A DNA stretch of 59,110 bases. Origin: a virus. Taxonomy: Duplodnaviria > Caudoviricetes. The position numbers were made by a program, and so were the translations under genes. Shown piece after piece: positions 1-59,110 of the stretch (positions are counted from its first letter, which is position 1; each line of letters opens with the position of its first letter). The notes under the pieces were generated by a model that saw only the letters and a program-made list of their open reading frames with translations, searched no databases and was not told where the DNA came from. The stretch spans positions 1 to 59,110 of IMG/VR virus record IMGVR_UViG_3300025626_000029. The stretch is one strand, 5' to 3'.

Positions 1-563
1 CTAAACCCTATACTTTTTGCTCTTTTGCTTTCCAGCTGGTCGTGAGTAGAAGCCATAAAATAGTTTTTATAACCTTCAGCCCATTCTTTCTCCCATTGGT
101 GAGTGTATCCAGTCCAGGTCTTCGCATTCCACACCATAGCATCAATAACAGATAAAGGCATTAATGACGGCTCACCATACGTCCCAAACCTTACGTAACT
201 ATTGAACGATAGCTCGATTATTTGCTGTTGTTTGTCCCTTGTAAGTGGTGTGAGCTCCTCGTGTTTAATACTCCTTAGCATAGATAAGAAGCCAACGTAC
301 TGGTTAAACTTATGTGTGTAGCATCCCCCTTCTCCCATATTACCACTATATGGACAATCTAAACAATTCGCTCCATCCAGCGCAAAGAATTTCTTCATTC
401 CGAAGCCTTTACTGGTTGAGGCTAACGTCCATTGTGCCGTACTAAAGGTGTACGTTTGAACCAATGGCGCACCATTAGAAATCTTCTTGTTTGTTGTTTT
501 CCCTTTACGTATTACTACCAGTATATCCTTGTCTGGTATTGTAAAGACTACTCTATTTTTCAT
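1..563 (-). CDS. Gp88/DUF7227-like Cys-motif (radical-SAM-related) phage protein, truncated by window edge
   Basis: Hand-translated, absent from ORF track: MKNRVVFTIPDKD...NCLDCPY...GCYTHK...VRFGTYGEP...WTGYTHQW, open to position 1. Preceded by the leader repeat. Confidence 0.55.
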   Translation of the reverse strand, partial: MKNRVVFTIPDKDILVVIRKGKTTNKKISNGAPLVQTYTFSTAQWTLASTSKGFGMKKFFALDGANCLDCPYSGNMGEGGCYTHKFNQYVGFLSMLRSIKHEELTPLTRDKQQQIIELSFNSYVRFGTYGEPSLMPLSVIDAMVWNAKTWTGYTHQWEKEWAEGYKNYFMASTHDQLESKRAKSIGF

Positions 564-579
564 AGTAGATAGTTTAATT

Positions 580-614
580 AGTTAACAGATAACCGAAGCG
601 CCCACTGGCGCTCC
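580..614 (-). repeat. Early-gene leader repeat copy 1 (hairpin + GGTTATCTGTTAACT)
   Basis: + strand agttaacagataaccgaagcgcccactggcgctcc, upstream of the ATG at 563. Confidence 0.95.
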
Positions 615-619
615 TTAAT

Positions 620-769
620 TCATAGCTCTACATTTAATAAAATGCAAAGCTCCTCGTAATAAATTCTCCCACTACTGCTTAAGCGGTCGTAATCCCAGCC
701 CATATTATAGACTAAATCTTGTATGCGCTCCATTTTCTCATTCCAAAGCATAGCTTCTTTATTCTTCAT
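620..769 (-). CDS. Small hypothetical early protein (49 aa)
   Basis: Hand-translated MKNKEAMLWNEKMERIQDLVYNMGWDYDRLSSSGRIYYEELCILLNVEL*; exactly fills the gap between two leader repeats. Confidence 0.75.
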   Translation of the reverse strand: MKNKEAMLWNEKMERIQDLVYNMGWDYDRLSSSGRIYYEELCILLNVEL

Positions 770-787
770 TGAATGTTTCTTTATTAA

Positions 788-822
788 TTAACAGATAACC
801 GAAGCGCCATTACTGGCGCTCC
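788..822 (-). repeat. Early-gene leader repeat copy 2
   Basis: ttaacagataaccgaagcgccattactggcgctcc. Confidence 0.95.
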
Positions 823-827
823 TTAAT

Positions 828-1283
828 TTAGGCTAACGATCTTTCGCCATTGTCAGCGAAGCTATAATACCCATCTTCACAAACGATAATATGGTCTAAT
901 ACCGATATATCAAAAAGATCTAAGTTCTTTTTAAGTTTCTTAGTTACTCTTTTGTCGTTCTCACTGGGGTTTTTATTCCCGCTTGGGTGGTTATGAGCGA
1001 CAATAACAGAGTGAGACGTGCCCTCAATCGCCCTTCTCGTTATAGCTGGAATATCTACACTACAAGAAGCACCGCATCCTTGCGTAATTGTTTCTAACCA
1101 TAGTACAGAATTCGCCTTATTCATATACATTACAATAAATAGCTCTTGTTCAAATATCTTTTTCCCAATGTGCGCCTTTAATAAATTGTAGGCATCACGT
1201 GAGCTCCTTATTTTCTGTTCTATAGGGTTCTTTTTAGCCTTCCATTTTACCTCAGCTTTCCCAATAAATACTGTTGTTTTCAT
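828..1283 (-). CDS. radC: RadC-like JAB domain protein
   Basis: JAB motif E...AHNHPSGNKNPSEND...LDHII; stand-alone domain without HhH region. Confidence 0.92.
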   Translation of the reverse strand: MKTTVFIGKAEVKWKAKKNPIEQKIRSSRDAYNLLKAHIGKKIFEQELFIVMYMNKANSVLWLETITQGCGASCSVDIPAITRRAIEGTSHSVIVAHNHPSGNKNPSENDKRVTKKLKKNLDLFDISVLDHIIVCEDGYYSFADNGERSLA

Positions 1284-1302
1284 CTTGTTTAAAGTTTAAA
1301 TT

Positions 1303-1336
1303 AGTTAACAGATAACCAAAGCGCCCAATGGCGCTC
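1303..1336 (-). repeat. Early-gene leader repeat copy 3
   Basis: agttaacagataaccaaagcgcccaatggcgctc. Confidence 0.95.
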
Positions 1337-1340
1337 TTTA

Positions 1341-1637
1341 CTATTCTAAATGTTCTCCAGCGTTGAAATAATCGTAGTAACGGTCGGCTCTGTATGGATA
1401 TTTTCCGTTTTCTATACATTCATCACACCAGCTCCCCGTTGCGTACCCGTACGCATCGTGACGGTCATATACGTTTTGATCATTACCACATCTACAAATT
1501 AACGACTCCTCCATATAAAATCCTCCTTCGCTGAATACGTCAGCGCATCCGAATTCCAAAAAGTCTTCCGCTTCCATCTTGTTATCAAAGGACGTGTATA
1601 AGTCCCCGTTTGCCTTGTATATCTTGTATACCTTCAT
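1341..1637 (-). CDS. Hypothetical early protein with possible Zn-binding Cys pairs
   Basis: ORF bounded by leader repeats; CRC...CDEC. Confidence 0.75.
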   Translation of the reverse strand: MKVYKIYKANGDLYTSFDNKMEAEDFLEFGCADVFSEGGFYMEESLICRCGNDQNVYDRHDAYGYATGSWCDECIENGKYPYRADRYYDYFNAGEHLE

Positions 1638-1650
1638 CTTAATTAGTTTT

Positions 1651-1689
1651 AGTTAACAGATAACCAAAAAGAGCGCCCACTGGCGCTCC
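1651..1689 (-). repeat. Early-gene leader repeat copy 4 (hairpin followed by U5 on the minus strand, terminator-like)
   Basis: agttaacagataaccaaaaagagcgcccactggcgctcc. Confidence 0.95.
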
Positions 1690-1693
1690 TTTG

Positions 1694-1930
1694 TTAGTGT
1701 TCAGCGTAAACGGACGGTATTTGTATTCCGCTTTCGCTCCAAAGCTCACTCTCCCAATTCACAGAGTAAAAAAGCTCCTCGTCTTGCAATTCCTCCCAAA
1801 TGTCCAGCACCTCATCCACAGAGTAGATTTCCCCTGACGAATTGAACACGAAAGAACCAACGTTGTAAGGGTTGGAACGATCCAACAGTTGCAGTTGTTG
1901 AACACTCCACAATTTCGTAGCATTTCCCAT
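1694..1930 (-). CDS. Small acidic hypothetical early protein
   Basis: ORF bounded by leader repeats. Confidence 0.75.
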   Translation of the reverse strand: MGNATKLWSVQQLQLLDRSNPYNVGSFVFNSSGEIYSVDEVLDIWEELQDEELFYSVNWESELWSESGIQIPSVYAEH

Positions 1931-1944
1931 TTTAATAGGTTTAA

Positions 1945-1980
1945 AGTTAACAGCTAACCAGGAGCGCCCACTGGCGCTCC
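1945..1980 (-). repeat. Early-gene leader repeat copy 5
   Basis: agttaacagctaaccaggagcgcccactggcgctcc. Confidence 0.95.
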
Positions 1981-1985
1981 CTTAA

Positions 1986-2237
1986 TTAATCAATAATGTA
2001 AACAAGTTGAGTAAGTAGTTCAACTTTAACGTTATCATTCACGAGCCCTTCGCAGTATTCATCTATGTGGTCAATGTAGCTCTTAGGATCAAAACAGTAC
2101 TTTTTATACTGCTCTGTAGCTTGTGAGTATACACCGTTAAACGCTGAGTCCATAATTTCAAGAAATTGCGAATAGGTACGATAGTTACCCGTTGCAAAGT
2201 CCAGCTCTGCATTGTCGTAGTTGCTTAATGTTTCCAT
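1986..2237 (-). CDS. Small acidic hypothetical early protein (first gene of leftward operon)
   Basis: ORF bounded by leader repeats. Confidence 0.75.
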   Translation of the reverse strand: METLSNYDNAELDFATGNYRTYSQFLEIMDSAFNGVYSQATEQYKKYCFDPKSYIDHIDEYCEGLVNDNVKVELLTQLVYIID

Positions 2238-2253
2238 TTTAATAAGTTTAATT

Positions 2254-2288
2254 AGTTAACAGATAACCAGCGCCCCATATAGGAGCGC
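2254..2288 (-). repeat. Early-gene leader repeat copy 6 (degenerate hairpin)
   Basis: agttaacagataaccagcgccccatataggagcgc. Confidence 0.9.
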
Positions 2289-2403
2289 CAGTGTTGAACG
2301 TGTGCCCGTTCATAGGTTTCGGCTTTCTTAAGCCCTGGCGCCATTACTGGCGCACTGACCCCGCACTACTGGGGTTCTTCAGATCTGTTTAAACTTTCCC
2401 GAA

Positions 2404-2434
2404 TGTCAAAGAACCTTTGAACGTTGAACCGTTC
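2404..2434 (-). promoter_or_regulatory. boxB-like hairpin + boxA-like antitermination element
   Basis: Minus strand: GAACG-gttcaa-CGTTC hairpin (2419-2434) then GTTCTTTGACA (2404-2414), just downstream of a promoter, as in rrn leaders. Confidence 0.6.
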
Positions 2435-2444
2435 GCTATTAAAT

Positions 2445-2475
2445 GCAAGATATAAACATTTGTGAGTAAACCAAA
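2445..2475 (-). promoter_or_regulatory. Bacteroidota-type sigma70 promoter driving the leftward operon
   Basis: Minus strand TTTG (2472-2475), 19 nt spacer, TATCTTGC (2445-2452); variant of -33 TTTG / -7 TAnnTTTG. Confidence 0.6.
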
Positions 2476-3151
2476 CACAAAGCACAAAAACATTTAAACG
2501 TTTTAAGCGATCAATTACTAAGCTCGTGAGCTGGTCAGCTCGTCAGCTCATACACCGGGCAAAGGTGTGCCCCGGTATGCAAGTACGTGCCCGTTCTGGA
2601 CGTTGTACGTTTGTTTTGGTTGTCTGGGGCTGGTTGGGTTGGTATTGATCACTAAACAGGTAAAACAGGAGCGCCACAGGCAGGTCAACAGTTGCAAAAA
2701 GCTGAAAAAGTGCACAAAGACGGTCAGCTGGTCGGGGTGGGGTGGTCTGGATATCGGTTCAGGTGCGCAGTTTTTATAGGATAAACATATATATAATCCC
2801 CCCGATAGATATTTCTGGGGTCTTTTTTCGGGTTATAGTTTGCTGTAAATTGGAGAAAGGCTGTGTTTTGGCTCAGAGTAAGGATTTGCGGGGGTGTATA
2901 GAATAGATCTGTTAGGTGGTGGACACTGACTATGCAATACTAATAACAGCTGTTGTAAGGGGATCTCTGGGACTGAACGCATGGTTCCGGCACAGGTATA
3001 GTTTGGGCGTATTGTAGTGTTTAACGTGAATTTTAGAGTGTGCCTTGATTTGGGATTTGGCACTCTGAACTAGGATTAGTTTATTTCTGAACTATAAACT
3101 GATTCACTTAAGAACATGAGTTCAATCATTCGTTTGATCTCAATCACAATG

Positions 3152-3182
3152 CTAAGTTAGTAAAAATATATGACATTATCAA
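3152..3182 (-). promoter_or_regulatory. Candidate leftward promoter into the non-coding region
   Basis: Minus strand TTG, 20 nt spacer, TAACTTAG (one mismatch to TAnnTTTG). Confidence 0.4.
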
Positions 3183-3220
3183 GTCCCATATGAGACAAAC
3201 AGCTGTAGTATTTTATTGAT

Positions 3221-3228
3221 TATCTTTG
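3221..3228 (+). promoter_or_regulatory. Bacteroidota -7 promoter element at start of rightward module
   Basis: TATCTTTG, 5 nt before the ATG at 3234. Confidence 0.7.
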
Positions 3229-3233
3229 TATCT

Positions 3234-3398
3234 ATGACAGGCATTATTATATTACTAAGCATTGTGCTGTTGGTGAGTATGTTACACCGAATAGCAGGTA
3301 TAGATACAACAGCAGAGCACCCTTTCGCTTGTGGTAGTGATGAGGTATGTTACTGTTCTAAATCAGAAAACTGTAAGAAGCGTGAAGAGCAAGTATAA
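3234..3398 (+). CDS. Small membrane protein with Cys-rich tail
   Basis: MTGIIILLSIVLLVSML hydrophobic helix + CGSDEVCYCSKSENC; start moved to the ATG downstream of the promoter. Confidence 0.55.
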   Translation: MTGIIILLSIVLLVSMLHRIAGIDTTAEHPFACGSDEVCYCSKSENCKKREEQV

Positions 3399-3768
3399 GA
3401 AGTACGATAATGGCGGTAAGCCTAAGAAAAAGAAGAGAAGCAAGAAAACAGAGTTTGCCAGACAAATGGAAGAACTTGCTTTAGCGGCTAAGATTATGAT
3501 GCTTGAAGGTATTATGGATCCAGAGGATATGCCAGCAGAGATTACCAGCTATATTGATAGTGGTATGATGGGCGGAGCTATTGACCAAGAGGATTCAGAC
3601 CCTATGTATACTATGCGTCCCTATATGATGGACCCAGAGAACCTAGTTATGGCTAGAAACTCTAGACCAGGCAGAGAAGAATACAGCAAACGTATTCCTA
3701 TGCAAGAGGTTAGAGATGCTAGATTCCCAGAGCTCATGTTACCTAAGAAAAAAATAAGCCTGTTTTAA
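3382..3768 (+). CDS. Hypothetical protein, MKSKY..YxxGG leader family member 1
   Basis: GTG start at 3382 gives MKSKYKKYDNGGKPKKK, matching the starts of the next four genes. Confidence 0.75.
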   Translation: MKSKYKKYDNGGKPKKKKRSKKTEFARQMEELALAAKIMMLEGIMDPEDMPAEITSYIDSGMMGGAIDQEDSDPMYTMRPYMMDPENLVMARNSRPGREEYSKRIPMQEVRDARFPELMLPKKKISLF

Positions 3769-4988
3769 TGAAGAGTAAGTATAAATACGATGAAGGCGGT
3801 AAGCCTGGTAAGCCCGGTAAGAAAGGTCCTAGATTTAGCCGTATGATAGGCGGTCCTGTTCGCTATAAAGGTGGATGGGAAGATAAGCTAGAGGAACTAA
3901 TGCAATCTCAAGCAGATAAGTTAGCTGCACGTTACGGTTGGGCTCCCAACTATAGAGATGCAGAGCTTCCAGAAGATAGAAATAGAGACGATCTACCAGC
4001 ATTCTACGACTTTGTAACAAGAGCAAGAGCAGAAGACCTGTATGATGAGGCGCTACCATTAGATGATTATACTACAACATACAACCTAGGTCCATTATCA
4101 CTACAACGTTGGAAGAATGCAAAGCAATCACCAGATGGCGTAAACTATAGAACACCTTATTGGGCTGCTGAGAAAGTAAAAAAAATAGGAGAAAGCGTAA
4201 CTCTGGGGAAAACACGAGCCAATGCTGGTGTTCACTTAGGGGATGAGCAGAACGATATGCTAGAAGAAGTTAGATTTGGTAACTATAAGTTAGGACACCA
4301 AAAAGAAAAGCTAGATAACACCTTACTAGATAAGTTCAGACAATCTCTTGGTTCTGTGTTCCCACCTGCTAATACTCTTTTAGCTGGAGGTGCATCTACA
4401 GGAGGTAAGAATCTTGACGAAATAGCCCAGCTTGCTTACTCAGCAAAAACTTATAATGATTTATATAAGCAAGAAAAGATTCTGGTTGGAATACAGGATC
4501 AAATACAAGACGCACCCTCTGCCGATCGTCCAGCTCTAGTAGATCAATACAACCAAGCTTCTGAAGGGTACGAAAGAAAAACAGCTGAAGCTACTTGGTT
4601 TGCCCCAACTGCTGGTCTACTTGGTTTAGGTGGTCTTTCTACTACAGATGGATTGGTAATACCAACTGCTGGTCTTATGAGAAACCCACTTCAAAAAGCT
4701 TACAAGCAAGAGAAAAAAGCGTTTAAGAAAACTCTAGAAGACGCAGATGAAAGATACGCTTCTAACAGAGAAGAGTATTTAATGCAAAAGAGTCAACGTG
4801 AGTTAGATAGATACCTAGATGCTTACGAGGAGGAGTATGGTGTAAGACCAGTGTTTAAAGACCCACCAGTAACAAAGACACCTAGAAAAAAAGCTTCGGA
4901 ATATGTTATACCTAACGGCAGAAGAGGTGAAAACAGAAACCCTATATATTTGATGGATGGCGGTAAGGTAAAGCTTAAAAAGAAATGA
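3768..4988 (+). CDS. Hypothetical protein, leader family member 2
   Basis: MKSKYKYDEGGKP...; also C-terminal YLMDGGKVK; TAATG coupling. Confidence 0.8.
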   Translation: MKSKYKYDEGGKPGKPGKKGPRFSRMIGGPVRYKGGWEDKLEELMQSQADKLAARYGWAPNYRDAELPEDRNRDDLPAFYDFVTRARAEDLYDEALPLDDYTTTYNLGPLSLQRWKNAKQSPDGVNYRTPYWAAEKVKKIGESVTLGKTRANAGVHLGDEQNDMLEEVRFGNYKLGHQKEKLDNTLLDKFRQSLGSVFPPANTLLAGGASTGGKNLDEIAQLAYSAKTYNDLYKQEKILVGIQDQIQDAPSADRPALVDQYNQASEGYERKTAEATWFAPTAGLLGLGGLSTTDGLVIPTAGLMRNPLQKAYKQEKKAFKKTLEDADERYASNREEYLMQKSQRELDRYLDAYEEEYGVRPVFKDPPVTKTPRKKASEYVIPNGRRGENRNPIYLMDGGKVKLKKK

Positions 4989-6220
4989 AAAGCAAGTACA
5001 GAAAATATAACGAAGGCGGACCTGTAAAACCTAAGAAGCGTAAATCACCTGTAAGCGAATACTTTGAATCGGCTCCAAAAGGAACAAAAATTGTTGATCT
5101 TAAATACAACGATGATGGAATGGCTATTTTTACATTTAATGATGGTCATGTAGTTTCTCAGAAGCACTCACAGACAATGGGTTATCCATATGACGCAGGT
5201 TATATGGAAAAAGTTTATAACGACAGGTCTCAATACGAAAACGCAGTCAAATCATTTAGGGACAGTTTGTCGTTGGCAAACTTTACAAGTGGTGGTGAAT
5301 TCCCAGAGTATGATTCAGATTGGGACCAGCCCGGAGCAATATCTAAAGAGGGTTCTGAAAAATCTGATTTAGCTAGAAAAATTGTAGAAAGATCAAAAGG
5401 TGATATAAAGGGGTATTACCCCGGAGAACAGCCTGGATACCATCTTTATAGAGAGCCTCCAATACTAAGATGGAGTAACGACCCTAATAAAAAATTAGAC
5501 GGAAACTATAGGGGTAATAATACCGAGTACTATGGATATACTGAATCTCCAGAACCATACAAAAGAACAAACTTTGATTCTGGTCAGACGTTAATGTATA
5601 ACGAAAATACTGGAGACTTCGGAATTCCTATGGATGTATACGAAACAAGAAAAGTCCCTATGGGTCAAGGTAATTTCACAAGTGTCAAATATAAAAACGA
5701 CAGAGGTGATGAGGAAAGTTTCTTAAAAGAAAAGCAAGGTGGCGACTATTTAAGAACTGGTAAAATTATACAAACCGCAGACGAGTCTGGTACTGACTTT
5801 TTAGATACAGGATACCACAGGGCATATTATCCCGATTTTGCTCCACCAAAGGTAAGACCTGTATACAGAGAGCCTGTAAGTAAATTATCTCTAAAACCTA
5901 AGGGATTTAATATAAAGCCAAACATACCCCAATTAAAACCAGTTAATACGCTACCTGACTTTTACTCTAGAAAAATGAATAGGAATGGAGATATTATATA
6001 CGAAACTAGCTTTGGGGAATTTGTCACAACCAAAGATCCTAATCAATTAGGAAGGATAAAAGGAAATAGTAACAGGTATAGAAACAAATTAAATCTACCT
6101 CCGATGCTTGATCAAGATTTTCAAAACATGTTTAGAAATCGTATTGACCAAGGTGTTAGAGACAATCGTGGGCAGTTTAAACAAAACCAAATGAATATAA
6201 AAGCCTCTTACAGAAAATGA
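4985..6220 (+). CDS. Hypothetical protein, leader family member 3 (paralogue of 6889-7956)
   Basis: MKSKYRKYNEGGPVKPKKRK; C-terminal RKMNRNGDIIYETSFG...PMLDQDFQN. Confidence 0.8.
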   Translation: MKSKYRKYNEGGPVKPKKRKSPVSEYFESAPKGTKIVDLKYNDDGMAIFTFNDGHVVSQKHSQTMGYPYDAGYMEKVYNDRSQYENAVKSFRDSLSLANFTSGGEFPEYDSDWDQPGAISKEGSEKSDLARKIVERSKGDIKGYYPGEQPGYHLYREPPILRWSNDPNKKLDGNYRGNNTEYYGYTESPEPYKRTNFDSGQTLMYNENTGDFGIPMDVYETRKVPMGQGNFTSVKYKNDRGDEESFLKEKQGGDYLRTGKIIQTADESGTDFLDTGYHRAYYPDFAPPKVRPVYREPVSKLSLKPKGFNIKPNIPQLKPVNTLPDFYSRKMNRNGDIIYETSFGEFVTTKDPNQLGRIKGNSNRYRNKLNLPPMLDQDFQNMFRNRIDQGVRDNRGQFKQNQMNIKASYRK

Positions 6221-6876
6221 AAGTAAAGTACAACAACGGAGGACCAGTAAAGCCTAGCAAGTACGACAAGTACGGATTTCCGGTATCTGATACTACAGGC
6301 ACAGCTTCTTATGAGAAGATGGCTAAGTATCTTCTTGAGACTAGAGGAGGTAGCAGAGAGCGTATGGAAGACTTAATGTATGACATTGCAGCTGTTGAAT
6401 CGGGTAGAACATTTGACCCAGCTATAAAGCAAATAGGTGGCGGTCCAGGTCGTGGTATATTTCAATACGAGGGACCATTTACAGAAGATAGTAGCAATCG
6501 TGCTAAAGACGCTGTTAGTAGAGCTATGCAATATTACAGCTCTGATAAGACTGGTTCTATGCCAGAATGGCTACAGAATTTTATTGATGAGTCCGGAGGT
6601 TCTTATGACTTCTCTAAACTAACAATACCTCAGCAGAAGTCTCTATTTCTAGCTGACTACAGCCAATCTAAAAGCATACCTTTCAAAGCTTTTATGCAAG
6701 GCGAGGGTACAACAGAAGATATGTGGGCTGACCACCATAAAGTATCTGGTGCAGATAGACCACACTTCAGAGAGCTTGAGGAGTTAGCAGACAAACAAAA
6801 ACAAGCACGCACGCTAACAGACGATCAGATACGTTCAATGATGTTAGGTAGAAGCGTAATTCAAACCCTAAAGTAG
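6217..6876 (+). CDS. Lysozyme/transglycosylase-like protein, leader family member 4
   Basis: MKVKYNNGGPVKP leader; IAAVESG...QIGGGPGRGIFQYE resembles the catalytic Glu and G-x-FQ motif of the lysozyme superfamily. Confidence 0.6.
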   Translation: MKVKYNNGGPVKPSKYDKYGFPVSDTTGTASYEKMAKYLLETRGGSRERMEDLMYDIAAVESGRTFDPAIKQIGGGPGRGIFQYEGPFTEDSSNRAKDAVSRAMQYYSSDKTGSMPEWLQNFIDESGGSYDFSKLTIPQQKSLFLADYSQSKSIPFKAFMQGEGTTEDMWADHHKVSGADRPHFRELEELADKQKQARTLTDDQIRSMMLGRSVIQTLK

Positions 6877-6888
6877 CCCAATGCCACG

Positions 6889-7956
6889 ATGAAAAGCAAG
6901 CACAGAAAATATAATAACGGTGGACCTGTAAAGCCTAAGAAGCGTAAAAAAGAATTTACTGACCGCTCGGAATTTCTGAATCGATTATCCGCTTATAATG
7001 ACAGCTTGTATGCCGCAAACACTTCAGAAGCAGCATTGGCATATTTTGATGAAGTACTTGGAGACTACACAAAATACCAACAAACGCTTAGTGATCTTGA
7101 TTCAAGTGACAGGGTATCATACGCTGATATATTAGATAAAAACTCCAATATAGTAGGAGAACCTTATGATCTAAACGTAACTGCTACAAAAGATAATTTT
7201 GTTGCCCCTAGCGCATTAGATAGACTATTGGGAGATAACGAATTAAAGGTGAGTACTACCAATAGACAGTTAAACTATAAAAACTATCAACTCAAGAACC
7301 CCCAAAAACCTGTAGAACGATACACATACCAACCTCCTTCTGTTATTCTTTCAGATACAAAATACAGCCTTGGCTCTAACGGTGATAAAATAGAGAGGAG
7401 AACTTATAAGGATGGAGACAATAAAGGGGATTATATAAATCCAAAAACAAATCCTTTCTGGAGGTATAATCACCGGTACGAACTAGAGGATAACATATAC
7501 GATTTCAACAGAAATTTTGTTATAGATAAGTTCCAACAGCCAAATGTTGAACCCGTATACACGGGTAAGTCGACAGTAAACCCTATAGCGGGAAACCAGT
7601 TAAAAGCCATCAAGTCTCACAAAAAAAGATTAGTTAATCCGATGCCAAAAATTGCTATGGTAGAGCTACCCCCAAAGCTACCATTTGGTAACATGGAACT
7701 AAATAAAGTTCCTACACTGCGTAACGTACTTCCAGAAATCTATGGTAGAAGAATGAACAGAAAAGGAGATATTATATACAACACAAGTTTTGGAGACTAC
7801 GTAACAACTAAGGATTCAAATAGATTAAACATTCTTAGATCTGGAGCTTTAGGCAGTAGGTATAAAAATAAAGATAACGTTGCTCCAATGCTCGATCAAG
7901 ATTTTCAAAACTTTTTCAGATCACAAATAGAAAATTTACGTAACAACAGAAGATAA
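6889..7956 (+). CDS. Hypothetical protein, leader family member 5 (paralogue of 4985-6220)
   Basis: MKSKHRKYNNGGPVKPKKRK; C-terminal RRMNRKGDIIYNTSFG...PMLDQDFQN. Confidence 0.8.
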   Translation: MKSKHRKYNNGGPVKPKKRKKEFTDRSEFLNRLSAYNDSLYAANTSEAALAYFDEVLGDYTKYQQTLSDLDSSDRVSYADILDKNSNIVGEPYDLNVTATKDNFVAPSALDRLLGDNELKVSTTNRQLNYKNYQLKNPQKPVERYTYQPPSVILSDTKYSLGSNGDKIERRTYKDGDNKGDYINPKTNPFWRYNHRYELEDNIYDFNRNFVIDKFQQPNVEPVYTGKSTVNPIAGNQLKAIKSHKKRLVNPMPKIAMVELPPKLPFGNMELNKVPTLRNVLPEIYGRRMNRKGDIIYNTSFGDYVTTKDSNRLNILRSGALGSRYKNKDNVAPMLDQDFQNFFRSQIENLRNNRR

Positions 7957-7957
7957 C

Positions 7958-8230
7958 ATGGCAAAAGCAAAGAAAATGATCAAGCGTAAAGACGGTAGCT
8001 ACAGCAAACGTGGTTTGTGGGATAACATCCGTGCTAACAAGGGTTCTGGCAAGAAGCCTACAAAAGAGATGCTAGAGCAAGAGCGTAAGATTAAAAAGAA
8101 AGCTAAGAAAAAGAAATACTACGCTGGAGGTAAAGTGAAATACCTAGAAGGTGGTCAAGTAAAGCTTGATAAGAACGGCAACGGTGCTCTAGATGCTAAC
8201 GACTTTAAAATGTTGCGTGGTGAAAGCTAA
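7958..8230 (+). CDS. Small basic protein with YxxGG repeats and an EF-hand-like loop
   Basis: Lys-rich; YYAGGKVKYLEGGQVK; DKNGNGALDAND. Confidence 0.75.
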   Translation: MAKAKKMIKRKDGSYSKRGLWDNIRANKGSGKKPTKEMLEQERKIKKKAKKKKYYAGGKVKYLEGGQVKLDKNGNGALDANDFKMLRGES

Positions 8231-8384
8231 AAAGAAAACAGAAAAAGTAATGGTTGACGCACCCTCTGGCTATCACTGGATGGACAAAGGAGGGCGCTAC
8301 TACCTTATGGAGCATAAAGGTAAGTTTGTACCACATAAAGGAGCGTCACTAAAGAAGCCTTTTAAAACTATTGCTTCACACTAA
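8220..8384 (+). CDS. Small basic hypothetical protein
   Basis: GTG start at 8220 gives MKAKKKTEKVMVDAPSGYHWM... Confidence 0.6.
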   Translation: MKAKKKTEKVMVDAPSGYHWMDKGGRYYLMEHKGKFVPHKGASLKKPFKTIASH

Positions 8385-8814
8385 TAGGTTCTTCACCAGC
8401 CATCTTGCGGTAGAATTTAGATACAACCAGTCTACCGTTTTGGCTGAGTGCATACCTTACACGGTAATTATATTTATTCTCTTCTCTAAACAAATGATCT
8501 TCTCTAACAGTAGACGGAGTAAGCTTATCAAAATGCTTATAGATATACCCCTTTTTAAGAAGCGGGTATACAAGCCTACGTCCTATGTTTCGTTTCTCAT
8601 ACTTGTACTCTCCGGCAATCCAGTCCATCGTAAAGAATTCCAAGTCGTAGACGAAGAGCATGAACCGCATCTCTTTATCTGATAGATCATATCTAGAAAG
8701 CATGTCGCTCATAACAATGCTCCAGTTTTTTAGGTAGTTGTCTTTCATCCATTTTTCCTTGAGATAGGAGAAATCTCTGAACATCTTTGTCTTTGCTACT
8801 CTTCCCTTTGGCAT
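8368..8814 (-). CDS. Putative winged-helix DNA-binding protein
   Basis: LSDKEMRFMLFVY...LVYPLLKKGYI...YALSQNG pattern resembles MarR-type wHTH; the only counter-oriented gene in the late module. Confidence 0.55.
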   Translation of the reverse strand: MPKGRVAKTKMFRDFSYLKEKWMKDNYLKNWSIVMSDMLSRYDLSDKEMRFMLFVYDLEFFTMDWIAGEYKYEKRNIGRRLVYPLLKKGYIYKHFDKLTPSTVREDHLFREENKYNYRVRYALSQNGRLVVSKFYRKMAGEEPISVKQ

Positions 8815-8865
8815 AAGCCTTTTATTAAATTAGTATATTTGATAAAATTAAACATTGTAAATCAA

Positions 8866-9192
8866 ATGAAAGAAAATGAGAAAGATGCTATTTACGAAAT
8901 CCAAGAGCTTATACTAGCAATAGCTGCTGTTGCGAAAAAGTACGACATCGAGGACTCGTTTATTTCTTGTGTTGCTGTTGGATTTTTAGATATGGACAGT
9001 GCTTATCTTGATGATGAAGGTCAAGAGCGTGCTAATATGAACCTACTATCTTCATTCTCTGTAACAGATGAAGAAGAGCTGGACGACCTTCTTTCTTATT
9101 GTGTTGAAGCATACCGACAAGAAAATGAACCAGATCCAGGTAGTATTGATTACTGGATTGACTTAGCCCGTAGAAACGGAGATATAAATTAA
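8866..9192 (+). CDS. Acidic hypothetical protein
   Basis: ATG at 8866 downstream of TATATTTG (8834-8841). Confidence 0.7.
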   Translation: MKENEKDAIYEIQELILAIAAVAKKYDIEDSFISCVAVGFLDMDSAYLDDEGQERANMNLLSSFSVTDEEELDDLLSYCVEAYRQENEPDPGSIDYWIDLARRNGDIN

Positions 9193-9197
9193 ATAAA

Positions 9198-9431
9198 ATG
9201 ATACGTAAGATTATTATAGGGGAAAACCCCCTAAAAGCTATGGCTTATTATATAGGTCAGCGAGCTGGTGAGTCTATTGTAGACACTATTATACTCGATG
9301 AAAAGTACTTACACAAGTACGGAAAAACACAATACCTTATTTATATCAAACACCCTAAAGATGGTGTGATGCTATGGAAGTCTACAGTGGATATGCCGGT
9401 GCTTCTAGAATACGACTGTGATTTTTCGTAA
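9198..9431 (+). CDS. Hypothetical protein
   Basis: ORF MIRKIIIGENPLKAMAYYIGQ..., in operon context. Confidence 0.75.
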   Translation: MIRKIIIGENPLKAMAYYIGQRAGESIVDTIILDEKYLHKYGKTQYLIYIKHPKDGVMLWKSTVDMPVLLEYDCDFS

Positions 9432-9471
9432 GTTTGTGTTAGATAAATAACACTACTTAAATTTAATTAAC

Positions 9472-10059
9472 ATGAGATCATTGTACGATTTCTTCGTTAG
9501 AATGCCTAAAGCTTTTAACGATGAACTAAAGGTTGGCGATAAGTCAATATACCTAGATCCAAAATGGAATGAGTTTGAAAACAGAAAGATGTCTGCTGAG
9601 GTCTATGCAGTCCCAGAGAAATATGACACTGGAGTCAAACCTGGAGACACACTCTACTTCCACCACCATGTCGTTATATCAAATGAAGGTAAAGGTCAGC
9701 TCTTAGAGGATGATATATACTTCGTCAGATTTGATCCCTATAATAGCGGAAACACCCAGGCTTATGCCTACAAGTGTCAAGATACGGGAGAAATACATCT
9801 GTTGTCTGAATGGATCTTCTTAATACCCGAAGAACAGGAGGATGAAGAAGTTACTGAAAGCGGCATTATTACCGAACTCAAAAAGCCAGAATACAACATG
9901 TTTGGTTATGTTCTTTACGATTCGCCAGCTGTACAAGAGCTCGGACTTAAAAAGGGCGACAAAGTAATGATTATGAAGAACGCTGACTATCGCATGGAGA
10001 TAGATGGTGAAGAGGTCTACCGTACACACATAACACATATTTACGCAACTGGATTCTAA
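9472..10059 (+). CDS. Tandem two-domain GroES-like co-chaperonin
   Basis: C-half EEVTESGII...LKKGDKV...MEIDGEEVY; N-half AEVYAVP...VKPGDTLYF; promoter TAAGTTTG at 9429-9436. Confidence 0.7.
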   Translation: MRSLYDFFVRMPKAFNDELKVGDKSIYLDPKWNEFENRKMSAEVYAVPEKYDTGVKPGDTLYFHHHVVISNEGKGQLLEDDIYFVRFDPYNSGNTQAYAYKCQDTGEIHLLSEWIFLIPEEQEDEEVTESGIITELKKPEYNMFGYVLYDSPAVQELGLKKGDKVMIMKNADYRMEIDGEEVYRTHITHIYATGF

Positions 10060-10355
10060 TGGGACGTAGGAAAAAATTTGACAGTGTATACGCTGGAGAA
10101 GAGCTTCTTCATGCCATGTCTATAGCTATTGAAAACATCACAGAAGAAATAAAAAAGCCTGTAGATAAAGAGTTAAGCGGTAGCCAGCGTAGGTCTGAAC
10201 TGCAAAGTATAAAGCAGTCAGCAATAGATGCAAAGGAGCTAATAACAGAATACCAAAAGCTAGAGCAGATGCTAAAAGAGCTGAAGAAAACAGGTAATAT
10301 AAAAGAAGAGGTAGACTACAGCTCTGGGTTTAGCGAGAAATTTGCAAAGAAATAG
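10059..10355 (+). CDS. Putative terminase small subunit
   Basis: Small helical protein directly upstream of and abutting TerL; positional inference only. Confidence 0.45.
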   Translation: MGRRKKFDSVYAGEELLHAMSIAIENITEEIKKPVDKELSGSQRRSELQSIKQSAIDAKELITEYQKLEQMLKELKKTGNIKEEVDYSSGFSEKFAKK

Positions 10356-12476
10356 ATGGCTGGGTTAGTAAACATAGAAGGTGTTGATGAACCTGTAGTA
10401 AACATATGCCCACAGGGTACTGGTGGTGAGGTGATTAACATATCTGATGTTTACCTGCAACTACCAGCTGTTCCTAAAAAGAAAGACATATTATTTAGCG
10501 ACCTAAAAAAAGAAGAGCAATACTGGCGTAGGATAGACCCCCCGTCAGATTTGATGAAGATTAGGTCCATGGATGATTGGACAGATATGCCTAAGCCTTT
10601 TAAGGAAAGGTATACAGAGTTTATACGTAAGGAATTTGATAGACGTAGAAACGGTGTGTGGTTTATGAATAACGGTGAGCCCACCTATATTACCGGTCAC
10701 CACTACATGTTCCTGCAATGGTCCAAGATTGATATTGGATACCCTAGTTACTTAGAGTTTCAAAATAGACTTTCCCGACATTTCGTTGCTTGCGAACACG
10801 ACCCAAGATCTATGGGGCAGGTCTATGTAAAGTGTAGACGTTCGGGTTATACCCAGATGTGTTCTGGTAACTTGTCTGATGAAGGCACTCAGGTTAAAGA
10901 CAAACTGCTTGGTATCGTGTCTAAGACGGGTAAAGATGCACAAGAGAATGTGTTTATGAAGAAGATAATGCCAATATACCGGAACTATCCATTCTTCTTT
11001 AAACCTATTCAAGACGGTACAACTAACCCTCGTCAAGAGCTTGCATTCCGAGAACCATCAAAACGTATTACTAAAAACAATAAAACAGCAAACAAAGGTG
11101 AGGCTTTAGACACGATAATCAACTGGAAGAACACTACTTCCAATGCTTATGATGGTGAGAAGCTACATTACCTTTTTCTTGATGAGGCTGGTAAAATAGA
11201 AAAGCCAGAAGATATAACTGAGATATGGCGTGTACATAGAACCTGTTTACTTGTAGGTCGTAAGATTATAGGCAAGGCAATGGTAGGTTCTACTGTAAAC
11301 CCTTTGGATAAAGGTGGTAGAAATTTTAAGAAGTTAGTATACAACTCAGACCCTACAGAACGCAATGCCAACGGTAGAACAAAAACAGGTCTGTATAAAA
11401 TATTTATACCATCCTACGAAGCGCTAGAAGGTTTTTTTGACCGTTATGGTAATCCTGTTATAGATGACCCGGAAGAACCTGTTCTTGGCGTAGAGAACGA
11501 GATGATAGAGATAGGCGCTAAAACGTTTTTAAAGAATGAGCGTAAAGCATTATCAAACGACAGTTATGATTTAAACGAGGTTATACGACAGTTTCCATTT
11601 ACCATGGATGAGGCGTTTCGTGACTCTACTAAAGCATCTACTTTTAACATTGCTAAGATATATGAGCAGCTGGAAAACAATATGGAGCTCTATCCTAACC
11701 CCGTTGTTCGTGGTAACTTTGTATGGGACAATGGTGTTCAAGATACAAATGTTGTATTTAGACCAGACCCTAACGGTAGATTTAGAATAGCCTGGATGCC
11801 GCCAGACGAAATACGTAATAAAGTTGTAACAGAAAGAGGTAAAAAAACTCCTGGTAATGCATGGTTAGGTGTAGGAGGTGTGGATAGCTATGACCTTGAT
11901 ACAACTGTAGATGGCAGAGGATCTAAGGGTGCACTGCATCTGTATAACAAAATAAATATGGAGCACCCCTCAAATATGTTTGTATTAGAGTACGCTTCAC
12001 GTCCACCACTGGCTAGAATATTTTACGAGGATGTTCTTATGGCTGCTGTTTTTTATGGGTATATGATACTAATAGAAAATAACAAATACGGTATTGCTAG
12101 GTATTTTGAGAACAGAGGATACGATGGTTACCTCATGGATAGACCGGTACACTTGGGTGGTGGGTCACGTAGTGCTACAAAAACAAAAGGTATACCATCC
12201 AACTCTCAAGATATTATACAAGCTCACGCCCAGTCTATTGAAGCGTATATACATGAGCATGTTGGGTTAAACGAAGAGGGTCATTATGGTAAAATGTTTT
12301 TTGACAACACACTAGAAGACTGGATTAACTTTAAAATAGACGACCGTACCAAGTTTGACCTTAGTATTAGTTCTGGTCTTGCGCTTATGGCTGCTCAAAA
12401 GTCAATTAAAAAACAAGAGAAGAAAGATAACAGCAATAAGAAATTCTTCCGTAAAGTCAAGGTAATTCAGCGTTAA
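10356..12476 (+). CDS. terL: Terminase large subunit
   Basis: KCRRSGYT Walker-A-like motif, YLFLDEAGK Walker B, C-terminal GVDSYD nuclease motif; precedes portal. Confidence 0.9.
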   Translation: MAGLVNIEGVDEPVVNICPQGTGGEVINISDVYLQLPAVPKKKDILFSDLKKEEQYWRRIDPPSDLMKIRSMDDWTDMPKPFKERYTEFIRKEFDRRRNGVWFMNNGEPTYITGHHYMFLQWSKIDIGYPSYLEFQNRLSRHFVACEHDPRSMGQVYVKCRRSGYTQMCSGNLSDEGTQVKDKLLGIVSKTGKDAQENVFMKKIMPIYRNYPFFFKPIQDGTTNPRQELAFREPSKRITKNNKTANKGEALDTIINWKNTTSNAYDGEKLHYLFLDEAGKIEKPEDITEIWRVHRTCLLVGRKIIGKAMVGSTVNPLDKGGRNFKKLVYNSDPTERNANGRTKTGLYKIFIPSYEALEGFFDRYGNPVIDDPEEPVLGVENEMIEIGAKTFLKNERKALSNDSYDLNEVIRQFPFTMDEAFRDSTKASTFNIAKIYEQLENNMELYPNPVVRGNFVWDNGVQDTNVVFRPDPNGRFRIAWMPPDEIRNKVVTERGKKTPGNAWLGVGGVDSYDLDTTVDGRGSKGALHLYNKINMEHPSNMFVLEYASRPPLARIFYEDVLMAAVFYGYMILIENNKYGIARYFENRGYDGYLMDRPVHLGGGSRSATKTKGIPSNSQDIIQAHAQSIEAYIHEHVGLNEEGHYGKMFFDNTLEDWINFKIDDRTKFDLSISSGLALMAAQKSIKKQEKKDNSNKKFFRKVKVIQR

Positions 12477-12485
12477 TAAATTATC

Positions 12486-12493
12486 TATCTTTG
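12486..12493 (+). promoter_or_regulatory. Bacteroidota -7 promoter element
   Basis: TATCTTTG upstream of portal. Confidence 0.65.
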
Positions 12494-12518
12494 TTTCTGA
12501 TTAATATTCAGCGAAAAG

Positions 12519-14945
12519 ATGAATGTAACAAAGAAAGGAAGCTTCCCAAACCCTCTAGCAAAGCACGCTGAAAAAAGCCAGAAAGAATATGGCTTAGAGT
12601 ATGCTAAGGCGATGATGAATCAATGGGGAGGGTTAGACACAGAGGGAAGTTTGTATCAAAAGCGGTACAAAGAGTTTGAGCAGTCACGCATGTACGCTAA
12701 CGGTACACAGGACACTCGTATATATAAACAAATACTTAACAGTTTAGATCCAGGTAATGACGATGGTTCTTTGCTGTCTATTGATTGGACTCCAGTTCCT
12801 ATCGTTCCTAAGTTTGTTAAGATTGTAGCAAACAAAATCATATCATCATATCGTTATCCTCAGATTGAAGCTGTCGATCCACTTTCTCAAAGCGAGAAGG
12901 ATGTAAAGAAAAAAATGATTGCTTTACAGATTGAAAAGAAGGAGATGATTGCGGAAGCTAAAGCTTCTGGTCTGCAAACACAGGTAGATCCAGATGCCCT
13001 TCCAGATACTCCTGAAGAAGCTGAAATATTTTTAGAAACAAATGTAAAAACAGATGCTGAGGTTGCTGGTCAACTTGCAACGCAGCTTACACTACAGTGG
13101 AATGACTTTGACGAGCGCATCTACCGCAGGTGTGTTGAAGATATTATTAGCTGTGGTATGGCTGTTGCTAAACGCAGCAATGACCCTAACTATGGTATTA
13201 CTGAGGAGTATGTAGACCCATCAATGTTTATACATAACTATACTGATGACCCTACGTTTTCTGACTTAGTCTATGCTGGACATATTAAGCGTATGAGTAT
13301 TATGGAGCTCAAGCGTTTAGCCGGTGATCAGTTTACTGAAAAGGAATATACCGAAATGGCTGAGAGTGTAATGAACAAACACTCTAATAGCGCAGAGCGT
13401 TTTACAGAAAAGTATTACGACAAACAGCTTAATAAATACAAGTACGGTTACGATGAGTACACTGTTGAGATATTAGACTTTGAGTTCTTATCTGTAGATT
13501 CTATGATCTACGAAAACAAGATGTCTCGTCATGGAAACATGGGATTCTATTACAAAGGAGAAGAATATGAAGCTCCTAAGAATTCCGTTTACGATCGTGA
13601 GCCAGTGTACATGCAAAACTCTACAGTTTATGGAGGTATGTACATTATTGGCACGGACCATTTATTTAACTACGAGAAGCAACATAATATTCCTAAGAAT
13701 ATCCACGATATTTCTAAGGCTCGTTTATCTTATTCTGTAACTTCTGTAAACATGCGTAACATGATACCTAAATCTTTGGTATCTGGTGTTGTTGGGTTTG
13801 CAGATCAACTACAGTTAACGCACTTGAAACTACAGCAAGCAATTGCGAAGAGTAAGCCAGATGGTATCATGGTTGATATTGAAGGTTTGGAGAATGTTGA
13901 CCTAGGTCGTGGTGGTGATTTACAGCCTTTAGATATTCAAGACATCTACGAACAAACAGGTGTCTTTTACTACCGTAGTAAGAATCCAGAAGGCGGTTTT
14001 CAGAATCCTCCTATTCGTGAGATTGGAAATACAATCCGTAATATCAACGAGCTTATTGCATTATACAATCACTACCTACGTATGATTCGTGATGCTACAG
14101 GTATCAATGAGGTAATGGACGGTACAACTCCAAAAGGAGAAGCGTTAGTAGGTGTAAACCAGATGGCTGTAAATGCCGGTAACAACGCTATCTATGATAT
14201 TACGAATGCTAGTATGATTCTTTATAGAAGAGTCTGTGAAGACATCTTAAAATGCGTTCAGATACTTCCTGTAGAATCAGTTATATTCAAGGTATATGAA
14301 AAAGCTATTGGCAAGACTAATATGTCTGTCTTATCAAGCTTTAGAGATCTTCCAATGTACAACTTTGGTGTCCGGGTTCTCAGTGATCTTAACGATATGG
14401 ACCGTCAGTACCTTGAGCAAAATATACAAATTGCTCTAGCTCAAAAAGAAATAGACCTTGAAGACGCTATTGCTATTCGTCAGTTAAAAGACGTTGACCA
14501 GGCAGAGCGTTTACTCATTATACGTAGAAAGAAACGTATAGCTCAACAACAGGCTATAGCACAACAAAATGTACAGGCGCAATCACAAGCTCAAGCTATG
14601 CAGCAACAATCAGCTGTTGAAGTTGATTTACAGAAGCAGCAAGTTCTTGCACAGTTGGATATGCAGAAAAAACAATTTGAGTATCAGCTAAAAATGCAGT
14701 ACGCTCAAATGGAACACCAAATGAAGATCCAGCTTGAGCAAATGAAAGGTGAGTATGGTCTTGCGGAACAGCAAATTGAAAGTGGAGCTGAAGCTAGAGA
14801 TGAAGCAATGAAAGAAGATCGTAAAGACGAGCGTGTTAAAAAACAAGCTGTAGAGCAATCTAAGTTATTGTCTCAACGTCAGGGTAAACGAGATGAGTTG
14901 CAAGATAGCTCAGACGCTTTAAGTCAACTTCTTGGTAACCAGTAA
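12519..14945 (+). CDS. Portal protein
   Basis: 808 aa after TerL; Gln-rich C-terminal coiled coil typical of podovirus portal barrels. Confidence 0.85.
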   Translation: MNVTKKGSFPNPLAKHAEKSQKEYGLEYAKAMMNQWGGLDTEGSLYQKRYKEFEQSRMYANGTQDTRIYKQILNSLDPGNDDGSLLSIDWTPVPIVPKFVKIVANKIISSYRYPQIEAVDPLSQSEKDVKKKMIALQIEKKEMIAEAKASGLQTQVDPDALPDTPEEAEIFLETNVKTDAEVAGQLATQLTLQWNDFDERIYRRCVEDIISCGMAVAKRSNDPNYGITEEYVDPSMFIHNYTDDPTFSDLVYAGHIKRMSIMELKRLAGDQFTEKEYTEMAESVMNKHSNSAERFTEKYYDKQLNKYKYGYDEYTVEILDFEFLSVDSMIYENKMSRHGNMGFYYKGEEYEAPKNSVYDREPVYMQNSTVYGGMYIIGTDHLFNYEKQHNIPKNIHDISKARLSYSVTSVNMRNMIPKSLVSGVVGFADQLQLTHLKLQQAIAKSKPDGIMVDIEGLENVDLGRGGDLQPLDIQDIYEQTGVFYYRSKNPEGGFQNPPIREIGNTIRNINELIALYNHYLRMIRDATGINEVMDGTTPKGEALVGVNQMAVNAGNNAIYDITNASMILYRRVCEDILKCVQILPVESVIFKVYEKAIGKTNMSVLSSFRDLPMYNFGVRVLSDLNDMDRQYLEQNIQIALAQKEIDLEDAIAIRQLKDVDQAERLLIIRRKKRIAQQQAIAQQNVQAQSQAQAMQQQSAVEVDLQKQQVLAQLDMQKKQFEYQLKMQYAQMEHQMKIQLEQMKGEYGLAEQQIESGAEARDEAMKEDRKDERVKKQAVEQSKLLSQRQGKRDELQDSSDALSQLLGNQ

Positions 14946-14962
14946 ATTAGTACATTTGCAAT

Positions 14963-15322
14963 ATGGCAACACAAATAAATCTAGATACATCAACAAGAGT
15001 AGATATTACCTGTCGCAAGGGTGATACGTTTAAGCTTGAGCTTACGTTTACCGACTCGGATGGTACAGCTATTGATATTTCAGGATATTCTTGGAAGATG
15101 GATGTAAAAGAAACAGATACGTCTTCAGGTGATATTATTGCTGATGATAGCTTTACTTACTCTGGTGCTAGCAATGGAAAACTAACGATTACTTCAGACG
15201 CTCCTACAATGGCTGGAGTATCTGGCGGTTTATATGTTTACGATCTTCAGTCTACCAACTCTGGTGAAGTTAAAACTTGGGTGTACGGAATATTTAAAAT
15301 AAACGAAGACGTAAGTGAGTAA
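14963..15322 (+). CDS. Virion structural protein (beta-rich, BppU-N-like adaptor)
   Basis: ITCRKGDTFKLELTF...YVYDLQ pattern; promoter TACATTTG at 14951-14958. Confidence 0.55.
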   Translation: MATQINLDTSTRVDITCRKGDTFKLELTFTDSDGTAIDISGYSWKMDVKETDTSSGDIIADDSFTYSGASNGKLTITSDAPTMAGVSGGLYVYDLQSTNSGEVKTWVYGIFKINEDVSE

Positions 15323-15635
15323 TATAGAGGTAAAGTCGGGAGACACAATAAACATAAACACTACTACTCAGGTAGCGTCCTCAACTATAAAGGTTGAACA
15401 AGGATTTACTTCGGTATCTATAAAAGGAATACAAGGTGGTGATGCTCACTATACACATACACAATCTACACCTAGTACCGTTTGGAGTGTTCAGCATAAC
15501 CTCGGTAAGAAAGCCTCGGTAACAGTAGTAGACAGCGCAGATAGCGTAGTTTACGGAGATATTGAGTATACAGATTTAAACAACTTAACAATAACCTTTA
15601 ACGGTGCTTTCTCTGGGAAGGCATACTTTAACTAA
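15315..15635 (+). CDS. Virion structural protein (fibre adaptor-like)
   Basis: C-terminal WSVQHNLG...LTITF domain similar to the C-terminus of the next gene. Confidence 0.6.
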   Translation: MSNIEVKSGDTININTTTQVASSTIKVEQGFTSVSIKGIQGGDAHYTHTQSTPSTVWSVQHNLGKKASVTVVDSADSVVYGDIEYTDLNNLTITFNGAFSGKAYFN

Positions 15636-15641
15636 TAAACT

Positions 15642-17420
15642 ATGGCTATTAAGTATCTAAACAGCCTAAACTTAGGCAAAAACGAGTTACAAAACGCTCG
15701 TATTCAAAACTTAGCTACAGCTCCGTCAAGCCCAGTAGAAGGACAAATCTACTACAACACGGGTGATAATGAGATGTACTACTACGATGGAACTGCGTGG
15801 CAGTCTATGGCAGGGGATATTACCTCTGTTACAGCTGGTGCAGGTCTTACAGGTGGTGGAACAGACGGTGCTGTAACTCTATCTATCAGCTCTGGGGCGA
15901 TTACTAATGCAATGCTTGACAACAGTTCTTTAACTGTTACATCAGGTGCCGGTCTCACAGGAGGCGGTTCAATTGCATTGGGAGGCTCTAGAACGCTTAA
16001 TATCGGTGCTGGTACAGGTATTACTGTTAATGCCGATGATGTTGCCTTAGACACCTCTCATAACCGTAACGTAGATCACTCAGCTGTTACACTTACAGCA
16101 GGTGCGGGTTTAACCGGTGGTGGTGACATTACAGCGTCACGCACTTTCACCGTTGGAGCGGGTACTGGTATCGCAGTAAACGCTGATGATGTTGCTCTTA
16201 GCCACTTAGGTCTTGAAGCTTTAGCAGACCCTAACGCTGACCGTATCCTATTTTGGGATGACTCAGCAGGTGCTACAGCTTGGTTAAGCACTTCTTCTGC
16301 TAGTGGTTTATCACTATCTGGAACAACACTTAGCTTATCAGCTATCCCTAACTCAAGCCTTACAAACAGCTCTGTAACTTACACTTCTGGTAATGGTTTG
16401 ACTGGCGGTGGTGAAGTTGCTTTAGGCGGATCCGCTACATTTAACATTGGTGCTGGAACAGGTATTACAGTTAATGCTGATTCTATTGAGCTTTCAGGAG
16501 CTTCAAGTTTAACATCTACGGTATTACCTAAATGGGATTCTGGTGGTGAGTTGGTAGACTCTTTGGTAAGTGACGATGGTAGTACAGTAACTATCTCAGG
16601 TAACTTAACTGTAAGTGGTACAACTACTACGGTCAACACCGAGACTATTAACCTTGCTGATAATATCATCCTCTTAAACTCTAACGAGGCAGGCGCTCCT
16701 ACGCAGAATGCAGGTATTGAGATTGAGCGTGGTACATCTACAAACGTACAGTTTGTTTGGGATGAAACAGGAGACCGCTGGGACTTTGGTGCTACCTACG
16801 ATGTACGTGCAAATGCATTTATTGGTGACTTAGAAGGTAACGCTGATAGCGCTACTGTTTGGGCTAATGCTAGAACAATCACTGTAGATGGCGATGTTTC
16901 TGGTAGTGTTTCAATTGATGGTTCTGCTGATGTTACCCTGAGTGTTACTGTAGATGGTGTTCAAGCCAACTCTGTTGCTTTAGGTACAGATACTACAGGA
17001 AACTATGTTGCTACGGTAACTACTTCAGGAGCGTTAAACGGATCAGCTTCTTCTGAAGGTGCTGCTTTAGCGCTTAGTGTAGATACAGCTACTACAGGTC
17101 AACAAGGTGTTGTTGAGTTAGCTACCAATGCTGAAACTATTACAGGAACAGATACTGGACGTGCAGTTACTCCAGCAGGAGTAGAGGCGCATCACGATTC
17201 TAAGAATCACGCTGAGGATGTAGGTGATGGAAGTGCTACTTCTTACGCTATTACTCACAGCTTAGAGACATTAGATGTAATTGTACAGGTTTACGAAAAG
17301 AGTAGCGGTGCTACAGTCTTTACAGATGTAGAGCGCACTGATACAGATACAGTTACTTTAGTTTTTGCTTCTGCCCCTGCTGCTAATGCGTACAGAGTAT
17401 TGGTAACAAGCGTAGCATAA
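15642..17420 (+). CDS. Tail/head fibre-like structural protein
   Basis: Gly/Thr-rich AGAGLTGGG...GAGTGITVNAD repeats. Confidence 0.75.
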   Translation: MAIKYLNSLNLGKNELQNARIQNLATAPSSPVEGQIYYNTGDNEMYYYDGTAWQSMAGDITSVTAGAGLTGGGTDGAVTLSISSGAITNAMLDNSSLTVTSGAGLTGGGSIALGGSRTLNIGAGTGITVNADDVALDTSHNRNVDHSAVTLTAGAGLTGGGDITASRTFTVGAGTGIAVNADDVALSHLGLEALADPNADRILFWDDSAGATAWLSTSSASGLSLSGTTLSLSAIPNSSLTNSSVTYTSGNGLTGGGEVALGGSATFNIGAGTGITVNADSIELSGASSLTSTVLPKWDSGGELVDSLVSDDGSTVTISGNLTVSGTTTTVNTETINLADNIILLNSNEAGAPTQNAGIEIERGTSTNVQFVWDETGDRWDFGATYDVRANAFIGDLEGNADSATVWANARTITVDGDVSGSVSIDGSADVTLSVTVDGVQANSVALGTDTTGNYVATVTTSGALNGSASSEGAALALSVDTATTGQQGVVELATNAETITGTDTGRAVTPAGVEAHHDSKNHAEDVGDGSATSYAITHSLETLDVIVQVYEKSSGATVFTDVERTDTDTVTLVFASAPAANAYRVLVTSVA

Positions 17421-17444
17421 TTAGAAATAAATGAATATTTAAAG

Positions 17445-17481
17445 AGGGGTAGTGGCGGTAAGTCGCTACCCCTTTATTTTT
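17445..17481 (+). terminator. Rho-independent terminator, followed by -7 element TATCTTTG (17482-17489)
   Basis: aggggtagtggc-ggtaa-gtcgctacccct + T tract. Confidence 0.85.
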
Positions 17482-17507
17482 TATCTTTGTAGACATACAA
17501 TATTACT

Positions 17508-20500
17508 ATGGCAATAAAGTTTCTCAATAGTTTAAATGCAGACTCTGGTGTTCTGTATGTAGATGCAAATAGCAACAGAGTAGGTATTGGCACAACGAGT
17601 CCTGCTGTAGGATTAGATGTTAGACCCCTTGCAAGATTCTGGCACGGTTCAACAAGCCACTTCACTCAGTTCTCTAACGGTAATGAGATAAATACCTTTA
17701 ACTCATCAGGAGGTAGCACTGTAATGTATTTACAATACAGAAGTGGTAGTTTAAATGTTGGTGCTGGAACTTTAATTGTTCAAAGTGGTAACGGTAACGT
17801 AGGTATAGGTACAACTAGTCCAGCAGCTAAGTTAGAAGTTGTTGCGTCCACATCAGGATCAATAAAATTTACTCAAGGCGCTAACGCTTACCAGCAGCAG
17901 ATAGAAACTACTGGTCATACTATATTTCAAAGACCTGATAATCATATATTTCAGGTTAAAAGGGGTACGACTACCGACATGTATATCCAGTCAAATGGCA
18001 ACGTAGGTATTGGTACTACTAATCCATTAGAGAGGTTACATATAAACGGTGCAATCAAATTAGATCAGAGCGCTAATGTAGTCGGCAATGGTATTGCACA
18101 CCATACAAATGGTTACCTATATGTAACAGGTGGTACTGCAGGAGCTGCAATAGGTAATGATTCTTATAGTAGCGCAGTATATGCATTAGACAACGGCTCT
18201 TTAGAACTGTATGCAGGAAGTTCAAACAGGCTTCATATCACTTCTGGAGGCAACGTTGGTATTGGACTTACAAACCCTTCTCAAAAATTACACGTTGACG
18301 GAAACATAAAAGCAAACGGTAGCGTAAGTGTAACCAATATCGTTACAAATAGAATTGTTAAATTTAACGGAAGTGTTCTTGATGATTCTTTGTTATACGA
18401 TAATGGTACAAGTATTGGTTTAGGAACTACATCGCCAAACCCTTGGGCTCAATTAGAAACTAGTGGTACTGTAGCTGTAGGAGGAATACTATATGTTAAG
18501 TCTAGTCAAAAAATTCAAGGTCTAACAGGATTTCCTGGTAGTGCTGGTAATTTATCAATCAACCCAGATGGAGGTAACGTAGGTATTGGGACAACTAGTC
18601 CATCTTATAAATTAGATGTAAACGGGGAGGGTAGGATTACAGGTATGACTTTTACAGCTTCAGGAGCTACAAGAGCAATATCTACACATTCATCTGCGGG
18701 TCAATTACAATTAAATGGTGGTACTTCTGCAACAACTGGTGCATATATTAATATAGCTGGAGACTCTTACTCTACTGGTGATTATGTTGAGATAATAGCA
18801 GGAAGAACATATTTTACAGGCAACGTAGGTATTGGTACTTCTAGTCCAGAGCAAAAGCTCCACCTTTCAGGAAACTTTCTATTACAGAACAACAAAGAAA
18901 TAAGATTTAAGGACACTGGAGGAACTCAAAGAACAATTACAAGAGTAAATTCTTCAAATGAATTAGAAATTGGTTGGAGTGGTAGTGGTCCTGTTAAGTT
19001 TATGGGTGGAGGTTCCTATACAGAGCGTATGCGTATCCACACTGATGGTAATGTAGGTATTGGTAAAACAAACCCAGTTCGCACTTTAGATATTAATGGG
19101 TCTTTCTTAGCTAGAACAGCTAGTACAAATTTAGAGTATAACAATGGCGTTATATATCACGGAGGAAGTTATTACCAATTTTCAAGTGGTTCAAACTACT
19201 TGCTATACGGGCGCTCTGGAATGGGCTTGGTATTTGGTTCAAATGATTCTGAAGCAGCTAGATTTGATTTATCAGGTAATCTAGGTATTGGGACTACTTC
19301 GCCCACAGCGGCATTACACGTTCAGAAAGCTATTAACGGAGGATTTGCAGGAACCATATACAATACTCAAGCCACAGGCGGGTTTGGATTAAGCGTAAGA
19401 GGGGGTAACTCATCTGCTGAAGACGCATTAAGAGTGCAAAATGTAGGCGGAACGTATTTACTAAATGTTAAAGGCAACGGTAACGTAGGTATAGGAACTA
19501 CTAGTCCTCAAACTAATTTAGATGTATTCTCAGGCACAGGTGGTACATTAAGATTAGGTACATCAGACACTGTTGTATTAGGTGGAGACACTATAGGAAG
19601 AATAGAATTTTTCTCTTCAGATGCTACTAATACAAATAGTGGACTAGGAGCTTTTATTGACCTTGTAGCAGACGGAAGTCAAGATCATTTTAATCCTAAT
19701 GGAGATTTGCGTTTTGGTACATCATATGCTTCAGCATCAGCTGCCACAACGAGGATGACCATAAAGGGTAATGGTAACGTAGGCATTGGAACAACTAGTC
19801 CTTCTGAGAAGTTAGAGGTTCTAGGCGACATCAGATTTGGAGGATCAACTAATGGAGATTGGGCTGTATTAGAATACGGAACAAAGTCAATACAGTTCAC
19901 ACAATCTAACGCAGGATCTGGAGGTCACGAAATGAAATTTAGAACTCCAGGATGGAGTACGGATGCATTTATATACACAAACGGAAGCACAGAAAGATTC
20001 CGTATTACTGGTACTGGTAACGTAGGTATTGGGACTACAAGTCCTTCTGCTAAATTACACGTAGACGGAGATGTCCGTATCACCGGAGCATACTACGACT
20101 CAAATAACTCAGCAGGTACATCAGGTCAAGTTCTTTCTTCTACAGCTACAGGAACAGATTGGGTAAGCTTATCTGAGATTCAAGGTGTAGACGGTAGCGG
20201 TACTACTAATTATATTGCTAAGTGGAGTGATACTGATACAATTGCTAATTCTGTTATTTATGATAATGGGACTGACGTAGGTATTGGAACTACTAGTCCA
20301 AATGTTGAGTTAGCAGTTTATCAAACCAGTACTCCAAGACTACACCTACAAAATTCAACAAGTGGAACTGCTTACAATAAAGGATTTCAATTAGCATTAA
20401 GTGATAATGATGGTTATTTATGGAATTGGCAAAACGGTTCTACAATTTTTGGAACCAATAATACCGAACGTATGCGCATTACTAGCGCAGGTAATGTTGG

Positions 20501-21680
20501 TATTGGTACTACATCACCAAACGGAAAACTTCACGTTTATGGAGGTAGGCTTGTATTAGATAATATAGCAACAGCTCAAACGGCTATACAATTTAACTCA
20601 GCAGGTTCTGAGAAGATAGTGATGTATAGACCAACTAGTACAGAGGATTTCAGGATATATACTCCAGCTGCCGGTGACGCTTTTACCTTATTACAATCGG
20701 GCAACGTAGGTATTGGTACTACTAGCCCACAACAAAAACTTGATGTTAATGGAAATATAGGTCTTAGTGGTAATGGTACCGGAAATAGGTGGATTTTATT
20801 AAATGAAACTAATACATATGCTGGAACTTTAAGAATACAAGCAGGAGGAGGTAGCGCAGGTTATGGTGGTGCTATAAATATGTACGGTCACTCTCACGCT
20901 ACTAATCCCGGAGATGTTGCTGTAGGAATATCTAATGGGTCTGGGGGTTCATTTAGAGTAAATAGCACAGGAATAGATACAGGCACAGATTTATTTATAG
21001 TAAAATCATCAGGCAACGTAGGTATTGGGACTACTAGTCCTTCTTATAAGCTAGATGTTCAAGGCAATGCTGGATTAGCTACTATTAACACTAATGGAGC
21101 GATACAAGCCGGTGGGCAGTTTATTTCTGGTGCTGGTGAATTCGTGTCTAGTAGTTCGGGAACAGATGTGAATTTTAGAGCGGGTTCAACGCACCTTATG
21201 GTTCTAAAAACATCAGGTAACGTTGGTATTGGGACAACATCGCCTTCTGAAAAGCTTGAGGTAGACGGTAATGTAAAAGCTAACAGCTTCATCGGAGGCA
21301 ATGAGGCAGGTATCTACACCTTTAATGATACAGTCAATGCTAGTGCTTCAGAAGACATCTTTAGCATATCTAATCAACACGGTGCGCAGGCATTTAGAGT
21401 CACCTTTGTGTGTAGTACAAGTTCTTATTCTGTAGCTAAAACATTTGAAGTGGTACATTCTCACGGAATTGACCCTGTGTTCTTTAAAGTGGTAGACACA
21501 GGCGCTTTTGGAGGTCACGACTTTGATGTAAGTTTTGCAACAGAAGCAGGTGGTGGAGCGGCAAATAACAACAAAATCATTTGTACCATCACAAACAACT
21601 CCACAACTGTCAACGCAGACATTGCAACAACCGTCTTCTTGGGTGGTTCACCAACAACAATAACAGTAACAGCTTTATAA
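17508..21680 (+). CDS. Long tail fibre with GNVGIGTTSP repeats
   Basis: About 17 G(N)VGIGTxxP units separated by variable modules. Confidence 0.85.
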   Translation: MAIKFLNSLNADSGVLYVDANSNRVGIGTTSPAVGLDVRPLARFWHGSTSHFTQFSNGNEINTFNSSGGSTVMYLQYRSGSLNVGAGTLIVQSGNGNVGIGTTSPAAKLEVVASTSGSIKFTQGANAYQQQIETTGHTIFQRPDNHIFQVKRGTTTDMYIQSNGNVGIGTTNPLERLHINGAIKLDQSANVVGNGIAHHTNGYLYVTGGTAGAAIGNDSYSSAVYALDNGSLELYAGSSNRLHITSGGNVGIGLTNPSQKLHVDGNIKANGSVSVTNIVTNRIVKFNGSVLDDSLLYDNGTSIGLGTTSPNPWAQLETSGTVAVGGILYVKSSQKIQGLTGFPGSAGNLSINPDGGNVGIGTTSPSYKLDVNGEGRITGMTFTASGATRAISTHSSAGQLQLNGGTSATTGAYINIAGDSYSTGDYVEIIAGRTYFTGNVGIGTSSPEQKLHLSGNFLLQNNKEIRFKDTGGTQRTITRVNSSNELEIGWSGSGPVKFMGGGSYTERMRIHTDGNVGIGKTNPVRTLDINGSFLARTASTNLEYNNGVIYHGGSYYQFSSGSNYLLYGRSGMGLVFGSNDSEAARFDLSGNLGIGTTSPTAALHVQKAINGGFAGTIYNTQATGGFGLSVRGGNSSAEDALRVQNVGGTYLLNVKGNGNVGIGTTSPQTNLDVFSGTGGTLRLGTSDTVVLGGDTIGRIEFFSSDATNTNSGLGAFIDLVADGSQDHFNPNGDLRFGTSYASASAATTRMTIKGNGNVGIGTTSPSEKLEVLGDIRFGGSTNGDWAVLEYGTKSIQFTQSNAGSGGHEMKFRTPGWSTDAFIYTNGSTERFRITGTGNVGIGTTSPSAKLHVDGDVRITGAYYDSNNSAGTSGQVLSSTATGTDWVSLSEIQGVDGSGTTNYIAKWSDTDTIANSVIYDNGTDVGIGTTSPNVELAVYQTSTPRLHLQNSTSGTAYNKGFQLALSDNDGYLWNWQNGSTIFGTNNTERMRITSAGNVGIGTTSPNGKLHVYGGRLVLDNIATAQTAIQFNSAGSEKIVMYRPTSTEDFRIYTPAAGDAFTLLQSGNVGIGTTSPQQKLDVNGNIGLSGNGTGNRWILLNETNTYAGTLRIQAGGGSAGYGGAINMYGHSHATNPGDVAVGISNGSGGSFRVNSTGIDTGTDLFIVKSSGNVGIGTTSPSYKLDVQGNAGLATINTNGAIQAGGQFISGAGEFVSSSSGTDVNFRAGSTHLMVLKTSGNVGIGTTSPSEKLEVDGNVKANSFIGGNEAGIYTFNDTVNASASEDIFSISNQHGAQAFRVTFVCSTSSYSVAKTFEVVHSHGIDPVFFKVVDTGAFGGHDFDVSFATEAGGGAANNNKIICTITNNSTTVNADIATTVFLGGSPTTITVTAL

Positions 21681-21688
21681 AATAAGAT

Positions 21689-24600
21689 ATGGCAATCACG
21701 TTTAATCACAACGATCAGGTATACGTAAAGGACGGTAAACTAGGTATTGGAACTGCTAGTCCAGCAGCTAAGTTAGAGGTGCTTAGCGGTGGCGGTATTC
21801 ATATAACCGATGACTCATTAGGGAGGACTTTAATAATAAAGCCAAGCTTATCGGGAGCTGTACACGAGTTTACTAGCGACAACACTGCAGCTGGGTATTC
21901 TTTTTCTAATAACTCATCCGAATTTATGCGTATTGCCGCAGACGGCAACGTTGGTATTGGAACTACTAGTCCTTCTTACAAACTGCACGTAGATGGAGAT
22001 ATTGGTATAAACGCTAACGATGCATTTAAAGCTAGGTATGATACTAATGAAAACTACCACGGTTCATTTAGATGGTCAGGCTACAATTAGGTAATAACGG
22101 AGCTAATAAGATTATAGCTGGTAGAACAGGCACAGCCGGGTATTTTCAGTTCTACGTAAACAATACAAACGATGCTTCAGATTATAATGTAACCCCAGAC
22201 GGTACTAAAATCTTAACATTAGCAGCTGATGGTACATCAACATTTACTGCAGGCAACGTAGGTATTGGAACTACTAGTCCAGCAGCTAAGTTGCATATAA
22301 AGATAAATGATTCTGGTGCTACTCCTATATCTCAACAACACTTAGTATTAGAACATAACTCAGCAACTGGATTAGGTATATTAACAACATCATCCACTTC
22401 TGGATATATTTTCTTTGGAGATGAAAATGATGCTCAACGTGGGTATATTTCATATAATCATCCTACTGATGATATGACTTTTAAAGTAGCTGGGTCTGAA
22501 AGGATGCGTATCATTAATAACGGCAACGTAGGTATTGGGACTACTAGTCCAGCCCATCCCTTGCACGTAAACGGTGCGGCTAGACTACAGGGGGCATTAG
22601 AAGTAAACTATGGGGTAAGCACTGCTGATGCAGCAATTAACGTAGGTGTATCTAGGACAGATAGCGGCTATGCTTACTTAGATTTAATTGGAGACACAAC
22701 ATACACCGATTATGGGTTAAGAGTAATCAGAGGAAACTCTGGAGCAAACGCCTCTTCTCAAATAAATCATAGAGGAACAGGAGATTTTGAATTTCGTGCG
22801 TTAGAGGCAGCGAATATTACATTTGATACTAACGCTACTGAAAGAATGCGTATTACTTCAGCAGGTAACGTAGGTATTGGAACTGCTAGTCCGACTTCAC
22901 AGTTTACCATCTCTGACCCAACTGCACCAACACTAGAGTTTAACCGTCAGGGTTCAACTGCTAATGGGTGGATAAAAACAACAGATAGTTCTCAAAACGT
23001 AGAAGCTGCTATTCAAATGTACGGAAACGAAGTGCGTTTGTTTACAAATGGAGAAAGTAACCAGAGAATGATGATAGACGCTTCTGGCAACGTTGGTATC
23101 GGGACGACAGCGCCTGTAAGTTTAGTACACGCAAGCAATGGAAATTATAGGGTTTCTAATGAGACTGCTGCAACTTTTAGGGGTTATGTTTTTGGAGCAA
23201 CTGCGGGCGACTCTACGGAATATAGTTACTTAAAATGGGAGCCTCAAGGAGGAGAATTGAGACTATGGAATAATCCGGCAGCATTTGGTGGATTTTTTAG
23301 TATTTATACAAACGCTGTAGAACGCTTACGCATCACCAGCGCAGGCAACATAGGTATTGGTACTACTGCACCAAATCATAAACTTGATGTTTCGGGTGTT
23401 ATTATGGGTAGAAGTGGTATTTCTACTTACGGATACCATAGAACAATTCCGGTATATTCTTATAGCAACGGAATTCTTATAGCTACTAATATCGCTACTT
23501 CTGACAATAATATGATTCAGTTAGAAGTTAGCGGAAATACATATTCAAACGGTACTCCTTTAAAAGCTCAATATCAGTGTTATAACTACACCAGTAGTGG
23601 AACATTTATTAGAAACTACGGCATTTCAACTCATCCAGAATTAGAGGTAGATGTTTTTCATTACAATGGATACGTTTACTTTTGGATGGAGCAGGTAAGC
23701 GATTTTAATACATTAACGTTTGAATTGTATTCTGGACTGTACAGTGATAGAAGAATAACTCAAACAAGCAACTCTGCTAAACCAACAACCGGAGTAACTA
23801 ATAGTGTAACTATTGTTCCTAAGTCTTGGTGGCACAGTGGAAATGATGGTACTGGTAGCGGATTAGATGCTGACTTACTAGATGGATTAGAAGCAACAGC
23901 TTTTGCAACTGCAGCACAAGGAACTAAAGCAGATACTGCACACGGATGGGGTGACCATTCTACTGAAGGATATGCACCTTTAGCTTCACCTGCTTTAACC
24001 GGTACACCAACAGCACCAACAGCAGGATCTACTACAAACAACACACAGCTTGCTACAACAGCTTTTGTACAAACTGCGGTATCAAACCTTGTTGACTCTG
24101 CTCCAGGTACGTTAGACACGCTTAATGAGCTTGCAGCTGCATTAGGTGACGATGCTAACTTTAGTACTACAATGACTACAGCATTGGGTAATAGATTACG
24201 TATTGATACTAATGCTCAAGGTCTAAACGCAACTCAACAAGCTAATGGTCGTACTAACCTAGGGCTGGGTACGGCTGCTACTTCGGCATCAACAGACTTT
24301 GTTTCAGCAACTGCTGATGATACAATGGCTGGAAAGTTAACTATTCAGAAAGTTTCTTCAAGTGTAAGTCAAGGTTCGTTTAGTCATTCAAATGCTCATT
24401 TAGATTTATACAATAGTTGGGAATCTAATACAGACCAAAAGGGTTCTATAATTACGTTTACCGACAATTATTACGATGGAAGTAATTACATTAAAACCAC
24501 AAGAGCAGCAATAAAAGGAGGAACTGACACTGTAGGTAATACTGCTGATGGTTATTTAGAGTTTTACACAGACTCTGCTGGAGCTAATTCTCCAAGTCTT

Positions 24601-27564
24601 GCATTAAGGTTAGATAGAAATCAAAACGCTACTTTCTCTGGAACTATAACAGCCACTGGAGGAAACTCTACTAACTGGAACACAGCTTACGGCTGGGGCA
24701 ATCACGGATCAGCTGGATACATAACATCGCAACGTGCTATAAGCAGTACTCCTACAGATGGTGCTACCACAACAGCTATAAGTTCTGATTGGGCGTTTGA
24801 TAATGTTAAGACTGCTGTGCCTGCTAATGCTGTGTTTACAGATACAGTGAATACTTTTGATGGTGCATATACTTCTTTGACTGGGCTGCCAACATTAGGA
24901 ACTGCAGCTGCAACTGCTTCTACTGACTTTGCAACTGCTGCTCAAGGAACAAAGGCTGACAATGCCTTACCAATTTCAGCTGGTTCAACAAAACCTTTGA
25001 GTGACAATCTTCATTTTAGCGCAGCTGCTTCATATATATTTGGCGGTGACGATGAGATATTAGCAGGACAAGATGGTAGTGCATATTACTACGCAACAGG
25101 TAATGGTCAAAATTTAACAAAGCCTGTTTTTATCGGTGACAATAACGCATATATCAGATTTAATTCTGGTAATTCAGAAAAGATGCGTATTACAAATGCG
25201 GGCAACGTTGGTATTGGCACTACTGGTCCTGCTAAAAGGCTATCTGTAGAAACAAGCGATACTGCTACATATGACCCTACAATCAACGCTTCTGAGATTA
25301 GTGTATCTAGAAAGAACAGTAGCAATACAGCAGGTCAGGTAGCTGCAATCAGTCTTAATGCAACCGGTTGGTCAGGACAAACTACGGGTGTAGTAGTCCT
25401 TAATGCTATAGCACGTCAAGGAAACTTTAGTAATGCAGACTTTGCCATTCAGAACAGAGTTGGTGGGAGTTTTGTAGAAACATTTAGAATTACTACATAC
25501 GGTAATGTAGGGATTGGTACTGATACTCCAGACGACAATATAAATACTGGGACTTATTTTAAACCAGATAGTGGTGGTAGATTCTTAACAGTAAAGGACA
25601 GTTCAGGTTCTTTTATAATGTTAGAAAGCAGTACAACCACAGATGATGACCAAATAGGTGGGATATACTTTAACAACACAGTCGGTCAAGCAGATGCTCA
25701 CGTACACGTAGCGGGGATTGATGCTATTCTACACAAACACGGTACAAATGATGCACTTAGTGGTGGAGATTTAAGATTCTTTACTAAGCCCTCTGGAAGC
25801 GGGATAAACGGTCCTAGGATGGTTATTTTGCAGAATGGCAACGTAGGTATTGGGACGACTAATCCTGGTAAGAAATTGGATGTAAACGGAGAAGCAAGAG
25901 TAAATAGTATTTTAACTTTAAACAGAGCAAGTGCAGCTAGTTTAAAATTTTCCAGAGGTAGTGACTTTTATTTAGGCATAGATGATTCAGGGAATTTAAA
26001 CTTTTTAAACAACGCAGCTTCTAGTTTAGGTGTTTGGCAAAATACAGGTAACGTAGGAATTGGAACTACTAGTCCTTCTACAAAACTACACATAGATAGT
26101 GTTGATGGTAGTTCAAACAGAACCTCTCCGTTTAATGTATTGACAATAGAAGCAGAAAGTGGTACACTACCTTATACTGGTTTCGGTGGTGGTATTGTAT
26201 TTAAGAACAGAACCTACACCTACGGAATGCTGACCTCAGCTAGAATACGTAGTGTTATAGATGCTGACTCTGCATCAAATAGAGGAGCTGGACTAACTTT
26301 TGAAACTACTGATGTAAATCAAAACTACATTAGCGCTATTTCTCTGAAGTACAACGGGGCTATACAGTTCCCACAGTACGGAGCAGGCTTCCTAGTAACA
26401 GACGCAAATGGTAATATATCTTCAGATACTAATACCTACCTAACATCCGTAGCATTCTCAGACTTAACAACCACACCAACTACAATAGCTGGTTATGGAA
26501 TTACTGATGCACTACAGATAGGAACTACAGCAACAACAGCTTTAGCCGGTGATACTTCTATACCTGCAAGCGGTACTGATTTTGATCCTGTAGGTACAGA
26601 TAATAGTACCGATGTAACTTTAGATACCAGCTCTTACGATTACCTTTCTATAAGTGGTCAAGAGATTACGTTAGGGCAGATTGATTACGATGCTGATATA
26701 ACTAACCTACCTACACTTGGTACAGCTGCTGCGGCAGATACAGGTGACTTTGCAAGTGCGACTCAAGGGGCTACTGCTGATTCAGCGTTACAACCAGCAG
26801 ACATAATTACCTTTGCTGGTGATGGTGAAGGTCTTGTGCCAGACGGAACTTCAGCTGATGCTTCTAAATTCCTAAACGGAGATGCTGGATGGACAGTACC
26901 TACAAATACTGTAACAAGTGTAGGTGTATCTGGAGATTTATCTACTGGAAATATAACTCTTGCAGGAAGCGGTGATGTTACCGTAACTAAAAGCGGTGGT
27001 ACTATTACAATTGATTGCAGCGATACAGATACGCAGTATACAGCAGGAGCTGGTTTAGATTTAACTGGAACTTCATTCTCTATAGAGGCTGACTTGTCTT
27101 CAGATGTGCATACGATAGGTCGTGATGCAGATGACAAGTATGTAGTCAACACTACAAACCACGCTTGGTACTTGGATGGTGTGTTAGATATGCGCCTTGC
27201 AAACAACGGTACTCTTGATGTAGACGGTGATGTTGTTGCTTTCTCTACTGTTACAAACTCTGACCGCAGATTAAAGACGGACATAGAGACTATTGAGAAC
27301 GCTTCTGAGAAGGTTTCTAAGTTGCGTGGTGTATCTTACACTTGGGATCACGGTAAGCGCAAAGGACAGCGTGATATAGGTTTGATTGCTCAAGAGGTTG
27401 AAGAGGTTGTACCAGAGGTAGTAAGCGAAGGTCAGCTACTAGACGGAACAACAGCTAAACGAGTAGACTACGCTAAACTAGTTGGTTTACTTATTGAGTC
27501 CAACAAAGAGTTACAAGCTCAGGTTAATGAACTAAAAGATAGATTAGATGGCATTACAAAGTAG
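21689..27564 (+). CDS. Tail fibre with GNVGIGT repeats and C-terminal peptidase S74 intramolecular chaperone; split by a -1 frameshift at ~22080 into ORFs 21689-22090 and 22072-27564
   Basis: About 11 repeats over both ORFs; SDRRLKTDI...IGLIAQEVEEVVPEVV S74 motif; reads ...FRWSG/LQLGNNG across the junction if one base is restored. Confidence 0.8.
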
Positions 27565-28453
27565 TGGACAAATAAAAATATCAGAAATAAAAGCAGAGTT
27601 AGGGTCTTCAAGCAACAGCTTGAGGGCGTTATCTGCTGCCGCTAATCTAAGTGTACCAGATGCAATGTCTGAGTTCTACGGATTCTCTGCCGCTAAATAT
27701 TACTGGGATTTGAGTAATGATATTAAGTGGGACTCTGCTACAGACAAACCACTACAGACTGCTGAAGAAAGTTTTGCTATGTCATTATGGATTAGACCGC
27801 AATGGACTGCTACAGATTTAAACTTAATAATTTTTGATTTAACACCTTCTGGTACAACGTCAACAGCAAACCGATTCTTCCTTCAATACGACTACGGCTT
27901 AAACAGATTTATAGCAAGATACAGAAGCGATTCTCAAAACTTTGATAGACAGCTTGCCTTGCACGACAATAACTCAGCAACAGGAACAGGAACGAGTAGT
28001 TCTAACAATTGGACTGCTTCTAACAGAGGTAATGCAAACTCAGACGGATTTGTACATCTGTTTTTAACTTACAACGCCCCAGAACAAAGCCCTACAAATG
28101 CTTTTAAAATTTACTGGAACAACGTAGAGCTTACTTCAACAGCTGCGACAAGCACAGGGGCTAAAGACACAATGTCTTTAGACGAGCTTACATTCTGTGG
28201 TAACGACCACAACACTGGTGGTAGTAGAATTGCTGACTACATGTATATGCATATGTGGGATAGCATACCTACAGCTGCTAATATTACATCTATGTATAAT
28301 AGTGGTGACCCTATATCTGCATCAGACGCAGGTGTAACATCAAATCTAATCTTTGGAGATACCTCTGAGTCTGTACCTTCTGTTAATGCTGCTGATGACA
28401 GCGGGAACTATGACTTTGCTTCTGCTAATAGTCAGTCTGTAGTATCCTTATAA
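27548..28453 (+). CDS. Concanavalin A/LamG-like fibre-associated protein
   Basis: MALQSSGQIKISEI N-terminus; FAMSLWIRP...HLFLTYN...KIYWN LamG-like pattern. Confidence 0.6.
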   Translation: MALQSSGQIKISEIKAELGSSSNSLRALSAAANLSVPDAMSEFYGFSAAKYYWDLSNDIKWDSATDKPLQTAEESFAMSLWIRPQWTATDLNLIIFDLTPSGTTSTANRFFLQYDYGLNRFIARYRSDSQNFDRQLALHDNNSATGTGTSSSNNWTASNRGNANSDGFVHLFLTYNAPEQSPTNAFKIYWNNVELTSTAATSTGAKDTMSLDELTFCGNDHNTGGSRIADYMYMHMWDSIPTAANITSMYNSGDPISASDAGVTSNLIFGDTSESVPSVNAADDSGNYDFASANSQSVVSL

Positions 28454-28492
28454 ATTATTATCTTTGTAACGTTATAACAAAAACATTTATAA

Positions 28493-28876
28493 ATGGCAAA
28501 CACTTATTCTTGGGACTGTCGCACAGTAGATGCGTACCCAACACACACAGACGAGAACGGAGTAACCGAATCTCAAGTAGTTTACAATGTACACTGGCGT
28601 GTAACAGGAACAGACGGAACGCATAGCGCTACCTCTATTGGTACACAAACTCTAGAGACAGCTGACCTCTCAGGCTTTACAGCTTTTGATGCAGTAACTC
28701 ACGAGGATATGATTGCTTGGACTCAAGCAGCGTTAGGTGCAGAACGTGTAACTGAACTAGAGGTTTCTTTAGATTCTCAAATTGCAGAATTGGCAGTACC
28801 TTCGTCTGTAACTCTTACAATTGCAGAAGCTGTAGAACCTGTTGAAGCTCCTGCTGAAGAACCGACTGCCGAATAG
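28493..28876 (+). CDS. Tail-fibre-associated small protein
   Basis: YSW...VVYNVHWRVTG...FTAFDAVT; own promoter TATCTTTG at 28459-28466. Confidence 0.65.
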   Translation: MANTYSWDCRTVDAYPTHTDENGVTESQVVYNVHWRVTGTDGTHSATSIGTQTLETADLSGFTAFDAVTHEDMIAWTQAALGAERVTELEVSLDSQIAELAVPSSVTLTIAEAVEPVEAPAEEPTAE

Positions 28877-28938
28877 TCAGTTGATTAGATATTTGCATTA
28901 TCTTTGTATAAGTTAATTAACTTAAATATTTAAAGATT

Positions 28939-29196
28939 ATGGCTAACAAGGCTAAACTTACCGAAGAAGAATTGAAAGCAGTACAAACTGCTGTTTCTAA
29001 TCTTAACCAAGCGAAAACTATCCTTGGTGATGTAACTAATCAAGCATACAAAGCACAGCTACAAGTTAACTCTATGGAGGAAGCTATGGGTGCTGCTCAA
29101 AAAGAGCTTGAAGATAAGTACGGATCTATTACTGTTGACCTTACCACAGGTGAGTACGAAGAGGTAGTAGAAGAAGCTGAAACGGTAGAAGAGTAA
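28939..29196 (+). CDS. Small coiled-coil protein (possible fibre chaperone)
   Basis: Heptad pattern, LEDKYGSITVDLTTGE; promoter TATCTTTG at 28899-28906. Confidence 0.7.
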   Translation: MANKAKLTEEELKAVQTAVSNLNQAKTILGDVTNQAYKAQLQVNSMEEAMGAAQKELEDKYGSITVDLTTGEYEEVVEEAETVEE

Positions 29197-29221
29197 GACT
29201 CGCTTACACTATACTGATTAC

Positions 29222-29254
29222 GAGAGGGTTACAGAAATGTAGCCCTCTTTTTTT
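29222..29254 (+). terminator. Rho-independent terminator, followed by -7 element TATCTTTG (29256-29263)
   Basis: gagggttaca-gaaa-tgtagccctc + T tract. Confidence 0.85.
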
Positions 29255-29267
29255 ATATCTTTGCTAA

Positions 29268-29561
29268 ATGAAAGCGAAGAAGAAAGACTCACGTTTGAAA
29301 AGTGCAGGGGTATCTGGTTACAATAAGCCTAAGCGTACACCTAGCCACCCTAAAAAGTCACACGTTGTAGTGGCTAAAGTCGGAGATAAGGTTAAGACTA
29401 TACGTTTTGGAGAGCAAGGCGCAAGCACTGCTGGTAAGCCTAAGTCTGGTGAGTCAGATCGTATGAAGAAGAAACGTGCATCATTTAAAGCACGTCATCG
29501 CAAGAATATAGCTAAAGGTAAAATGTCCGCAGCATACTGGGCTAATAAGGTTAAATGGTAA
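29268..29561 (+). CDS. Small basic phage protein
   Basis: KSHVVVAK...IRFGEQG...RASFKARH...SAAYWANKVKW. Confidence 0.75.
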   Translation: MKAKKKDSRLKSAGVSGYNKPKRTPSHPKKSHVVVAKVGDKVKTIRFGEQGASTAGKPKSGESDRMKKKRASFKARHRKNIAKGKMSAAYWANKVKW

Positions 29562-29719
29562 TGAACGAAACCGATATCAGACTACTAATACTCAACGCTA
29601 CTACATTTACTGTAAGTATGTCACAAATAGAAACAACACTAAAGCTGTTGTTATTAATAATATCAATAGGATACACAGCACAGCGTTGGTACTTTCTACG
29701 CAAAAATATAGACGAATGA
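29561..29719 (+). CDS. Holin-like small membrane protein (52 aa)
   Basis: Hand-translated MNETDIRLLILNATTFTVSMSQIETTLKLLLLIISIGYTAQRWYFLRKNIDE*; coupled at both ends (TAATG, ATGA). Confidence 0.6.
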   Translation: MNETDIRLLILNATTFTVSMSQIETTLKLLLLIISIGYTAQRWYFLRKNIDE

Positions 29720-29907
29720 TACACAAATGGACTTCAGTTAGAGCAGTATACTTATTAATGTCTGCTGTTTTGTTTTTAGGATTAACCCTTCAGTCTTGGT
29801 GGGTTGTTGTCTTTGTAATCGCTATGCTTAACGTAGGGGTGTGGACTAAGTTTTGTCCAAGCAAATGGTTCTTTGAAAAAATAGGATTCCGCAACACAGA
29901 ATTGTAA
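29716..29907 (+). CDS. DUF2892/YgaP-like two-TM membrane protein
   Basis: ATG at 29716; two hydrophobic helices then GVWTKFCP..WFFEKIG. Confidence 0.65.
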   Translation: MIHKWTSVRAVYLLMSAVLFLGLTLQSWWVVVFVIAMLNVGVWTKFCPSKWFFEKIGFRNTEL

Positions 29908-30806
29908 TGAATGCTCTTGACGGCATCTCAAAAAGGTCAATTGTATGCTTGATTTGCTCCATACTAATTATGCTAACCTTTTTTGTATTTAAGACTCTCG
30001 TAGTATTTAAATACATACATCACTCCACATTTACACATTACTTTGAATGGCTATCTGTAATAGCCTTTATGCCACCTTTCTTTATGGTGGTACAAGAGTT
30101 CTTGCAAAACAAGGCTAAAATTAAAGACGACCTAAGTAAAAAAAATATCTACTTAGAACACGCTGCTAAAATTATACGTCACGATATGCATAGCGGTATC
30201 AATACCTACTTACCAAGAGGTATCAAATCACTGAACCGTAGGCTTACAGATAAGAACATTAAAGACTTGCGTATTAGCGCACCTTTAAAACTTATTAAAG
30301 ACGGCTTACACCACGCTCAGAAGGTGTATGCTGGCGTGTATGAGTTTACCAACTTAGTAAAAGAGAATGCACAGCTAAACAAATCTCCGCACAACATAAT
30401 AGAAATACTAACAGACTACTTAAAGCTCACTGCTTACAAAAATCAAGTAGTATTATCAGATAACTTACCAGACGTATTAGATGTTAATGAGGCATTGTTT
30501 TGTACTGCGTTAGATAACTTTATTAGGAATGGATTAAAATACAACGACAGTGGAACTAAGTGGGTAAAAATATACCACGAAGGCAGTTACCATACAGGTT
30601 CTTATCTTGTTGTAGAAGACAACGGCAGAGGCTTAACAGCTGAAGAGTTTATAATCCTATCGAAGCCTTACACCAGAAAAGAAAACCAGAAAGAAGCTGG
30701 GACTGGACTTGGTTTAAACATTTCTATAGAGATTCTAAAAGAACACGGATACAGCGTGTCTGCTAAAAAAACAGGTAACGGTACAAAAATATATATAAAG
30801 TTATGA
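29907..30806 (+). CDS. Sensor histidine kinase (2 TM + HisKA + HATPase_c)
   Basis: H-box IIRHDMHSGI, N-box LDNFIRNGLKYN, G1 VEDNGRG, G2 GTGLGL. Confidence 0.92.
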   Translation: MNALDGISKRSIVCLICSILIMLTFFVFKTLVVFKYIHHSTFTHYFEWLSVIAFMPPFFMVVQEFLQNKAKIKDDLSKKNIYLEHAAKIIRHDMHSGINTYLPRGIKSLNRRLTDKNIKDLRISAPLKLIKDGLHHAQKVYAGVYEFTNLVKENAQLNKSPHNIIEILTDYLKLTAYKNQVVLSDNLPDVLDVNEALFCTALDNFIRNGLKYNDSGTKWVKIYHEGSYHTGSYLVVEDNGRGLTAEEFIILSKPYTRKENQKEAGTGLGLNISIEILKEHGYSVSAKKTGNGTKIYIKL

Positions 30807-31240
30807 TTGACACATTAATGCTCATAGACGATGAAAACCTCTTCCACCTTGTGTTTGAAGATGCTTGTTCTATGTTGGACATTGCTCTATCTATAGAGTC
30901 ATTAGACAGCTCTGATGAGGCTGACAGAAAATTTAAAGCTTGGTTTCCAGACGACCCAGACCACGAGCGTCCACAATGTGTATTCGTAGACTTAAACATC
31001 ATTGGCTCTTCTTTTGATGGTATCGAGATGATACGAAAGATAAATACAGAATACGGAAACGGATGTGTTATAGGAATTATATCGAGTAGCTCCGACCAAG
31101 AAGAGATTGATAAAGCTAAAGCTGTAGGCGCTCAGTTCTGGATTATTAAGTCTGATGACATAGAACCACGACTTGAGGAATTCCACAAAGACTACGAAGG
31201 TTACGTAAGTAAAACAAATCCGTTTAAGGTTTATAGATGA
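30803..31240 (+). CDS. Single-domain (CheY-like) response regulator receiver
   Basis: LMLIDDE, VFVDLN (phospho-acceptor Asp), IISSS, FWIIK; no output domain. Confidence 0.92.
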   Translation: MIDTLMLIDDENLFHLVFEDACSMLDIALSIESLDSSDEADRKFKAWFPDDPDHERPQCVFVDLNIIGSSFDGIEMIRKINTEYGNGCVIGIISSSSDQEEIDKAKAVGAQFWIIKSDDIEPRLEEFHKDYEGYVSKTNPFKVYR

Positions 31241-31782
31241 TAAGCTCTAAGGACACTATAAAGCAAGCCATCCAAAAGGCAGCAAAGAAAAAAGTTTACA
31301 TAGAAGGAAACTTTGTAAAGCTGTTGGGAGATACTTCTGATGAGGAGGTAAAGGCTTATATAGAGGAGTGTAAAAGAAGAGATTTAGCACAGAGAAGAAA
31401 ACGCTTAGATATAACCAAACAGGTTCAGAAACAAAATAAAGAACTGGAGGAAGCAGCAGTAATAAAAGGAGCACTTGTCATAGAGCTACAAAACGAAAAG
31501 AATGAAGCCGAGAGGTTGCGTGATGAAGCTGTAGAAGATCTAGATATGATGCAGAAGCGCACTCAGTTTGAACTAATAGGAACTATTGTTAAAGTCGCTC
31601 TGTATGTAATTGTAGGTGTTGGAGTGCTAACTACCGTTATGTATGCTTGGGCTATGACCTCTGGTACAGATACACAAATTATAGGAAGTACTTGGTCCAA
31701 TATGTTTGGTATACTGCTTACAAACGCATTTAGTATTGTTGGTACGATAATGGGTGTCAAGTACGCAACAGACAAGGACTAA
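31237..31782 (+). CDS. Coiled-coil protein with two C-terminal TM helices
   Basis: Charged heptad region then IVKVALYVIVGVGVLTTVMYAW and MFGILLTNAFSIVGTIMG; ATGA-coupled to the receiver gene. Confidence 0.8.
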   Translation: MISSKDTIKQAIQKAAKKKVYIEGNFVKLLGDTSDEEVKAYIEECKRRDLAQRRKRLDITKQVQKQNKELEEAAVIKGALVIELQNEKNEAERLRDEAVEDLDMMQKRTQFELIGTIVKVALYVIVGVGVLTTVMYAWAMTSGTDTQIIGSTWSNMFGILLTNAFSIVGTIMGVKYATDKD

Positions 31783-31828
31783 ATTACATATTGATAAAAG
31801 TGTTAATTTTGTAACATAATTAAATTTA

Positions 31829-32983
31829 ATGAACATGGAAAATAAACAAGAAGCTGAAATTGAAAATCAACTTGGCGATGCCGGGTTTAGCTTTTCTGAT
31901 ACAATGCCAGAAGGAACAGAGTCTGCTCCTCCACCAGTGCCAGATAGCTTTGATATAGATTTAAGTAGTGCCCCAGCAGCTGAGGAACAGCAAGTAGAAC
32001 AGGAGCCTGTTCAACAATCTGAGCCAGTTGCAGAGGAGCAAGCTACTGAGCCGGTAGTAGAGCCTACTGGCGAAAGTTCTTTAAATACAGAAACACCCGT
32101 TGCAGAAGAGCCATCTCTTGATGAGTCTGCTGTATCTCGTTACGTCAGCGAAAAGCTTGGCTTAGAGATAGAGAGTCTTGATCAATTGTCAGCTTTTCTA
32201 CAACAAACACAACAGCAACAAGAATCTACAATTGACGAGCGAGTTAAGGTTATCGCAGACTTTGTAGAGCAGACAGGTCGCAACCCAGAAGATTGGTTTA
32301 GATACCAGGCTTTAAATCCGTCCGAAATGGATGATATGACAGCCATTCGTGTATCTATGTCAAACGAATATCCAAACCTTAGTGGTGAGGAGATTGATAT
32401 GCTTGTAGGCTCAAAGTATAAACTTGACGAAGATTATCACTCAGAAGATGAGGTTAAACTTAGCAAGCTACAATTGAAGATTGATGCTGATAAAGCTAGA
32501 ACAGGAATTGATCAGATTCGTTCTCAATTTACTGCTCCAGCAAAACAAAAAGATGAAGCTGTTCAGTCACCTATTGACGACCGTTGGATTCAGAATATGC
32601 AAGAACAAACCAACAACCTAGATGCTGTTACTTTTGAGTTAGCAGATGGTAAGGAGTTTGAGTTCGGTATTAATGATTCTTACAGAAATCAATTGATTGA
32701 CAAGAACCGCAACATTGAATCGTTCTTTGACCAGTACATTAGCCAAGAAGGACAATGGGACTACGATAAGTTCAACATTCATCAAACGCTGATTGATAAC
32801 ATTGATGCGATAGCAAAATCATTGTATCAGCAAGGTATGAGTGACGGACAGCGTAGAGTCGTTAACGAGGCGGCAAATGTTAAGTCAGAAGCACCGGCAG
32901 TAGGTACGGCACAACCTACAGACAATGTCTCACAGCAACTCTTAGATGCGTTGGGTGTAGATAAAACTTTGAAATTTTTCTAA
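31829..32983 (+). CDS. Putative capsid scaffolding protein
   Basis: Acidic disordered N-terminus, helical C-terminus, immediately upstream of MCP; promoter TAATTTTG at 31804-31811. Confidence 0.65.
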   Translation: MNMENKQEAEIENQLGDAGFSFSDTMPEGTESAPPPVPDSFDIDLSSAPAAEEQQVEQEPVQQSEPVAEEQATEPVVEPTGESSLNTETPVAEEPSLDESAVSRYVSEKLGLEIESLDQLSAFLQQTQQQQESTIDERVKVIADFVEQTGRNPEDWFRYQALNPSEMDDMTAIRVSMSNEYPNLSGEEIDMLVGSKYKLDEDYHSEDEVKLSKLQLKIDADKARTGIDQIRSQFTAPAKQKDEAVQSPIDDRWIQNMQEQTNNLDAVTFELADGKEFEFGINDSYRNQLIDKNRNIESFFDQYISQEGQWDYDKFNIHQTLIDNIDAIAKSLYQQGMSDGQRRVVNEAANVKSEAPAVGTAQPTDNVSQQLLDALGVDKTLKFF

Positions 32984-33002
32984 AACATAAAAACTTTAAA
33001 TA

Positions 33003-34361
33003 ATGAGTTTAAAAGCAAGTCAGCCATCCGTTAGTGGTGGCGTACAAAGCGCATTTAAGCGCTTAGACCCAGCAAAGTACACTTCTTTAGGTGACTTTAT
33101 TGATGAAGTAAACCGCCCCGATATTCGTGAGGCGTTAGCAAAAACTTACGGTGATCAAGGTATCACAGGTTTCTTGCAAATGACAGGAGCAGTTAAATCT
33201 GCTGGAACAGCTGACAAAGTTCAGTGGTGGGAAGAAGCTCGTCTTCACGCACGTCAAACTGGTGACTGGATCGCTGGTGGTAAAATTGCAGTTACTGTAG
33301 CTGATGAGAAAATCTTTACTCGTGTAAACGATGTATTATTAGTTGGAACTGATCGTTACTTGGTAACAGCTATTGCTGATGTAGGTAGCCCAGTTACTTC
33401 TCGCAACTTGACTGTAGTCAATATGGGAAGCACTGCTTCTAACCCAACTTCTGGTGCTGTTGATGCAGCTATCATTGGTAACTTGTACGGACAAGGTTCA
33501 AGCCAACCAACAGAATACTTGGAAAGCAACGTTGTATTACGTGAGAATCCATACAGCATCTTGAAAGAAACATTCAAGGTAACTGGTTCTCAAGCTACGA
33601 ACATTGGCTACATCAACCTTGGTAACGGTGACTACCGTTGGTACATCAAAGGTGAGATGGATACTCGTCAGCGTTTCTTAGACAAGCGTGAGATGATGAT
33701 GTTGTTAGGTCAGAAAAAAGCTACTGATGTAACCATCGGAGATTACTCTGTAAACGGTTCTGAAGGATACTTCGCTGCAATTGAAGATCGTGGTATTGTT
33801 GAAACTGGTGGTGTGGTTAACACATTAACTGAGCTTGATGCAATCGTTACTGAATTAGATAAGCAAGGAGCTGCTCCAGAATACGCTATCTACGGTAACA
33901 CTGCTCAGATGTTGGCAATTGATGACATGGTAGCTTCATTGAATGGTGCTTCTGGATTTGCTTCTGGTGGTCCAACTACTGGTTCTGCTGCATTTGGCGC
34001 ATTTTCTAATGCTGACCAAGCTGTACGACTTGGATTCAAGTCATTCGGACGTGGTGGTTACACATTCCACAATAAGTCTTGGAAGTTGCTTAACGACCCA
34101 ACATTGTTAGGTGGTTCTGACTTCAAGGGTGTAATGATTCCTTTGACTTCTGTAATTGATCCTAAAAGCGGTTCTCGTGCAGCAGCTCTAGAGATGAACT
34201 ACAAAGCAGTTGATGGTTACTCTCGTGAAATGGAGCACTGGATGACAGGTTCTATCCTTGGTGTTACTAACACTAATGACGATAGCTTGCAATTCAACTA
34301 CCGTTCAGAATGTAACTTGGTTACTCGTGCAGCTAACCAGCATGTTTTGATCCGCTCATAA
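33003..34361 (+). CDS. Major capsid protein
   Basis: 452 aa between scaffold and a strong terminator; visibly biased codon usage; position in the head module. Confidence 0.8.
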   Translation: MSLKASQPSVSGGVQSAFKRLDPAKYTSLGDFIDEVNRPDIREALAKTYGDQGITGFLQMTGAVKSAGTADKVQWWEEARLHARQTGDWIAGGKIAVTVADEKIFTRVNDVLLVGTDRYLVTAIADVGSPVTSRNLTVVNMGSTASNPTSGAVDAAIIGNLYGQGSSQPTEYLESNVVLRENPYSILKETFKVTGSQATNIGYINLGNGDYRWYIKGEMDTRQRFLDKREMMMLLGQKKATDVTIGDYSVNGSEGYFAAIEDRGIVETGGVVNTLTELDAIVTELDKQGAAPEYAIYGNTAQMLAIDDMVASLNGASGFASGGPTTGSAAFGAFSNADQAVRLGFKSFGRGGYTFHNKSWKLLNDPTLLGGSDFKGVMIPLTSVIDPKSGSRAAALEMNYKAVDGYSREMEHWMTGSILGVTNTNDDSLQFNYRSECNLVTRAANQHVLIRS

Positions 34362-34374
34362 GAGCACAATACAT

Positions 34375-34413
34375 AGGAGGGAGCCTTAGGGCTCTCTCCT
34401 TTTATTTTTTTTT
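34375..34413 (+). terminator. Rho-independent terminator after MCP
   Basis: aggagggagcc-ttag-ggctctctcct + long T tract. Confidence 0.9.
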
Positions 34414-34431
34414 AATTTAATATTCAATACA

Positions 34432-35253
34432 ATGGCTAATACGACAGCTAAAAAATCACCTGGTCGTCCTAAAAGAGAGGCTGCACCAGAAGCATTACCA
34501 ACAGCAAAACCTGTAGACTATTCTGTTAAACAGGTATTCAATCCACAAACCACAAGATTCTACGAGATTATAAACGGTGGTGGTATCGTTTGTAGAATTA
34601 AATCTGAGGTTACTGTTTACGATCCAGTAAAGCAGGTAACTACAGCATTAAGATATTGTCCTAACGAAAAGACAATTTATCGTGATGAACAAAGTCAATA
34701 CGCTAGAAGAGAGCATGTAATTTTTAGAGATAAGATGTTAGCTGTTGAATTTACAAACCCGAACCTAATTAACTTTTTAAACATGCACCCAGACAATGTC
34801 TCTAATGGTGGTGGTGTTTTTAAGTTAATCGATAAATCAAAGACAGCTGAAGAAGAATTAGACCGTGAGTTTGATTTACATGAGGCTATCTCTCTGATTA
34901 AAAATAAAGACATTCAAGACCTCTTACCGGTTGCATTATCGTATGGTATCAATGTGAACCAGAAGAACGCTGAGATCAAGCGAGAATTGCTTAGAGACGC
35001 TAAGATAAACCCAGAGAAGTTTATCAAGATGTTTGACAACCCAGAGGTCATGTGTCGCTCTGCTGTTATGCAAGCTGGAGAGTTTCAGATTCTCAGTCTT
35101 ACGGAAAACGGTGTTTACTGGTTTGACAACAATAGATTAATTGTATCTTGCCCTCCGGGTAGCAGTCCTACTGACGTTGCTGTCCGCTTCTTCATGACTG
35201 AGAAAGGAGCCGCAGTTTACGACCAAGTTGTAGAACAGCTAAACAATATCTAA
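34432..35253 (+). CDS. Conserved-type hypothetical protein downstream of MCP
   Basis: 273-aa ORF between two terminators. Confidence 0.75.
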   Translation: MANTTAKKSPGRPKREAAPEALPTAKPVDYSVKQVFNPQTTRFYEIINGGGIVCRIKSEVTVYDPVKQVTTALRYCPNEKTIYRDEQSQYARREHVIFRDKMLAVEFTNPNLINFLNMHPDNVSNGGGVFKLIDKSKTAEEELDREFDLHEAISLIKNKDIQDLLPVALSYGINVNQKNAEIKRELLRDAKINPEKFIKMFDNPEVMCRSAVMQAGEFQILSLTENGVYWFDNNRLIVSCPPGSSPTDVAVRFFMTEKGAAVYDQVVEQLNNI

Positions 35254-35278
35254 TTTTCTGTTACATAGAATGTTAAGC

Positions 35279-35311
35279 AAAGGGGTTGCCAAAAGCAGCC
35301 CCTTTTCTTTT
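35279..35311 (+). terminator. Rho-independent terminator, followed by -7 element TATATTTG (35314-35321)
   Basis: aaggggttgc-caaaa-gcagcccctt + T tract. Confidence 0.85.
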
Positions 35312-35341
35312 CGTATATTTGTAGTATCTAATATCAATCAG

Positions 35342-36085
35342 ATGGCAAGTGTAAACAGAGTATATACAGCATTAAAAGACCTGGTCAACAAAGATCAGAA
35401 GGGATTTGTATCTCCAGCTGTATTCAATAGTTTTGCTGGTTTAGCTCAGATGAACATCTTTAACAGATTGTTTGACGAGCATAGAAATGCAATGCGTTTC
35501 CGTAGAGCTGGCATTGACCCAGGTAAAAGTTTAGGCAAGACTAAAAATATAGATGAGGATTTATCTGTATTTCAGAAGAAGCAAAAGTTAACTCAGGCAA
35601 ACGGAGTATTCTCTAAGCCTAGTGACTTAGCTAGAGTTTCTTCAATGACTACAAACAGTACATATGTATTTGGATCTAGTGTAGGTACAAACATACAACT
35701 GATGCATAATCAAGAAGATATTGATCGTGCTCTAATGAGTGACCTGTCTAACCCAAGTGAAACTTCTCCAATAGCTTTAATTGGTGATGATATAGAAGTA
35801 TTTCCAACTACTATTAAAAAGATTGAGCTAAGATACTACAAGCTACCCCAAGGTTTAAATCCAACAACCACAGCAAAGACAACAGCCCAGCCTAAGTTTG
35901 GGTACATATCTACTGTTCCTGGTGTTGAGATATTTGATGCTACAAACAGTATAGACTTTGAGCTACCAGAGCATTTCTTTGGAGACTTGGTTGTAGAAAT
36001 AGCCCAGCTTATTGGTATTAACCTACGTGATTCTGCTGTCGCTCAATACGCAACGGTAGAGAAACAGAAAGAAGAGAATAAATAA
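35342..36085 (+). CDS. Tail ring / head-tail adaptor protein
   Basis: True start MASVNRVY at 35342 (the ORF-track extension overlaps the terminator and promoter); ELRYYKLP...FELPEH pattern; position. Confidence 0.65.
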   Translation: MASVNRVYTALKDLVNKDQKGFVSPAVFNSFAGLAQMNIFNRLFDEHRNAMRFRRAGIDPGKSLGKTKNIDEDLSVFQKKQKLTQANGVFSKPSDLARVSSMTTNSTYVFGSSVGTNIQLMHNQEDIDRALMSDLSNPSETSPIALIGDDIEVFPTTIKKIELRYYKLPQGLNPTTTAKTTAQPKFGYISTVPGVEIFDATNSIDFELPEHFFGDLVVEIAQLIGINLRDSAVAQYATVEKQKEENK

Positions 36086-36825
36086 TGTCGTTAGAAACCG
36101 TATCAATAGATCAGATTGTCAACGACTTCATGTTAACCATGGGGTATGATGACTATACAAGCAATGCTCCAGAGGTTGTTGTAAGAAACTTTGCTCTTAG
36201 GGGAGTACGTGAGATTGGTTTTGACATGGGTCTAAAAGTAAAAGCAGCAGAGCTAACAGTAGACCAAACAAAAGGAACAGTTACTTTGCCTACAGATTTT
36301 GTAGGCTTGTTAAAGCTAGGCGTTATAGGTGGTGATGGTCTTGTTTATCAGTTTATAGAAAACAGAAACATTAACCTTATATCTAATAGAGGTAAGGACG
36401 TTATTCCTAACTACAGTGCTTTTGATTCAGAGGTATACAGAAACTATATTGCTAATGGATCACAAGGTCGCCTGTATGGTATGGGCGGTGGTAAAGGTGC
36501 TGGAGAATACCGGGTAAACTTTGACCAAAACAGAATTGAGCTTTCAACAAATGTAGGATCCGCTACAGTAGCTATAGAGTACATAGCTGACGAGGCTTTA
36601 TCTACATCACCTAGTGTACATAAGTTTGCTGAAGAAACAGTAAGAGCTTACATATACTACAAGCTCATAGAGCGTAAGAGTAATGTACCTGCTGTAGAGA
36701 AGTCTAGAGCAAGACAAGAGTATTACAATGAGCGTAGAAAGTCTAATGCACGAATGAAGTCATTTGGTAAGCAGGATGCATTAGCAACGATTAGAAAGAA
36801 TTTCAGACAGTCGCCTAAATATTAA
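36085..36825 (+). CDS. Tail tubular/ring protein
   Basis: VTLPTDFV...IEYIAD pattern; precedes nozzle. Confidence 0.65.
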   Translation: MSLETVSIDQIVNDFMLTMGYDDYTSNAPEVVVRNFALRGVREIGFDMGLKVKAAELTVDQTKGTVTLPTDFVGLLKLGVIGGDGLVYQFIENRNINLISNRGKDVIPNYSAFDSEVYRNYIANGSQGRLYGMGGGKGAGEYRVNFDQNRIELSTNVGSATVAIEYIADEALSTSPSVHKFAEETVRAYIYYKLIERKSNVPAVEKSRARQEYYNERRKSNARMKSFGKQDALATIRKNFRQSPKY

Positions 36826-36827
36826 TT

Positions 36828-39800
36828 ATGGCTATAGATAAGCTAACCCCAAGGTATCTAAATAAAGATAGCGATGAACGTCTCGTAAAGAACGTAGAGA
36901 TGACAGACGCATTAAACTTGCGTATATCTACTGAAGACGATGGCGATGGTATTGTTATTAAAAACGCTTATGGTAATGTTGCAAAAAGCTTTAACATAGC
37001 TCCAGCTTCTGGAACTAGCAAAGTTGTAGGTTCTGTTTCTCATGAGCAGTTAGGCGTTATTATATTCTTTATATATAACAGCAATAACAGCCACTCAATA
37101 TACCAGTACAAGTCTTCTACAGGATCCTCTACAAGGGTTTATCAGGATTCCGTGTTAGGATTTACAGCTGATTCTTTTGTAAAGGGTGATATCATAGAGT
37201 CTAACACAGGCGATATACTTTTATTCTTTAATGATAGTGAATCAGATCCAAAGAAGATTAATGTAACCAAGGCTATAGCTGGTAACTACCCTTCAAAATT
37301 TACTACAGGTACTGATGAAGAGAAGTTACTTTTCTTAACTGTTGCTAAACAGCCGCCTTTAGACCCTCCTACATATAATATTGTAAACAACTCAGCGCTA
37401 AAAGAAAATAGAATCTTTAACAAGGTGTATCAGTTTGCTTACAAGTATGTATATGACGATGGAGAGCATTCAGCATTATCTCCATACAGCTCGTTAACCT
37501 CTTCTATAACACAGTTAAGAGATGGCTTTATAACAGAGTCTGCTAAAAATTTTTACAACCAGATAAATATTTTTGTTAAAAATAGTGTAGCTGATGTAGA
37601 TAAAATAGTTGTATACGCAAGGGAAGGTAACGCTGGTCCATTTTTTGAAATAGAAGAAAAGACAAATCTTCATAATAGTAATGCTGTAACTATAAATTTC
37701 ACAGATGATAAAAGAGGTTCACTAGTTTCGTCTACAGAACAGAACAAACTTTTTGATAATGTTCCTTTAAAAGCTGACAGCCAGGAAATAGTTGAAGGTA
37801 GATTAATGTATGCTGGTTATACAGAGGGGTATGAGAATATTGACACAACCAGTGAACTAATTAGCAACTATAAACACGTTGATAATTCTATAGCTGTTTC
37901 CTTATCTCAATCAACAAATTACGCTGTTTTATTAGACTATAGTGGACTACCTTCTACTTTTACAGAGGATAGAGTTTTATACTTAAACATAGTTCTTAAC
38001 GCTGATGAAATTAATTTATCTGATAGTGGATTTGCCGATCTATCTGTTAGCACAGATATATTTTTTTCTGATGAAGATGGAAAAAACGTAGATACAAAAT
38101 CAATATCTAAAATAAAAAATGGTATTCAATCTGGTATATCGCCTCTTATTATTAGAGAACAAATAAATATTTCTTCTGGAGATAGTAAGCAAGATTTAAA
38201 AGATGCTATTTATGCTTTAATGCATAACAATCTTTTTAAAGTCAAGCTTTATCCTTTAGGTGACGGAGACTCTATTCGTGTAATGAACGCAAGTGGATCT
38301 TCATTATTTACGGTTGAAAGCGGAGAGGTAAAAGGCTCTTTAACATTTAAATGTACTAGCACCGCTAATGCGGGCACTCTTATTTTTAATCCAGAGTATC
38401 TAGATGTCTATATAAATAGCTTTTACGAAGATGCTAAAAAAAGACTTATTATAAGGTCTGGAAGAATAGTCCTAGACAATGCAGATCCTTCTACTGATTT
38501 TGTTATGACATTAACAAACAGAACGTCTTATTTCACAGCTCCTTTGTTGAAAAACTTAGATGTAGGTAAAACATTCAAATCTGGATCTTCTCACAAGCTA
38601 GGTATTGTTTATTATGATAATAGAAATAGAAGTGGCGGTGTTCAAGAATTAGGAAGAACTTATGTAAACTCCTTAGCTGATAGAGCTGATGAGGACAACT
38701 TGAAGGGATCTGCAAGTGTGGTAATGAGAGTCTCCCATGATCCACCTACTTGGGCTAATAGTTGGGCTCCTGTATACACTGGTAAAGGTTTATCTGTTAG
38801 TAAATTTATATACGGAATAGGTGGTGGTTTTATTCCGTTTAATGAAAACTCCGGAGTATTTAGCACTCCTAATAAAAGAATATATATATCATTAAACACT
38901 CTTTTTGAAAAAGATAATAGCTATGTAAAAGCTTTCGGATCCGATAAAAGTTATTCTTATAAACAGGGAGATAAAATGAGGATAATATCATATGGGTCTT
39001 CAAGTTTAGATTTAAATATATTTAAAGTTGTAGGTCATGAGATATTAGTAGATGATTACAATACGAACCCAATACTTGATAGTTCTACTCCAGACACAGT
39101 AAATTATACAACCGGATCATTTTTAATTATAGAGGAGAATCAAGAAGCTACTGGATTTACCTATAAAAATTTAGAAAACAACGATAGCAAATGGTTTGAC
39201 GATTGCATTATAGAAGTGTATAATGATAATCAAGAGAATAAAGAAAGTATATACTACGAAATCGGAACTAAGTACGATGTTGTATCTGGAGCTCATGAAG
39301 ACGACAGGGTTACAACAACTCCTAGTTTTATAATTACTTCACAAAGCGGTAGTGATGTTGAAGGTACTACTACAGACAGAATATTTAAGGGAGATATTAT
39401 AACTTCTGGTAGCTTTAGTATTACTGTAGGTAATGTATACAAAGAAGGTAATACTTATTATTTCTTTGCTGAAGAGACAACAGATTCTACGTTTACACTA
39501 GATGTAGCGTATGCTGGAACAGTTACAAACACTGACAAGGTCATTGAGATAATACAGGGTGATGCATATATGCGACCTAGAGTTATGTTTGCAGCTCCTG
39601 ATCAAATATCAAAAGGAAGGTTTAGAAAAATGCCTGGATATAACGGAATTGTTAGGTTTATAGATGATTACTCTGTAAGCGATTTCTTTAATTCTGAAAG
39701 CAGTTCTATTGGTAGACCTATTGCTAGAATCGATAATGCTAAACAGCAAAAAAGAAAAGCATCTATAACCTATTCTGATTTTTATTCAGCAGATGGTTCT

Positions 39801-41054
39801 GAGTTAAATCTATCATCTTTTAATTTATCACTAGCGAACTATAAAGATTTAGCCATAGAACATGGTTCAATAAAAAGTCTTGTTAGTTACAACCAGTCGT
39901 TATTCTTTATACAAGAGCGTAGAGCTGGTGTACTAGCTGTTGGTAAGAATGTAATACAGACGGGTAGTGGTGATGATTTAGTTACATTAAGTACAAATGT
40001 TTTAGGAAATGAAAGATACTTTACTGGTGAATACGGGTGTGGGAATAATCCAGAGTCCGTAGCTCATTATAACGGTAAAATATTTTTTGCTGATGTAAAT
40101 AGCGGAGACTTAGTAGCTGTATCTTCTAATGGATTAACATCTATTAGTGATAAGACAATGTCATCTTTTATAAACAAGAAGTTCAACGCTGTCTCAAATG
40201 AGACTAGCCATAAGGTTATTGGTGGCATTGACAAAGACAACAAAGAGTATATTGTTACTACACCAGCAATAAGTGGTAGTCAAGATTCATTTACGTTAGG
40301 GTATTCTATAAACAATAACGTATTCACTACATTCTATAGTTTTGAACCAGAGTCTATTGTTAGCCTAAGAGGTTTCTTGCATACTTTTAAAGACGGTTAC
40401 TTATACGAGCACAACGAAACAGCTAGTAGAAACACGTTTTACGGAGCTTCAGCTGCTCAATCTTTAGTTGAAGTTATTTCTAAAAGCTCTCCTTCTGCCG
40501 TAAAGACTTATGAGTCATTATCCTTGGAGGGTAACACAGCGTGGGACACAACTATTTCTACAACTAATCAATCAGCTGTTATAGATGATACGTCTTATGG
40601 TGAGAAAGAAGGTTTTTACTACGCCTATGTACACGGAGCTACTACTAGCAGAAACGGAACAGATAATATCACTACAACAAAAAGCACAGATGAGTTTTTT
40701 GGATTAGGAATTGTAGATAGTGTATCGACTAATACCATTACGTTTAAGAATGATATATCCTCTATGAGTTTTCCTCTGGGTGTTTCTTCTTTCTTATATA
40801 AGGTAAATAACACGCAGCTTGTAGCATTGTCTTTAACAGCTTCTAGTATTTCTGGATCAAATCAACTAACTTGTAACGCAAATGTATCTGGATTAGCGCA
40901 AGATGATGTCGTTGTATTAGTTGCAGATTCATCTATTGAGGGTGACCAGATAAGAGATTACTTTGCTAAAATCAAACTAACAAAAACAGATACAAATCCT
41001 ATAGAATTATATGCTGTAAACGCAGTGGTAACAGATTCTAAGGCACATAATTAA
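36828..41054 (+). CDS. Tail nozzle/stabilisation protein (P22 gp10-like position)
   Basis: 1408 aa beta-rich; LNKDSDERLV...DALNLRI N-terminus, YQFAYKYVY, GIVYYD, YGCGNNPES. Confidence 0.75.
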   Translation: MAIDKLTPRYLNKDSDERLVKNVEMTDALNLRISTEDDGDGIVIKNAYGNVAKSFNIAPASGTSKVVGSVSHEQLGVIIFFIYNSNNSHSIYQYKSSTGSSTRVYQDSVLGFTADSFVKGDIIESNTGDILLFFNDSESDPKKINVTKAIAGNYPSKFTTGTDEEKLLFLTVAKQPPLDPPTYNIVNNSALKENRIFNKVYQFAYKYVYDDGEHSALSPYSSLTSSITQLRDGFITESAKNFYNQINIFVKNSVADVDKIVVYAREGNAGPFFEIEEKTNLHNSNAVTINFTDDKRGSLVSSTEQNKLFDNVPLKADSQEIVEGRLMYAGYTEGYENIDTTSELISNYKHVDNSIAVSLSQSTNYAVLLDYSGLPSTFTEDRVLYLNIVLNADEINLSDSGFADLSVSTDIFFSDEDGKNVDTKSISKIKNGIQSGISPLIIREQINISSGDSKQDLKDAIYALMHNNLFKVKLYPLGDGDSIRVMNASGSSLFTVESGEVKGSLTFKCTSTANAGTLIFNPEYLDVYINSFYEDAKKRLIIRSGRIVLDNADPSTDFVMTLTNRTSYFTAPLLKNLDVGKTFKSGSSHKLGIVYYDNRNRSGGVQELGRTYVNSLADRADEDNLKGSASVVMRVSHDPPTWANSWAPVYTGKGLSVSKFIYGIGGGFIPFNENSGVFSTPNKRIYISLNTLFEKDNSYVKAFGSDKSYSYKQGDKMRIISYGSSSLDLNIFKVVGHEILVDDYNTNPILDSSTPDTVNYTTGSFLIIEENQEATGFTYKNLENNDSKWFDDCIIEVYNDNQENKESIYYEIGTKYDVVSGAHEDDRVTTTPSFIITSQSGSDVEGTTTDRIFKGDIITSGSFSITVGNVYKEGNTYYFFAEETTDSTFTLDVAYAGTVTNTDKVIEIIQGDAYMRPRVMFAAPDQISKGRFRKMPGYNGIVRFIDDYSVSDFFNSESSSIGRPIARIDNAKQQKRKASITYSDFYSADGSELNLSSFNLSLANYKDLAIEHGSIKSLVSYNQSLFFIQERRAGVLAVGKNVIQTGSGDDLVTLSTNVLGNERYFTGEYGCGNNPESVAHYNGKIFFADVNSGDLVAVSSNGLTSISDKTMSSFINKKFNAVSNETSHKVIGGIDKDNKEYIVTTPAISGSQDSFTLGYSINNNVFTTFYSFEPESIVSLRGFLHTFKDGYLYEHNETASRNTFYGASAAQSLVEVISKSSPSAVKTYESLSLEGNTAWDTTISTTNQSAVIDDTSYGEKEGFYYAYVHGATTSRNGTDNITTTKSTDEFFGLGIVDSVSTNTITFKNDISSMSFPLGVSSFLYKVNNTQLVALSLTASSISGSNQLTCNANVSGLAQDDVVVLVADSSIEGDQIRDYFAKIKLTKTDTNPIELYAVNAVVTDSKAHN

Positions 41055-41072
41055 AATACGTAAATTTGCACT

Positions 41073-42005
41073 ATGGATCCAATTACAATGTCACTTCTCG
41101 TAGCTCAAGGTGTAGCCGGTCTGGGTAAGACTGGTTATGGTTTGTATCAGCAGAATGCTGGTAAAGCTGGTTTAGCTGGAGTACAAGAAGCTTCACGCAT
41201 GAAGCCGGCTGAATATGCCGAGATGTTAAAACAAGCTAAGTCTGGTCAAGCTGTACAGCAGCGTATTAGCGAGATAAACAAGGCGTTATCTACATCTACA
41301 GAAGCTTTACAGCGATCAGGTTCACGAGCTGTTATTGGAGGTATAGGTAAGGTTGTTGATGCAGGAACAGGAGCTACAAACCAGTTACTAGCACAACAGC
41401 AAAGAGATATTATGTCTGCGTTAGGCGCTTCTGCTATGGGTTCTGAAAGACAAATAAATAGAGATACACAGCGTGAAATGCTTGAACGTCAAGGATTCCA
41501 AAATGCCATTAATGCAGGTGTTCAAAATACTGTTAGTGGACTAAGCGATATTGGAAGAACTATTGGTTATGGGGCTTCTATGAGAAATGAGAGCAAAAAA
41601 TCTGGATCTGATTTACAAGACCCATTAGATTTTGAGATGAAAAATCCTCTGGAAGAAACAAATATACCTCAAGTAGGTGACCCTCTTCTAGAAGGTGGTG
41701 TTAATGCAGCTGGTATTGCCGAAATGTACAGACCCACTTCAAGCCCTATGATGGATTTAACTCTAGAGGAAGAAGAGGCAGCACGTAGAGCTATTAGCCA
41801 AATGAATAACTTTAAATATGGTGGTATGATGCAAACTCCAGGAGAGTTTAGTCATGATACTAATCCTATACACATGATCCAGGACGGAGAAGTTATTGGA
41901 GAAATGACAGGAGGGGAATACGTTTTGAACCCAAAACAAGCAAAAGCTATATCTAAAGAATCAAAGTTCTTCCGCAATTTGTTAAAGACAAAAAGATTTA
42001 AATAA
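41073..42005 (+). CDS. Putative ejection (internal virion) protein
   Basis: Ala/Gly/Gln-rich, hydrophobic N-terminus; C-terminal FKYGG...SH...GGEYVLN; promoter TAAATTTG at 41061-41068. Confidence 0.6.
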   Translation: MDPITMSLLVAQGVAGLGKTGYGLYQQNAGKAGLAGVQEASRMKPAEYAEMLKQAKSGQAVQQRISEINKALSTSTEALQRSGSRAVIGGIGKVVDAGTGATNQLLAQQQRDIMSALGASAMGSERQINRDTQREMLERQGFQNAINAGVQNTVSGLSDIGRTIGYGASMRNESKKSGSDLQDPLDFEMKNPLEETNIPQVGDPLLEGGVNAAGIAEMYRPTSSPMMDLTLEEEEAARRAISQMNNFKYGGMMQTPGEFSHDTNPIHMIQDGEVIGEMTGGEYVLNPKQAKAISKESKFFRNLLKTKRFK

Positions 42006-43378
42006 TGGAGGAGTTCGTACCAAGCACTGTAATTCAAACACCAGACTTTCTTGGATTGGCGCAACAACGCCAAGACCAAATGAAGAAAGAAAAAGCGGCT
42101 ACCTATAACTACATTAAAGATTATAAGCAGACGGGTGAAAACTACTTAGAAGGTTTTATACCAGCTGTTCAATCACAGTGGAATCAAGTAGAGCAAGCAA
42201 TGAGTGGTATTGCTTCTGATGATAATGTAGGAACTAGACGAGCTTTAGATAACGCTTATGCTAATTATTCCCGTGTCGCTGGAACAGCAAAACAACTAAC
42301 AGAAAGCTATCATACAAACACCTCAGCATTTAGATCTGACCCTGCTGGTTATGGAGTGAGCTTTGATGAGTATGATTTAACATCCCAGGCATATAGATTC
42401 ACACCTCAGACTCCTAATAGCTTGTTAGCTATGAGTGATTACGTTTTACCAAAGCGTAAGGAATTTGAGATAAACGATCCAGTAACAACAGCTAGACAGT
42501 TCTATAATGATTTAGGCGATCGCATTAAAAACGAGTTTACTAACCCTACTACTGGTCAGATAAATATAGAGGCTGCTGAAAATGCTGTTAGAGATCTTTT
42601 AGATTCTAGGATGAATGACCCTTACTCAGAAAACGTTTTAAAGGCTACTGTTTGGGGAGGTATAGATGCCGGACTACTAGGTCAAGAAAAACAAATAAGA
42701 AACGAACAGCAGTTTCAATTTATAGTACAGCAACCAGAAGATAAGAAAGAAAGATTCTTAGGTCGTTATAACGAAGCTGTTGTAAACAATTTCTTGTCTT
42801 TAATTCCAAGAGAAACCAAACCTACTAGTGAGGCTGGTAAGGCTATTGAATCTTATAAAAATGTAAGAGGATATAAAGTATCTAGCTTATTGATATACGG
42901 AGCCAAGAAACCTAGCGCTAGTGATGTTACAGCATTCCCTATACCAGAATCTGACATTATTGAAACTTCTAACAAATACGATGCCGCTCAAGATGCTCAA
43001 GGCAGAGCTAAAGAGCTTAAGGAAGATATTATAGAAGTTATGGTTGATGGTGACGGAGAGGTATTAGTCAAGGTGCAGGGAGCTTTTAAAGACAAAAACG
43101 GAAACAGCTTGCCTCCTGGAGTTATGGCTATTGTAGGAAACTTACCAGGTGTTGACGCTGACGCTAACAGAGATGTGTATACAACTGTTAGACCAGCCAA
43201 GCCAGATGAGATTGCTAAGATTCAAAGCAATCCAGGGTTATTAAGTTTACTAGAAAGAACGAAACAGGGTAAAATGCCAATAGCTGTGGATGCTGTAAAC
43301 CCACTGGGTGTTGGCGGTCAAAATTCCGTACCTTCGTCTAGTGGTAATCCACTAAATCTAAACTTACCCACACCGTAA
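42005..43378 (+). CDS. Putative ejection (internal virion) protein
   Basis: Helical 457-aa protein between nozzle and giant protein. Confidence 0.55.
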   Translation: MEEFVPSTVIQTPDFLGLAQQRQDQMKKEKAATYNYIKDYKQTGENYLEGFIPAVQSQWNQVEQAMSGIASDDNVGTRRALDNAYANYSRVAGTAKQLTESYHTNTSAFRSDPAGYGVSFDEYDLTSQAYRFTPQTPNSLLAMSDYVLPKRKEFEINDPVTTARQFYNDLGDRIKNEFTNPTTGQINIEAAENAVRDLLDSRMNDPYSENVLKATVWGGIDAGLLGQEKQIRNEQQFQFIVQQPEDKKERFLGRYNEAVVNNFLSLIPRETKPTSEAGKAIESYKNVRGYKVSSLLIYGAKKPSASDVTAFPIPESDIIETSNKYDAAQDAQGRAKELKEDIIEVMVDGDGEVLVKVQGAFKDKNGNSLPPGVMAIVGNLPGVDADANRDVYTTVRPAKPDEIAKIQSNPGLLSLLERTKQGKMPIAVDAVNPLGVGGQNSVPSSSGNPLNLNLPTP

Positions 43379-43402
43379 AAAGATTAATAAAAAATAATCA
43401 AT

Positions 43403-46400
43403 ATGCCTCAAGATAAACTCTCTGTACAGGATTTTGCATCACAGATAAAGGCTAAGTATCCAGAGTACAACGAATACGATGATTCTGTATTAGTTGACGC
43501 TATACTAGAAAAGTACCCTGTATACAAAGGGCAAGTAGATTACGCTCCAAAAAAAAAAGAAGCTACAGCTGGAGAGTCTTTGGTTGGACCATCAGTATCC
43601 ACAGAACCGACAGAGGTTGAGACACCACCAAATCCTTTCTTTGAGTCACTTAAAAAAGCTGATTTAGCGTTTGGTAGAGGTATTGCAAAGACTCCTATAT
43701 TAGCGGAGTTAGTATCTGGATCTAACAGCGTTGTCGGGGGAATACTTGATTACGCTAACATGGCTTACGACTTTGCTCGTTCTTCTGGAATGCCAGGTGG
43801 TTTTAATAGTGCTTTATTTCAAACCATAACATCTTTTGATGAACCTAACTTGGTTGAACAAGCGGCAGATATTTTTGCTAACAACTCAGAATACATAAGA
43901 AATACTCGTAACGCACAAGCGGGCATCACTAAAGAAGAGGCTGAGAAAGGTATTATAGGTTTAGCACAAGATGGTCAGATAGCTAAATCAGCTTTCTTAT
44001 TATTTAGCGGTGCTACAGAGGCTATACCTTCAGTAGCTTTGGCTGCTACAACAGGTGTTGGTACAGTTGCTGTAAGCGCTGGTGGTAATAAGTATCGTGA
44101 GATTGAAAACAATCCAGCATACTCACCGTCAGAAAAATTACTGTTTGCTACCGCAGCTGGTATTGTAGAGGGATTAGCAGAAAAGATGGGTGGGGCTGAC
44201 CTTGCAGCATTTAGAAAGATATTCTCTACACAAGCTTCTACTGAAGCATACAAACAATTTTTTATACAAAGTGTAAAAGCTAGTGACATCTATAAACAGA
44301 TGGCTAAAGGAGGTCTAGAAGAAGGTTTTGAAGAGGCTCTAGTAAATTCGTTTGATCAAATGGTTGCTGGGGTTAAAGAAGGAAAGCCTTTTGAAGTAAA
44401 CAAACTTGTTGACGATTTCTTAGTAGGTATGGTTGCCGGTGGTGGTACCATTGTAACAGCAAATGGAATGAGTGCTCGTGGTTCTATAAAGAATGAGAAG
44501 GCACGTGCAAAAAATGCACAACAGATAAAAGACCTACAGGATAAGAAAAAAGAAGCATCACAAGAACAGGTTAATGTTATTGATGATATGATCAAGAAGA
44601 ACATATCCTCATTACGTACATTAATTGATCAAGACGTTGAGTTCTTTGGTAAGTTTTCTACTGAGGACCAAAAAAGAATTAGAGATATTGATAGTGGGTT
44701 AAACAGTATAGCTAAGAAAAGAGAGCTTACTTCTGATGATTCTCAACTATATCTTTTACAAACAGAAGCTGTAGAACTTCTTGTTGAGAAAGATGCTATT
44801 GAATCTAAGTATCGCAACAACGAGGAAAATGCACTTATTGAAAAAGCTACTGACGAACAAATTGATGAGATTAGAAATCTTGAAGCTGTCATCCTTGATA
44901 AGAAGCAGAGGTTAGAAAATACAGAATCAAAAACAGCAGCTGATTTAATCAAATCTCAAATTGAAACATTAGAGTCAGAGCTGAATAAGAAAATAACAGA
45001 TATAATTGGTACAGTTGAAACTAAACCAGCTGCGCCAACAGAAACATTTGTACCAGAGGACGAACCTACTCCAGTTACTATTGACTTAAATGTAGACAAA
45101 CAAGCACAGCCAGATCGATTTGAGGATCTTATTGATGGTCGTGTAACCATGAAGTCTCCTTCTGGCAAGCAAGTTGCTGGTCGTATTGTTGATGAGGGTG
45201 CTGGTAAGATGTCTTTGCTAACTGACGATGGAGATATAATTGAGCTTGGTAATATGGATGATCTCAAGGGTAATTTTGCCGATGAGATAGGATTAGCTAA
45301 AGCAGAAGAGATAGTATCAATTGATGGTAATAAAATTACTATTCGTGGCGAGCAATATGAAAACAACTATAGCGATCCTCTAGCAGCGATTAACCGTGAC
45401 GATGAAGGCAGTATAGTATCCGTAAATTTGGATGCCGCAAACGGCACTAAAAGAACGTTTAGAGGCAACATAGGAGACGAGGTTGCTTATAACATTATTA
45501 CTAGCCAATACGAGCAAGAAGAATTAGAAAAGCAATTAGAAATTTTAGCTAAACAAGATGAAAAAATCAACCAACAGCTTGCCACGGCTCCAGAAACTGA
45601 AGTCGCTCCCACTCAAACAGCAACTACAAATATTGAGCAAGCTCCCGAACAAGAGCCAGAAGTAGCGCCACAGCCGAAAAAACGTATACAAGACAATCAA
45701 GTTCCGGTCAAAAAAGAGGTAATACGAGTAAAATCTAATGATGGTAGCTACGTAGATTATACTGTTACAACTAATTTAGACGGAAGCTATAAGTCTAGTT
45801 CTATAACTTACGATGAAAACGGTAATGAAACAGGACGCAATACAAGTACTTCAATAGGAAAGGGTTCAACAGCGTTAGATGCTGTAAAACAAAATGTAGC
45901 TGATGAATCATTAGGAGATATAGTTACAGTAGAGTCTACTCAAAGTGGAGAAGATTTTATGAATCCTAAAAAGAAAGCCGCATTAACTTCAGGACAAAAA
46001 AATAAACTTAAATCAAAGCAAGCTCCATCCGAAAAGCCAGCTGTTGAGAAAAAGTCAGAGCCTTCTACCACAGGGGATACCGAACTCCAAAAATTAACCG
46101 CATATGTTGATTACTTTAAATCAAATCCTGAAGCTAAAACAAAGATTCCAGGACCTAAATTCCCTAAAACCTATGGTTTAGATATATCAGTTGAAGTATA
46201 TAACCTACCTAATGGACGTTACGATATAGAAGCTTCATATGATGTAAGAAGAAAAGGAGAGATTTTTGGTTCTACCAGTATGTCGTCAAAAACTAATTAC
46301 GACCTTAACGGTGGATCTTCTTTTGAACAAGCGCTGGATATTGCATTTTCAAACATTGATAATAGTCTTTTAAACAAATCCAATCCTGTGTATACAGAAA

Positions 46401-49400
46401 GTGAATTGGCTAAAATCAAAGGCGTATTTATTGAAAATTGGAAAGCTGAAACACTTATCGGTAGAGCAGATGTTGAATCAAAAAAGACCGACAATACTGA
46501 TATGATAACCAGATTTGCTGGTGCTAGTGATATGAGTAGCGGTAACCCTAATAGACAGTGGGAAAATGAAGAAGATTTCTACTCTAAGGTTACCAGAGGC
46601 ACAGGAATGTCTGATGAATTCAAAACACAGATAGGTATTGCAGCTGTAATAAATAATGCAAAAAGAGATCGAGATGTTATCAATGGTAAGAAGCCTACTT
46701 CAAATAATGAATTGGTAAGTAAACCTCTTGATAGTATAGAAAGATTTAGAACTGTAGGTAAACAGGGTAAAATAGAATACTTTGCTGGTAGAGAAATGAG
46801 TCCAGGGAAGGGTTGGAAAGCTGTATATGGAACTCCTTTAGCTTCTAAATTAGTAGATATTGATGATGTATTAGTTAAAGCTGGTTTAAAGAAAGAAGAA
46901 TCTGTTGAGCCGGTAAAAGCGAAACCAACTGTTAAAACAGTTACACCAAAGAAAGATTCTAAGCCAATACCTAGTAAATCTGAAATTATTGATGCTGATT
47001 TAACAACAGGAATGTCGTTAAAGTCTGACAAAGATGCTAAGAACTTTCAGGAGATTAGAAAGTTTGGTATTGGTGTCGTAATAGAGACAACCCCTAAAAA
47101 GTTTATTAGCGAACACATAAAAGCTGTGTCTGCAAAATACACTTTTGTAGCACCTGGATATTCGCAAAACACTATTCCAGAGGTACAGAAAGTAATCATT
47201 GATTTTGTTAAAGATTACAATGCGAAGATTAACAGTATAGATAAAGAAGCTAGACCTTTTAGCCAGCTTATTGATTCTCGCAAGAAAGCTATTGATACTA
47301 TTAAATCCTTCGTAAAGGAAAAAGCAGATGCTATCGGTGTAAATAAGATACTGTTTGACTCTGTAACTATTGATGGTGTAAGTAAGGTATTAACCTTTGC
47401 TGATGCTATTAAACAGATCGATGACAGTGAGTTTTCTAAACTAAGAAATTATACTGAGGAGAATATTAAAGAAGAAGAAACCATCATAGCTGGTGTTAAG
47501 CTGACTAAAGAGGAGGCTAAAAGAGCTAAGGGGTTCATACCTTCAGCCGAAGATCTTAAAAACTTCTTCACTACAGAAAATGGTAAAGGCGCTGAGTTCA
47601 CAGTGCCCAATAAAGAATGGTGGGAAGCCGCTAAGAAGATAATGAATCTTGGTAGTGGTGTATCTGTAAGATTACACATCTATGAAGGCGGATACGATAA
47701 AAACCCAAAAAGAAAAAAAACAAAAGACGCTCCTAAAAATATAATGATACACGGCTCAGACAAGGGAGCCGCTAAAAGTGTAAAGGATGTTCTTGATTTT
47801 AAATACAAGGGCTTAAAAGGCATTGAGGCTGTATCAGCATTAGAGCAAGACTACTTTCATAACCTCGCTAACCCATGGCTTAAAAAAACCGTTACTGGAA
47901 CCAAAATAAAATTTGATCCAAAGGAAGTAGGTCAAGTAATGTGGGCTAATAACGGAATGTATGGATTTGAACTCATCACAAAAGCCAGAGCGTTTGATGC
48001 TTTAAGTAAAGGCAAAGGGGCTAAGAGACTTGTAATGGACGGGTTTGATGCGGATAGTTTTAGCGATTACGCAACTGAAAGCAATTTAATACAAGATATT
48101 AAAGACCTAAGAGCAGAAGGTTTAGATGTAGTAAAACAATACGTATCAGCTGTCGCTAAAGCTTTTAACGAAACAGAGGACAACGTAGCTAAGAGATTAG
48201 GGTTTGAGGCTTTGACAAAAGATGAAGAGGTTGTAGCTGTTAAATATCCAAAGACAGAAGAACTTAAAGGAACTGATGCAGCGCCTTCTGGAGCTTATAC
48301 TGATCAAAAAACTCAAGTAGTAAACAGTAAGCAACTCGGACCAATACGTTTTAAAAGCTCTATGGTAGCTAAAAACAAAACTGAAGAGTTCACCTTACAG
48401 CAAAGAATATACGAACGGAACGATGCTTTCAATCTTACAGGTCCAGAAAAAATAAACGGTCCTAGTGATGTAGCGTTTTTATTACGTCACCTTGAGTCAG
48501 CTACTTCTGAAAACATGTTCTTAGTAGTCAGTACTAAAGAAGGAGATTACAAAACCATTTGGCTTGGAACAGGTACTCAAAATTCAGCTGGCGTTGATAT
48601 GGTGCAAGTTGCTGGTCTTATAGATGCTGCTAGATTTGATTTAAAAGGAAAAGAAGTTTTTGTGACTTTTATCCATAACCACCCTTCTGGTAATTTAAAT
48701 CGTAGTTCTGGAGATTTAAACGTATATAGAAAATTTTCAAAATATATAAAATCAGTACCTGGAGTTACGCTATTAGATGGTTTAATTATCAATCTTGATA
48801 GCGGAAAATTCTCAACTTTTAATTCTGCAACATCAGAAAAATTAGATGTAAAAACTCCAGATAGTGTTGTTCCGGCTACAGTATATTCATTTTCAAGAAA
48901 AGAATTATACGAGCCGTTTTCAGAAAGACCTGGGGTTTTGACAGATAACACAAAGGCTGCAATGTTTTTAAGTAAGTTAAAGATTAATAATAGTGGAAAG
49001 TTTGGTCACCTTATATTAGACCAGAGTTTAGCCCCAACTTACTTTGCGTTTGTAGATCCTAATATATCAGCTGCTGAATGGGCAAGAACAATTGCTGTAG
49101 ATGCTGGTAGACATGGTATTACTACAATTATAGTGGGACCAATCGGAGATCCAAAAGTATTAAGCACTACGAACACATTGAAGAAAATGAGTGAGGTTCA
49201 AGTTATTGATACTAAAAATACAAGTGGTAATACTTCTATATTTGAAGGCAATGTTGAATACGTAACAGTAGAGGAAAGCACCCCAGAATTTAAAGAAAAA
49301 CAAGGATATACTCCTTTAACAGATGAAGAATTAGACTATCCATCAAGACTGCAATCTGCTTTAGAGAAGATTAAAGGCTTTAAATGGAACCAAGTACAAA

Positions 49401-52195
49401 AAGAGGTTATAAAAATGGAAGAGATGAGATCTTCTAAAGTCTCTATAGGTATGAAAGGTCTAGGAAAGATTTTACGAGAACTCAACAAAGACCTTGGTGG
49501 TAACTGGGTGAGCCGTAAGTTGAAGGGTATAGATACTGAATACATTGTTAAAGCACGTATGTTAGCCAACAGATTTATGATGGAGGTTGACAAATCAGCT
49601 GTTGTTAATGATATACTTGAGTTGAAAAACGGTGAGCGTATACTTAAAAACTTAAGAGCTGTACGTGCTATCATAGATGAAAAGTCTGCTGCTTTGGTAA
49701 CAGATAGTACATTCTCTAAGCTGCCAAAAGAAACAAAAGAGAACATCTTAGAAAACATTGGTACATACATGCACCGCTCTTACAGGTTCTTTGACGATCC
49801 TACATACAAGTTTAAGTTCGGATCTATAGGCAAGTATCTAAATCTAGGAAAGAACGAAAGAAACAAAGCTGTACAAGAAGAGTTTTTAGTTCTTTATAAC
49901 AACTGGATTAACAAGCTTATTGACGAAGCTGGATACACCAGAGAGCAAGCTGTTGAGTCAACATTGGTAAAGGCTTCAAAAGGAAGCAATAAGGGATACT
50001 CTAAGAGAGAGTTGATTATAGATGAGGCTAAGAGAAATATAGACAACCTTATTAAAGAATACACTGAGCTTCTCGATAACAGAAAGAAGATGAGAGCTCA
50101 AGGTAAAGGAACCAATATTCCTAATAGTGCTTTCTTGGAAAAGAAGGATATACCGGCACACATCAGAGAGCTTCTTGGCGAAGTCAAAGATCCTATTGCA
50201 CAAATGGCGGCAACAGGTGAGGTGCTGTTTAACATCTACGAAAAAGGTAAGATGGTTGAGATGATTGCTGACGGCATAGAAGACAACCTAAAAGATGTTT
50301 ACGCTAAAGAAGAGTTTAAAAAAGATTTCTCTAAGCTTACTAAGCCACAGAAGAAATTGATATTAGACCGTGTTAATCAAGAGCCGATGATCATTTCCAA
50401 CAACAACATAAAGGAAAGACAGAAGGCTACATACAAACAGATTAACGACCCTATGAGTCCATTAAACACAAAGTGGGTTCATAATGATATCATTGAAATC
50501 ATACAGTCTAAACCAATTTACGAGACAAGCAAAGATGGTATAGAAGGTGGTTTCTGGAGAGGTTACTTCTTTGCATTAAAGAATCAACGTATGGTTAACG
50601 TTATATTGAATAGCCCGACATGGGGTAAGAACGTTATAGGTACAATGTATTTTAACTGGGCTAACGGATGGTTCAATCCTACGAAGCAAATGGTTAACGT
50701 TAAAAACATGGCTGAAGGTATTCTAAATGGAGACCAAAAGTACATGGATATGCTTACCGAAATGTCAGAGAATGGATTAATAGGTCAGTCATTTAATGTA
50801 AATCAAATCGGTCTTTCTGGATTCTCATACTATTTCTCTGTAACTGGAGACAGGTCCTTCTACGATAAGTACGTGGGTAAAGTACGTAATATGGGCAAGA
50901 AGGTTATTGCCGACTTAGGATCTACTTATGCTGCCGTTGATGATTTTGGTAAGATGTCTATCTATCAAAACGAAAGAGAGTCTTTTGCTAAGAAACTTTA
51001 TGGTGATGAGTACGCTAACCTAAACGACACACAGCAGAAAAAAGTTAGAGCTGCCGCTGCCGAACGTGTAAAAGACAACACTCCTACATGGGGTAGAATC
51101 ACTAAGCTTGGTAAAGCTGTACAGAGAATGCCTATTGGTGATTTCCAGGGTTTCCGTTTTGAAGCGTTTAGAAGTACCTATAGAATTATAGCGAACTTAA
51201 GAGACGATATTAAAACACTAACATCAGACGATACTTTATCTGACAAACAAAAATCCGAATACAGAAAAGACATCCGCAGAAAACTTACCGGTCTTGGATG
51301 GGTAGGAGTATCTGGTCCTTATGCTATAATCAAATCCGTTGCTTATGCTTACAGTGGTGTACTTGGTATGCTTGGGTTTGATGATGAAGAAGAAACAGAA
51401 CAGCAAAGAAAGAAACAAGCAGAGATGTTTGAGGCAGCAACAGTTGTTAGACCAGGATGGTTGAAAGACCACAAGGTTTGGGTTAAATCTGTTGATGATG
51501 ATTTAAAGGTTCGTGTATACGACTACACTGGATTTGATCCTTACGCTGAGGTCTTTGGATTTGATGGTTACTTTGGCGTATTAGGCGATGCTATACAGCC
51601 TAACATGGCTGTAAACCTTTTAACTTCTTTATCTAAGAATGAAGATGTTTATGGTAGATCAATCGCTGATCCTTCTGATCCAGCCTTTAAGCGTGTTATG
51701 GACATGGCTAAGTATGGAGGCTCTCAGTTCTTACCTTCTTTAATAACGTCTTCTTACAGAGATGCTTCTAAGAAAAACGAAGAGATAGAAAAAGCTGAAA
51801 GATACTTAAAGCTACAAGGTTTGAATCCAAAAGACTTTGACTTGCAAAGAGTAAATGTAGCAAAGGAAACTTTAAAGCTTATTTCTGAAAGAACCTTTGT
51901 ACGTGACTACGAGTATGATTTAGTACAGCAGTTTAGATACGCTGTTAAAGGATATAAGAGAAGCTTTGACGAGAACTACCTAACTACAGATTATCCAGAG
52001 CACAGAAAGAAAATCTTAGATGATGTAAGGGATATGTATTATTCTGTAATTAAGGTTGCTGCTTACAAAGGAAACTTTCAAAAAATAACGGATGTAAATA
52101 AAATTATTAAAACCAACTTTGATGATTTTGAAGAGTCCTATATTTTAAACAATACTGATTTGAGCAGTAAATTCCCAAAAGGATATTTTGATTAA
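43403..52195 (+). CDS. Giant (2930 aa) polyvalent ejection protein with internal RadC/JAB domain
   Basis: Position after nozzle; SENMFLVV...FIHNHPSGNLNRSSGD...LLDGLII at ~48450-48820. Confidence 0.75.
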   Translation: MPQDKLSVQDFASQIKAKYPEYNEYDDSVLVDAILEKYPVYKGQVDYAPKKKEATAGESLVGPSVSTEPTEVETPPNPFFESLKKADLAFGRGIAKTPILAELVSGSNSVVGGILDYANMAYDFARSSGMPGGFNSALFQTITSFDEPNLVEQAADIFANNSEYIRNTRNAQAGITKEEAEKGIIGLAQDGQIAKSAFLLFSGATEAIPSVALAATTGVGTVAVSAGGNKYREIENNPAYSPSEKLLFATAAGIVEGLAEKMGGADLAAFRKIFSTQASTEAYKQFFIQSVKASDIYKQMAKGGLEEGFEEALVNSFDQMVAGVKEGKPFEVNKLVDDFLVGMVAGGGTIVTANGMSARGSIKNEKARAKNAQQIKDLQDKKKEASQEQVNVIDDMIKKNISSLRTLIDQDVEFFGKFSTEDQKRIRDIDSGLNSIAKKRELTSDDSQLYLLQTEAVELLVEKDAIESKYRNNEENALIEKATDEQIDEIRNLEAVILDKKQRLENTESKTAADLIKSQIETLESELNKKITDIIGTVETKPAAPTETFVPEDEPTPVTIDLNVDKQAQPDRFEDLIDGRVTMKSPSGKQVAGRIVDEGAGKMSLLTDDGDIIELGNMDDLKGNFADEIGLAKAEEIVSIDGNKITIRGEQYENNYSDPLAAINRDDEGSIVSVNLDAANGTKRTFRGNIGDEVAYNIITSQYEQEELEKQLEILAKQDEKINQQLATAPETEVAPTQTATTNIEQAPEQEPEVAPQPKKRIQDNQVPVKKEVIRVKSNDGSYVDYTVTTNLDGSYKSSSITYDENGNETGRNTSTSIGKGSTALDAVKQNVADESLGDIVTVESTQSGEDFMNPKKKAALTSGQKNKLKSKQAPSEKPAVEKKSEPSTTGDTELQKLTAYVDYFKSNPEAKTKIPGPKFPKTYGLDISVEVYNLPNGRYDIEASYDVRRKGEIFGSTSMSSKTNYDLNGGSSFEQALDIAFSNIDNSLLNKSNPVYTESELAKIKGVFIENWKAETLIGRADVESKKTDNTDMITRFAGASDMSSGNPNRQWENEEDFYSKVTRGTGMSDEFKTQIGIAAVINNAKRDRDVINGKKPTSNNELVSKPLDSIERFRTVGKQGKIEYFAGREMSPGKGWKAVYGTPLASKLVDIDDVLVKAGLKKEESVEPVKAKPTVKTVTPKKDSKPIPSKSEIIDADLTTGMSLKSDKDAKNFQEIRKFGIGVVIETTPKKFISEHIKAVSAKYTFVAPGYSQNTIPEVQKVIIDFVKDYNAKINSIDKEARPFSQLIDSRKKAIDTIKSFVKEKADAIGVNKILFDSVTIDGVSKVLTFADAIKQIDDSEFSKLRNYTEENIKEEETIIAGVKLTKEEAKRAKGFIPSAEDLKNFFTTENGKGAEFTVPNKEWWEAAKKIMNLGSGVSVRLHIYEGGYDKNPKRKKTKDAPKNIMIHGSDKGAAKSVKDVLDFKYKGLKGIEAVSALEQDYFHNLANPWLKKTVTGTKIKFDPKEVGQVMWANNGMYGFELITKARAFDALSKGKGAKRLVMDGFDADSFSDYATESNLIQDIKDLRAEGLDVVKQYVSAVAKAFNETEDNVAKRLGFEALTKDEEVVAVKYPKTEELKGTDAAPSGAYTDQKTQVVNSKQLGPIRFKSSMVAKNKTEEFTLQQRIYERNDAFNLTGPEKINGPSDVAFLLRHLESATSENMFLVVSTKEGDYKTIWLGTGTQNSAGVDMVQVAGLIDAARFDLKGKEVFVTFIHNHPSGNLNRSSGDLNVYRKFSKYIKSVPGVTLLDGLIINLDSGKFSTFNSATSEKLDVKTPDSVVPATVYSFSRKELYEPFSERPGVLTDNTKAAMFLSKLKINNSGKFGHLILDQSLAPTYFAFVDPNISAAEWARTIAVDAGRHGITTIIVGPIGDPKVLSTTNTLKKMSEVQVIDTKNTSGNTSIFEGNVEYVTVEESTPEFKEKQGYTPLTDEELDYPSRLQSALEKIKGFKWNQVQKEVIKMEEMRSSKVSIGMKGLGKILRELNKDLGGNWVSRKLKGIDTEYIVKARMLANRFMMEVDKSAVVNDILELKNGERILKNLRAVRAIIDEKSAALVTDSTFSKLPKETKENILENIGTYMHRSYRFFDDPTYKFKFGSIGKYLNLGKNERNKAVQEEFLVLYNNWINKLIDEAGYTREQAVESTLVKASKGSNKGYSKRELIIDEAKRNIDNLIKEYTELLDNRKKMRAQGKGTNIPNSAFLEKKDIPAHIRELLGEVKDPIAQMAATGEVLFNIYEKGKMVEMIADGIEDNLKDVYAKEEFKKDFSKLTKPQKKLILDRVNQEPMIISNNNIKERQKATYKQINDPMSPLNTKWVHNDIIEIIQSKPIYETSKDGIEGGFWRGYFFALKNQRMVNVILNSPTWGKNVIGTMYFNWANGWFNPTKQMVNVKNMAEGILNGDQKYMDMLTEMSENGLIGQSFNVNQIGLSGFSYYFSVTGDRSFYDKYVGKVRNMGKKVIADLGSTYAAVDDFGKMSIYQNERESFAKKLYGDEYANLNDTQQKKVRAAAAERVKDNTPTWGRITKLGKAVQRMPIGDFQGFRFEAFRSTYRIIANLRDDIKTLTSDDTLSDKQKSEYRKDIRRKLTGLGWVGVSGPYAIIKSVAYAYSGVLGMLGFDDEEETEQQRKKQAEMFEAATVVRPGWLKDHKVWVKSVDDDLKVRVYDYTGFDPYAEVFGFDGYFGVLGDAIQPNMAVNLLTSLSKNEDVYGRSIADPSDPAFKRVMDMAKYGGSQFLPSLITSSYRDASKKNEEIEKAERYLKLQGLNPKDFDLQRVNVAKETLKLISERTFVRDYEYDLVQQFRYAVKGYKRSFDENYLTTDYPEHRKKILDDVRDMYYSVIKVAAYKGNFQKITDVNKIIKTNFDDFEESYILNNTDLSSKFPKGYFD

Positions 52196-52210
52196 CTAAT
52201 ATATATAATT

Positions 52211-52435
52211 ATGAAAAAGTTCGTAGAGATTTTTAATAATGACAACAGCTACAATGAGAAGACGGTAATAGGTTTTTTATCGTTTGCTGTTATGGTATTG
52301 GTAATGCTTGCCGATGTAATCACTGGAGCGTTTGGAGCACACCTACCTATCAATGAGTTTACTTATAACAGTTTTGTTATTGTTACTTTAGGTAGCTTTG
52401 GTATCGCAGGACTAGAGAAGTTTGCTAAAAAATGA
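52211..52435 (+). CDS. Holin-like two-TM protein
   Basis: Two hydrophobic helices, basic C-terminus, directly upstream of endolysin. Confidence 0.65.
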   Translation: MKKFVEIFNNDNSYNEKTVIGFLSFAVMVLVMLADVITGAFGAHLPINEFTYNSFVIVTLGSFGIAGLEKFAKK

Positions 52436-52917
52436 TAAGAGCTATGGAGTTAGAGGTACTACGATTCAGCAGCCAAGATGATTCAACAAATGGAATATTA
52501 TTTGATGTTACAGGAGGACAAAGAAAGTTCTTGTGCTATACCCTTGAAGACGAATATCGTGAAGATAAAGTCATGGGTGAAACTAGAATTCCCGCAGGCA
52601 CATATAGAATAACACTTAGAACTGTTGGTGGATTCCACGGCAGATACAAAAAAAAGTATGGCGAGATGCACAAAGGAGCGTTATGGGTACGTGACGTTCC
52701 TAACTTTGAGTATATCCTTATTCATACTGGTAATACTGACGAACATACTGCTGGGTGTCTTCTTTTGGGTGATTCTCAACAAGCGAACTTTGGCTCTAGT
52801 AATGGTATGGTGGGGTCAAGTGTTAATGCGTATAAAAGAGTCTATCCTCCGATTGCTAAGGCACTTGAAGAAGGGGAATCGGTAAGTATTACTTATGTAG
52901 ATTTTGACACTGTATGA
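52432..52917 (+). CDS. DUF5675-family putative endolysin
   Basis: CYTLED...RIPAGTY...ILIHTGNT...TAGCLLLG. Confidence 0.75.
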   Translation: MIRAMELEVLRFSSQDDSTNGILFDVTGGQRKFLCYTLEDEYREDKVMGETRIPAGTYRITLRTVGGFHGRYKKKYGEMHKGALWVRDVPNFEYILIHTGNTDEHTAGCLLLGDSQQANFGSSNGMVGSSVNAYKRVYPPIAKALEEGESVSITYVDFDTV

Positions 52918-53330
52918 AATGGCTGGTAAAATTAACTCTATTGCTGTTATTAACGAGTTGCAGCGCTCAATGGCACTTAAAGAAAGCGGTGCAGAAGGAT
53001 CCAGCAATTCTGGAAAAAGACACGCTGGTTGTAACGACCACGGTTGTCAGCCCACCTGTGGCTATCACGGATACTGTGACTTTGAAGCAACACGATACTA
53101 TTACAATAGTGAAGGATCGTCTGAAAGTACAGCTAATAAAGGTGAACGACACGATTACTATAAACGCAGAATGCGCCTCGGATACGATAGTTCAGACTAT
53201 TAATGTTCCTTACGATAGGGTAGTATATATAGAAAAAGAATCTATATGGGACAAGATAAAGAACCTAGCTATCTATATGGGGCTGGCGTTCTTATTGTTT
53301 AAGTTAATAATGAAACAATTTGACAAGTAA
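52914..53330 (+). CDS. Unimolecular spanin-like lipoprotein
   Basis: Lipobox LLLTSC, beta-rich middle, C-terminal TM LAIYMGLAFLLFKLIM; follows endolysin. Confidence 0.65.
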   Translation: MKWLVKLTLLLLLTSCSAQWHLKKAVQKDPAILEKDTLVVTTTVVSPPVAITDTVTLKQHDTITIVKDRLKVQLIKVNDTITINAECASDTIVQTINVPYDRVVYIEKESIWDKIKNLAIYMGLAFLLFKLIMKQFDK

Positions 53331-53421
53331 CAGAAAAAAGAAAAATCAACATACTGTAAAATATTGTGAAATAGAACCTAAAGAATGTGACGGTAAGTGC
53401 TGTTACTCAAAGAGGAAAAAC

Positions 53422-53447
53422 AAAAAAGGAGGCTAATGCCTCCTTTT
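53422..53447. terminator. Bidirectional terminator between convergent modules
   Basis: aaaaaa-ggaggc-taat-gcctcc-tttt. Confidence 0.9.
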
Positions 53448-53515
53448 CTGATCTGTTAACTTAAACTCTATGAACCATCCAAGAGTGGGGGAGAGAGATG
53501 AAATGATCAATAGAA
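53422..53515 (-). ncRNA. Candidate ~90-nt small RNA antisense to the early-gene leader repeat
   Basis: Minus-strand TATCTTAG (53522-53529), ~90 nt with no convincing minus-strand ORF, then hairpin+U6; contains AGUUAACAGAU. Confidence 0.45.
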
Positions 53516-53545
53516 CTGGTGCTAAGATACTAATATTCTTTATAT

Positions 53546-53581
53546 AAAAAGAAAGAGGGGTAGAATAATTTCCACCCCTCC
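53546..53581 (-). terminator. Terminator after leftward mini-gene
   Basis: gaggggtagaa-taat-ttccacccctc hairpin with T-rich tail on the minus strand. Confidence 0.75.
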
Positions 53582-53588
53582 CTTAATT

Positions 53589-53711
53589 CTAACCGCTACA
53601 GCTCTCACATTCCGGGTTATCGATCGAGCACTGAGCATTCTCGTTCTTATCACTGGTTTCAAGCTCGTTGATAAAGTCAGCAAAGCTGTCACTCATCTGT
53701 AATTCAGACAT
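53589..53711 (-). CDS. 40-aa peptide resembling the redox-active C-terminal tail of class I ribonucleotide reductase alpha subunit
   Basis: Hand-translated MSELQMSDSFADFINELETSDKNENAQCSIDNPECESCSG*. Confidence 0.7.
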   Translation of the reverse strand: MSELQMSDSFADFINELETSDKNENAQCSIDNPECESCSG

Positions 53712-53762
53712 AGTATTATTGTTTAATGGTTAGAAAAATAAAGAGCTTGTAAAGGTAATCAA

Positions 53763-54140
53763 TTAACCCTTATACTGGAAGCCATGGTAACCCCTGTAAT
53801 GCAGCTGTGTTTCCAACAGATGGGCTACTTTAGGGTCTGAATATTGACCTACAATCTCGTAACCCTCAACAATTTTACCTTTCTTGTTGTGATCTTTCAT
53901 GCGGTGCAGGAGATCCTTTGTCATACCTACGTAATGTTCCTCCGGCAAGTAGTAAACAGTATATATTACATTACCACTCTCGTCTAAATCACCATAGAAT
54001 CTATTGCGTTCAGAGTCAATTTTTCTTTTACAGCTCTTGCAATAAGAACCTACACCAGATTTCCTAGAATTGTCTTTATGGAACAGGTGTTTTCTTTTTA
54101 ACCTATTGCACTTGCCGCATTTATACCTGCCCCTTTGCAT
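53763..54140 (-). CDS. Zn-finger + GIY-YIG-like putative endonuclease
   Basis: CGKC...CKSC then VYYLPEEHYVGMT...R...H...E. Confidence 0.6.
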   Translation of the reverse strand: MQRGRYKCGKCNRLKRKHLFHKDNSRKSGVGSYCKSCKRKIDSERNRFYGDLDESGNVIYTVYYLPEEHYVGMTKDLLHRMKDHNKKGKIVEGYEIVGQYSDPKVAHLLETQLHYRGYHGFQYKG

Positions 54141-54378
54141 TTTCTTCCAGGTGTTGGTGTACAGAAGACTTGATCATATCGAGCTCTAAACGCATTTTGT
54201 TTTTAAACTCTTTTGTTAATTCAAGTATCTGTTCTTCATCAAGCACTGGATTGCCGTAGCCATCGTGTAGGCTTTCATACAGCTCATTGATCATTTCGTG
54301 CATCATTGCACAGGCATTAAAGAAATCAATGCTCACGGAGTTGGTATCCATAGAGCTTGATACGACATAGGAACTCAT
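54121..54378 (-). CDS. Hypothetical protein
   Basis: Helical ORF in operon; true start probably at the MDTNS methionine. Confidence 0.65.
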   Translation of the reverse strand: MSSYVVSSSMDTNSVSIDFFNACAMMHEMINELYESLHDGYGNPVLDEEQILELTKEFKNKMRLELDMIKSSVHQHLEENAKGQV

Positions 54379-54703
54379 CTTTATTTAGGTTTTTGTTGAA
54401 CTTGGTACTCTGTTTTATAAAGTATTTAGGTGTGTCATCAATTGCGTACTCATTATCTTTTAAGAAGTCGCTAACAAATTTAGCACACATAATAGCGTTG
54501 TCTACATCGTACCTTGCGTTGTACTCTACCTCTAATGCATATTGTTCTGTTGTAAAAAGATCGTAATTGGTTAATGCTTCCTTTAGGCTTTTGGTATAGC
54601 TCTCTTTATGTTTTTTTCGTATTGTCCAGTGTCTTCCAGCGTAAAACGCATTCAATGATGGAGGTTTAGGCAAATACAGTACTATTTCGTTGTTTGTGTC
54701 CAT
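54326..54703 (-). CDS. RusA-like Holliday junction resolvase
   Basis: LPKPPSLN...YDVDNAI...DFL...DD motif. Confidence 0.75.
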   Translation of the reverse strand: MDTNNEIVLYLPKPPSLNAFYAGRHWTIRKKHKESYTKSLKEALTNYDLFTTEQYALEVEYNARYDVDNAIMCAKFVSDFLKDNEYAIDDTPKYFIKQSTKFNKNLNKDEFLCRIKLYGYQLREH

Positions 54704-54733
54704 ATACTTTATAACAAAATAGTGATTAGCTGT

Positions 54734-56560
54734 TTATAAAACCAGCTCTCCTTGCATTTTTTTTAACATAAGGGGTTTATACAGTGGACCTTGTGCTGTA
54801 AACGTTCTAAAACCTGTGTTTGATTCAGTCATTTGGAATAAGAATGGCTCATTATATACAGTTGGAGCACCCCCGGTTTCTGTCTCACGAACCTTGCGCA
54901 CATGGAATTCCATTGTCCTACGAGTGTCGTAGTCCGGAGAAGACACTTTTCTATGGAACGTAAGGAAACAATCGGCTCTATTCACGAACTTACCCCCGCC
55001 TTCAGTCATTGATGCTGTTGGCGCTACAGGTAGTCCATCTTCACCACGCATGCGTTGTGCCTCAGTAACTGCGTGCATATTTAACCAAACAGCCATCTTC
55101 ATACGATTAGCAAACGTTAAGAATTCAGAAGCTGCTTCATAATGGTACTCGTGGCTATTCTTATTTATCCCTTGAGCCATATCTATGCGTAAACTGTTGT
55201 ATGGATCTACAAAGAACCCATCGTAAGGTCCTTCGTGGTGTATAATCTTTTCAGCGAATAGTATAAGCTCTGAGTAGCTGTATACATCGTTGTTGCTTAT
55301 AACCTTGTAGTGTTTATTTACCCAGTTGTAAGCATACTTAATCATCTCGGTATCCATCTGTCGTATAGGCATATCAACAATGAACTCCATAAGCCTCATC
55401 TTAATAGATGCTGTTTTATTCTCAGAGCTGTATATGATCCACTTCCAGCCGTGTTGTACAGATGCGTTAATCATAAGGTGTAGTGCTAATGTAGTCTTAC
55501 CTACGTTGCTGATACCGTTTATGATTGTAAAGTCTTTCTTGTATCTAAAGTTTCTGTCAAGGATGTCGTTACCAGTTGTTAGACCCACCTCTATAAGCCC
55601 AGAGGCGTATTCTGTAATCCAGCTAAAATCAAGGTCATCATTAGATACAAAGCTAAAGTCATTATCGTTGAGTTGCATCTGGCGTATTGCCTTACTCTCG
55701 CCATCTATGACATCACGGATAGGCATCTTCTTACCCGATTCAATTGCATCGTCTATAGCCTTACGTGCGTTGTCTTCGTTATCTACTTCTTTCTTTAGTA
55801 TCTCACGGAGCAATACTCTGCGAGCTTCTTCTTCCTCTATTCTACCAGCTGCTACAAAACCCCCGGCTAAATGTGCGGCTTTTACGAGCTCGGTATGCTT
55901 CTCTCCATCTTGAGCACGTCTAATTATAGAAGAAATAACAGCAAGCTTGTTGTAGTCAGTGATAACCTCTTTATGTGAGGCAACCTGTACATCTTCAGTA
56001 TCGGATACTATAGATGAGAATGTCTTGCTGTTGGTGTTTATAATTATGTCTGGATCATACGACTCAAAACACGCACGAGATTCATTCTTACCAGAGGGAT
56101 CTACTTCTAACCCGTAGGTGCGCTCCATGTATTTTTCAATAGCCTTGAAGTGCTCACGGTGTTTTGATGGTGTACTTACCTTGACTAGAGCCTTGAGTCC
56201 ATCTCCACTTGGCGATACCCAACAGGCAAACACGTAGTCATCTGTAGCTAGAATAGTTTTTGAAACCTCTACATCTAGGTGGTCAAAGTCAAGAACGATA
56301 AGACCATTATGCGATACGAGTGAGTCATCTTTACGTAACTCAAACTGACCGCTAAAACATACTACTGGTAGCTCTTTCTTAGCTTCCTTGTCCGGAACCT
56401 GGTTTCCGTTCTGATCTATACTGTGAATCCCACGGACCCTCTCTATCAAGGATTTGCTCTTGCCACTCTTTATACGCTCCAGTGCTGTTTGTAACGTAAT
56501 AAGGTGAGGACCCTGTATGTCCCTTATATCCTTGAATATCGTTACCGTTAGATTCTCCAT
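54734..56560 (-). CDS. Primase-helicase (BT4734/VirE-N-like primase domain + SF4 DnaB-like helicase)
   Basis: LPVVCFSG, LIVLDFDH, SPSGDGLK in the N-half; Walker A GISNVGKT, FFVDPYN, HVRKVR in the C-half. Confidence 0.85.
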   Translation of the reverse strand: MENLTVTIFKDIRDIQGPHLITLQTALERIKSGKSKSLIERVRGIHSIDQNGNQVPDKEAKKELPVVCFSGQFELRKDDSLVSHNGLIVLDFDHLDVEVSKTILATDDYVFACWVSPSGDGLKALVKVSTPSKHREHFKAIEKYMERTYGLEVDPSGKNESRACFESYDPDIIINTNSKTFSSIVSDTEDVQVASHKEVITDYNKLAVISSIIRRAQDGEKHTELVKAAHLAGGFVAAGRIEEEEARRVLLREILKKEVDNEDNARKAIDDAIESGKKMPIRDVIDGESKAIRQMQLNDNDFSFVSNDDLDFSWITEYASGLIEVGLTTGNDILDRNFRYKKDFTIINGISNVGKTTLALHLMINASVQHGWKWIIYSSENKTASIKMRLMEFIVDMPIRQMDTEMIKYAYNWVNKHYKVISNNDVYSYSELILFAEKIIHHEGPYDGFFVDPYNSLRIDMAQGINKNSHEYHYEAASEFLTFANRMKMAVWLNMHAVTEAQRMRGEDGLPVAPTASMTEGGGKFVNRADCFLTFHRKVSSPDYDTRRTMEFHVRKVRETETGGAPTVYNEPFLFQMTESNTGFRTFTAQGPLYKPLMLKKMQGELVL

Positions 56561-56771
56561 TTGCTCTTTGATGTTTAAGTTCAGTTTCCAGATGTACTAT
56601 TGCTTTCTCAATATCTTGAGTCGCTGGGTTGCCCTCTTTCTTGCCAGCTCTCAGTAGGTAGGCTATTGCCACACCAAGGTTGTAATTATCCTCTTGAAAA
56701 TCAAGAACGACATCCATTGCCTCTATATTCTTGTACTTACCTATGTAGTACTTGGGTGTATTATCAGTCAT
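56379..56771 (-). CDS. DUF3310-like protein
   Basis: PKYY...IEAMDVV...YNLGVAIAYLLRAGKK...QDIEKAI; tail overlaps the primase gene. Confidence 0.7.
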   Translation of the reverse strand: MTDNTPKYYIGKYKNIEAMDVVLDFQEDNYNLGVAIAYLLRAGKKEGNPATQDIEKAIVHLETELKHQRANGESNGNDIQGYKGHTGSSPYYVTNSTGAYKEWQEQILDREGPWDSQYRSERKPGSGQGS

Positions 56772-56970
56772 CGAGTGAGTCTTTAATTAATCTACCTATC
56801 TTCTCTGGATCAAGGTGCTGTATTTTTCTGAGCTTTCTACGCTCTTCTTTCTTGGCTTTGTCGTAATCACTCTTTGAGTTCTCAATCCCAAGGTTAACAA
56901 ACATACGTGCGTTTTGCATAAGTACGCAGTCAATAACCTTCTTGTGTTCTTTGTTGTCTAAGTATCCCAT
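56764..56970 (-). CDS. Hypothetical protein
   Basis: Overlapping stop/start in operon. Confidence 0.7.
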   Translation of the reverse strand: MGYLDNKEHKKVIDCVLMQNARMFVNLGIENSKSDYDKAKKEERRKLRKIQHLDPEKIGRLIKDSLDD

Positions 56971-57242
56971 TGGAAATCTTCTATAAAAATTGGTGTGTAT
57001 TCTCCTACATAAGTATTAAATGTATTGTACTCTAGGAAGTCCATAGCATCCTCTACAGACTCTCCTTCTTCTACAAGTATATCTATACATTTGTTCCTTG
57101 AGTAAACAGCTCTAAGGGAGTTTGGATCGATACCTATCAAAGCATCATCAAATCCAGCAGCTAACAACGGTCCTTCATCACTGTGGTCTCCGTAGTGTTC
57201 AATGATTAAATCTTTAATTGACATAGTGCTATTTTTTCTCAA
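56958..57242 (-). CDS. Hypothetical phage protein
   Basis: GFDDALIG...AVYS...YNTFNTYVGEYTPIF; start probably at MSIKD. Confidence 0.75.
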   Translation of the reverse strand: MRKNSTMSIKDLIIEHYGDHSDEGPLLAAGFDDALIGIDPNSLRAVYSRNKCIDILVEEGESVEDAMDFLEYNTFNTYVGEYTPIFIEDFQWDT

Positions 57243-57288
57243 GGTATAAACATTTACTTATTTAAACAAGTCATGTTTTGTAACGTGA

Positions 57289-57381
57289 TCATTCTTCTTT
57301 CATTTTATAAAGCAGGTAAGCTACAAACATCAGAGCAGAAAGAATAACTACCGTCCATTCTATAAACAGCTGATTAATCAT
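57289..57381 (-). CDS. 30-aa single-TM peptide
   Basis: Hand-translated MINQLFIEWTVVILSALMFVAYLLYKMKEE*. Confidence 0.5.
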   Translation of the reverse strand: MINQLFIEWTVVILSALMFVAYLLYKMKEE

Positions 57382-57554
57382 TTTCTATACCGTTTTTACG
57401 TAGGTCTTCTATACATGCGTCTACGATACGTGCGTAAACGCTACTCTTTACCTTTGTCCGCATCATATTCTTTGAGGCGTATCTCGCTATGCGAACTATT
57501 GTTTCTTTGGATTCCGGTGTTCTCGATGATTCGTAATTCGTTTTCATACTTTCA

Positions 57555-57758
57555 TTATCTAATGTTTGTCCACTGGACGGGTTTAACAGTTTTAGGTGCT
57601 TCGGGCTTATAACTTATACCCCACTTATTTATATACCTGTGTATTGTTCTTGCTGTTATCCCTAAATGCTTTGCAGCAATAGTAGGACTATTGTACTTTT
57701 TCAACGCATACATAACGTATATGCGTGTGTGGTAATCTATGTTTAAAATTTCAGCCAT
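57555..57758 (-). CDS. Fis-like HTH protein
   Basis: ALKKYN...AAKHLGITARTIHRYINKWGI. Confidence 0.75.
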   Translation of the reverse strand: MAEILNIDYHTRIYVMYALKKYNSPTIAAKHLGITARTIHRYINKWGISYKPEAPKTVKPVQWTNIR

Positions 57759-57937
57759 CTCTTTCTTCTCTCGTATTTACGTATTAAACTCCCTAAGTTA
57801 TTCAGATGATCTACAACAGCGTCAGTATATTCTGTTGAACTTGATATGATCACTGTATTTATGATCTCCCAGCGTATTTCATTTAAGTACCTATTTACGT
57901 ACCTATAATGCGCTCTCTTGCGAATGTAGTTTTTCAT
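57743..57937 (-). CDS. Hypothetical protein
   Basis: Coupled ORF in leftward operon. Confidence 0.65.
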   Translation of the reverse strand: MKNYIRKRAHYRYVNRYLNEIRWEIINTVIISSSTEYTDAVVDHLNNLGSLIRKYERRKRWLKF

Positions 57938-58128
57938 TCCTCAAATGTTTTTATAATGTATCGGTATACTTTGTCGTAAGCTTCCCACTTAGCTCTTATA
58001 GTATTGATATGATCTTTAAGCTCTTGATTCCGGGGATCTGTGGTAAGCTTTCTTTCAAACTCTTCCAGGTAGTAGGACAGGAATTCACACTCTCTACCGA
58101 CCATCTGTTTTAAATCTTGATGTCTCAT
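57934..58128 (-). CDS. Hypothetical protein
   Basis: ATGA-coupled ORF. Confidence 0.65.
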   Translation of the reverse strand: MRHQDLKQMVGRECEFLSYYLEEFERKLTTDPRNQELKDHINTIRAKWEAYDKVYRYIIKTFEE

Positions 58129-58592
58129 TTATTCGGGCTTTTATCATATACTGTTTGTGCTTCTATCCAGGTACACTTTTCTTTAGGAACCCTATAGAAT
58201 AAATCATTACCCAATCTATCAGATGTTTGTATTTTCAACTCTTCAGTATACTCCTCTTTGTATATTATTGATGAGTGAGCAATACACATTGCTGTTGTTT
58301 TTTTGCAGATCAGTGCGTAGTAAAACCCTTGTTCTTTCCATTTCTTCTTCCTGCCTAGGAAAGAGACGGTACTAAATTTAAATGACTTCATATCTGTCCA
58401 CGGGTAGTTAATCTTTACTTCTGCTTCAAAGCTATGTTCGTTACCGTGATGATCTAGTACCGTTAGGTCTACTCCATAATCTTCTATATCGTTGAAGACG
58501 TGAACTACCCAATCTTGTTTGCGTAGCCAACTAATTAAGATGTTTCTACCAAACGCATCATTTTCATCGTAAGATGATTGAACAAATTTCAC
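58125..58592 (-). CDS. PD-(D/E)XK nuclease-like protein
   Basis: EDYGVDL...FEAEVK motif. Confidence 0.55.
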   Translation of the reverse strand: MKFVQSSYDENDAFGRNILISWLRKQDWVVHVFNDIEDYGVDLTVLDHHGNEHSFEAEVKINYPWTDMKSFKFSTVSFLGRKKKWKEQGFYYALICKKTTAMCIAHSSIIYKEEYTEELKIQTSDRLGNDLFYRVPKEKCTWIEAQTVYDKSPNK

Positions 58593-58659
58593 TTCTTTCC
58601 TTTATTAGTGAGGTACATAAACATCACACTCACGAGCAAAGTGATTATTACTATCTCTT

Positions 58660-58884
58660 TCATTTTATTTCCCCTTCGTCTCCCCACATTAAATAAATCG
58701 CAACAAATGATGAGAAGAATAAAAAATCAAAGTGTATGTCTAATTCTAAACGTCTTTGAACTCTGCCCGTGTCAAGGTTGTTTATAAAACCAAAGCCCCA
58801 CCAATCAAATTGCAGACTCGGTAATAAGAACAGCGTTGTATACGAACGCCATTTAGCATATCTTTCTCCTATCCCTATTTTCAT
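58660..58884 (-). CDS. Hypothetical protein
   Basis: Coupled ORF. Confidence 0.55.
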   Translation of the reverse strand: MKIGIGERYAKWRSYTTLFLLPSLQFDWWGFGFINNLDTGRVQRRLELDIHFDFLFFSSFVAIYLMWGDEGEIK

Positions 58885-59006
58885 TTCTCTTTGGTGTTAA
58901 AGGTTTCTAATTTATCCAGCGAATCTTTTACTATAGCATACCAAGCCCATTTGTCCTTGTCAGCGTTCCAAAGTTTCTCATACATCTCAAGTAGTATCTC
59001 TCTCAT
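58881..59006 (-). CDS. 41-aa hypothetical protein
   Basis: Hand-translated MREILLEMYEKLWNADKDKWAWYAIVKDSLDKLETFNTKEK*; ATGA-coupled to the next gene. Confidence 0.6.
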   Translation of the reverse strand: MREILLEMYEKLWNADKDKWAWYAIVKDSLDKLETFNTKEK

Positions 59007-59110
59007 TTCTCTTTTGGTTATTTGTGTCTATCTCCTTTAAGGACATTTTTTGATTGACTAATGCGCTGAAGATTATCTAATCTGTTATTTGATATATCTC
59101 CATCTATATG

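Follow-up and report, generated by a model that had tools for sequence, protein, structure and literature searches.

In phage T4, the unrelated proteins IPI-III and Alt, which are loaded into the head and later injected, carry a short N-terminal peptide that is cut by the prohead protease. In encapsulins, a short terminal peptide loads diverse cargo into a shell of the HK97 fold. The choice of the proteins that podophages pack and inject is largely unexplained. For the crass-like phage crAss001, the accessible sections of the structural report describe large cargo zones with no loading rule and one cargo protein, C1, observed bound to the portal; they record gp45 in virions and mention no shared terminal motif for the cargo (PMC10172136). 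A survey of the literature on the motif treated here, on capsid targeting and ejection proteins and on Crassvirales cargo and packaging signals, with a coverage that most subscription journals lay outside, found no description of it.

We analysed a stretch of 59,110 nucleotides (“the window”), which is the complete genome of a crass-related podophage. Its muzzle protein of 1408 residues (36828..41054, plus strand; crAss_MUZ, E 2e-19; crAss_MUZ_C, E 3e-7) marks the phage as crass-like. Five adjacent ORFs, beginning at 3382, 3768, 4985, 6217 and 6889, all open with M-K-x-K-(x)-K-Y-x-x-G-G, and their starts are as originally quoted. We found that this tag is real, conserved as a peptide, modular, exchangeable, enriched in muzzle-bearing phages and present on genes at the C1 position and after the muzzle gene. 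Its association with the latter genes suggests that M-K-x-(K/R)-K-Y-x-x-G-G may be a portable tag that addresses cargo to the virion, a reading that we favor tentatively, at somewhat less than an even chance.

The original prediction likened the tag to the T4 capsid targeting sequence. The likeness is one of principle, in that a short N-terminal peptide, portable in principle, is common to unrelated proteins. No relation between the sequences was found, nor any prohead protease in searches of the window proteins with Pfam and PHROG; further, the present motif, unlike that of T4, also occurs C-terminally, internally and in tandem. Encapsulin peptides are similarly short and terminal, but their sequence and terminus differ, and the partner of our tag is only putative. 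A C-terminal pattern of another kind, GPN.[VIL]L, is absent from G000-G005. The double-glycine leaders of bacteriocins (C39 exporters) are also N-terminal leaders that end in GG. They follow a hydrophobic/acidic pattern, whereas the tag has lysines and a tyrosine instead and is also found at C-termini; neither a C39 peptidase nor an ABC exporter was found in the whole 59-kb genome. The crassvirus C1 protein (gp45 of crAss001, g070 of phi14:2) comes from the same phage lineage, and proteins at the C1 position are tagged in four lineages. The products described next, m1-m6, differ from C1 in that they are not post-muzzle and are without the crAss_CARG1 domain.

All members of the cassette lie on the plus strand. 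The first, m1 (3382..3768, 128 aa), begins with GTG, at a position where its homologues in L014 and L020 have ATG; its leader, MKSKYKKYDNGG (3382-3417), is followed by a lysine run. The leader of m2 (3768..4988, 406 aa) is MKSKYKYDEGG (3768-3800), with a second copy, RMIGGPV, and a C-terminal copy, YLMDGGKVKLKKK, that starts at 4950 and whose counterpart, NPI[FY]L.DGGKV, is retained in the m2 family. The AF2 model of m2 is poor (pLDDT 58.4), and its values fall below 50 at residues 1-35 and 375-406, both ends being predicted to be disordered; a weak match to Tox-REase-2 is under the Pfam cut-off. For the third member, m3 (4985..6220, 411 aa; leader MKSKYRKYNEGG, 4985-5020), a set of 1.84 billion representatives contains only 13 relatives. 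This protein is a paralogue of m5 (6889..7956, 355 aa; leader MKSKHRKYNNGG, 6889-6924) at the C-terminus, where the two have an 84-residue stretch in common (55% identity, E 1e-24). Between them lies m4 (6217..6876, 219 aa; leader MKVKYNNGG, 6217-6243), with a lysozyme-like body (lytic transglycosylase/GH19-like).

The sixth member, m6 (7958..8230, 90 aa, pI 10.2), carries the motif twice internally, at 8117-8140 and 8141-8164, and then an EF-hand-like loop, DKNGNGALDANDF, whose EF-hand matches are below the cut-off. It is the commonest member in the loci of relatives. An ORF of 63 residues (8193..8384, plus strand; containing APSGYHWMDKGGRYYLMEH) is without a leader in the window, and its family bears an MK.KKY..GG leader in the viral contigs L131, L150 and L179. 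Pfam and PHROG scans placed m1, m3, m5 and m6 in no known family. An Atlas search with m6 returned only viral hypothetical clusters, and tblastn against GenBank phages gave no match for m3, m6 or a common tagged protein of 60 aa.

The motif is tightly confined within the genome. When the whole sequence of 59,110 bases was translated in six frames, the regular expression [YFWLM]..GG.VK had six matches, all within 4950-8164, and Y..GG[KPQ] had seven, all within 3403-8141; neither had any match outside 3403-8164. The extra copies named in the original prediction are among the observed ones, LMDGGKVK being the end of m2 and YYAGGKVK and YLEGGQVK lying in the 7958 protein. With a looser test of the start motif, five of the 87 mechanical ORFs of at least 70 aa were positive, namely m1-m5. 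An alignment of 26 leader starts has an invariant M1, K, Y, G and G, and the tagged chain ends are predicted to be disordered. Because the leader codons differ synonymously (e.g. GGC GGT, GGA GGA and GGT GGA for the two glycines), the peptide, not the DNA, is the conserved unit. Explanations by translation start or by DNA repeat were rejected, given this variation and the C-terminal and internal copies. Scans for Bacteroidota-type promoters, sigma-70 promoters and terminators did no better than chance.

The tag is more widely distributed than first described, for it also heads many unrelated genes of related uncultured phages. Clustering of bodies in terminase relatives (67 ORFs, 45 distinct proteins) gave 15 clusters, two of which were false positives, and the tag occurs there on bodies of at least 13 unrelated families. 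The claim that the bodies are mostly unrelated is borne out, with m1, m2 and m3/m5 falling into separate families; two homologues of m4 form a family of their own, the m4 of the window itself lying outside the filtered set. In different genomes, identical upstream sequence is followed by an m1, m2, m4 or m3/5-type body, and the in-frame m1+m4 fusions P0005 and P0006 keep the motif at the junction. Across IMG/VR, a strict DNA pattern for the tag hit at least 121 stretches, against 41 for its reversed control, and crAss_MUZ is present in eight of 19 longer contigs bearing the pattern. The 81 tagged ORFs from that database have 71 distinct N-terminal 40-mers. When 50, 38 and 15 tagged IMG/VR proteins were compared with PHROG and Pfam, almost no named family emerged, the exceptions being phrog_24249, DUF6321, DUF5824 and sub-threshold dockerin/EF-hand loops. 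The first part of the original proposal, a modular tag on interchangeable bodies, thus agrees with these at least 13 families, and its second part, packaging into the virion, is a matter of association.

That association comes from the genes that follow the muzzle. Directly after it, at the C1 cargo position, the window encodes P0017 (41073..42005, plus strand, 310 aa), which matches phi38:1 gp099, annotated as a virion structural protein (hhalign, 93.7%). P0017 is without a leader in the window. Its FKYGG, taken in the original prediction for a copy of the motif, is in another register (Y-GG) and a non-basic context, but orthologues in three relatives (G002, G003 and G004; blastp, E 1e-41 to 2e-45) do open with the leader. 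Among the homologues nearest to P0017, 0 of 120 have the tag. In a fourth lineage, the muzzle gene is abutted by a gene of the phi14:2 g070 family (phrog_24249) whose product opens with MKKKKYDNGG, so that the tag heads the C1-position gene in four uncultured lineages. Further, in G018, a crass-like contig of 104 kb, four of the six post-muzzle genes start with the motif, including those for proteins of 1537 and 631 aa. These G018 proteins have no link to the crAss001 cargo proteins by blastp, Pfam or PHROG, and “cargo block” is thus a label of gene order for them.

Traces of the motif are also found in characterized cargo. MS/MS is the basis on which phi14:2 g070 is annotated as a virion protein; its crAss_CARG1 match is above the Pfam cut-off, and it contains GGMVDPPTK and GGPVDPPSKK internally. 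The crAss001 protein gp45 is basic at both ends, the N-terminus having F-D-T-G-G and the C-terminus being rich in GG; among gp44-gp50 of that phage, it is the only one with even a loose version of the motif (1/6). No crAss_CARG1 match was found in m1-m6 or the 41073 protein at E values up to 10, whereas the controls gp45 and g070 gave 2e-66 and 3e-10. For the C-terminus of P0017, homology to crAss_CARG1 was considered and is not supported (blastp to gp45, E 0.12-0.44; hhalign of A5 versus A6, probability 0.3%).

The cassette itself (3382-8230) is not post-muzzle, the muzzle gene ending at 41054; directly behind the muzzle gene, the tag is carried only by the orthologues in G002-G004 and G009. 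The core cargo genes of the window (41073, 42005 and that of a 2930-aa protein) are without the tag. The m1-m5 genes lie 30 kb from them, where the rightward arm starts, and adjoin a divergent intergenic region; given this location, they could be expressed early. In the 26-42 kb inspected of each of five named relatives (elemo, MW202828, phi18:3, phi38:1 and Panino), no basic N-terminal copy was seen, the three matches there being internal and non-basic, and the tag is thus not required for cargo loading in general.

We propose that the tag would be a short linear motif in disordered, basic chain ends and linkers, placed on proteins that would travel inside the virion and then be expelled into the host as cargo or ejection proteins. 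During head assembly, it would bind a conserved virion component and so address the attached body to the particle. Since the C1 cargo domain binds the portal in crAss001, the portal region is a precedent for such a binding site. When the 40-residue leader alignment was co-folded with the portal (808 aa; alignment of 16 rows), two uncontrolled runs scored 0.00, a value that argues neither for nor against such binding. Anchoring in the manner of head fibres was considered and rejected: gp21 and gp29 of crAss001 bind hexon pockets via their N-termini, but those N-termini are without the motif.

The window would then carry an accessory cassette of five tagged proteins, one of them a predicted wall hydrolase, together with a small multi-copy motif protein, and the cassette content may turn over by recombination between the tandem leaders. 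More speculatively, and at a strength that we would call no better than a plausible conjecture, crass-like phages may load arbitrary proteins, from small polycations to enzymes of 1500 residues, by a universal, transplantable tag of ten residues, with tandem cassettes of the 3382-8230 type serving as a fast-evolving payload bay reshuffled between tags. If true, crass-like phages would thereby have their first defined cargo-loading signal, which could be exploited to put chosen proteins into the particles. Further, a shared tag would provide a testable packing rule, would allow sequence-based prediction of cargo in thousands of uncultured crass-like genomes and would account for the rapid turnover of injected payloads.

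Alternatively, the motif could be a site of proteolytic maturation, where a putative protease of the phage or the host would cut after GG, trimming N-terminal propeptides and C-terminal tails and splitting fused modules. Such a role, which may coexist with targeting as in T4, we consider unlikely. It would explain why conservation ends at GG, the next residue being free (K in 26, P in 10 and M in 10 of the 81 ORFs, then 12 others), and why the homologous region of the C1 family begins directly after it. The motif is also suitably placed for cleavage at the P0005 and P0006 junctions, before each HExxH module of phi14:2 g070 and every ~400-600 aa in the 1537-aa G018 protein. Adenovirus core proteins, to which this reading may be likened, are cut at (M/L/I)-x-G-G. 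It is, however, hard to see why m6 and many small proteins would need cut sites in tandem, a few residues from one another, and no protease family co-occurs with the tag: RadC-type JABs were all that Pfam and PHROG brought up in the window, and these are missing in three of five tagged relatives.

Those JABs had been linked speculatively to the GG, and the link is not supported. The window has one JAB domain (HNHPSG; 48470..48811, plus strand) within the giant protein of 2930 aa and a stand-alone JAB protein of 151 aa (828..1283, minus strand), both of which we judge to be unlinked to the tag. PF04002 is patchy, occurring in two of five complete tagged relatives, and the domain of the giant protein is one of several alternative inserts, orthologues carrying others. 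Substrates of JAB/JAMM enzymes are beta-grasp proteins ending in GG, whereas the tag lies in predicted disordered N-termini with no match to a beta-grasp family. Further, RadC-type JABs are argued, in the accessible part of one report, to have no ubiquitin-tail groove (PMC5512222). On these grounds, we reject a JAB as the GG protease.

The lysines, a stacking tyrosine and a flexible GG could also form a generic polyanion-binding arm that engages DNA or an acidic scaffold and co-condenses with the genome, with no specific partner; we hold this to be rather improbable. The first 25 residues of m1-m6 have a net charge of +3 to +10, and the tagged IMG/VR proteins have medians of 22% K+R and 12% G, with further motif copies in 46 of 81. 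Many of these proteins are tiny, basic, glycine-rich and multi-motif, as would fit a nucleic-acid-binding role, and a putative scaffold (31829-32983) has a very acidic N-terminal region that resembles crAss001 gp31. Electrostatics would not conserve Y-x-x-G-G, though, and the Y and GG are invariant although the flanking charge varies. Acidic stretches follow several leaders (e.g. GGKMDEDG and GGEMESG), and the bodies of m1 and m4 are acidic.

We give little credence to the idea that the tag acts in the host cell instead of in assembly, docking proteins on a host factor or membrane as the basic flank of a membrane-inserting segment or as a peptide that binds a chaperonin or the envelope. Proteins at the C1 position do have a hydrophobic, glycine-rich segment directly after the tag, but m1-m5 do not. 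The tagged genes of the window adjoin a likely early control region; the enrichment of the tag is nevertheless in muzzle-bearing phages and post-muzzle blocks, not in early regions. The tag may also bear a likeness to the mobile loop of GroES, with its K-x-x-GG core, and these phages carry a GroES-like gene, but so do untagged relatives. That the motif has no function of its own, being left over from tandem duplication or a side effect of A-rich starts favored for Bacteroidota translation (m3 and m5 are paralogous, and MK.K starts use A-rich codons), is highly improbable and already largely refuted, since the bodies are otherwise unrelated, synonymous changes occur inside the conserved peptide, GGN GGN is not A-rich, and the motif is also C-terminal and internal and is found in many unrelated families, as the diversity of 40-mers noted above attests.

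The fourth member, m4, also bears on the preferred reading, an address tag for cargo. The lysozyme-like character claimed for it is upheld by fold comparison and an invariant glutamate. Its AF2 model (pLDDT 78.7) has a lysozyme-like helical fold, and the VIA fold matches, taking the best 46 of 50 listed, are by title mostly chitinases, lytic transglycosylases, muramidases and endolysins, with moderate Z scores (6.6 to 3.4); they include phi29 gp13 and a chain of a cyanophage pre-ejectosome. Foldseek alone gave no match for m4 at E <= 0.001. E61 is invariant in 13 aligned sequences and is followed by an invariant GGPGRG..Q.E block. The lysis cassette of the window is composed of holin, DUF5675 and spanin genes, and m4, located apart from it, is on this modelled fold probably a second wall hydrolase of the phage. 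In its lysozyme-like fold and its separateness from the lysis cassette, m4 is like the T7 gp16 N-domain and phi29 gp13; those are virion-associated hydrolases of podophages, whereas a virion placement of m4 is only predicted. In P0010, a homologue of the m4 body is joined to a C1-like domain (crAss_CARG1, E 3.5e-5, below the cut-off; tblastn to g070, E 1e-5), and the leader of one m4 homologue contains GGPVDPPKK.

The five tandem ORFs that begin at 3382, 3768, 4985, 6217 and 6889 (m1 to m5) open exactly as the original prediction quoted them, with a basic peptide of the form M-K-x-K-(x)-K-Y-x-x-G-G. The m1 start codon is GTG at 3382, a position at which relatives have ATG. A leader-like start was found in 5 of the 87 mechanically called ORFs of at least 70 aa, solely these genes; further, two motif regexes applied to a six-frame translation of the whole genome gave six and seven matches, all within 3403-8164. 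We read the tag as a short linear motif that sits in basic, disordered chain ends. FKYGG in the 310-aa protein at 41073-42005 (P0017), once regarded as the same motif, lies in a different register and without basic context.

The bodies behind the tag had been described as mostly unrelated. All-against-all blastp places m1, m2 and m3/m5 in separate families, with two m4 homologues forming a fourth; m3 and m5 have their last ~85 residues in common (E 1e-24). No family was found for m1, m3, m5 or m6 (the 90-aa protein at 7958-8230), and the structure model of m2 is poor, with disordered ends. The predicted fold of m4 (pLDDT 78.7; residues 1-10 below 50) gave no Foldseek match with E <= 0.001. In a fold search of all representative chains, lysozyme-like enzymes fill nearly all of the best 46 of 50 listed matches (Z 6.6-3.3), among them GH19 chitinases, phage lytic transglycosylases, endolysins, MltE and Slt70; phi29 gp13 and a cyanophage pre-ejectosome chain also appear. 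Glu61 is invariant in 13 aligned sequences, as is a GGPGRG..Q.E block, in agreement with the lysozyme-like character first proposed. Since the genuine lysis genes sit elsewhere, at 52211-53330 (encoding a membrane protein of 74 aa, a DUF5675 enzyme with homology to crAss001 gp30 at E 2e-17, and a spanin-like lipoprotein of 138 aa that bears a membrane anchor at its C-terminus), m4 would be a second, predicted wall hydrolase, comparable to the virion-borne wall hydrolases that T7 and phi29 carry. Like several small tagged proteins from outside the window, m6 has EF-hand or dockerin-like loops, all Pfam matches being below cut-off. In m6 and on loci L136, L165, L167 and L174, such a calcium-type loop (D-x-N-x-D-G-x-I-x-x-x-D) directly follows a motif copy, as is often so in small tagged proteins. 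Named families among the tagged proteins are limited to DUF5824 and DUF6321.

We collected from IMG/VR 80 loci around terminase relatives (66-98% identity). The motif lies upstream of the terminase in ~25 of them, many of the remainder having little upstream DNA. Together with five relatives (G001-G005), these loci gave 67 tagged ORFs, which reduce to 45 distinct proteins in 15 body clusters; after removal of two false-positive clusters, 13 body families carry the tag (window m4 was missed in this clustering by a charge filter). Across 26 aligned starts, only M1, K, Y, G and G are invariant. Cassette content differs among phages whose terminases are 87-98% identical. The window has m1 through m6 in order; L020 has m1, m2, one m3/5-type gene and m6; L014 has a new 197-aa body, m1, m4, an m3/5-type gene and m6; and L023 has one m3/5-type gene and m6. 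The stretch ..MRYVTVLNQKTVRSV.. that precedes m1 in the window elsewhere precedes an m4 homologue (P0001), an m2 homologue (P0143) or an m3/5-type protein (P0169), an arrangement expected if tandem leaders recombine or are the end points of deletions. Two database proteins (P0005, P0006) are in-frame m1-type and m4-type fusions with the motif kept at the junction. Some relatives of m4 (P0010, P0013-15), m2 (P0144, P0149-154) and m3/5 (P0166, P0167) have no leader. A modular leader on interchangeable bodies is supported; a role in packaging is suggested by association.

Across IMG/VR, a strict back-translated pattern (MK.[KR]KY..GG) matched at least 121 stretches, versus 41 for the reversed control. 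DNA was retrieved for 80 such loci. Of the 86 matches in it, 81 stand at the head of ORFs of at least 40 aa, 51 of these 81 having at most 10 in-frame codons upstream. They comprise 71 distinct N-terminal 40-mers, 46 carry further motif copies, and their median length is 105 aa, with 22% K+R and 12% G. In the 26-42 kb read from each of five named relatives no basic N-terminal motif was found, the three regex matches being internal and non-basic.

A link to virion cargo is suggested by the genes behind the muzzle; a muzzle is encoded by 8 of the 19 longer contigs with the strict pattern. G002, G003 and G004 each encode a clear P0017 homologue at the corresponding post-muzzle site (blastp E 3e-41 to 2e-45). 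All three begin with the leader, which is immediately followed by the hydrophobic, glycine-rich segment that forms the very start of P0017. By hhalign, the P0017 family also matches phi38:1 gp099 at 93.7% (E 2e-7), a protein with a virion structural annotation. The tag is present in none of the 120 closest P0017 homologues listed, and the window's own post-muzzle genes are untagged. On contig G009, the muzzle-abutting gene opens with MKKKKYDNGG. It is a member of phrog_24249 (E 5e-25), as is phi14:2 g070 (E 7e-287), which is annotated structural from MS/MS and whose crAss_CARG1 domain scores above the Pfam cut-off. In g070, FNEGGK stands where that domain begins, and GGMVDPPTK and GGPVDPPSKK each precede one of two HExxH modules; the leader of one m4 homologue contains GGPVDPPKK. 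The crassvirus cargo protein C1, crAss001 gp45, the one protein of the six in gp44-gp50 with a loose version of the motif, has F-D-T-G-G in a basic N-terminus. Its C-terminus is also basic and, as in m2, rich in GG, and aromatic-GG motifs mark the beginning of domain 425-552, described as portal-bound in PMC10172136. In G018 (104 kb, with an in-frame TGA in its muzzle match and read with table 4), four of six post-muzzle genes, a putative cargo block judging by gene order, start with the motif, and the 1537-aa protein has more copies internally and near its end. In the crass-like contigs G008, G010, G018 (L230) and G019 (28-111 kb), two to four in-frame TGA codons lie inside the muzzle match; the frames open under table 4, and therefore a recoded stop is suggested. 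Of the roles weighed for the tag, the best supported, if still tentative, is that of an address for cargo inside the particle.

A cleavage site after GG is a less likely reading, though one that may coexist with an address. The JAB domain proposed to act there was rejected as the protease: PF04002 occurs in only two of five complete tagged relatives, and Iyer et al. (PMC5512222) argue that RadC-type JABs have no groove for a ubiquitin tail. Both window JABs (48470-48811, and 828-1283 on the minus strand) have the HNHPSG metal site. The first is an insert in a 2930-aa protein (43403-52195) with orthologues on L232, L233 and L234. In place of the JAB, the orthologues in G002 and G004 have a SAM-lyase/DUF3293-like or a methyltransferase-like stretch, both sub-threshold, and that in G003 has none. 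These differing inserts count against the JAB link and fit the polyvalent-protein pattern; the protein resembles a polyvalent virion protein whose modules can be exchanged, and no RNA polymerase family was detected in it. Generic polyanion binding is somewhat less probable still. The first 25 residues carry a net charge of +3 to +10, while the m1 and m4 bodies are acidic. A host-directed motif is improbable. Leader DNA varies at synonymous positions, and therefore selection acts on the peptide; a tag without function is very hard to credit.

The record is a single contig of 59,110 bases. It encodes a terminase (10356-12476), a portal (12519-14945), tail fibres, a major capsid protein homologue (33003-34361), two ring-type proteins and a muzzle protein (36828-41054; crAss_MUZ E 2e-19, with crAss_MUZ_C), followed by the 310-aa, a 457-aa and the 2930-aa protein; a small minus-strand replication arm holds a primase-helicase and the stand-alone JAB. 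Terminase identity is 50% to uncultured podovirus MW202828 and 41% to the Flavobacterium elemo phages; Maribacter Panino, Cellulophaga phi18:3 and phi38:1, and then gut crassviruses follow. Even the closest named phages are distant. The window is thus a small crass-related podophage whose host is presumably an aquatic member of Bacteroidota.

A 195-aa GroES-like protein (9472-10059) lies immediately upstream of the terminase, a position kept in elemo, MW202828, phi18:3, phi38:1 and Panino; some of these also encode GroEL, which the window lacks. A lone 148-aa minus-strand gene (8368-8814) separates the tagged cassette from the packaging genes. In MW202828, an opposite-strand gene annotated as repressor adjoins the GroEL/GroES genes ~9 kb upstream of the terminase, which is not the same place. 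MW202828 and elemo share a very basic 97-aa protein with the window (29268-29561; phrog_7595, E 2e-42), encoded in those phages upstream of the fibre genes. At 29907-31240, in the middle of the structural arm, lie two genes that make an unusual pair in a phage: the first encodes a protein with a histidine-kinase-type ATPase domain (HATPase_c E 3e-14), the next a response-regulator receiver protein (E 3e-7). Finally, a composite repeat (TTCCCATTTTAATAGGTTTAA.. AGTTAACAGATAACCA.. plus the GC-rich hairpin GAGCGCC-CACT-GGCGCTC) occurs three times, ~300 bases apart, at 1640-2300, within the 1.7-kb ORF-poor divergent region that precedes the tagged genes; these repeats may be promoters, terminators or an origin.

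Follow-up and report, generated by a model that had tools for sequence, protein, structure and literature searches.

A virus that carries a histidine kinase and a receiver among its virion genes raises two questions: whether such a system serves the virus itself or is a stray piece of host DNA, and what a receiver lacking a DNA-binding domain could act upon. The locus considered here lies in an uncultured marine member of the Caudoviricetes (IMG/VR record IMGVR_UViG_3300025626_000029), in a stretch of 59,110 nucleotides that was analysed as a whole and is called the window below. A preliminary description of this DNA saw six genes behind one promoter and proposed a late-expressed sensor of membrane state, possibly gating lysis through a receiver that acts on a coiled-coil membrane protein (CC). 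The features of the locus are the following:

29222..29249, + strand, terminator-like hairpin with a 12-bp stem and a T run, closing the upstream 85-aa gene
29256..29263, + strand, promoter-like octamer TATCTTTG, after the terminator-like hairpin and 12 nt upstream of the first ATG
29268..29561, + strand, basic 97-aa protein (30 K+R), matching phrog_7595 at 2e-42
29561..29719, + strand, 52-aa peptide (54 aa from an in-frame ATG at 29555) that is hydrophobic in a short core and charged in its tail
29716..29907, + strand, M63, a two-helix membrane protein of 63 aa whose C-P-S-K-W motif is invariant, the customary upstream partner of the kinase
29907..30806, + strand, histidine kinase of 299 aa, with two membrane segments, a short loop, a putative DHp with the invariant His91, and HATPase_c
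30803..31240, + strand, stand-alone receiver of 145 aa, the most conserved protein of the set
31237..31782, + strand, CC, a 181-aa coiled-coil/2-TM 'hairpin' protein with a small helical N-terminal domain, a long helix (36-142) running into TM1, and a polar TM2
31804..31811, + strand, promoter-like octamer TAATTTTG, 25 nt upstream of a 384-aa gene, at the downstream boundary of the unit

The six + strand ORFs (29268-31782) overlap in series just as had been described, the five junctions being, in order, TAATG, ATGA, TAATG, ATGA and ATGA. The promoter placed at 29256 is less certain: the octamer is there, and five of the six copies of TATCTTTG in the window (all on the + strand) lie at most 40 nt upstream of gene starts, but the copy number (6 observed vs. 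4.0 expected) is by itself not above chance. The octamer is compatible with TAnnTTTG, which we take to be the Bacteroidota -7 consensus. A scan for sigma-70-type promoters showed no excess, with 11 sites vs. 11.4 in shuffles. In the window, the cassette has tail-like and unknown genes on one side and capsid and virion genes on the other. As noted earlier, no integrase or transposase flanks it, judging by the family matches of the neighbouring genes scanned, and there are no repeats of note at the cassette that could account for its relocation.

Could the cassette be a fragment acquired recently from a host, or a chimera made during assembly? Its G+C content (34.5-38.5%) is slightly below that of its neighbours (39-43%), which would speak for such an origin. 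However, both ends are bridged by DNA contigs of two other marine runs (X3, records 13 and 18; X9, records 21 and 25), those of X3 with zero letter differences from the window, and because contigs of independent marine runs span both ends, the placement is not an assembly artefact. Relatives occur in 55 viral loci at 57-90% identity, with none on a plainly cellular contig among 185,579 species genomes; the cassette is therefore not a recent host fragment, and the near-identical host piece absent from related phages that the preliminary description had named as its refuting case is contradicted. With flanking repeats missing as well, we consider the probability of a host fragment or chimera to be negligible. 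The species genomes contain only four cassette loci, in three MAGs of three different phyla, and the two MAG contigs with flanks that were scanned look phage-like (phrog_22605 at 4e-130; topoisomerase II, phrog_543, at 1e-191). Searches of 50,697 GenBank phage records by tblastn gave no match for kinase, receiver or CC.

Comparison of the related loci shows that the six genes do not form one cassette, as had first been thought. The conserved unit consists of four, M63, kinase, receiver and CC, and is present in 55 IMG/VR loci with at least 19 flank contexts, which were delimited by eye. The receiver was found in 53 of these loci, CC in 51 and M63 in 47, in the last case directly upstream of the kinase; three of the eight loci missing M63 do so at contig ends, and the four loci without CC (two of them also without the receiver) all end at a contig edge. 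None of six neighbour genes of the window recurs in any of the 55 loci. Judging from these gene orders, kinase, receiver and CC move together, as a single unit, among many different phage genomes. The basic protein, on the other hand, occurs in none of the 55 loci and has its relatives in Roseobacter, Celeribacter, Lentibacter and Puniceispirillum phages and in one cyanophage; by this comparison it is an unrelated virion-module gene that only shares the putative promoter with the cassette in this phage. The label 'holin-like' given to the 52-aa peptide is not supported: no 19-residue window of the peptide reaches a KD of 1.6, it has no family match in Pfam, PHROGs or NCBIfam, and its relatives are confined to two of the 55 loci (L002 and L004). 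Since the peptide is poorly hydrophobic and not conserved, the link of the family to lysis, described below, does not come from it.

The kinase matches HATPase_c (PF02518) at 3.3e-14 (53.7 bits, cut-off 26.4), and the best solved-structure match of its core is HK853 (4e-9). All catalytic boxes that had been read from the sequence are present. Across 38 distinct relatives, H91 and the three boxes N, G1 and G2 do not vary; His91 falls within a conserved helix that precedes the ATPase domain, and no HisKA-family Pfam match was obtained at E up to 1. By sequence, the residues required for autophosphorylation appear to be all there. A strong hydrophobic stretch (6-38) and a second membrane segment (48-66, mean KD ~1.56) with an invariant FMPPFF enclose an external loop of about 10-15 residues without an extracytoplasmic domain, in agreement with the intramembrane-sensing architecture proposed earlier. 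The His-rich loop is found in part of the kinase family, but the remainder carry a Cys-containing loop, so it is not a family trait. A cytoplasmic PAS domain is present in about a third of the relatives.

The receiver is very divergent (best natural PDB match 0.019) and narrowly exceeds the cut-off for Response_reg (PF00072; 30.9 bits, E 3.2e-7, cut-off 30.2), with D9, D10, D63, S94-96 and K116 invariant in 36 distinct sequences. Acidic pocket, phospho-Asp, Ser/Thr and Lys, the residues required for taking up a phosphate, are all in place. It does stand alone, without a DNA-binding or other output domain, and its output must therefore be protein-protein. No Hpt protein or second receiver was seen. 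Three of the five longer relatives found are natural kinase-receiver fusions, and kinase and receiver appear to be a cognate pair; taken together, the sequences point to a complete two-component system that is owned by the phages.

A small ORF directly upstream of membrane proteins and a kinase could also be part of agr-like or arbitrium-like peptide communication, with the 52-aa peptide as the signal precursor and the kinase as its receptor. The non-conservation of the peptide speaks against this, as do a kinase with almost no external loop for a peptide to meet, a family that in part senses via cytoplasmic PAS, and the lack of any processing or export gene, and we regard such communication as very improbable.

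M63 had been described as a DUF2892-like protein with a CP motif. The motif is borne out, C47 and P48 being invariant in the family, but the profile matches are weak: the window protein matches only DUF4395 (0.028, under the cut-off), and among the 23 family members DUF4395 is matched by 12 and YgaP-like_TM (PF11127) by 14 at E up to 1, with 1.9e-4 as the best value. From these weak matches, M63 may be a distant relative of YgaP-like_TM, the former DUF2892, and DUF4395. Phage_holin_2_2 is touched by only three of the 23 members (best 0.0025).

At E up to 1e-3, only 254 representatives of the CC family are found among 1.84 billion sequences, and the ESM Atlas clusters that contain CC are 100% viral. 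When the CC model was compared with PDB folds, nothing was found at E up to 0.001, the hits being generic long helices only. The 52-aa peptide, M63 and CC of the window match no holin family in Pfam, PHROGs or NCBIfam, and no protein of the set is above threshold for a known holin, antiholin or spanin family. The hairpin occurs in several domain arrangements: fused to PAS (P0286, P0301 and P0297) or to GAF (P0275), while the N-domain of CC is found fused to HisKA-HATPase in P0366, P0379, P0387 and P0392, an arrangement of which a scan of viral contigs found no example of the P0366 type. Two long matches to the CC family, P0317 (FecCD permease) and P0288 (glycosyltransferase), were set aside as apparently chimeric gene calls. 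In 80 further viral loci with a PAS-CC fusion, receiver and M63 are found in none and the kinase is absent too; a recognised lysin or holin accompanies the fusion in 30 of these loci, and a small membrane protein (c9 or c4) is nearby in 62. The fusion is often placed between a holin-like gene and an endolysin. In L074, for example, a 76-aa membrane protein, PAS-CC and a GH19 endolysin follow each other with overlapping stops and starts, and the order in L129 is PAS-PAS-CC, a 79-aa membrane protein, GH19 and a holin. By comparison across these arrangements, CC is the best candidate for the output of the receiver, as the preliminary description had supposed. A complex prediction for the receiver and CC residues 1-115 (both as alignments) had a best score of 0.09 vs. 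a mark of 0.32, which says nothing either way about binding.

How close is the cassette to lysis genes in general? A recognised lysin or holin lies within 6 kb in 33 of 56 loci and within three genes in 27. With one representative for each of the 19 contexts, an immediate lysin or holin neighbour was found in 7 vs. 2.8 expected (P about 0.007), the expectation being derived from shuffling within the flanks and thus from 12-kb neighbourhoods rather than whole genomes. The neighbours include a Phage_holin_4_1 holin, a PG_binding_1+Amidase_2 endolysin, a GH19-type endolysin (phrog_181 at 1e-64), phrog_33083 and NlpC-like lysins, a Peptidase_M23 protein and a DUF5675 protein (L,D-peptidase-like), so that the link recurs over at least four unrelated lysin families; two contexts (L003 and L036) have putative lysins only, of the DUF5675 or Peptidase_M23 kind. 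In L015, the genes of a compact lysis operon are, in order, amidase, holin, M63, kinase, receiver and CC. Five of the 19 contexts (the window, L005, L049, L023 and L029) are without a peptidoglycan-hydrolase or holin gene within 6 kb, and neighbours in lysin-free contexts include ribonucleotide reductase, an SPFH protein, Hsp20-GroES-GroEL and ClpP. The tie to lysis genes that had been suspected thus holds for the family, although not by way of the 52-aa peptide. Small membrane proteins within a lysis cassette are represented in the family by CC or PAS-CC and by M63, but not in the window. Accessory genes gather near lysis cassettes and at late-operon ends, and adjacency to lysis genes alone is therefore not proof.

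A second explanation takes the cassette for a moron that serves host takeover or exclusion. It would sense membrane stress arising from infection and then either block superinfection or talk to host regulators, the receiver being a sink or decoy for host kinases or the kinase targeting host regulators; lysis adjacency would reflect only a permissive insertion site. It is common for exclusion proteins to be small membrane proteins whose genes are close to those for lysis. The position of the window cassette in the virion module, far from the putative lysin, and the five contexts without a nearby lysin or holin would fit this explanation, and the receiver is more conserved than CC (mean column identity 73% vs. 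53%), which would also suit a conserved host target. Nevertheless, the unit has its own conserved membrane output, which exists also as a PAS/GAF one-protein fusion translationally coupled to an endolysin; the lysin link extends over unrelated lysin families; and the kinase-receiver fusions favour a closed, cognate pair. We therefore consider exclusion or takeover rather unlikely.

The distance of the window cassette from the putative lysin of the same phage is 21 kb. This lysin belongs to the following feature:

52211..53330, + strand, presumed lysis cluster of a 74-aa membrane protein, a 161-aa DUF5675 protein and a 138-aa tail-anchored protein

The 74-aa protein has one long hydrophobic stretch and belongs to cluster c4. 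The DUF5675 protein is L,D-peptidase-like and a putative endolysin; its model is of low confidence (pLDDT 62.6) and the fold matches are weak (E about 0.03). Kinase plus receiver of the window are sister to those of L002, its closest relative (support 98/95), where the cassette lies between homologues of the window genes 52211-52432 and 52914-53330, within the putative lysis cluster. The location inside the virion module, correctly described for the window, is peculiar to this phage.

The reading that we favour, at a probability of roughly 0.55, is that of a phage-owned phosphorelay with CC as its membrane output, which would be part of the lysis programme of many uncultured aquatic phages and would have been relocated in this genome. 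The kinase would read the membrane or energy state, perhaps jointly with M63 and, in about a third of the relatives, with a contribution of the cytoplasmic PAS domain to sensing, and would phosphorylate the receiver. The target of the phosphorylated receiver would be the N-terminal domain of CC, from which the long helix would relay the signal to the polar membrane hairpin, and the hairpin, as a protein of antiholin-like or holin-like character, would delay or advance holin triggering. The likely hosts of carrier phages are marine Flavobacteriia. In this phage, the cassette may have moved, with the 52-aa peptide as a passenger, from the lysis cluster to a site behind a putative late promoter in the virion module. 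The membrane-state sensor and lysis gate first proposed are retained here in outline, with a complete system, a CC output and a tie to lysis by comparison, but a 52-aa holin and a His-rich loop as a family trait are not.

Holin triggering depends on membrane potential, and for that reason a third explanation, membrane-energy housekeeping, overlaps with the favoured phosphorelay reading. The CC hairpin would then be a regulated ion path or its regulator, and the relay would keep the proton-motive force within bounds, any effect on lysis being indirect. Inputs of the PAS and GAF type usually serve the sensing of energy state, redox state or small molecules, and TM2 of CC is polar and almost invariant. 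In L049, a 297-kb viral contig, a gene for a bacteriorhodopsin-like protein (Pfam 3.7e-14) is located between receiver and CC, and in L023 an SPFH protein adjoins the cassette. The rhodopsin is, however, present in one locus only, and CC has no match to any channel or transporter family, making housekeeping distinctly unlikely in our view.

A wider proposal is tentative and, to our mind, falls short of even odds: that in many uncultured aquatic phages lysis does not follow a simple holin clock, and a new, signal-gated family of membrane hairpins sets holin triggering, either via fused PAS/GAF domains or via the kinase-receiver relay of the phage. The moment of lysis determines burst size and phage fitness and influences how carbon is released in the sea, and to our knowledge little is known, beyond T4-type lysis inhibition, about how phages adjust it to conditions. 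If the proposed role is correct, the virus would choose its burst time according to the energetic, redox or membrane condition of the infected cell, and perhaps, in one case, also according to light perceived through the embedded rhodopsin. This would be the first known phosphorelay acting post-translationally on lysis machinery, and a widespread, phage-owned sensing mechanism, in relay or one-protein form, connected to a new membrane effector of lysis cassettes; CC would be a new protein family for the holin field. More generally, complete two-component systems could be viral inventions for the virus's own use and not stray genes of a host. His91, Asp63 and the CC hairpin are defined targets for mutants, and the sensor domains should have identifiable ligands. 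A literature search, largely without subscription journals, found no published report of lysis cassettes that contain a phage two-component system, or of a lysis membrane protein fused to a sensor.

Several known systems resemble parts of the proposed one. In T4 lysis inhibition, with holin T and the antiholins RI and RIII, holin lysis is likewise timed by phage-encoded sensing, with genes located among the lysis genes and a signal at the membrane or envelope, should the role proposed here hold; in contrast to our cassette, T4 relies on direct binding between proteins instead of phosphotransfer, and RI is periplasmic (PMC11413866, PMC8385771). The T4 lysis-inhibition proteins have no sequence or domain similarity to the cassette proteins in Pfam, PHROG or NCBIfam. 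LytS is a sensor that crosses the membrane several times; its partner LytR, a regulator, binds DNA and acts by way of transcription. Staphylococcal LytSR, with the LrgAB/CidAB holin-like proteins, is similarly a two-component system that is tied to membrane potential and governs holin- or antiholin-like membrane proteins, as is proposed here (PMC4830213). Unlike LytR, the cassette receiver has no output domain, and the system is viral and has an unrelated effector family; 5TM-Lyt sensor and LytTR DNA-binding domains were absent from the Pfam scan, so the likeness to LytS/LytR is functional only.

The kinase itself, with two membrane helices, a minimal loop and a small membrane protein encoded directly upstream, is reminiscent of LiaFSR and BceRS-AB, Firmicutes systems in which intramembrane-sensing kinases have accessory membrane proteins and DNA-binding regulators as partners. 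In our cassette, however, a 63-aa YgaP-TM-like protein accompanies the kinase, and a bare receiver stands in for the regulator. Stand-alone receivers of the CheY/Spo0F type are known from CheA-CheY and KinA-Spo0F, and HK853-RR468 includes the kinase that is the best solved-structure match to our kinase core, but the cassette receiver is very divergent and its proposed target is a membrane hairpin protein. Vibriophage quorum-sensing receptors work as one-component transcription factors and govern the switch between lysis and lysogeny; they share with the proposed relay that a phage uses its own sensor to time the killing of its host, and differ in that the cassette is a phosphorelay with a proposed membrane effector, in apparently lytic phages.

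A minor observation concerns transcripts. Contigs from two RNA libraries (X17 and X19) provide coverage of the flanking genes only. Many of these contigs are from diverged relatives and are unlike the window past position ~29542.

The window, 59,110 bp of an IMG/VR virus record with an estimated completeness of 98%, has a G+C content of 38.7% and encodes a capsid protein that shares ~31% identity with podophage structural proteins (Flavobacterium and Cellulophaga phages). From 29268 to 31782 it carries six consecutive plus-strand ORFs that overlap by 1 or 4 bases (junctions, in order, TAATG, ATGA, TAATG, ATGA and ATGA), with the following features around them:

29222-29249, terminator-like hairpin 5' of the six-ORF run
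29256, + strand, octamer TATCTTTG between the hairpin and the first ORF
31804, similar octamer before the next gene downstream of the six ORFs

The overlaps, hairpin and octamer therefore confirm the layout in the preliminary description, which had six overlapping genes led from 29256. Within the window TATCTTTG occurs six times and only on the plus strand (3221, 12486, 17482, 28459, 28899 and 29256), a count not above chance (4.0 expected); the copies follow an A/T-rich stretch and lie ahead of plus-strand gene starts, five of them within 40 nt. The octamer is probably a late promoter element of this phage. It matches the Bacteroidota -7 promoter consensus, which hints at a Bacteroidota host. 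The structural region also holds four very large plus-strand ORFs, at 17508-21680 (1390 aa), 22072-27564 (1830 aa), 36828-41054 (1408 aa) and 43403-52195 (2930 aa); the 2930-aa protein has 33% identity across 286 residues to a giant ORF at the related locus L002.

In an IMG/VR scan, 55 loci have the kinase (57-90% identity), 53 the receiver, 51 the 181-aa coiled-coil hairpin protein (CC) and 47 the 63-aa protein. CC is missing from four loci, in two of them together with the receiver, and all four stop at a contig end, as do three of the eight without the 63-aa protein. None of the 55 loci has the basic protein or any of five further neighbours from the window, and gene maps give at least 19 different flanking contexts, delimited by eye. 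Given these counts and contexts, kinase, receiver and CC form the conserved unit, which travels as a block and is joined by the 63-aa protein in 47 of 55 loci. The 52-aa peptide recurs in just two of the 55 loci, has only a short hydrophobic core and gave no match in family scans; that the cassette is a peptide signalling system we consider very unlikely. The 97-aa basic protein belongs to phrog_7595, a family often met in roseophages and relatives. Its gene (29268-29561) is shared, at 66-82% DNA identity over stretches of 80-290 nt, with Rhodobacteraceae and Puniceispirillum phages and with a cyanophage; in other respects these seem unrelated to the present phage, which is of Flavobacteriia type.

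The 299-aa kinase matches HATPase_c (3e-14) but not HisKA in Pfam, and HK853 is its best solved relative. Its catalytic boxes, noted previously, are borne out by an alignment of relatives, in which His91 and the N, G1 and G2 boxes are invariant across 38 distinct sequences. Its two hydrophobic segments are separated by a loop of ~10-15 residues; the His-rich character ascribed to this loop holds in the window, and much of the family has a Cys-containing loop instead. The 145-aa receiver passes the Pfam cut-off narrowly (30.9 versus 30.2 bits) and has diverged far from solved receivers, with D9, D10, D63, S94-96 and K116 invariant across 36 aligned relatives. Judged from these alignments, the catalytic residues of both proteins are intact and under purifying selection. 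About one third of the kinases have a cytoplasmic PAS domain between membrane anchor and catalytic core, and in a 37-row tree built from kinase core plus receiver they are interleaved with the kinases that lack it. Three of the five longer relatives are kinase-receiver fusions, which support a cognate pair and imply that the receiver can function when tethered at the membrane. The 63-aa protein starts at ATG 29716, not TTG 29686, and has two helices; its Cys-Pro-Ser-Lys-Trp motif, which contains the CP reported for it, is invariant. YgaP-like_TM (the former DUF2892) is weakly matched by 14 of 23 relatives. CC gave no match in family and solved-fold searches. Its model (mean pLDDT 79) has a small helical N-terminal domain and a single helix, 36-142, that enters the membrane; the second membrane helix is polar and nearly invariant.

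The cassette is restricted to viruses. Searched by tblastn with the kinase, the receiver and CC, 50,697 GenBank phage records, a collection that may omit records very near the window, gave no match, and the receiver as single query found nothing in 185,579 species genomes (one per species). A receiver alignment run against the same genomes retrieved four kinase-receiver-CC loci in three MAGs, each carrying a different phylum label; a fifth locus, in an Anaerolineae MAG, was set aside as distant (29% identity) and lacking CC. On both MAG contigs scanned, the flanks have strong phage-family matches, and the cassette-bearing MAG contigs are probably phage contigs binned into MAGs, as is likely also for L057, an 89-kb contig in a Bdellovibrionota-labelled MAG. 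A CC profile search yielded just 254 representatives among 1.84 billion, and for both CC and the 63-aa protein the Atlas clusters are viral. DNA nearly identical to the stretch studied here is present in marine metagenomes from several studies, contigs from two of which bridge both cassette junctions; an artefact or a host fragment is extremely improbable. L058, a 13.5-kb contig from a MAG labelled Verrucomicrobia and probably likewise a binned phage contig, has a cassette with two kinase genes (546 and 407 aa) and a 245-aa gene, followed by the receiver and a 226-aa CC; a T4-type topoisomerase II large subunit (phrog_543, 1e-191) is encoded downstream.

In the tree, the window and L002 cassettes are sisters (support 98/95) in a nine-row clade (100/99). 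The L002 cassette includes a homologue of the 52-aa peptide, adjoins DUF5675 after the giant virion gene, and is flanked by homologues of two window genes, 52211-52432 (for the 74-aa membrane protein; 80% identity) and 52914-53330 (56% identity). In the window these two genes and DUF5675 sit side by side at 52211-53330, 21 kb downstream of the cassette, which follows the gene for the basic protein. Just after that gene (loose ends 29491-29542), RNA and DNA contigs from relatives part from the window, which fits an insertion there; no flanking repeats were found around the window cassette, and its G+C is just slightly below that of neighbouring genes. We thus read the window copy as a relocated one, within the virion module.

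Among the annotated flank clusters are a Phage_holin_4_1 holin, a PG_binding_1+Amidase_2 endolysin, GH19-type, phrog_33083-like and NlpC-like lysins, a weak Rz-like spanin and a Peptidase_M23 protein. DUF5675 has a His...His-Thr-Ala-Gly-Cys motif, which we take to resemble that of L,D-transpeptidase-fold enzymes; its top fold matches, weak and from a low-confidence model, are the L,D-peptidases Pgp2, Csd6 and DpaA. Passages of a 2026 preprint (10.64898/2026.04.11.717860) treat it as a C82-like lysin candidate. The family (window 52432-52917) is very abundant in metagenomes, with 6,925 clusters at E<=1e-5, all unnamed. With a strict set, a lysin or holin lies within 6 kb of the cassette in 33 of 56 loci and within three genes in 27. 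When each context is represented by a single locus, 12 of the 19 carry a lysin or holin in their flanks, and in seven of the 19 it is the immediate neighbour, against 2.8 expected from shuffling lysis genes within flanks (P ~0.007). The cassette is therefore enriched beside lysis genes. Contexts without a recognised lysis gene adjoin ribonucleotide reductase, an SPFH protein, Hsp20-GroES-GroEL or ClpP, and a module for host takeover or exclusion is possible, if unlikely.

Relatives of CC occur with other inputs. One or two PAS domains (P0286, P0301, P0297) or a GAF domain (P0275) are fused to its coiled coil and hairpin, and its N-terminal domain and coil to a HisKA-HATPase core (P0366, P0379, P0387, P0392), all Pfam-confirmed. 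A scan with P0301, a PAS-CC form, gave at least 80 viral loci; among the matches listed, all 80 lack the receiver and the 63-aa protein, 30 have a recognised lysin or holin, 62 have small membrane proteins of clusters c9 or c4 close by, and 15 have none of these four. Two gene orders are:

L074: 76-aa membrane protein, PAS-CC, GH19 endolysin; successive stop and start codons overlap
L129: PAS-PAS-CC, 79-aa membrane protein, GH19 endolysin, Phage_holin_4_1 holin

As for the CC N-terminal domain, a receiver is present in every locus with CC found, and the domain never accompanies the PAS-fused form. From these domain swaps and gene orders, the hairpin thus appears to behave as an output module in lysis operons, presumably driven by a fused sensor or, in forms with the CC N-terminal domain, by kinase and receiver; input and output are swapped as modules. 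Two further fusions, of the CC N-terminal part to a FecCD permease (P0317) and of its C-terminal part to a glycosyltransferase fragment (P0288), were rejected as probably chimeric assemblies or gene calls.

We favour, with a probability of roughly 0.55, a relay that tunes lysis, each step of which we infer: the kinase would transfer phosphate to the receiver, the receiver would act on the CC N-terminal domain, the signal would pass along the long CC helix, and the hairpin would affect holin triggering. The signal might be membrane or energy state, via the membrane anchor and the 63-aa partner, or redox or a small molecule, via PAS or GAF. A membrane-energy device that affects lysis just indirectly we hold to be distinctly unlikely. 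The functionally closest systems to the proposed lysis relay are T4 lysis inhibition (PMC11413866, PMC8385771) and the LytSR-LrgAB/CidAB paradigm (PMC4830213); generic kinase and receiver domains aside, the cassette has no parts homologous to either. The literature searched holds no published description of such a phage system. What the window and its relatives contribute is the apparently relocated virion-module copy, a YgaP-TM-like partner of the kinase, CC N-domain-kinase and kinase-receiver fusions, and a rhodopsin gene in one large contig's cassette.

This last gene, in the 297-kb viral contig L049 (8195-8776, +), lies between receiver and CC and encodes a 193-aa bacteriorhodopsin-like protein (Pfam Bac_rhodopsin, 3.7e-14); among solved structures it is nearest to proteorhodopsins and a viral rhodopsin (~1e-8). 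Read by eye, its sequence has RYLDW as a helix-C motif and DLTAK as a motif that contains the likely retinal lysine. It adjoins a 169-aa multi-helix membrane protein with a coiled-coil end, and ClpP and a weak GAF protein are in the vicinity. Elsewhere, the gene just before the cassette in L023 (2623-3573, +) encodes an SPFH/Band 7 membrane protein (3.1e-15), and directly 3' of the cassette in L029 (2046-4423, +) comes Hsp20 (Pfam 6.9e-12), followed by GroES-like and GroEL-like genes, the latter two identified by eye from sequence.

What the first reader, a model, noticed from the sequence alone, without database searches (positions are those of the whole stretch)
53422..53529. Candidate trans-acting sRNA, ~51 kb away, antisense to the leader shared by all early genes
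Seen: between the lysis cassette and the replication genes, the minus strand has a -7-like element (TATCTTAG, 53522-53529), ~90 nt with no convincing ORF, and a hairpin+U6 terminator (53422-53443). It is insulated upstream by another terminator. The RNA would read ...CAUAGAGUUUAAGUUAACAGAUCAG-hairpin. AGUUAACAGAU is the exact complement of AUCUGUUAACU in four of the six early leaders (genes starting 563, 1283, 1637, 2237). It pairs over 9-10 nt with the other two, and GUUUAA can pair further with the UUAAAC that follows in several leaders. The target lies about 10-30 nt upstream of each start codon. Inference: one phage sRNA could shut off, or trigger processing of, the whole early-gene array through a standard address tag on each cassette. 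Alternative: ATCTGTTAAC (GTTAAC palindromic core) is a protein-binding DNA site with a copy here.
Basis: partly seen in the sequence, partly recalled or inferred. Interest (0 to 1): 0.85.

Follow-up and report, generated by a model that had tools for sequence, protein, structure and literature searches.

The report
Candidate phage sRNA antisense to early leaders
A short non-coding stretch between two terminators in a marine Bacteroidota-type phage carries an inverted partial copy of the tag that precedes every early gene, so it could make a small antisense RNA, but sister phages have changed the pairing core and no expression data exist.

Summary
ATCTGTTAACT occurs exactly five times: four early leaders on the minus strand and 53451-53461 on the plus strand. 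The match is not chance. It is about 25 nt of inverted homology to the early-gene "head" (1 of 500 shuffles reach its score).

On the early (minus) strand the 105-nt spacer looks like a roughly 98-nt non-coding unit:
- It has a -7-type box. This is TATCTTAG in 9 of 9 clade-A sequences and a perfect TATATTTG in 4 of 4 sister sequences.
- No reading frame is conserved.
- It ends at a strong terminator.
- The antisense stretch lies in its best-conserved part: 15 of 21 columns are invariant, against 15 of 50 in the 5' part.

Three results count against the shut-off model:
- All four sister sequences read ATCTGAAAAC at the junction. The one sister with its early array on record, G002, keeps the head in 9 of 9 leaders.
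- Predicted pairing falls from -18.8 to -13.2 kcal/mol.
- The copy lacks three of the head's most conserved bases.

Metatranscriptome contigs do not cover the spot.

Verdict: the sRNA gene is plausible but its regulatory role is unproven.

The parts
53421..53450 (.). Bidirectional intrinsic terminator. The core is GGAGGC-TAAT-GCCTCC at 53428-53443. It reads A-tract + hairpin + T6GT5 on the minus strand and hairpin + TTTTCTG on the plus strand. The stop codon of the 38-aa plus-strand ORF lies in its loop.
   Evidence: minus-strand terminator 53450-53421. (sequence). The hairpin core is kept in all 13 junction sequences, with a longer loop in G002 and an extra base in one arm in L259.
53451..53475 (+). 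Inverted partial copy of the early-cassette head: ATCTGTTAAC-TTAAACT-CTATGAA. The first 11 nt are the exact 11-mer.
   Evidence: exact 11-mer; local alignment scores are 21-29 on the plus strand and 12-17 on the minus strand. The shuffle maximum has mean 17.8, and 1 of 500 shuffles reaches 29; the copy lacks G-4 and G-3 (each 25 of 25 in true heads) and T-1 (24 of 25).
53445..53472 (-). Linker of the putative RNA (CAUAGAGUUUAAGUUAACAGAUCAGAAA). It contains the proposed seed AGUUAACAGAU and is predicted unpaired between a weak 5' hairpin and the terminator.
   Evidence: MFE structure. (duplex energies); 15 of 21 columns are invariant, against 15 of 50 in the 5' part (Fisher p = 0.0017).
53522..53529 (-). 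-7-type promoter box TATCTTAG, one departure from TAnnTTTG. The aligned octamer in the sister sequences is a perfect TATATTTG.
   Evidence: Consensus from PMC6847099. The phage's own late genes use TATCTTTG.
53418..53517 (-). Putative non-coding RNA of about 98 nt. The start is inferred 4-5 nt after the box and the end is placed in the U-run. Neither end has been mapped.
   Evidence: Inference. No conserved ORF. No Rfam family at gathering score.
53552..53583 (-). Intrinsic terminator that ends the early/replication block, directly after the 40-aa ORF at 53589-53711. It insulates the small unit upstream.
   Evidence: Conserved in all junction sequences.
53320..53436 (+). 38-aa Cys-rich ORF (..CEIEPKECDGKCCY..), the last ORF on the plus strand before the junction.
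   Evidence: Its DNA is well conserved in both clades.
580..2264 (-). The six early-cassette heads, which are the proposed targets. The 11-mer lies at 580-590, 786-796, 1303-1313, 1651-1661, 1945-1955 and 2254-2264. Each reads GC hairpin + GGTTATCTGT(T/A)AA(C/T) + AT-rich 14-20 nt + ATG.

Best explanation
The window is a near-complete genome of an uncultured marine podophage of the Flavobacteriia-phage type. Each of its early genes is preceded by a 'head': a GC-rich hairpin, then GGTTATCTGT(T/A)AA(C/T), then an AT-rich stretch and the ATG.

The finding's 11-mer belongs to about 25 nt that are an inverted, partial copy of such a head. The copy sits in a 105-nt non-coding spacer between two intrinsic terminators, where the plus-strand virion and lysis block and the minus-strand early/replication block converge.

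Read on the early strand, the spacer has the parts of a small RNA gene: a host-type -7 box, about 98 nt without a conserved frame, and a strong terminator. The head-antisense stretch is its best-conserved part and is predicted to be single-stranded.

My best single reading is that this is a phage sRNA that arose by inverted duplication of a head. In the window's clade it can pair with the region from about -31 to -8 of every early cistron, within a polycistronic early RNA, and so lower their translation or trigger cleavage.

Shown: the sequence anatomy, the homology, the conservation pattern and the predicted pairing.
Inferred: that the RNA is made, that the heads lie inside the early RNA, and any regulatory effect.
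For: - Identity of the window: the terminase matches Flavobacterium and Cellulophaga phages, and the record is 98% complete.
- Not chance: there are 5 exact 11-mers, and 0 of 100 shuffles reach the 9 hits at <=1 mismatch. Homology to heads extends over 17-27 aligned columns, and 1 of 500 shuffles reaches the top score.
- Promoter: the box keeps T, A, T, T and G in all 9 distinct aligned sequences. It is TATCTTAG in 9 of 9 clade-A sequences and a perfect TATATTTG in G002, L264, L259 and L265, inside a 14-nt block identical in those four while its flanks differ. The phage's late genes use TATCTTTG boxes, two of them placed directly behind terminators as here.
- Terminators: both are called by the scan and both are conserved.
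- Non-coding: the start codon is lost in 2 of 9 clade-A sequences and in all 4 sister sequences, and a homopolymer run varies in length.
- Conservation: 15 of 21 linker columns are invariant against 15 of 50 in the 5' part, p = 0.0017.
- Pairing in the window: leaders give -12.3 to -21.1 kcal/mol (mean -18.8), against 42 controls with mean -7.1 (sd 2.3, best -15.8).
- Heads are probably inside the RNA. There is no canonical -7 box on the early strand within the arrays of the window (0) or G001 (0), and G002 has 2, both inside its first gene. A conserved leader with a boxA-like element and a covarying hairpin lies upstream of the first head.
- Context: a distant relative, MW202828.1, has two tRNA matches (47.3 and 37.2 bits, gathering score 29) at the same junction on its early strand.
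Against: - No expression evidence exists.
- In clade A the box departs from consensus at T-6, which is nearly invariant in F. johnsoniae.
- The body of the RNA has no significant structure. z-scores for the part without the terminator are +0.8, -1.5, +0.6 and -1.5. RNAalifold keeps only the terminator and finds 0 compensatory pairs.
- The seed is not conserved. All 4 sister sequences have TT in place of AA at its centre, while G002 keeps ATCTGT in 9 of 9 heads and shows no compensating change.
- With the whole 5' part, G002's RNA pairs with its leaders no better than with controls or shuffles (-14.6 against -14.9 and -15.1). In the window, 4 of 42 control leaders matched or beat most early leaders in that same analysis.
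- The head's most conserved bases (G-4 and G-3, 25 of 25; T-1, 24 of 25) are not complementary to the RNA, so something else selects for the head.
- Within clade A, 0 changes in the 11-mer is not remarkable. By my own count on the alignment, roughly a tenth of spacer sites vary.
- The conservation test rests on only three or four independent lineages, and the alignment of the 5' part is uncertain.
Confidence: 0.33

Rival explanations
1. Vestigial copy. An early-type cassette or head once lay here in the opposite orientation, or an old inversion ended in a head. The spacer is now just the gap between two terminators, and the complementarity is inherited rather than selected. Any transcript is a by-product.
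For: - The plus-strand layout mimics a cassette: hairpin, 7-nt spacer, head-like 10-mer, TTAAAC, and an ATG after 9 nt.
- The copy has lost three of the head's best-conserved bases.
- Different lineages keep different parts. Clade A has G-ATCTGTTAAC, G002 and L264 have G-ATCTGAAAAC, and L259 and L265 have T-ATCTGAAAAC.
- The mini-ORF has decayed.
- The RNA body has no significant structure.
Against: - An inert relic should decay evenly, but the linker is far better conserved than the rest of the spacer (15 of 21 against 15 of 50). That conservation reaches 13-26 nt from the hairpin, beyond what a terminator U-tract needs.
- The aligned -7 box is conserved, and it is perfect in the sister lineages.
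Confidence: 0.25
2. A real small RNA whose main job is not the early heads. Its target could be clade-specific or could be recognised by another part of the RNA, such as the conserved C/U-rich stretch. The head complementarity in clade A would then be only a leftover of its origin.
For: - The gene anatomy is the same as above.
- In G002 and L264 the exact complement of their own linker 11-mer lies 23-33 nt upstream of the primase/helicase ATG. That leader is the best of 24 tested in G002, at -18.1 kcal/mol.
- A UCUCCCC-A-C stretch is kept in all lineages.
Against: - The primase site lies inside a coding region and varies as a Lys/Glu codon.
- Clade-A member L249 has the same site but the other linker, so there is no covariation.
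- By my own rough estimate, a bare 11-mer match elsewhere in a 64-kb genome has a chance of about 0.08 anywhere and about 0.002 in a leader on the sense strand. The search was also post hoc.
Confidence: 0.2
3. A DNA-level site. A phage or host protein that reads (A/G)ATCTG-type sites binds the heads, the palindrome CAGATCTG in the early-operon leader, and this junction copy. Orientation then matters little and no RNA pairing is involved.
For: - Distant relatives carry perfect palindromes in their early regions: GTGTCGTTAACGACAC 14 times in MW202828.1, which shares the GTTAAC core, and AATTAATCCGGATTAATT in L247, whose 10-nt core AATCCGGATT occurs 7 times. Perfect palindromes are typical of dimeric DNA-binding proteins.
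- AAACAGATCTGAAGA is invariant in the early leader of the window, G001 and G002.
- ATCTG and AAC are the only head bases kept at the junction in all lineages.
Against: - The bases shared by heads, leader and junction amount to about 5 nt, too few to define a site.
- The window's head is not palindromic beyond GTTAAC.
- No candidate binding protein was identified.
- The conservation pattern at the junction extends 3' into AACT..AACTCTAT, unlike that of true heads, which are conserved 5' in GGTT.
Confidence: 0.15
4. A working head on the plus strand. It would act as a promoter or processing signal that makes a short plus-strand RNA or peptide, or that defines the 3' end of the late transcript.
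For: The hairpin and head-like element lie in the same order relative to plus-strand transcription as in the early cassettes, and a 25-aa ORF starts 9 nt after the element.
Against: - G-4, G-3 and T-1 of the head are missing in all 13 junction sequences except for T-1, which L259 and L265 keep.
- The ATG is ATA in L255 and L262 and absent in the sister lineages.
- The 25-aa frame is broken by indels.
Confidence: 0.05

Closest known systems
Phage antisense RNAs that control the phage's own genes: P22 sar and lambda OOP (review PMC12197685, passages and table rows seen)
   Same: They are short (68-77 nt) non-coding phage RNAs that pair with a phage mRNA and lower its expression.
   Different: OOP is encoded opposite its target (listed as cis in the review's table). 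sar is listed there as trans and pairs with ant mRNA. Here the RNA would act in trans, about 5-9 kb away on the same strand, on six to ten separate cistrons through a shared tag. That review has 0 occurrences of 'Bacteroid'.
P1/P7 c4 RNA and P4 CI RNA immunity systems
   Same: As I recall, these are small phage RNAs with short sequences complementary to repeated sites in an early transcript. They act in trans to block translation or to cause termination of early or anti-repressor genes. This is the nearest functional analogue.
   Different: Those RNAs are processed from the regulated operon itself in temperate elements of enterobacteria and have two target sites. Here the unit has its own promoter and terminator, the phage shows no lysogeny genes in what I scanned, and the targets are many. 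Membership was not tested.
Bacteroidota primary-sigma promoters, -33 TTTG / -7 TAnnTTTG (PMC6847099, passages seen)
   Same: The box at 53529-53522 and its sister-clade counterpart fit the -7 element. The spacing to the inferred start follows the 4-5 nt rule given there.
   Different: The clade-A box has A at T-6, and no clear -33 element is present. The paper notes that the -33 element is weak in general.
Intercistronic hairpin and processing sites of phage early operons (T7 RNase III sites) and lambda nut boxA/boxB antitermination (recalled)
   Same: The early array shows a hairpin between every pair of cistrons. There is also an upstream leader with a boxA-like GTTCTTTGACA and a hairpin whose loop is constant and whose stem covaries.
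   Different: Nothing here shows cleavage or antitermination. The conserved GGTTATCTGT next to each hairpin has no counterpart that I know of.

Membership tests
Trans-acting base-pairing sRNA (generic definition) | Own promoter | tested here: inconclusive
   The -7 box is present and aligned in all lineages. It is perfect in 4 of 4 sister sequences and has one departure (T-6 to A) in 9 of 9 clade-A sequences (consensus). No transcription start has been mapped.
Trans-acting base-pairing sRNA (generic definition) | Intrinsic terminator at the 3' end | tested here: met
   The scan calls 53450-53421 on the minus strand. The hairpin is followed by T6-T9 in all 13 junction sequences.
Trans-acting base-pairing sRNA (generic definition) | Non-coding | tested here: met
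   Only 25-aa frames are present. They are broken by start-codon loss and indels in relatives.
Trans-acting base-pairing sRNA (generic definition) | The RNA is made | not testable with these tools
   Only contigs of metatranscriptome runs could be laid, and none of the listed pieces covers 53404-53670. Contigs cannot show starts, ends or strand.
Trans-acting base-pairing sRNA (generic definition) | A seed complementary to its targets and conserved or covarying with them | tested here: not met
   The seed is exact in clade A. In 4 of 4 sister sequences its two central bases are changed, while G002 keeps its heads in 9 of 9 cassettes with no compensating change. Residual pairing is -13.2 kcal/mol against -9.5 for controls.
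Early-cassette head (hairpin + GGTTATCTGTWAAY + AT-rich + ATG), as defined from 25 copies here | G-4, G-3, T-2, T-1 directly before ATCTGT | tested here: not met
   The heads have G-4 25/25, G-3 25/25, T-2 25/25 and T-1 24/25. The junction has TCTG, so only T-2 is kept.
Early-cassette head (hairpin + GGTTATCTGTWAAY + AT-rich + ATG), as defined from 25 copies here | A GC-rich hairpin 0-7 nt upstream, and a gene start 12-22 nt downstream | tested here: inconclusive
   The hairpin is present at 7 nt. The ATG lies at 9 nt in 7 of 9 clade-A sequences, is ATA in 2, and is absent in the 4 sister sequences. No gene is conserved.
Any Rfam 15 family | A match at the family's gathering score | tested here: not met
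   The whole window gives 0 matches at gathering score. In 53300-53700 the best minus-strand sRNA match is FopS at 18.6 bits against a gathering score of 56, E = 1.8. These matches lie over the terminator hairpin.
P1 c4 / P4 CI type immunity RNA | Processed from the regulated operon, with repeated complementary sites in the early leader | not tested
   No sequences or models of these RNAs were used. The resemblance is functional and recalled.

The most novel reading that the evidence does not exclude
The locus is an sRNA gene born by inverted duplication of an early-gene head, and its aim was later changed by a single dinucleotide flip in the seed (AA to TT or the reverse). In the window's clade the RNA addresses every early cassette through the shared head. 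In the sister clade the flipped seed is an exact 11-nt complement of a site 23-33 nt upstream of the primase/helicase start. A lytic Bacteroidota phage would then use one small RNA as a re-programmable switch over its early and replication genes.
Probability: 0.1. Interest if true: 0.8.

Novelty: new variant of a known kind. Interest (0 to 1): 0.42.

Why it matters
Two points would be new if the RNA is made and acts on the heads. The one review I searched for the word (PMC12197685) has no occurrence of 'Bacteroid', so it would be a base-pairing regulatory RNA in a phage of Bacteroidota, a phylum without classical Shine-Dalgarno-based initiation. It would also show one RNA addressing a whole array of exchangeable single-gene cassettes through a standard tag, which would explain how newly acquired early genes come under common control.

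The natural AA/TT difference between clades offers a ready-made compensatory test.

If the RNA is not made, the locus is an ordinary terminator spacer holding a decayed repeat. The open question then moves to what reads the strongly conserved head GGTTATCTGT.

Tried and rejected
- Expression. One search found 6 RNA runs with small shares of the stretch's words. Contigs of 4 of them (X15-X18) were laid on 50000-59110. Listed pieces stop at 53403 (X18) and resume at 53671 (X17), and none covers the spacer. Contigs cannot show strand, ends or level, and short RNAs are unlikely to be assembled, so this says nothing either way.
- Known RNA families. None was found at gathering score, and only sub-threshold matches over the terminator hairpin appeared.
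- Conserved RNA structure. RNAalifold keeps only the terminator. The 5' hairpins predicted separately for the two clades use different registers of a CU/AG-rich sequence and are not significant. I dropped structure as an argument.
- Cultured relatives. megablast and blastn against the phage collection gave no match. Only protein-level relatives were found.
- Scans of IMG/VR for the head motif. Nearly all rows were single hits that I take to be chance. Only the contigs of G001 and G002 had several copies.
- Protein-guided loci. One search returned only 98%-identical relatives (L007, L008). One search returned 9 loci: 3 close ones and 6 distant ones (L243-L248, 29-42% identity). The distant ones lack the head motif and could not test the seed.
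- Metagenome scan. Of 16 stretches, 10 are relatives (L249, L251, L253, L255, L258, L260, L262, L263, L264, L259). Six show no similarity beyond the 19-mer and were dropped (L250, L252, L254, L256, L257, L261).
- G003 (L265). Its contig ends 4.6 kb beyond the junction and holds no early array, so its heads are unknown.
- Phage RNA polymerase as reader of the heads. No RNA-polymerase family was found in the 25 ORFs scanned against PHROGs or in the 6 scanned against Pfam, and none by phmmer against PDB sequences. The ESM Atlas gave only leads to 'polyvalent protein' domains for the giant protein (best score 0.90). I rejected the idea that the heads are N4-type hairpin promoters, but only weakly.
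- Canonical host promoter inside the heads. TATCTGTT departs from TAnnTTTG at two near-invariant positions.
- ARAGORN found no tRNA at the MW202828.1 junction, whereas Rfam's tRNA model did.
- In one search one leader (1931) was cut one base off its ATG. This was corrected to 1930.
- Supplementary files of papers were not opened.

Full report
WHAT THE WINDOW IS
The window is a whole IMG/VR virus record of 59,110 bases, rated 98% complete. Its terminase finds Flavobacterium, Cellulophaga and related phages at 41-50% identity. Portal, virion and tail-fibre proteins fill the plus strand from about 10 to 52 kb.

The minus strand carries an array of small early genes at 1-2300 and a replication block at 53.6-59.1 kb, which includes a primase/helicase and RusA-like and endonuclease-VII-like proteins. 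The finding lies where the plus-strand and minus-strand blocks converge.

THE OBSERVATION
- ATCTGTTAACT is exact in four early leaders on the minus strand and once on the plus strand at 53451-53461. The other two leaders have one mismatch each (9 hits at <=1 mismatch, 2.54 expected, 0 of 100 shuffles reach 9).
- Two minus-strand intrinsic terminators flank the spacer, at 53450-53421 and 53583-53552.
- TATCTTAG at 53529-53522 differs from the Bacteroidota -7 consensus TAnnTTTG at one position, T-6.
- No frame of note exists.

WHAT THE 'LEADER' IS
I collected 25 copies of the element in three phages: 6 in the window, 10 in G001 (63,213 bases, primase 98% identical) and 9 in G002 (64,035 bases, about 75% DNA identity around the junction).
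- Each copy reads GC-rich hairpin, 0-5 nt, GGTTATCTGT(T/A)AA(C/T/A), AT-rich 12-22 nt, then ATG. The hairpin stems differ between copies while staying paired.
- G-4, G-3, T-2, A0, C2, T3, G4, T5, A7 and A8 are the same in 25 of 25 copies. T-1 and T1 are the same in 24 of 25.
- The head is not a canonical host promoter, because TATCTGTT misses two near-invariant positions.
- No RNA-polymerase family was found in the 25 ORFs I scanned against PHROGs, in the 6 scanned against Pfam, or by phmmer against PDB sequences. The Atlas gives only 'polyvalent protein' leads for the 2930-aa protein.
- No canonical -7 box lies on the early strand inside the arrays of the window or G001.
- About 100-190 nt upstream of the first head, the three phages share three things: a promoter-like box (perfect TATATTTG in G002 only), a boxA-like GTTCTTTGACA, the block AAACAGATCTGAAGA, and a hairpin with a constant loop and a covarying stem.

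I therefore think the array is read as one RNA and that the heads lie inside it. This is inference.

THE JUNCTION COPY
- On the plus strand the 11-mer sits 7 nt after a hairpin and is followed by TTAAAC and an ATG, like a head.
- Local alignment shows homology over 17-27 columns. Scores are 21-29 on the plus strand and 12-17 on the minus strand, and 1 of 500 shuffles reaches 29.
- The complementarity is therefore that of an inverted copy and not a coincidence.
- The copy lacks G-4, G-3 and T-1. Its ATG is ATA in 2 of 9 clade-A sequences, and its 25-aa frame is broken by indels. It is not a working head with a gene.

COMPARATIVE TEST
I recovered the junction from 13 sequences.
- Nine belong to the window's clade: the window, L249, L251, L253, L255, L258, L260, L262 (the metagenome twin of G001) and L263. 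All nine have ATCTGTTAAC.
- Four do not: G002, L264, L259 and L265, of which the last two are nearly the same. All four have ATCTGAAAAC.
- G002 is the only one of the four with its early array on record. It keeps ATCTGT in 9 of 9 heads and has no head with the compensating change.
AGTT and CAGAT on either side are invariant in all lineages.

PAIRING ENERGIES
- With the 28-nt linker, the window's RNA gives -12.3 to -21.1 kcal/mol on its six leaders (mean -18.8). The 42 other leaders have mean -7.1 (sd 2.3, best -15.8).
- G002's RNA gives -11.1 to -16.1 on its nine leaders (mean -13.2). Its 15 controls have mean -9.5 (sd 3.4), and its best partner is the primase/helicase leader at -18.1.
- With the whole 5' part of the RNA the contrast is smaller in the window: -18.7 against -12.0, with four controls at -20.3 to -22.7. 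It is absent in G002: -14.6 against -14.9, with shuffles at -15.1.

ANATOMY OF A SMALL GENE
- On the early strand the aligned box is TATCTTAG in 9 of 9 clade-A sequences and a perfect TATATTTG in the other 4. In those four it sits inside a 14-nt block that is identical while its flanks differ.
- Five of the six consensus-defining positions are invariant in the 9 distinct aligned sequences.
- The phage's late genes use TATCTTTG, two of them directly behind terminators.
- With the 4-5 nt rule the RNA would start at 53517-53516 and end in the U-run, which gives about 98 nt.
- The linker (positions 59-79 of the aligned unit) has 15 of 21 invariant columns, against 15 of 50 in the 5' part (p = 0.0017). 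This conservation reaches further from the hairpin than a terminator needs.
- Against a structured RNA: only the terminator is significant, and no Rfam family matches.
- A distant relative, MW202828.1, has two tRNA matches at the same junction on its early strand. Small RNA genes at this spot are therefore not odd in this phage group.

SYNTHESIS
The complementarity is real and inherited. The spacer is under some constraint and has the parts of a small early-strand RNA gene.

Whether that RNA regulates the early array is open. In favour are the specific, extended pairing in the window's clade and the position of the target just upstream of each start. Against are the changed seed in the sister lineages without compensation, the fact that the head's best-conserved half is not paired, the imperfect box in clade A, and the lack of any RNA evidence.

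My odds are:
- 0.33 for an sRNA acting on the heads.
- 0.20 for a real sRNA with another main target.
- 0.25 for an inert relic.
- 0.15 for a DNA site.
- 0.05 for a working plus-strand head.

COMPARISON WITH WHAT IS KNOWN
Phage antisense RNAs such as P22 sar and lambda OOP control phage genes (PMC12197685, passages seen). P1 c4 and P4 CI RNAs, which I recall but did not read here, act in trans on repeated sites in early transcripts and are the nearest analogue in mechanism.

This case would differ in four ways: its own promoter and terminator, six to ten targets carried by exchangeable cassettes, its origin by inverted duplication of the target, and its host phylum. I did not test membership in those families. 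I file it as a possible new variant of a known kind.

LIMITS
- The three or four lineages are few and related.
- Coordinates of the RNA ends are inferred.
- My literature check was two full-text searches and two papers read in passages. It does not show that nothing is in print.
- Supplements were not opened.

Noticed in passing
window 2358-2414 (minus strand), with L019 and L139 counterparts: Upstream of the first early head, the window, G001 and G002 share three elements: a boxA-like GTTCTTTGACA, an invariant AAACAGATCTGAAGA (with the palindrome CAGATCTG), and a hairpin with the constant loop AGTAGTGC. The hairpin stem differs but stays paired (ACCCC/GGGGT, GCTTC/GAAGC, GCTAG/CTAGC). This layout is nut-like and suggests antitermination across the intercistronic hairpins.
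   Followed up: partly
L139 11780-11790 (G002), L264, and window 56583-56593 (minus): In G002 and L264 the exact complement of their own junction 11-mer lies 23-33 nt upstream of the primase/helicase ATG, inside the upstream ORF. The window has ATCTGGAAACT there. Clade-A member L249 has the sister-type site but the clade-A linker.
   Followed up: partly
L006/L017 (MW202828.1) 43748-55166; L247 576-6220: Distant relatives carry their own perfect palindromes in the early region. MW202828.1 has GTGTCGTTAACGACAC 14 times, often 20-35 nt before an ATG and sharing the GTTAAC core. L247 has AATTAATCCGGATTAATT, whose 10-nt core AATCCGGATT occurs 7 times.
   Followed up: partly
L006 523-630 and 637-697 (MW202828.1): There are two tRNA matches (Rfam 47.3 and 37.2 bits) at that phage's convergent junction, the first unusually long at 108 nt. 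ARAGORN called neither one.
   Followed up: partly
window 3221, 12486, 17482, 28459, 28899, 29256 (plus strand): Six copies of TATCTTTG lie in intergenic DNA on the plus strand, among the virion-module genes. Two sit directly behind hairpin terminators, and TAAATTTG and TACATTTG boxes lie only 4 nt before an ATG at 41061 and 14951. These are probably the phage's host-type promoters.
   Followed up: partly
window 53320-53436 (plus strand): A 38-aa Cys-rich ORF (CEIEPKECDGKCCY) is well conserved in all junction sequences. Its stop codon lies in the loop of the terminator hairpin.
   Followed up: no
window 58816-59110: One metatranscriptome run (X15) shows a summed contig depth of about 1600 here, with many contigs that share only about 58878-58915 and run on unlike on both sides. 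This looks like a short stretch shared with other organisms or elements.
   Followed up: no
window 56379-56771 and 54734-56560 (minus strand): The 130-aa nucleotide-kinase-like ORF overlaps the primase/helicase ORF by about 180 nt in another frame.
   Followed up: no
window 43403-52195 (plus strand): The 2930-aa protein has a RadC-like JAB domain at residues 1690-1803 (Pfam 31.4 bits). Atlas features point to 'polyvalent protein' domains (LPD14, LPD22) and not to an RNA polymerase. A free RadC gene lies in the early array at 828-1283.
   Followed up: partly
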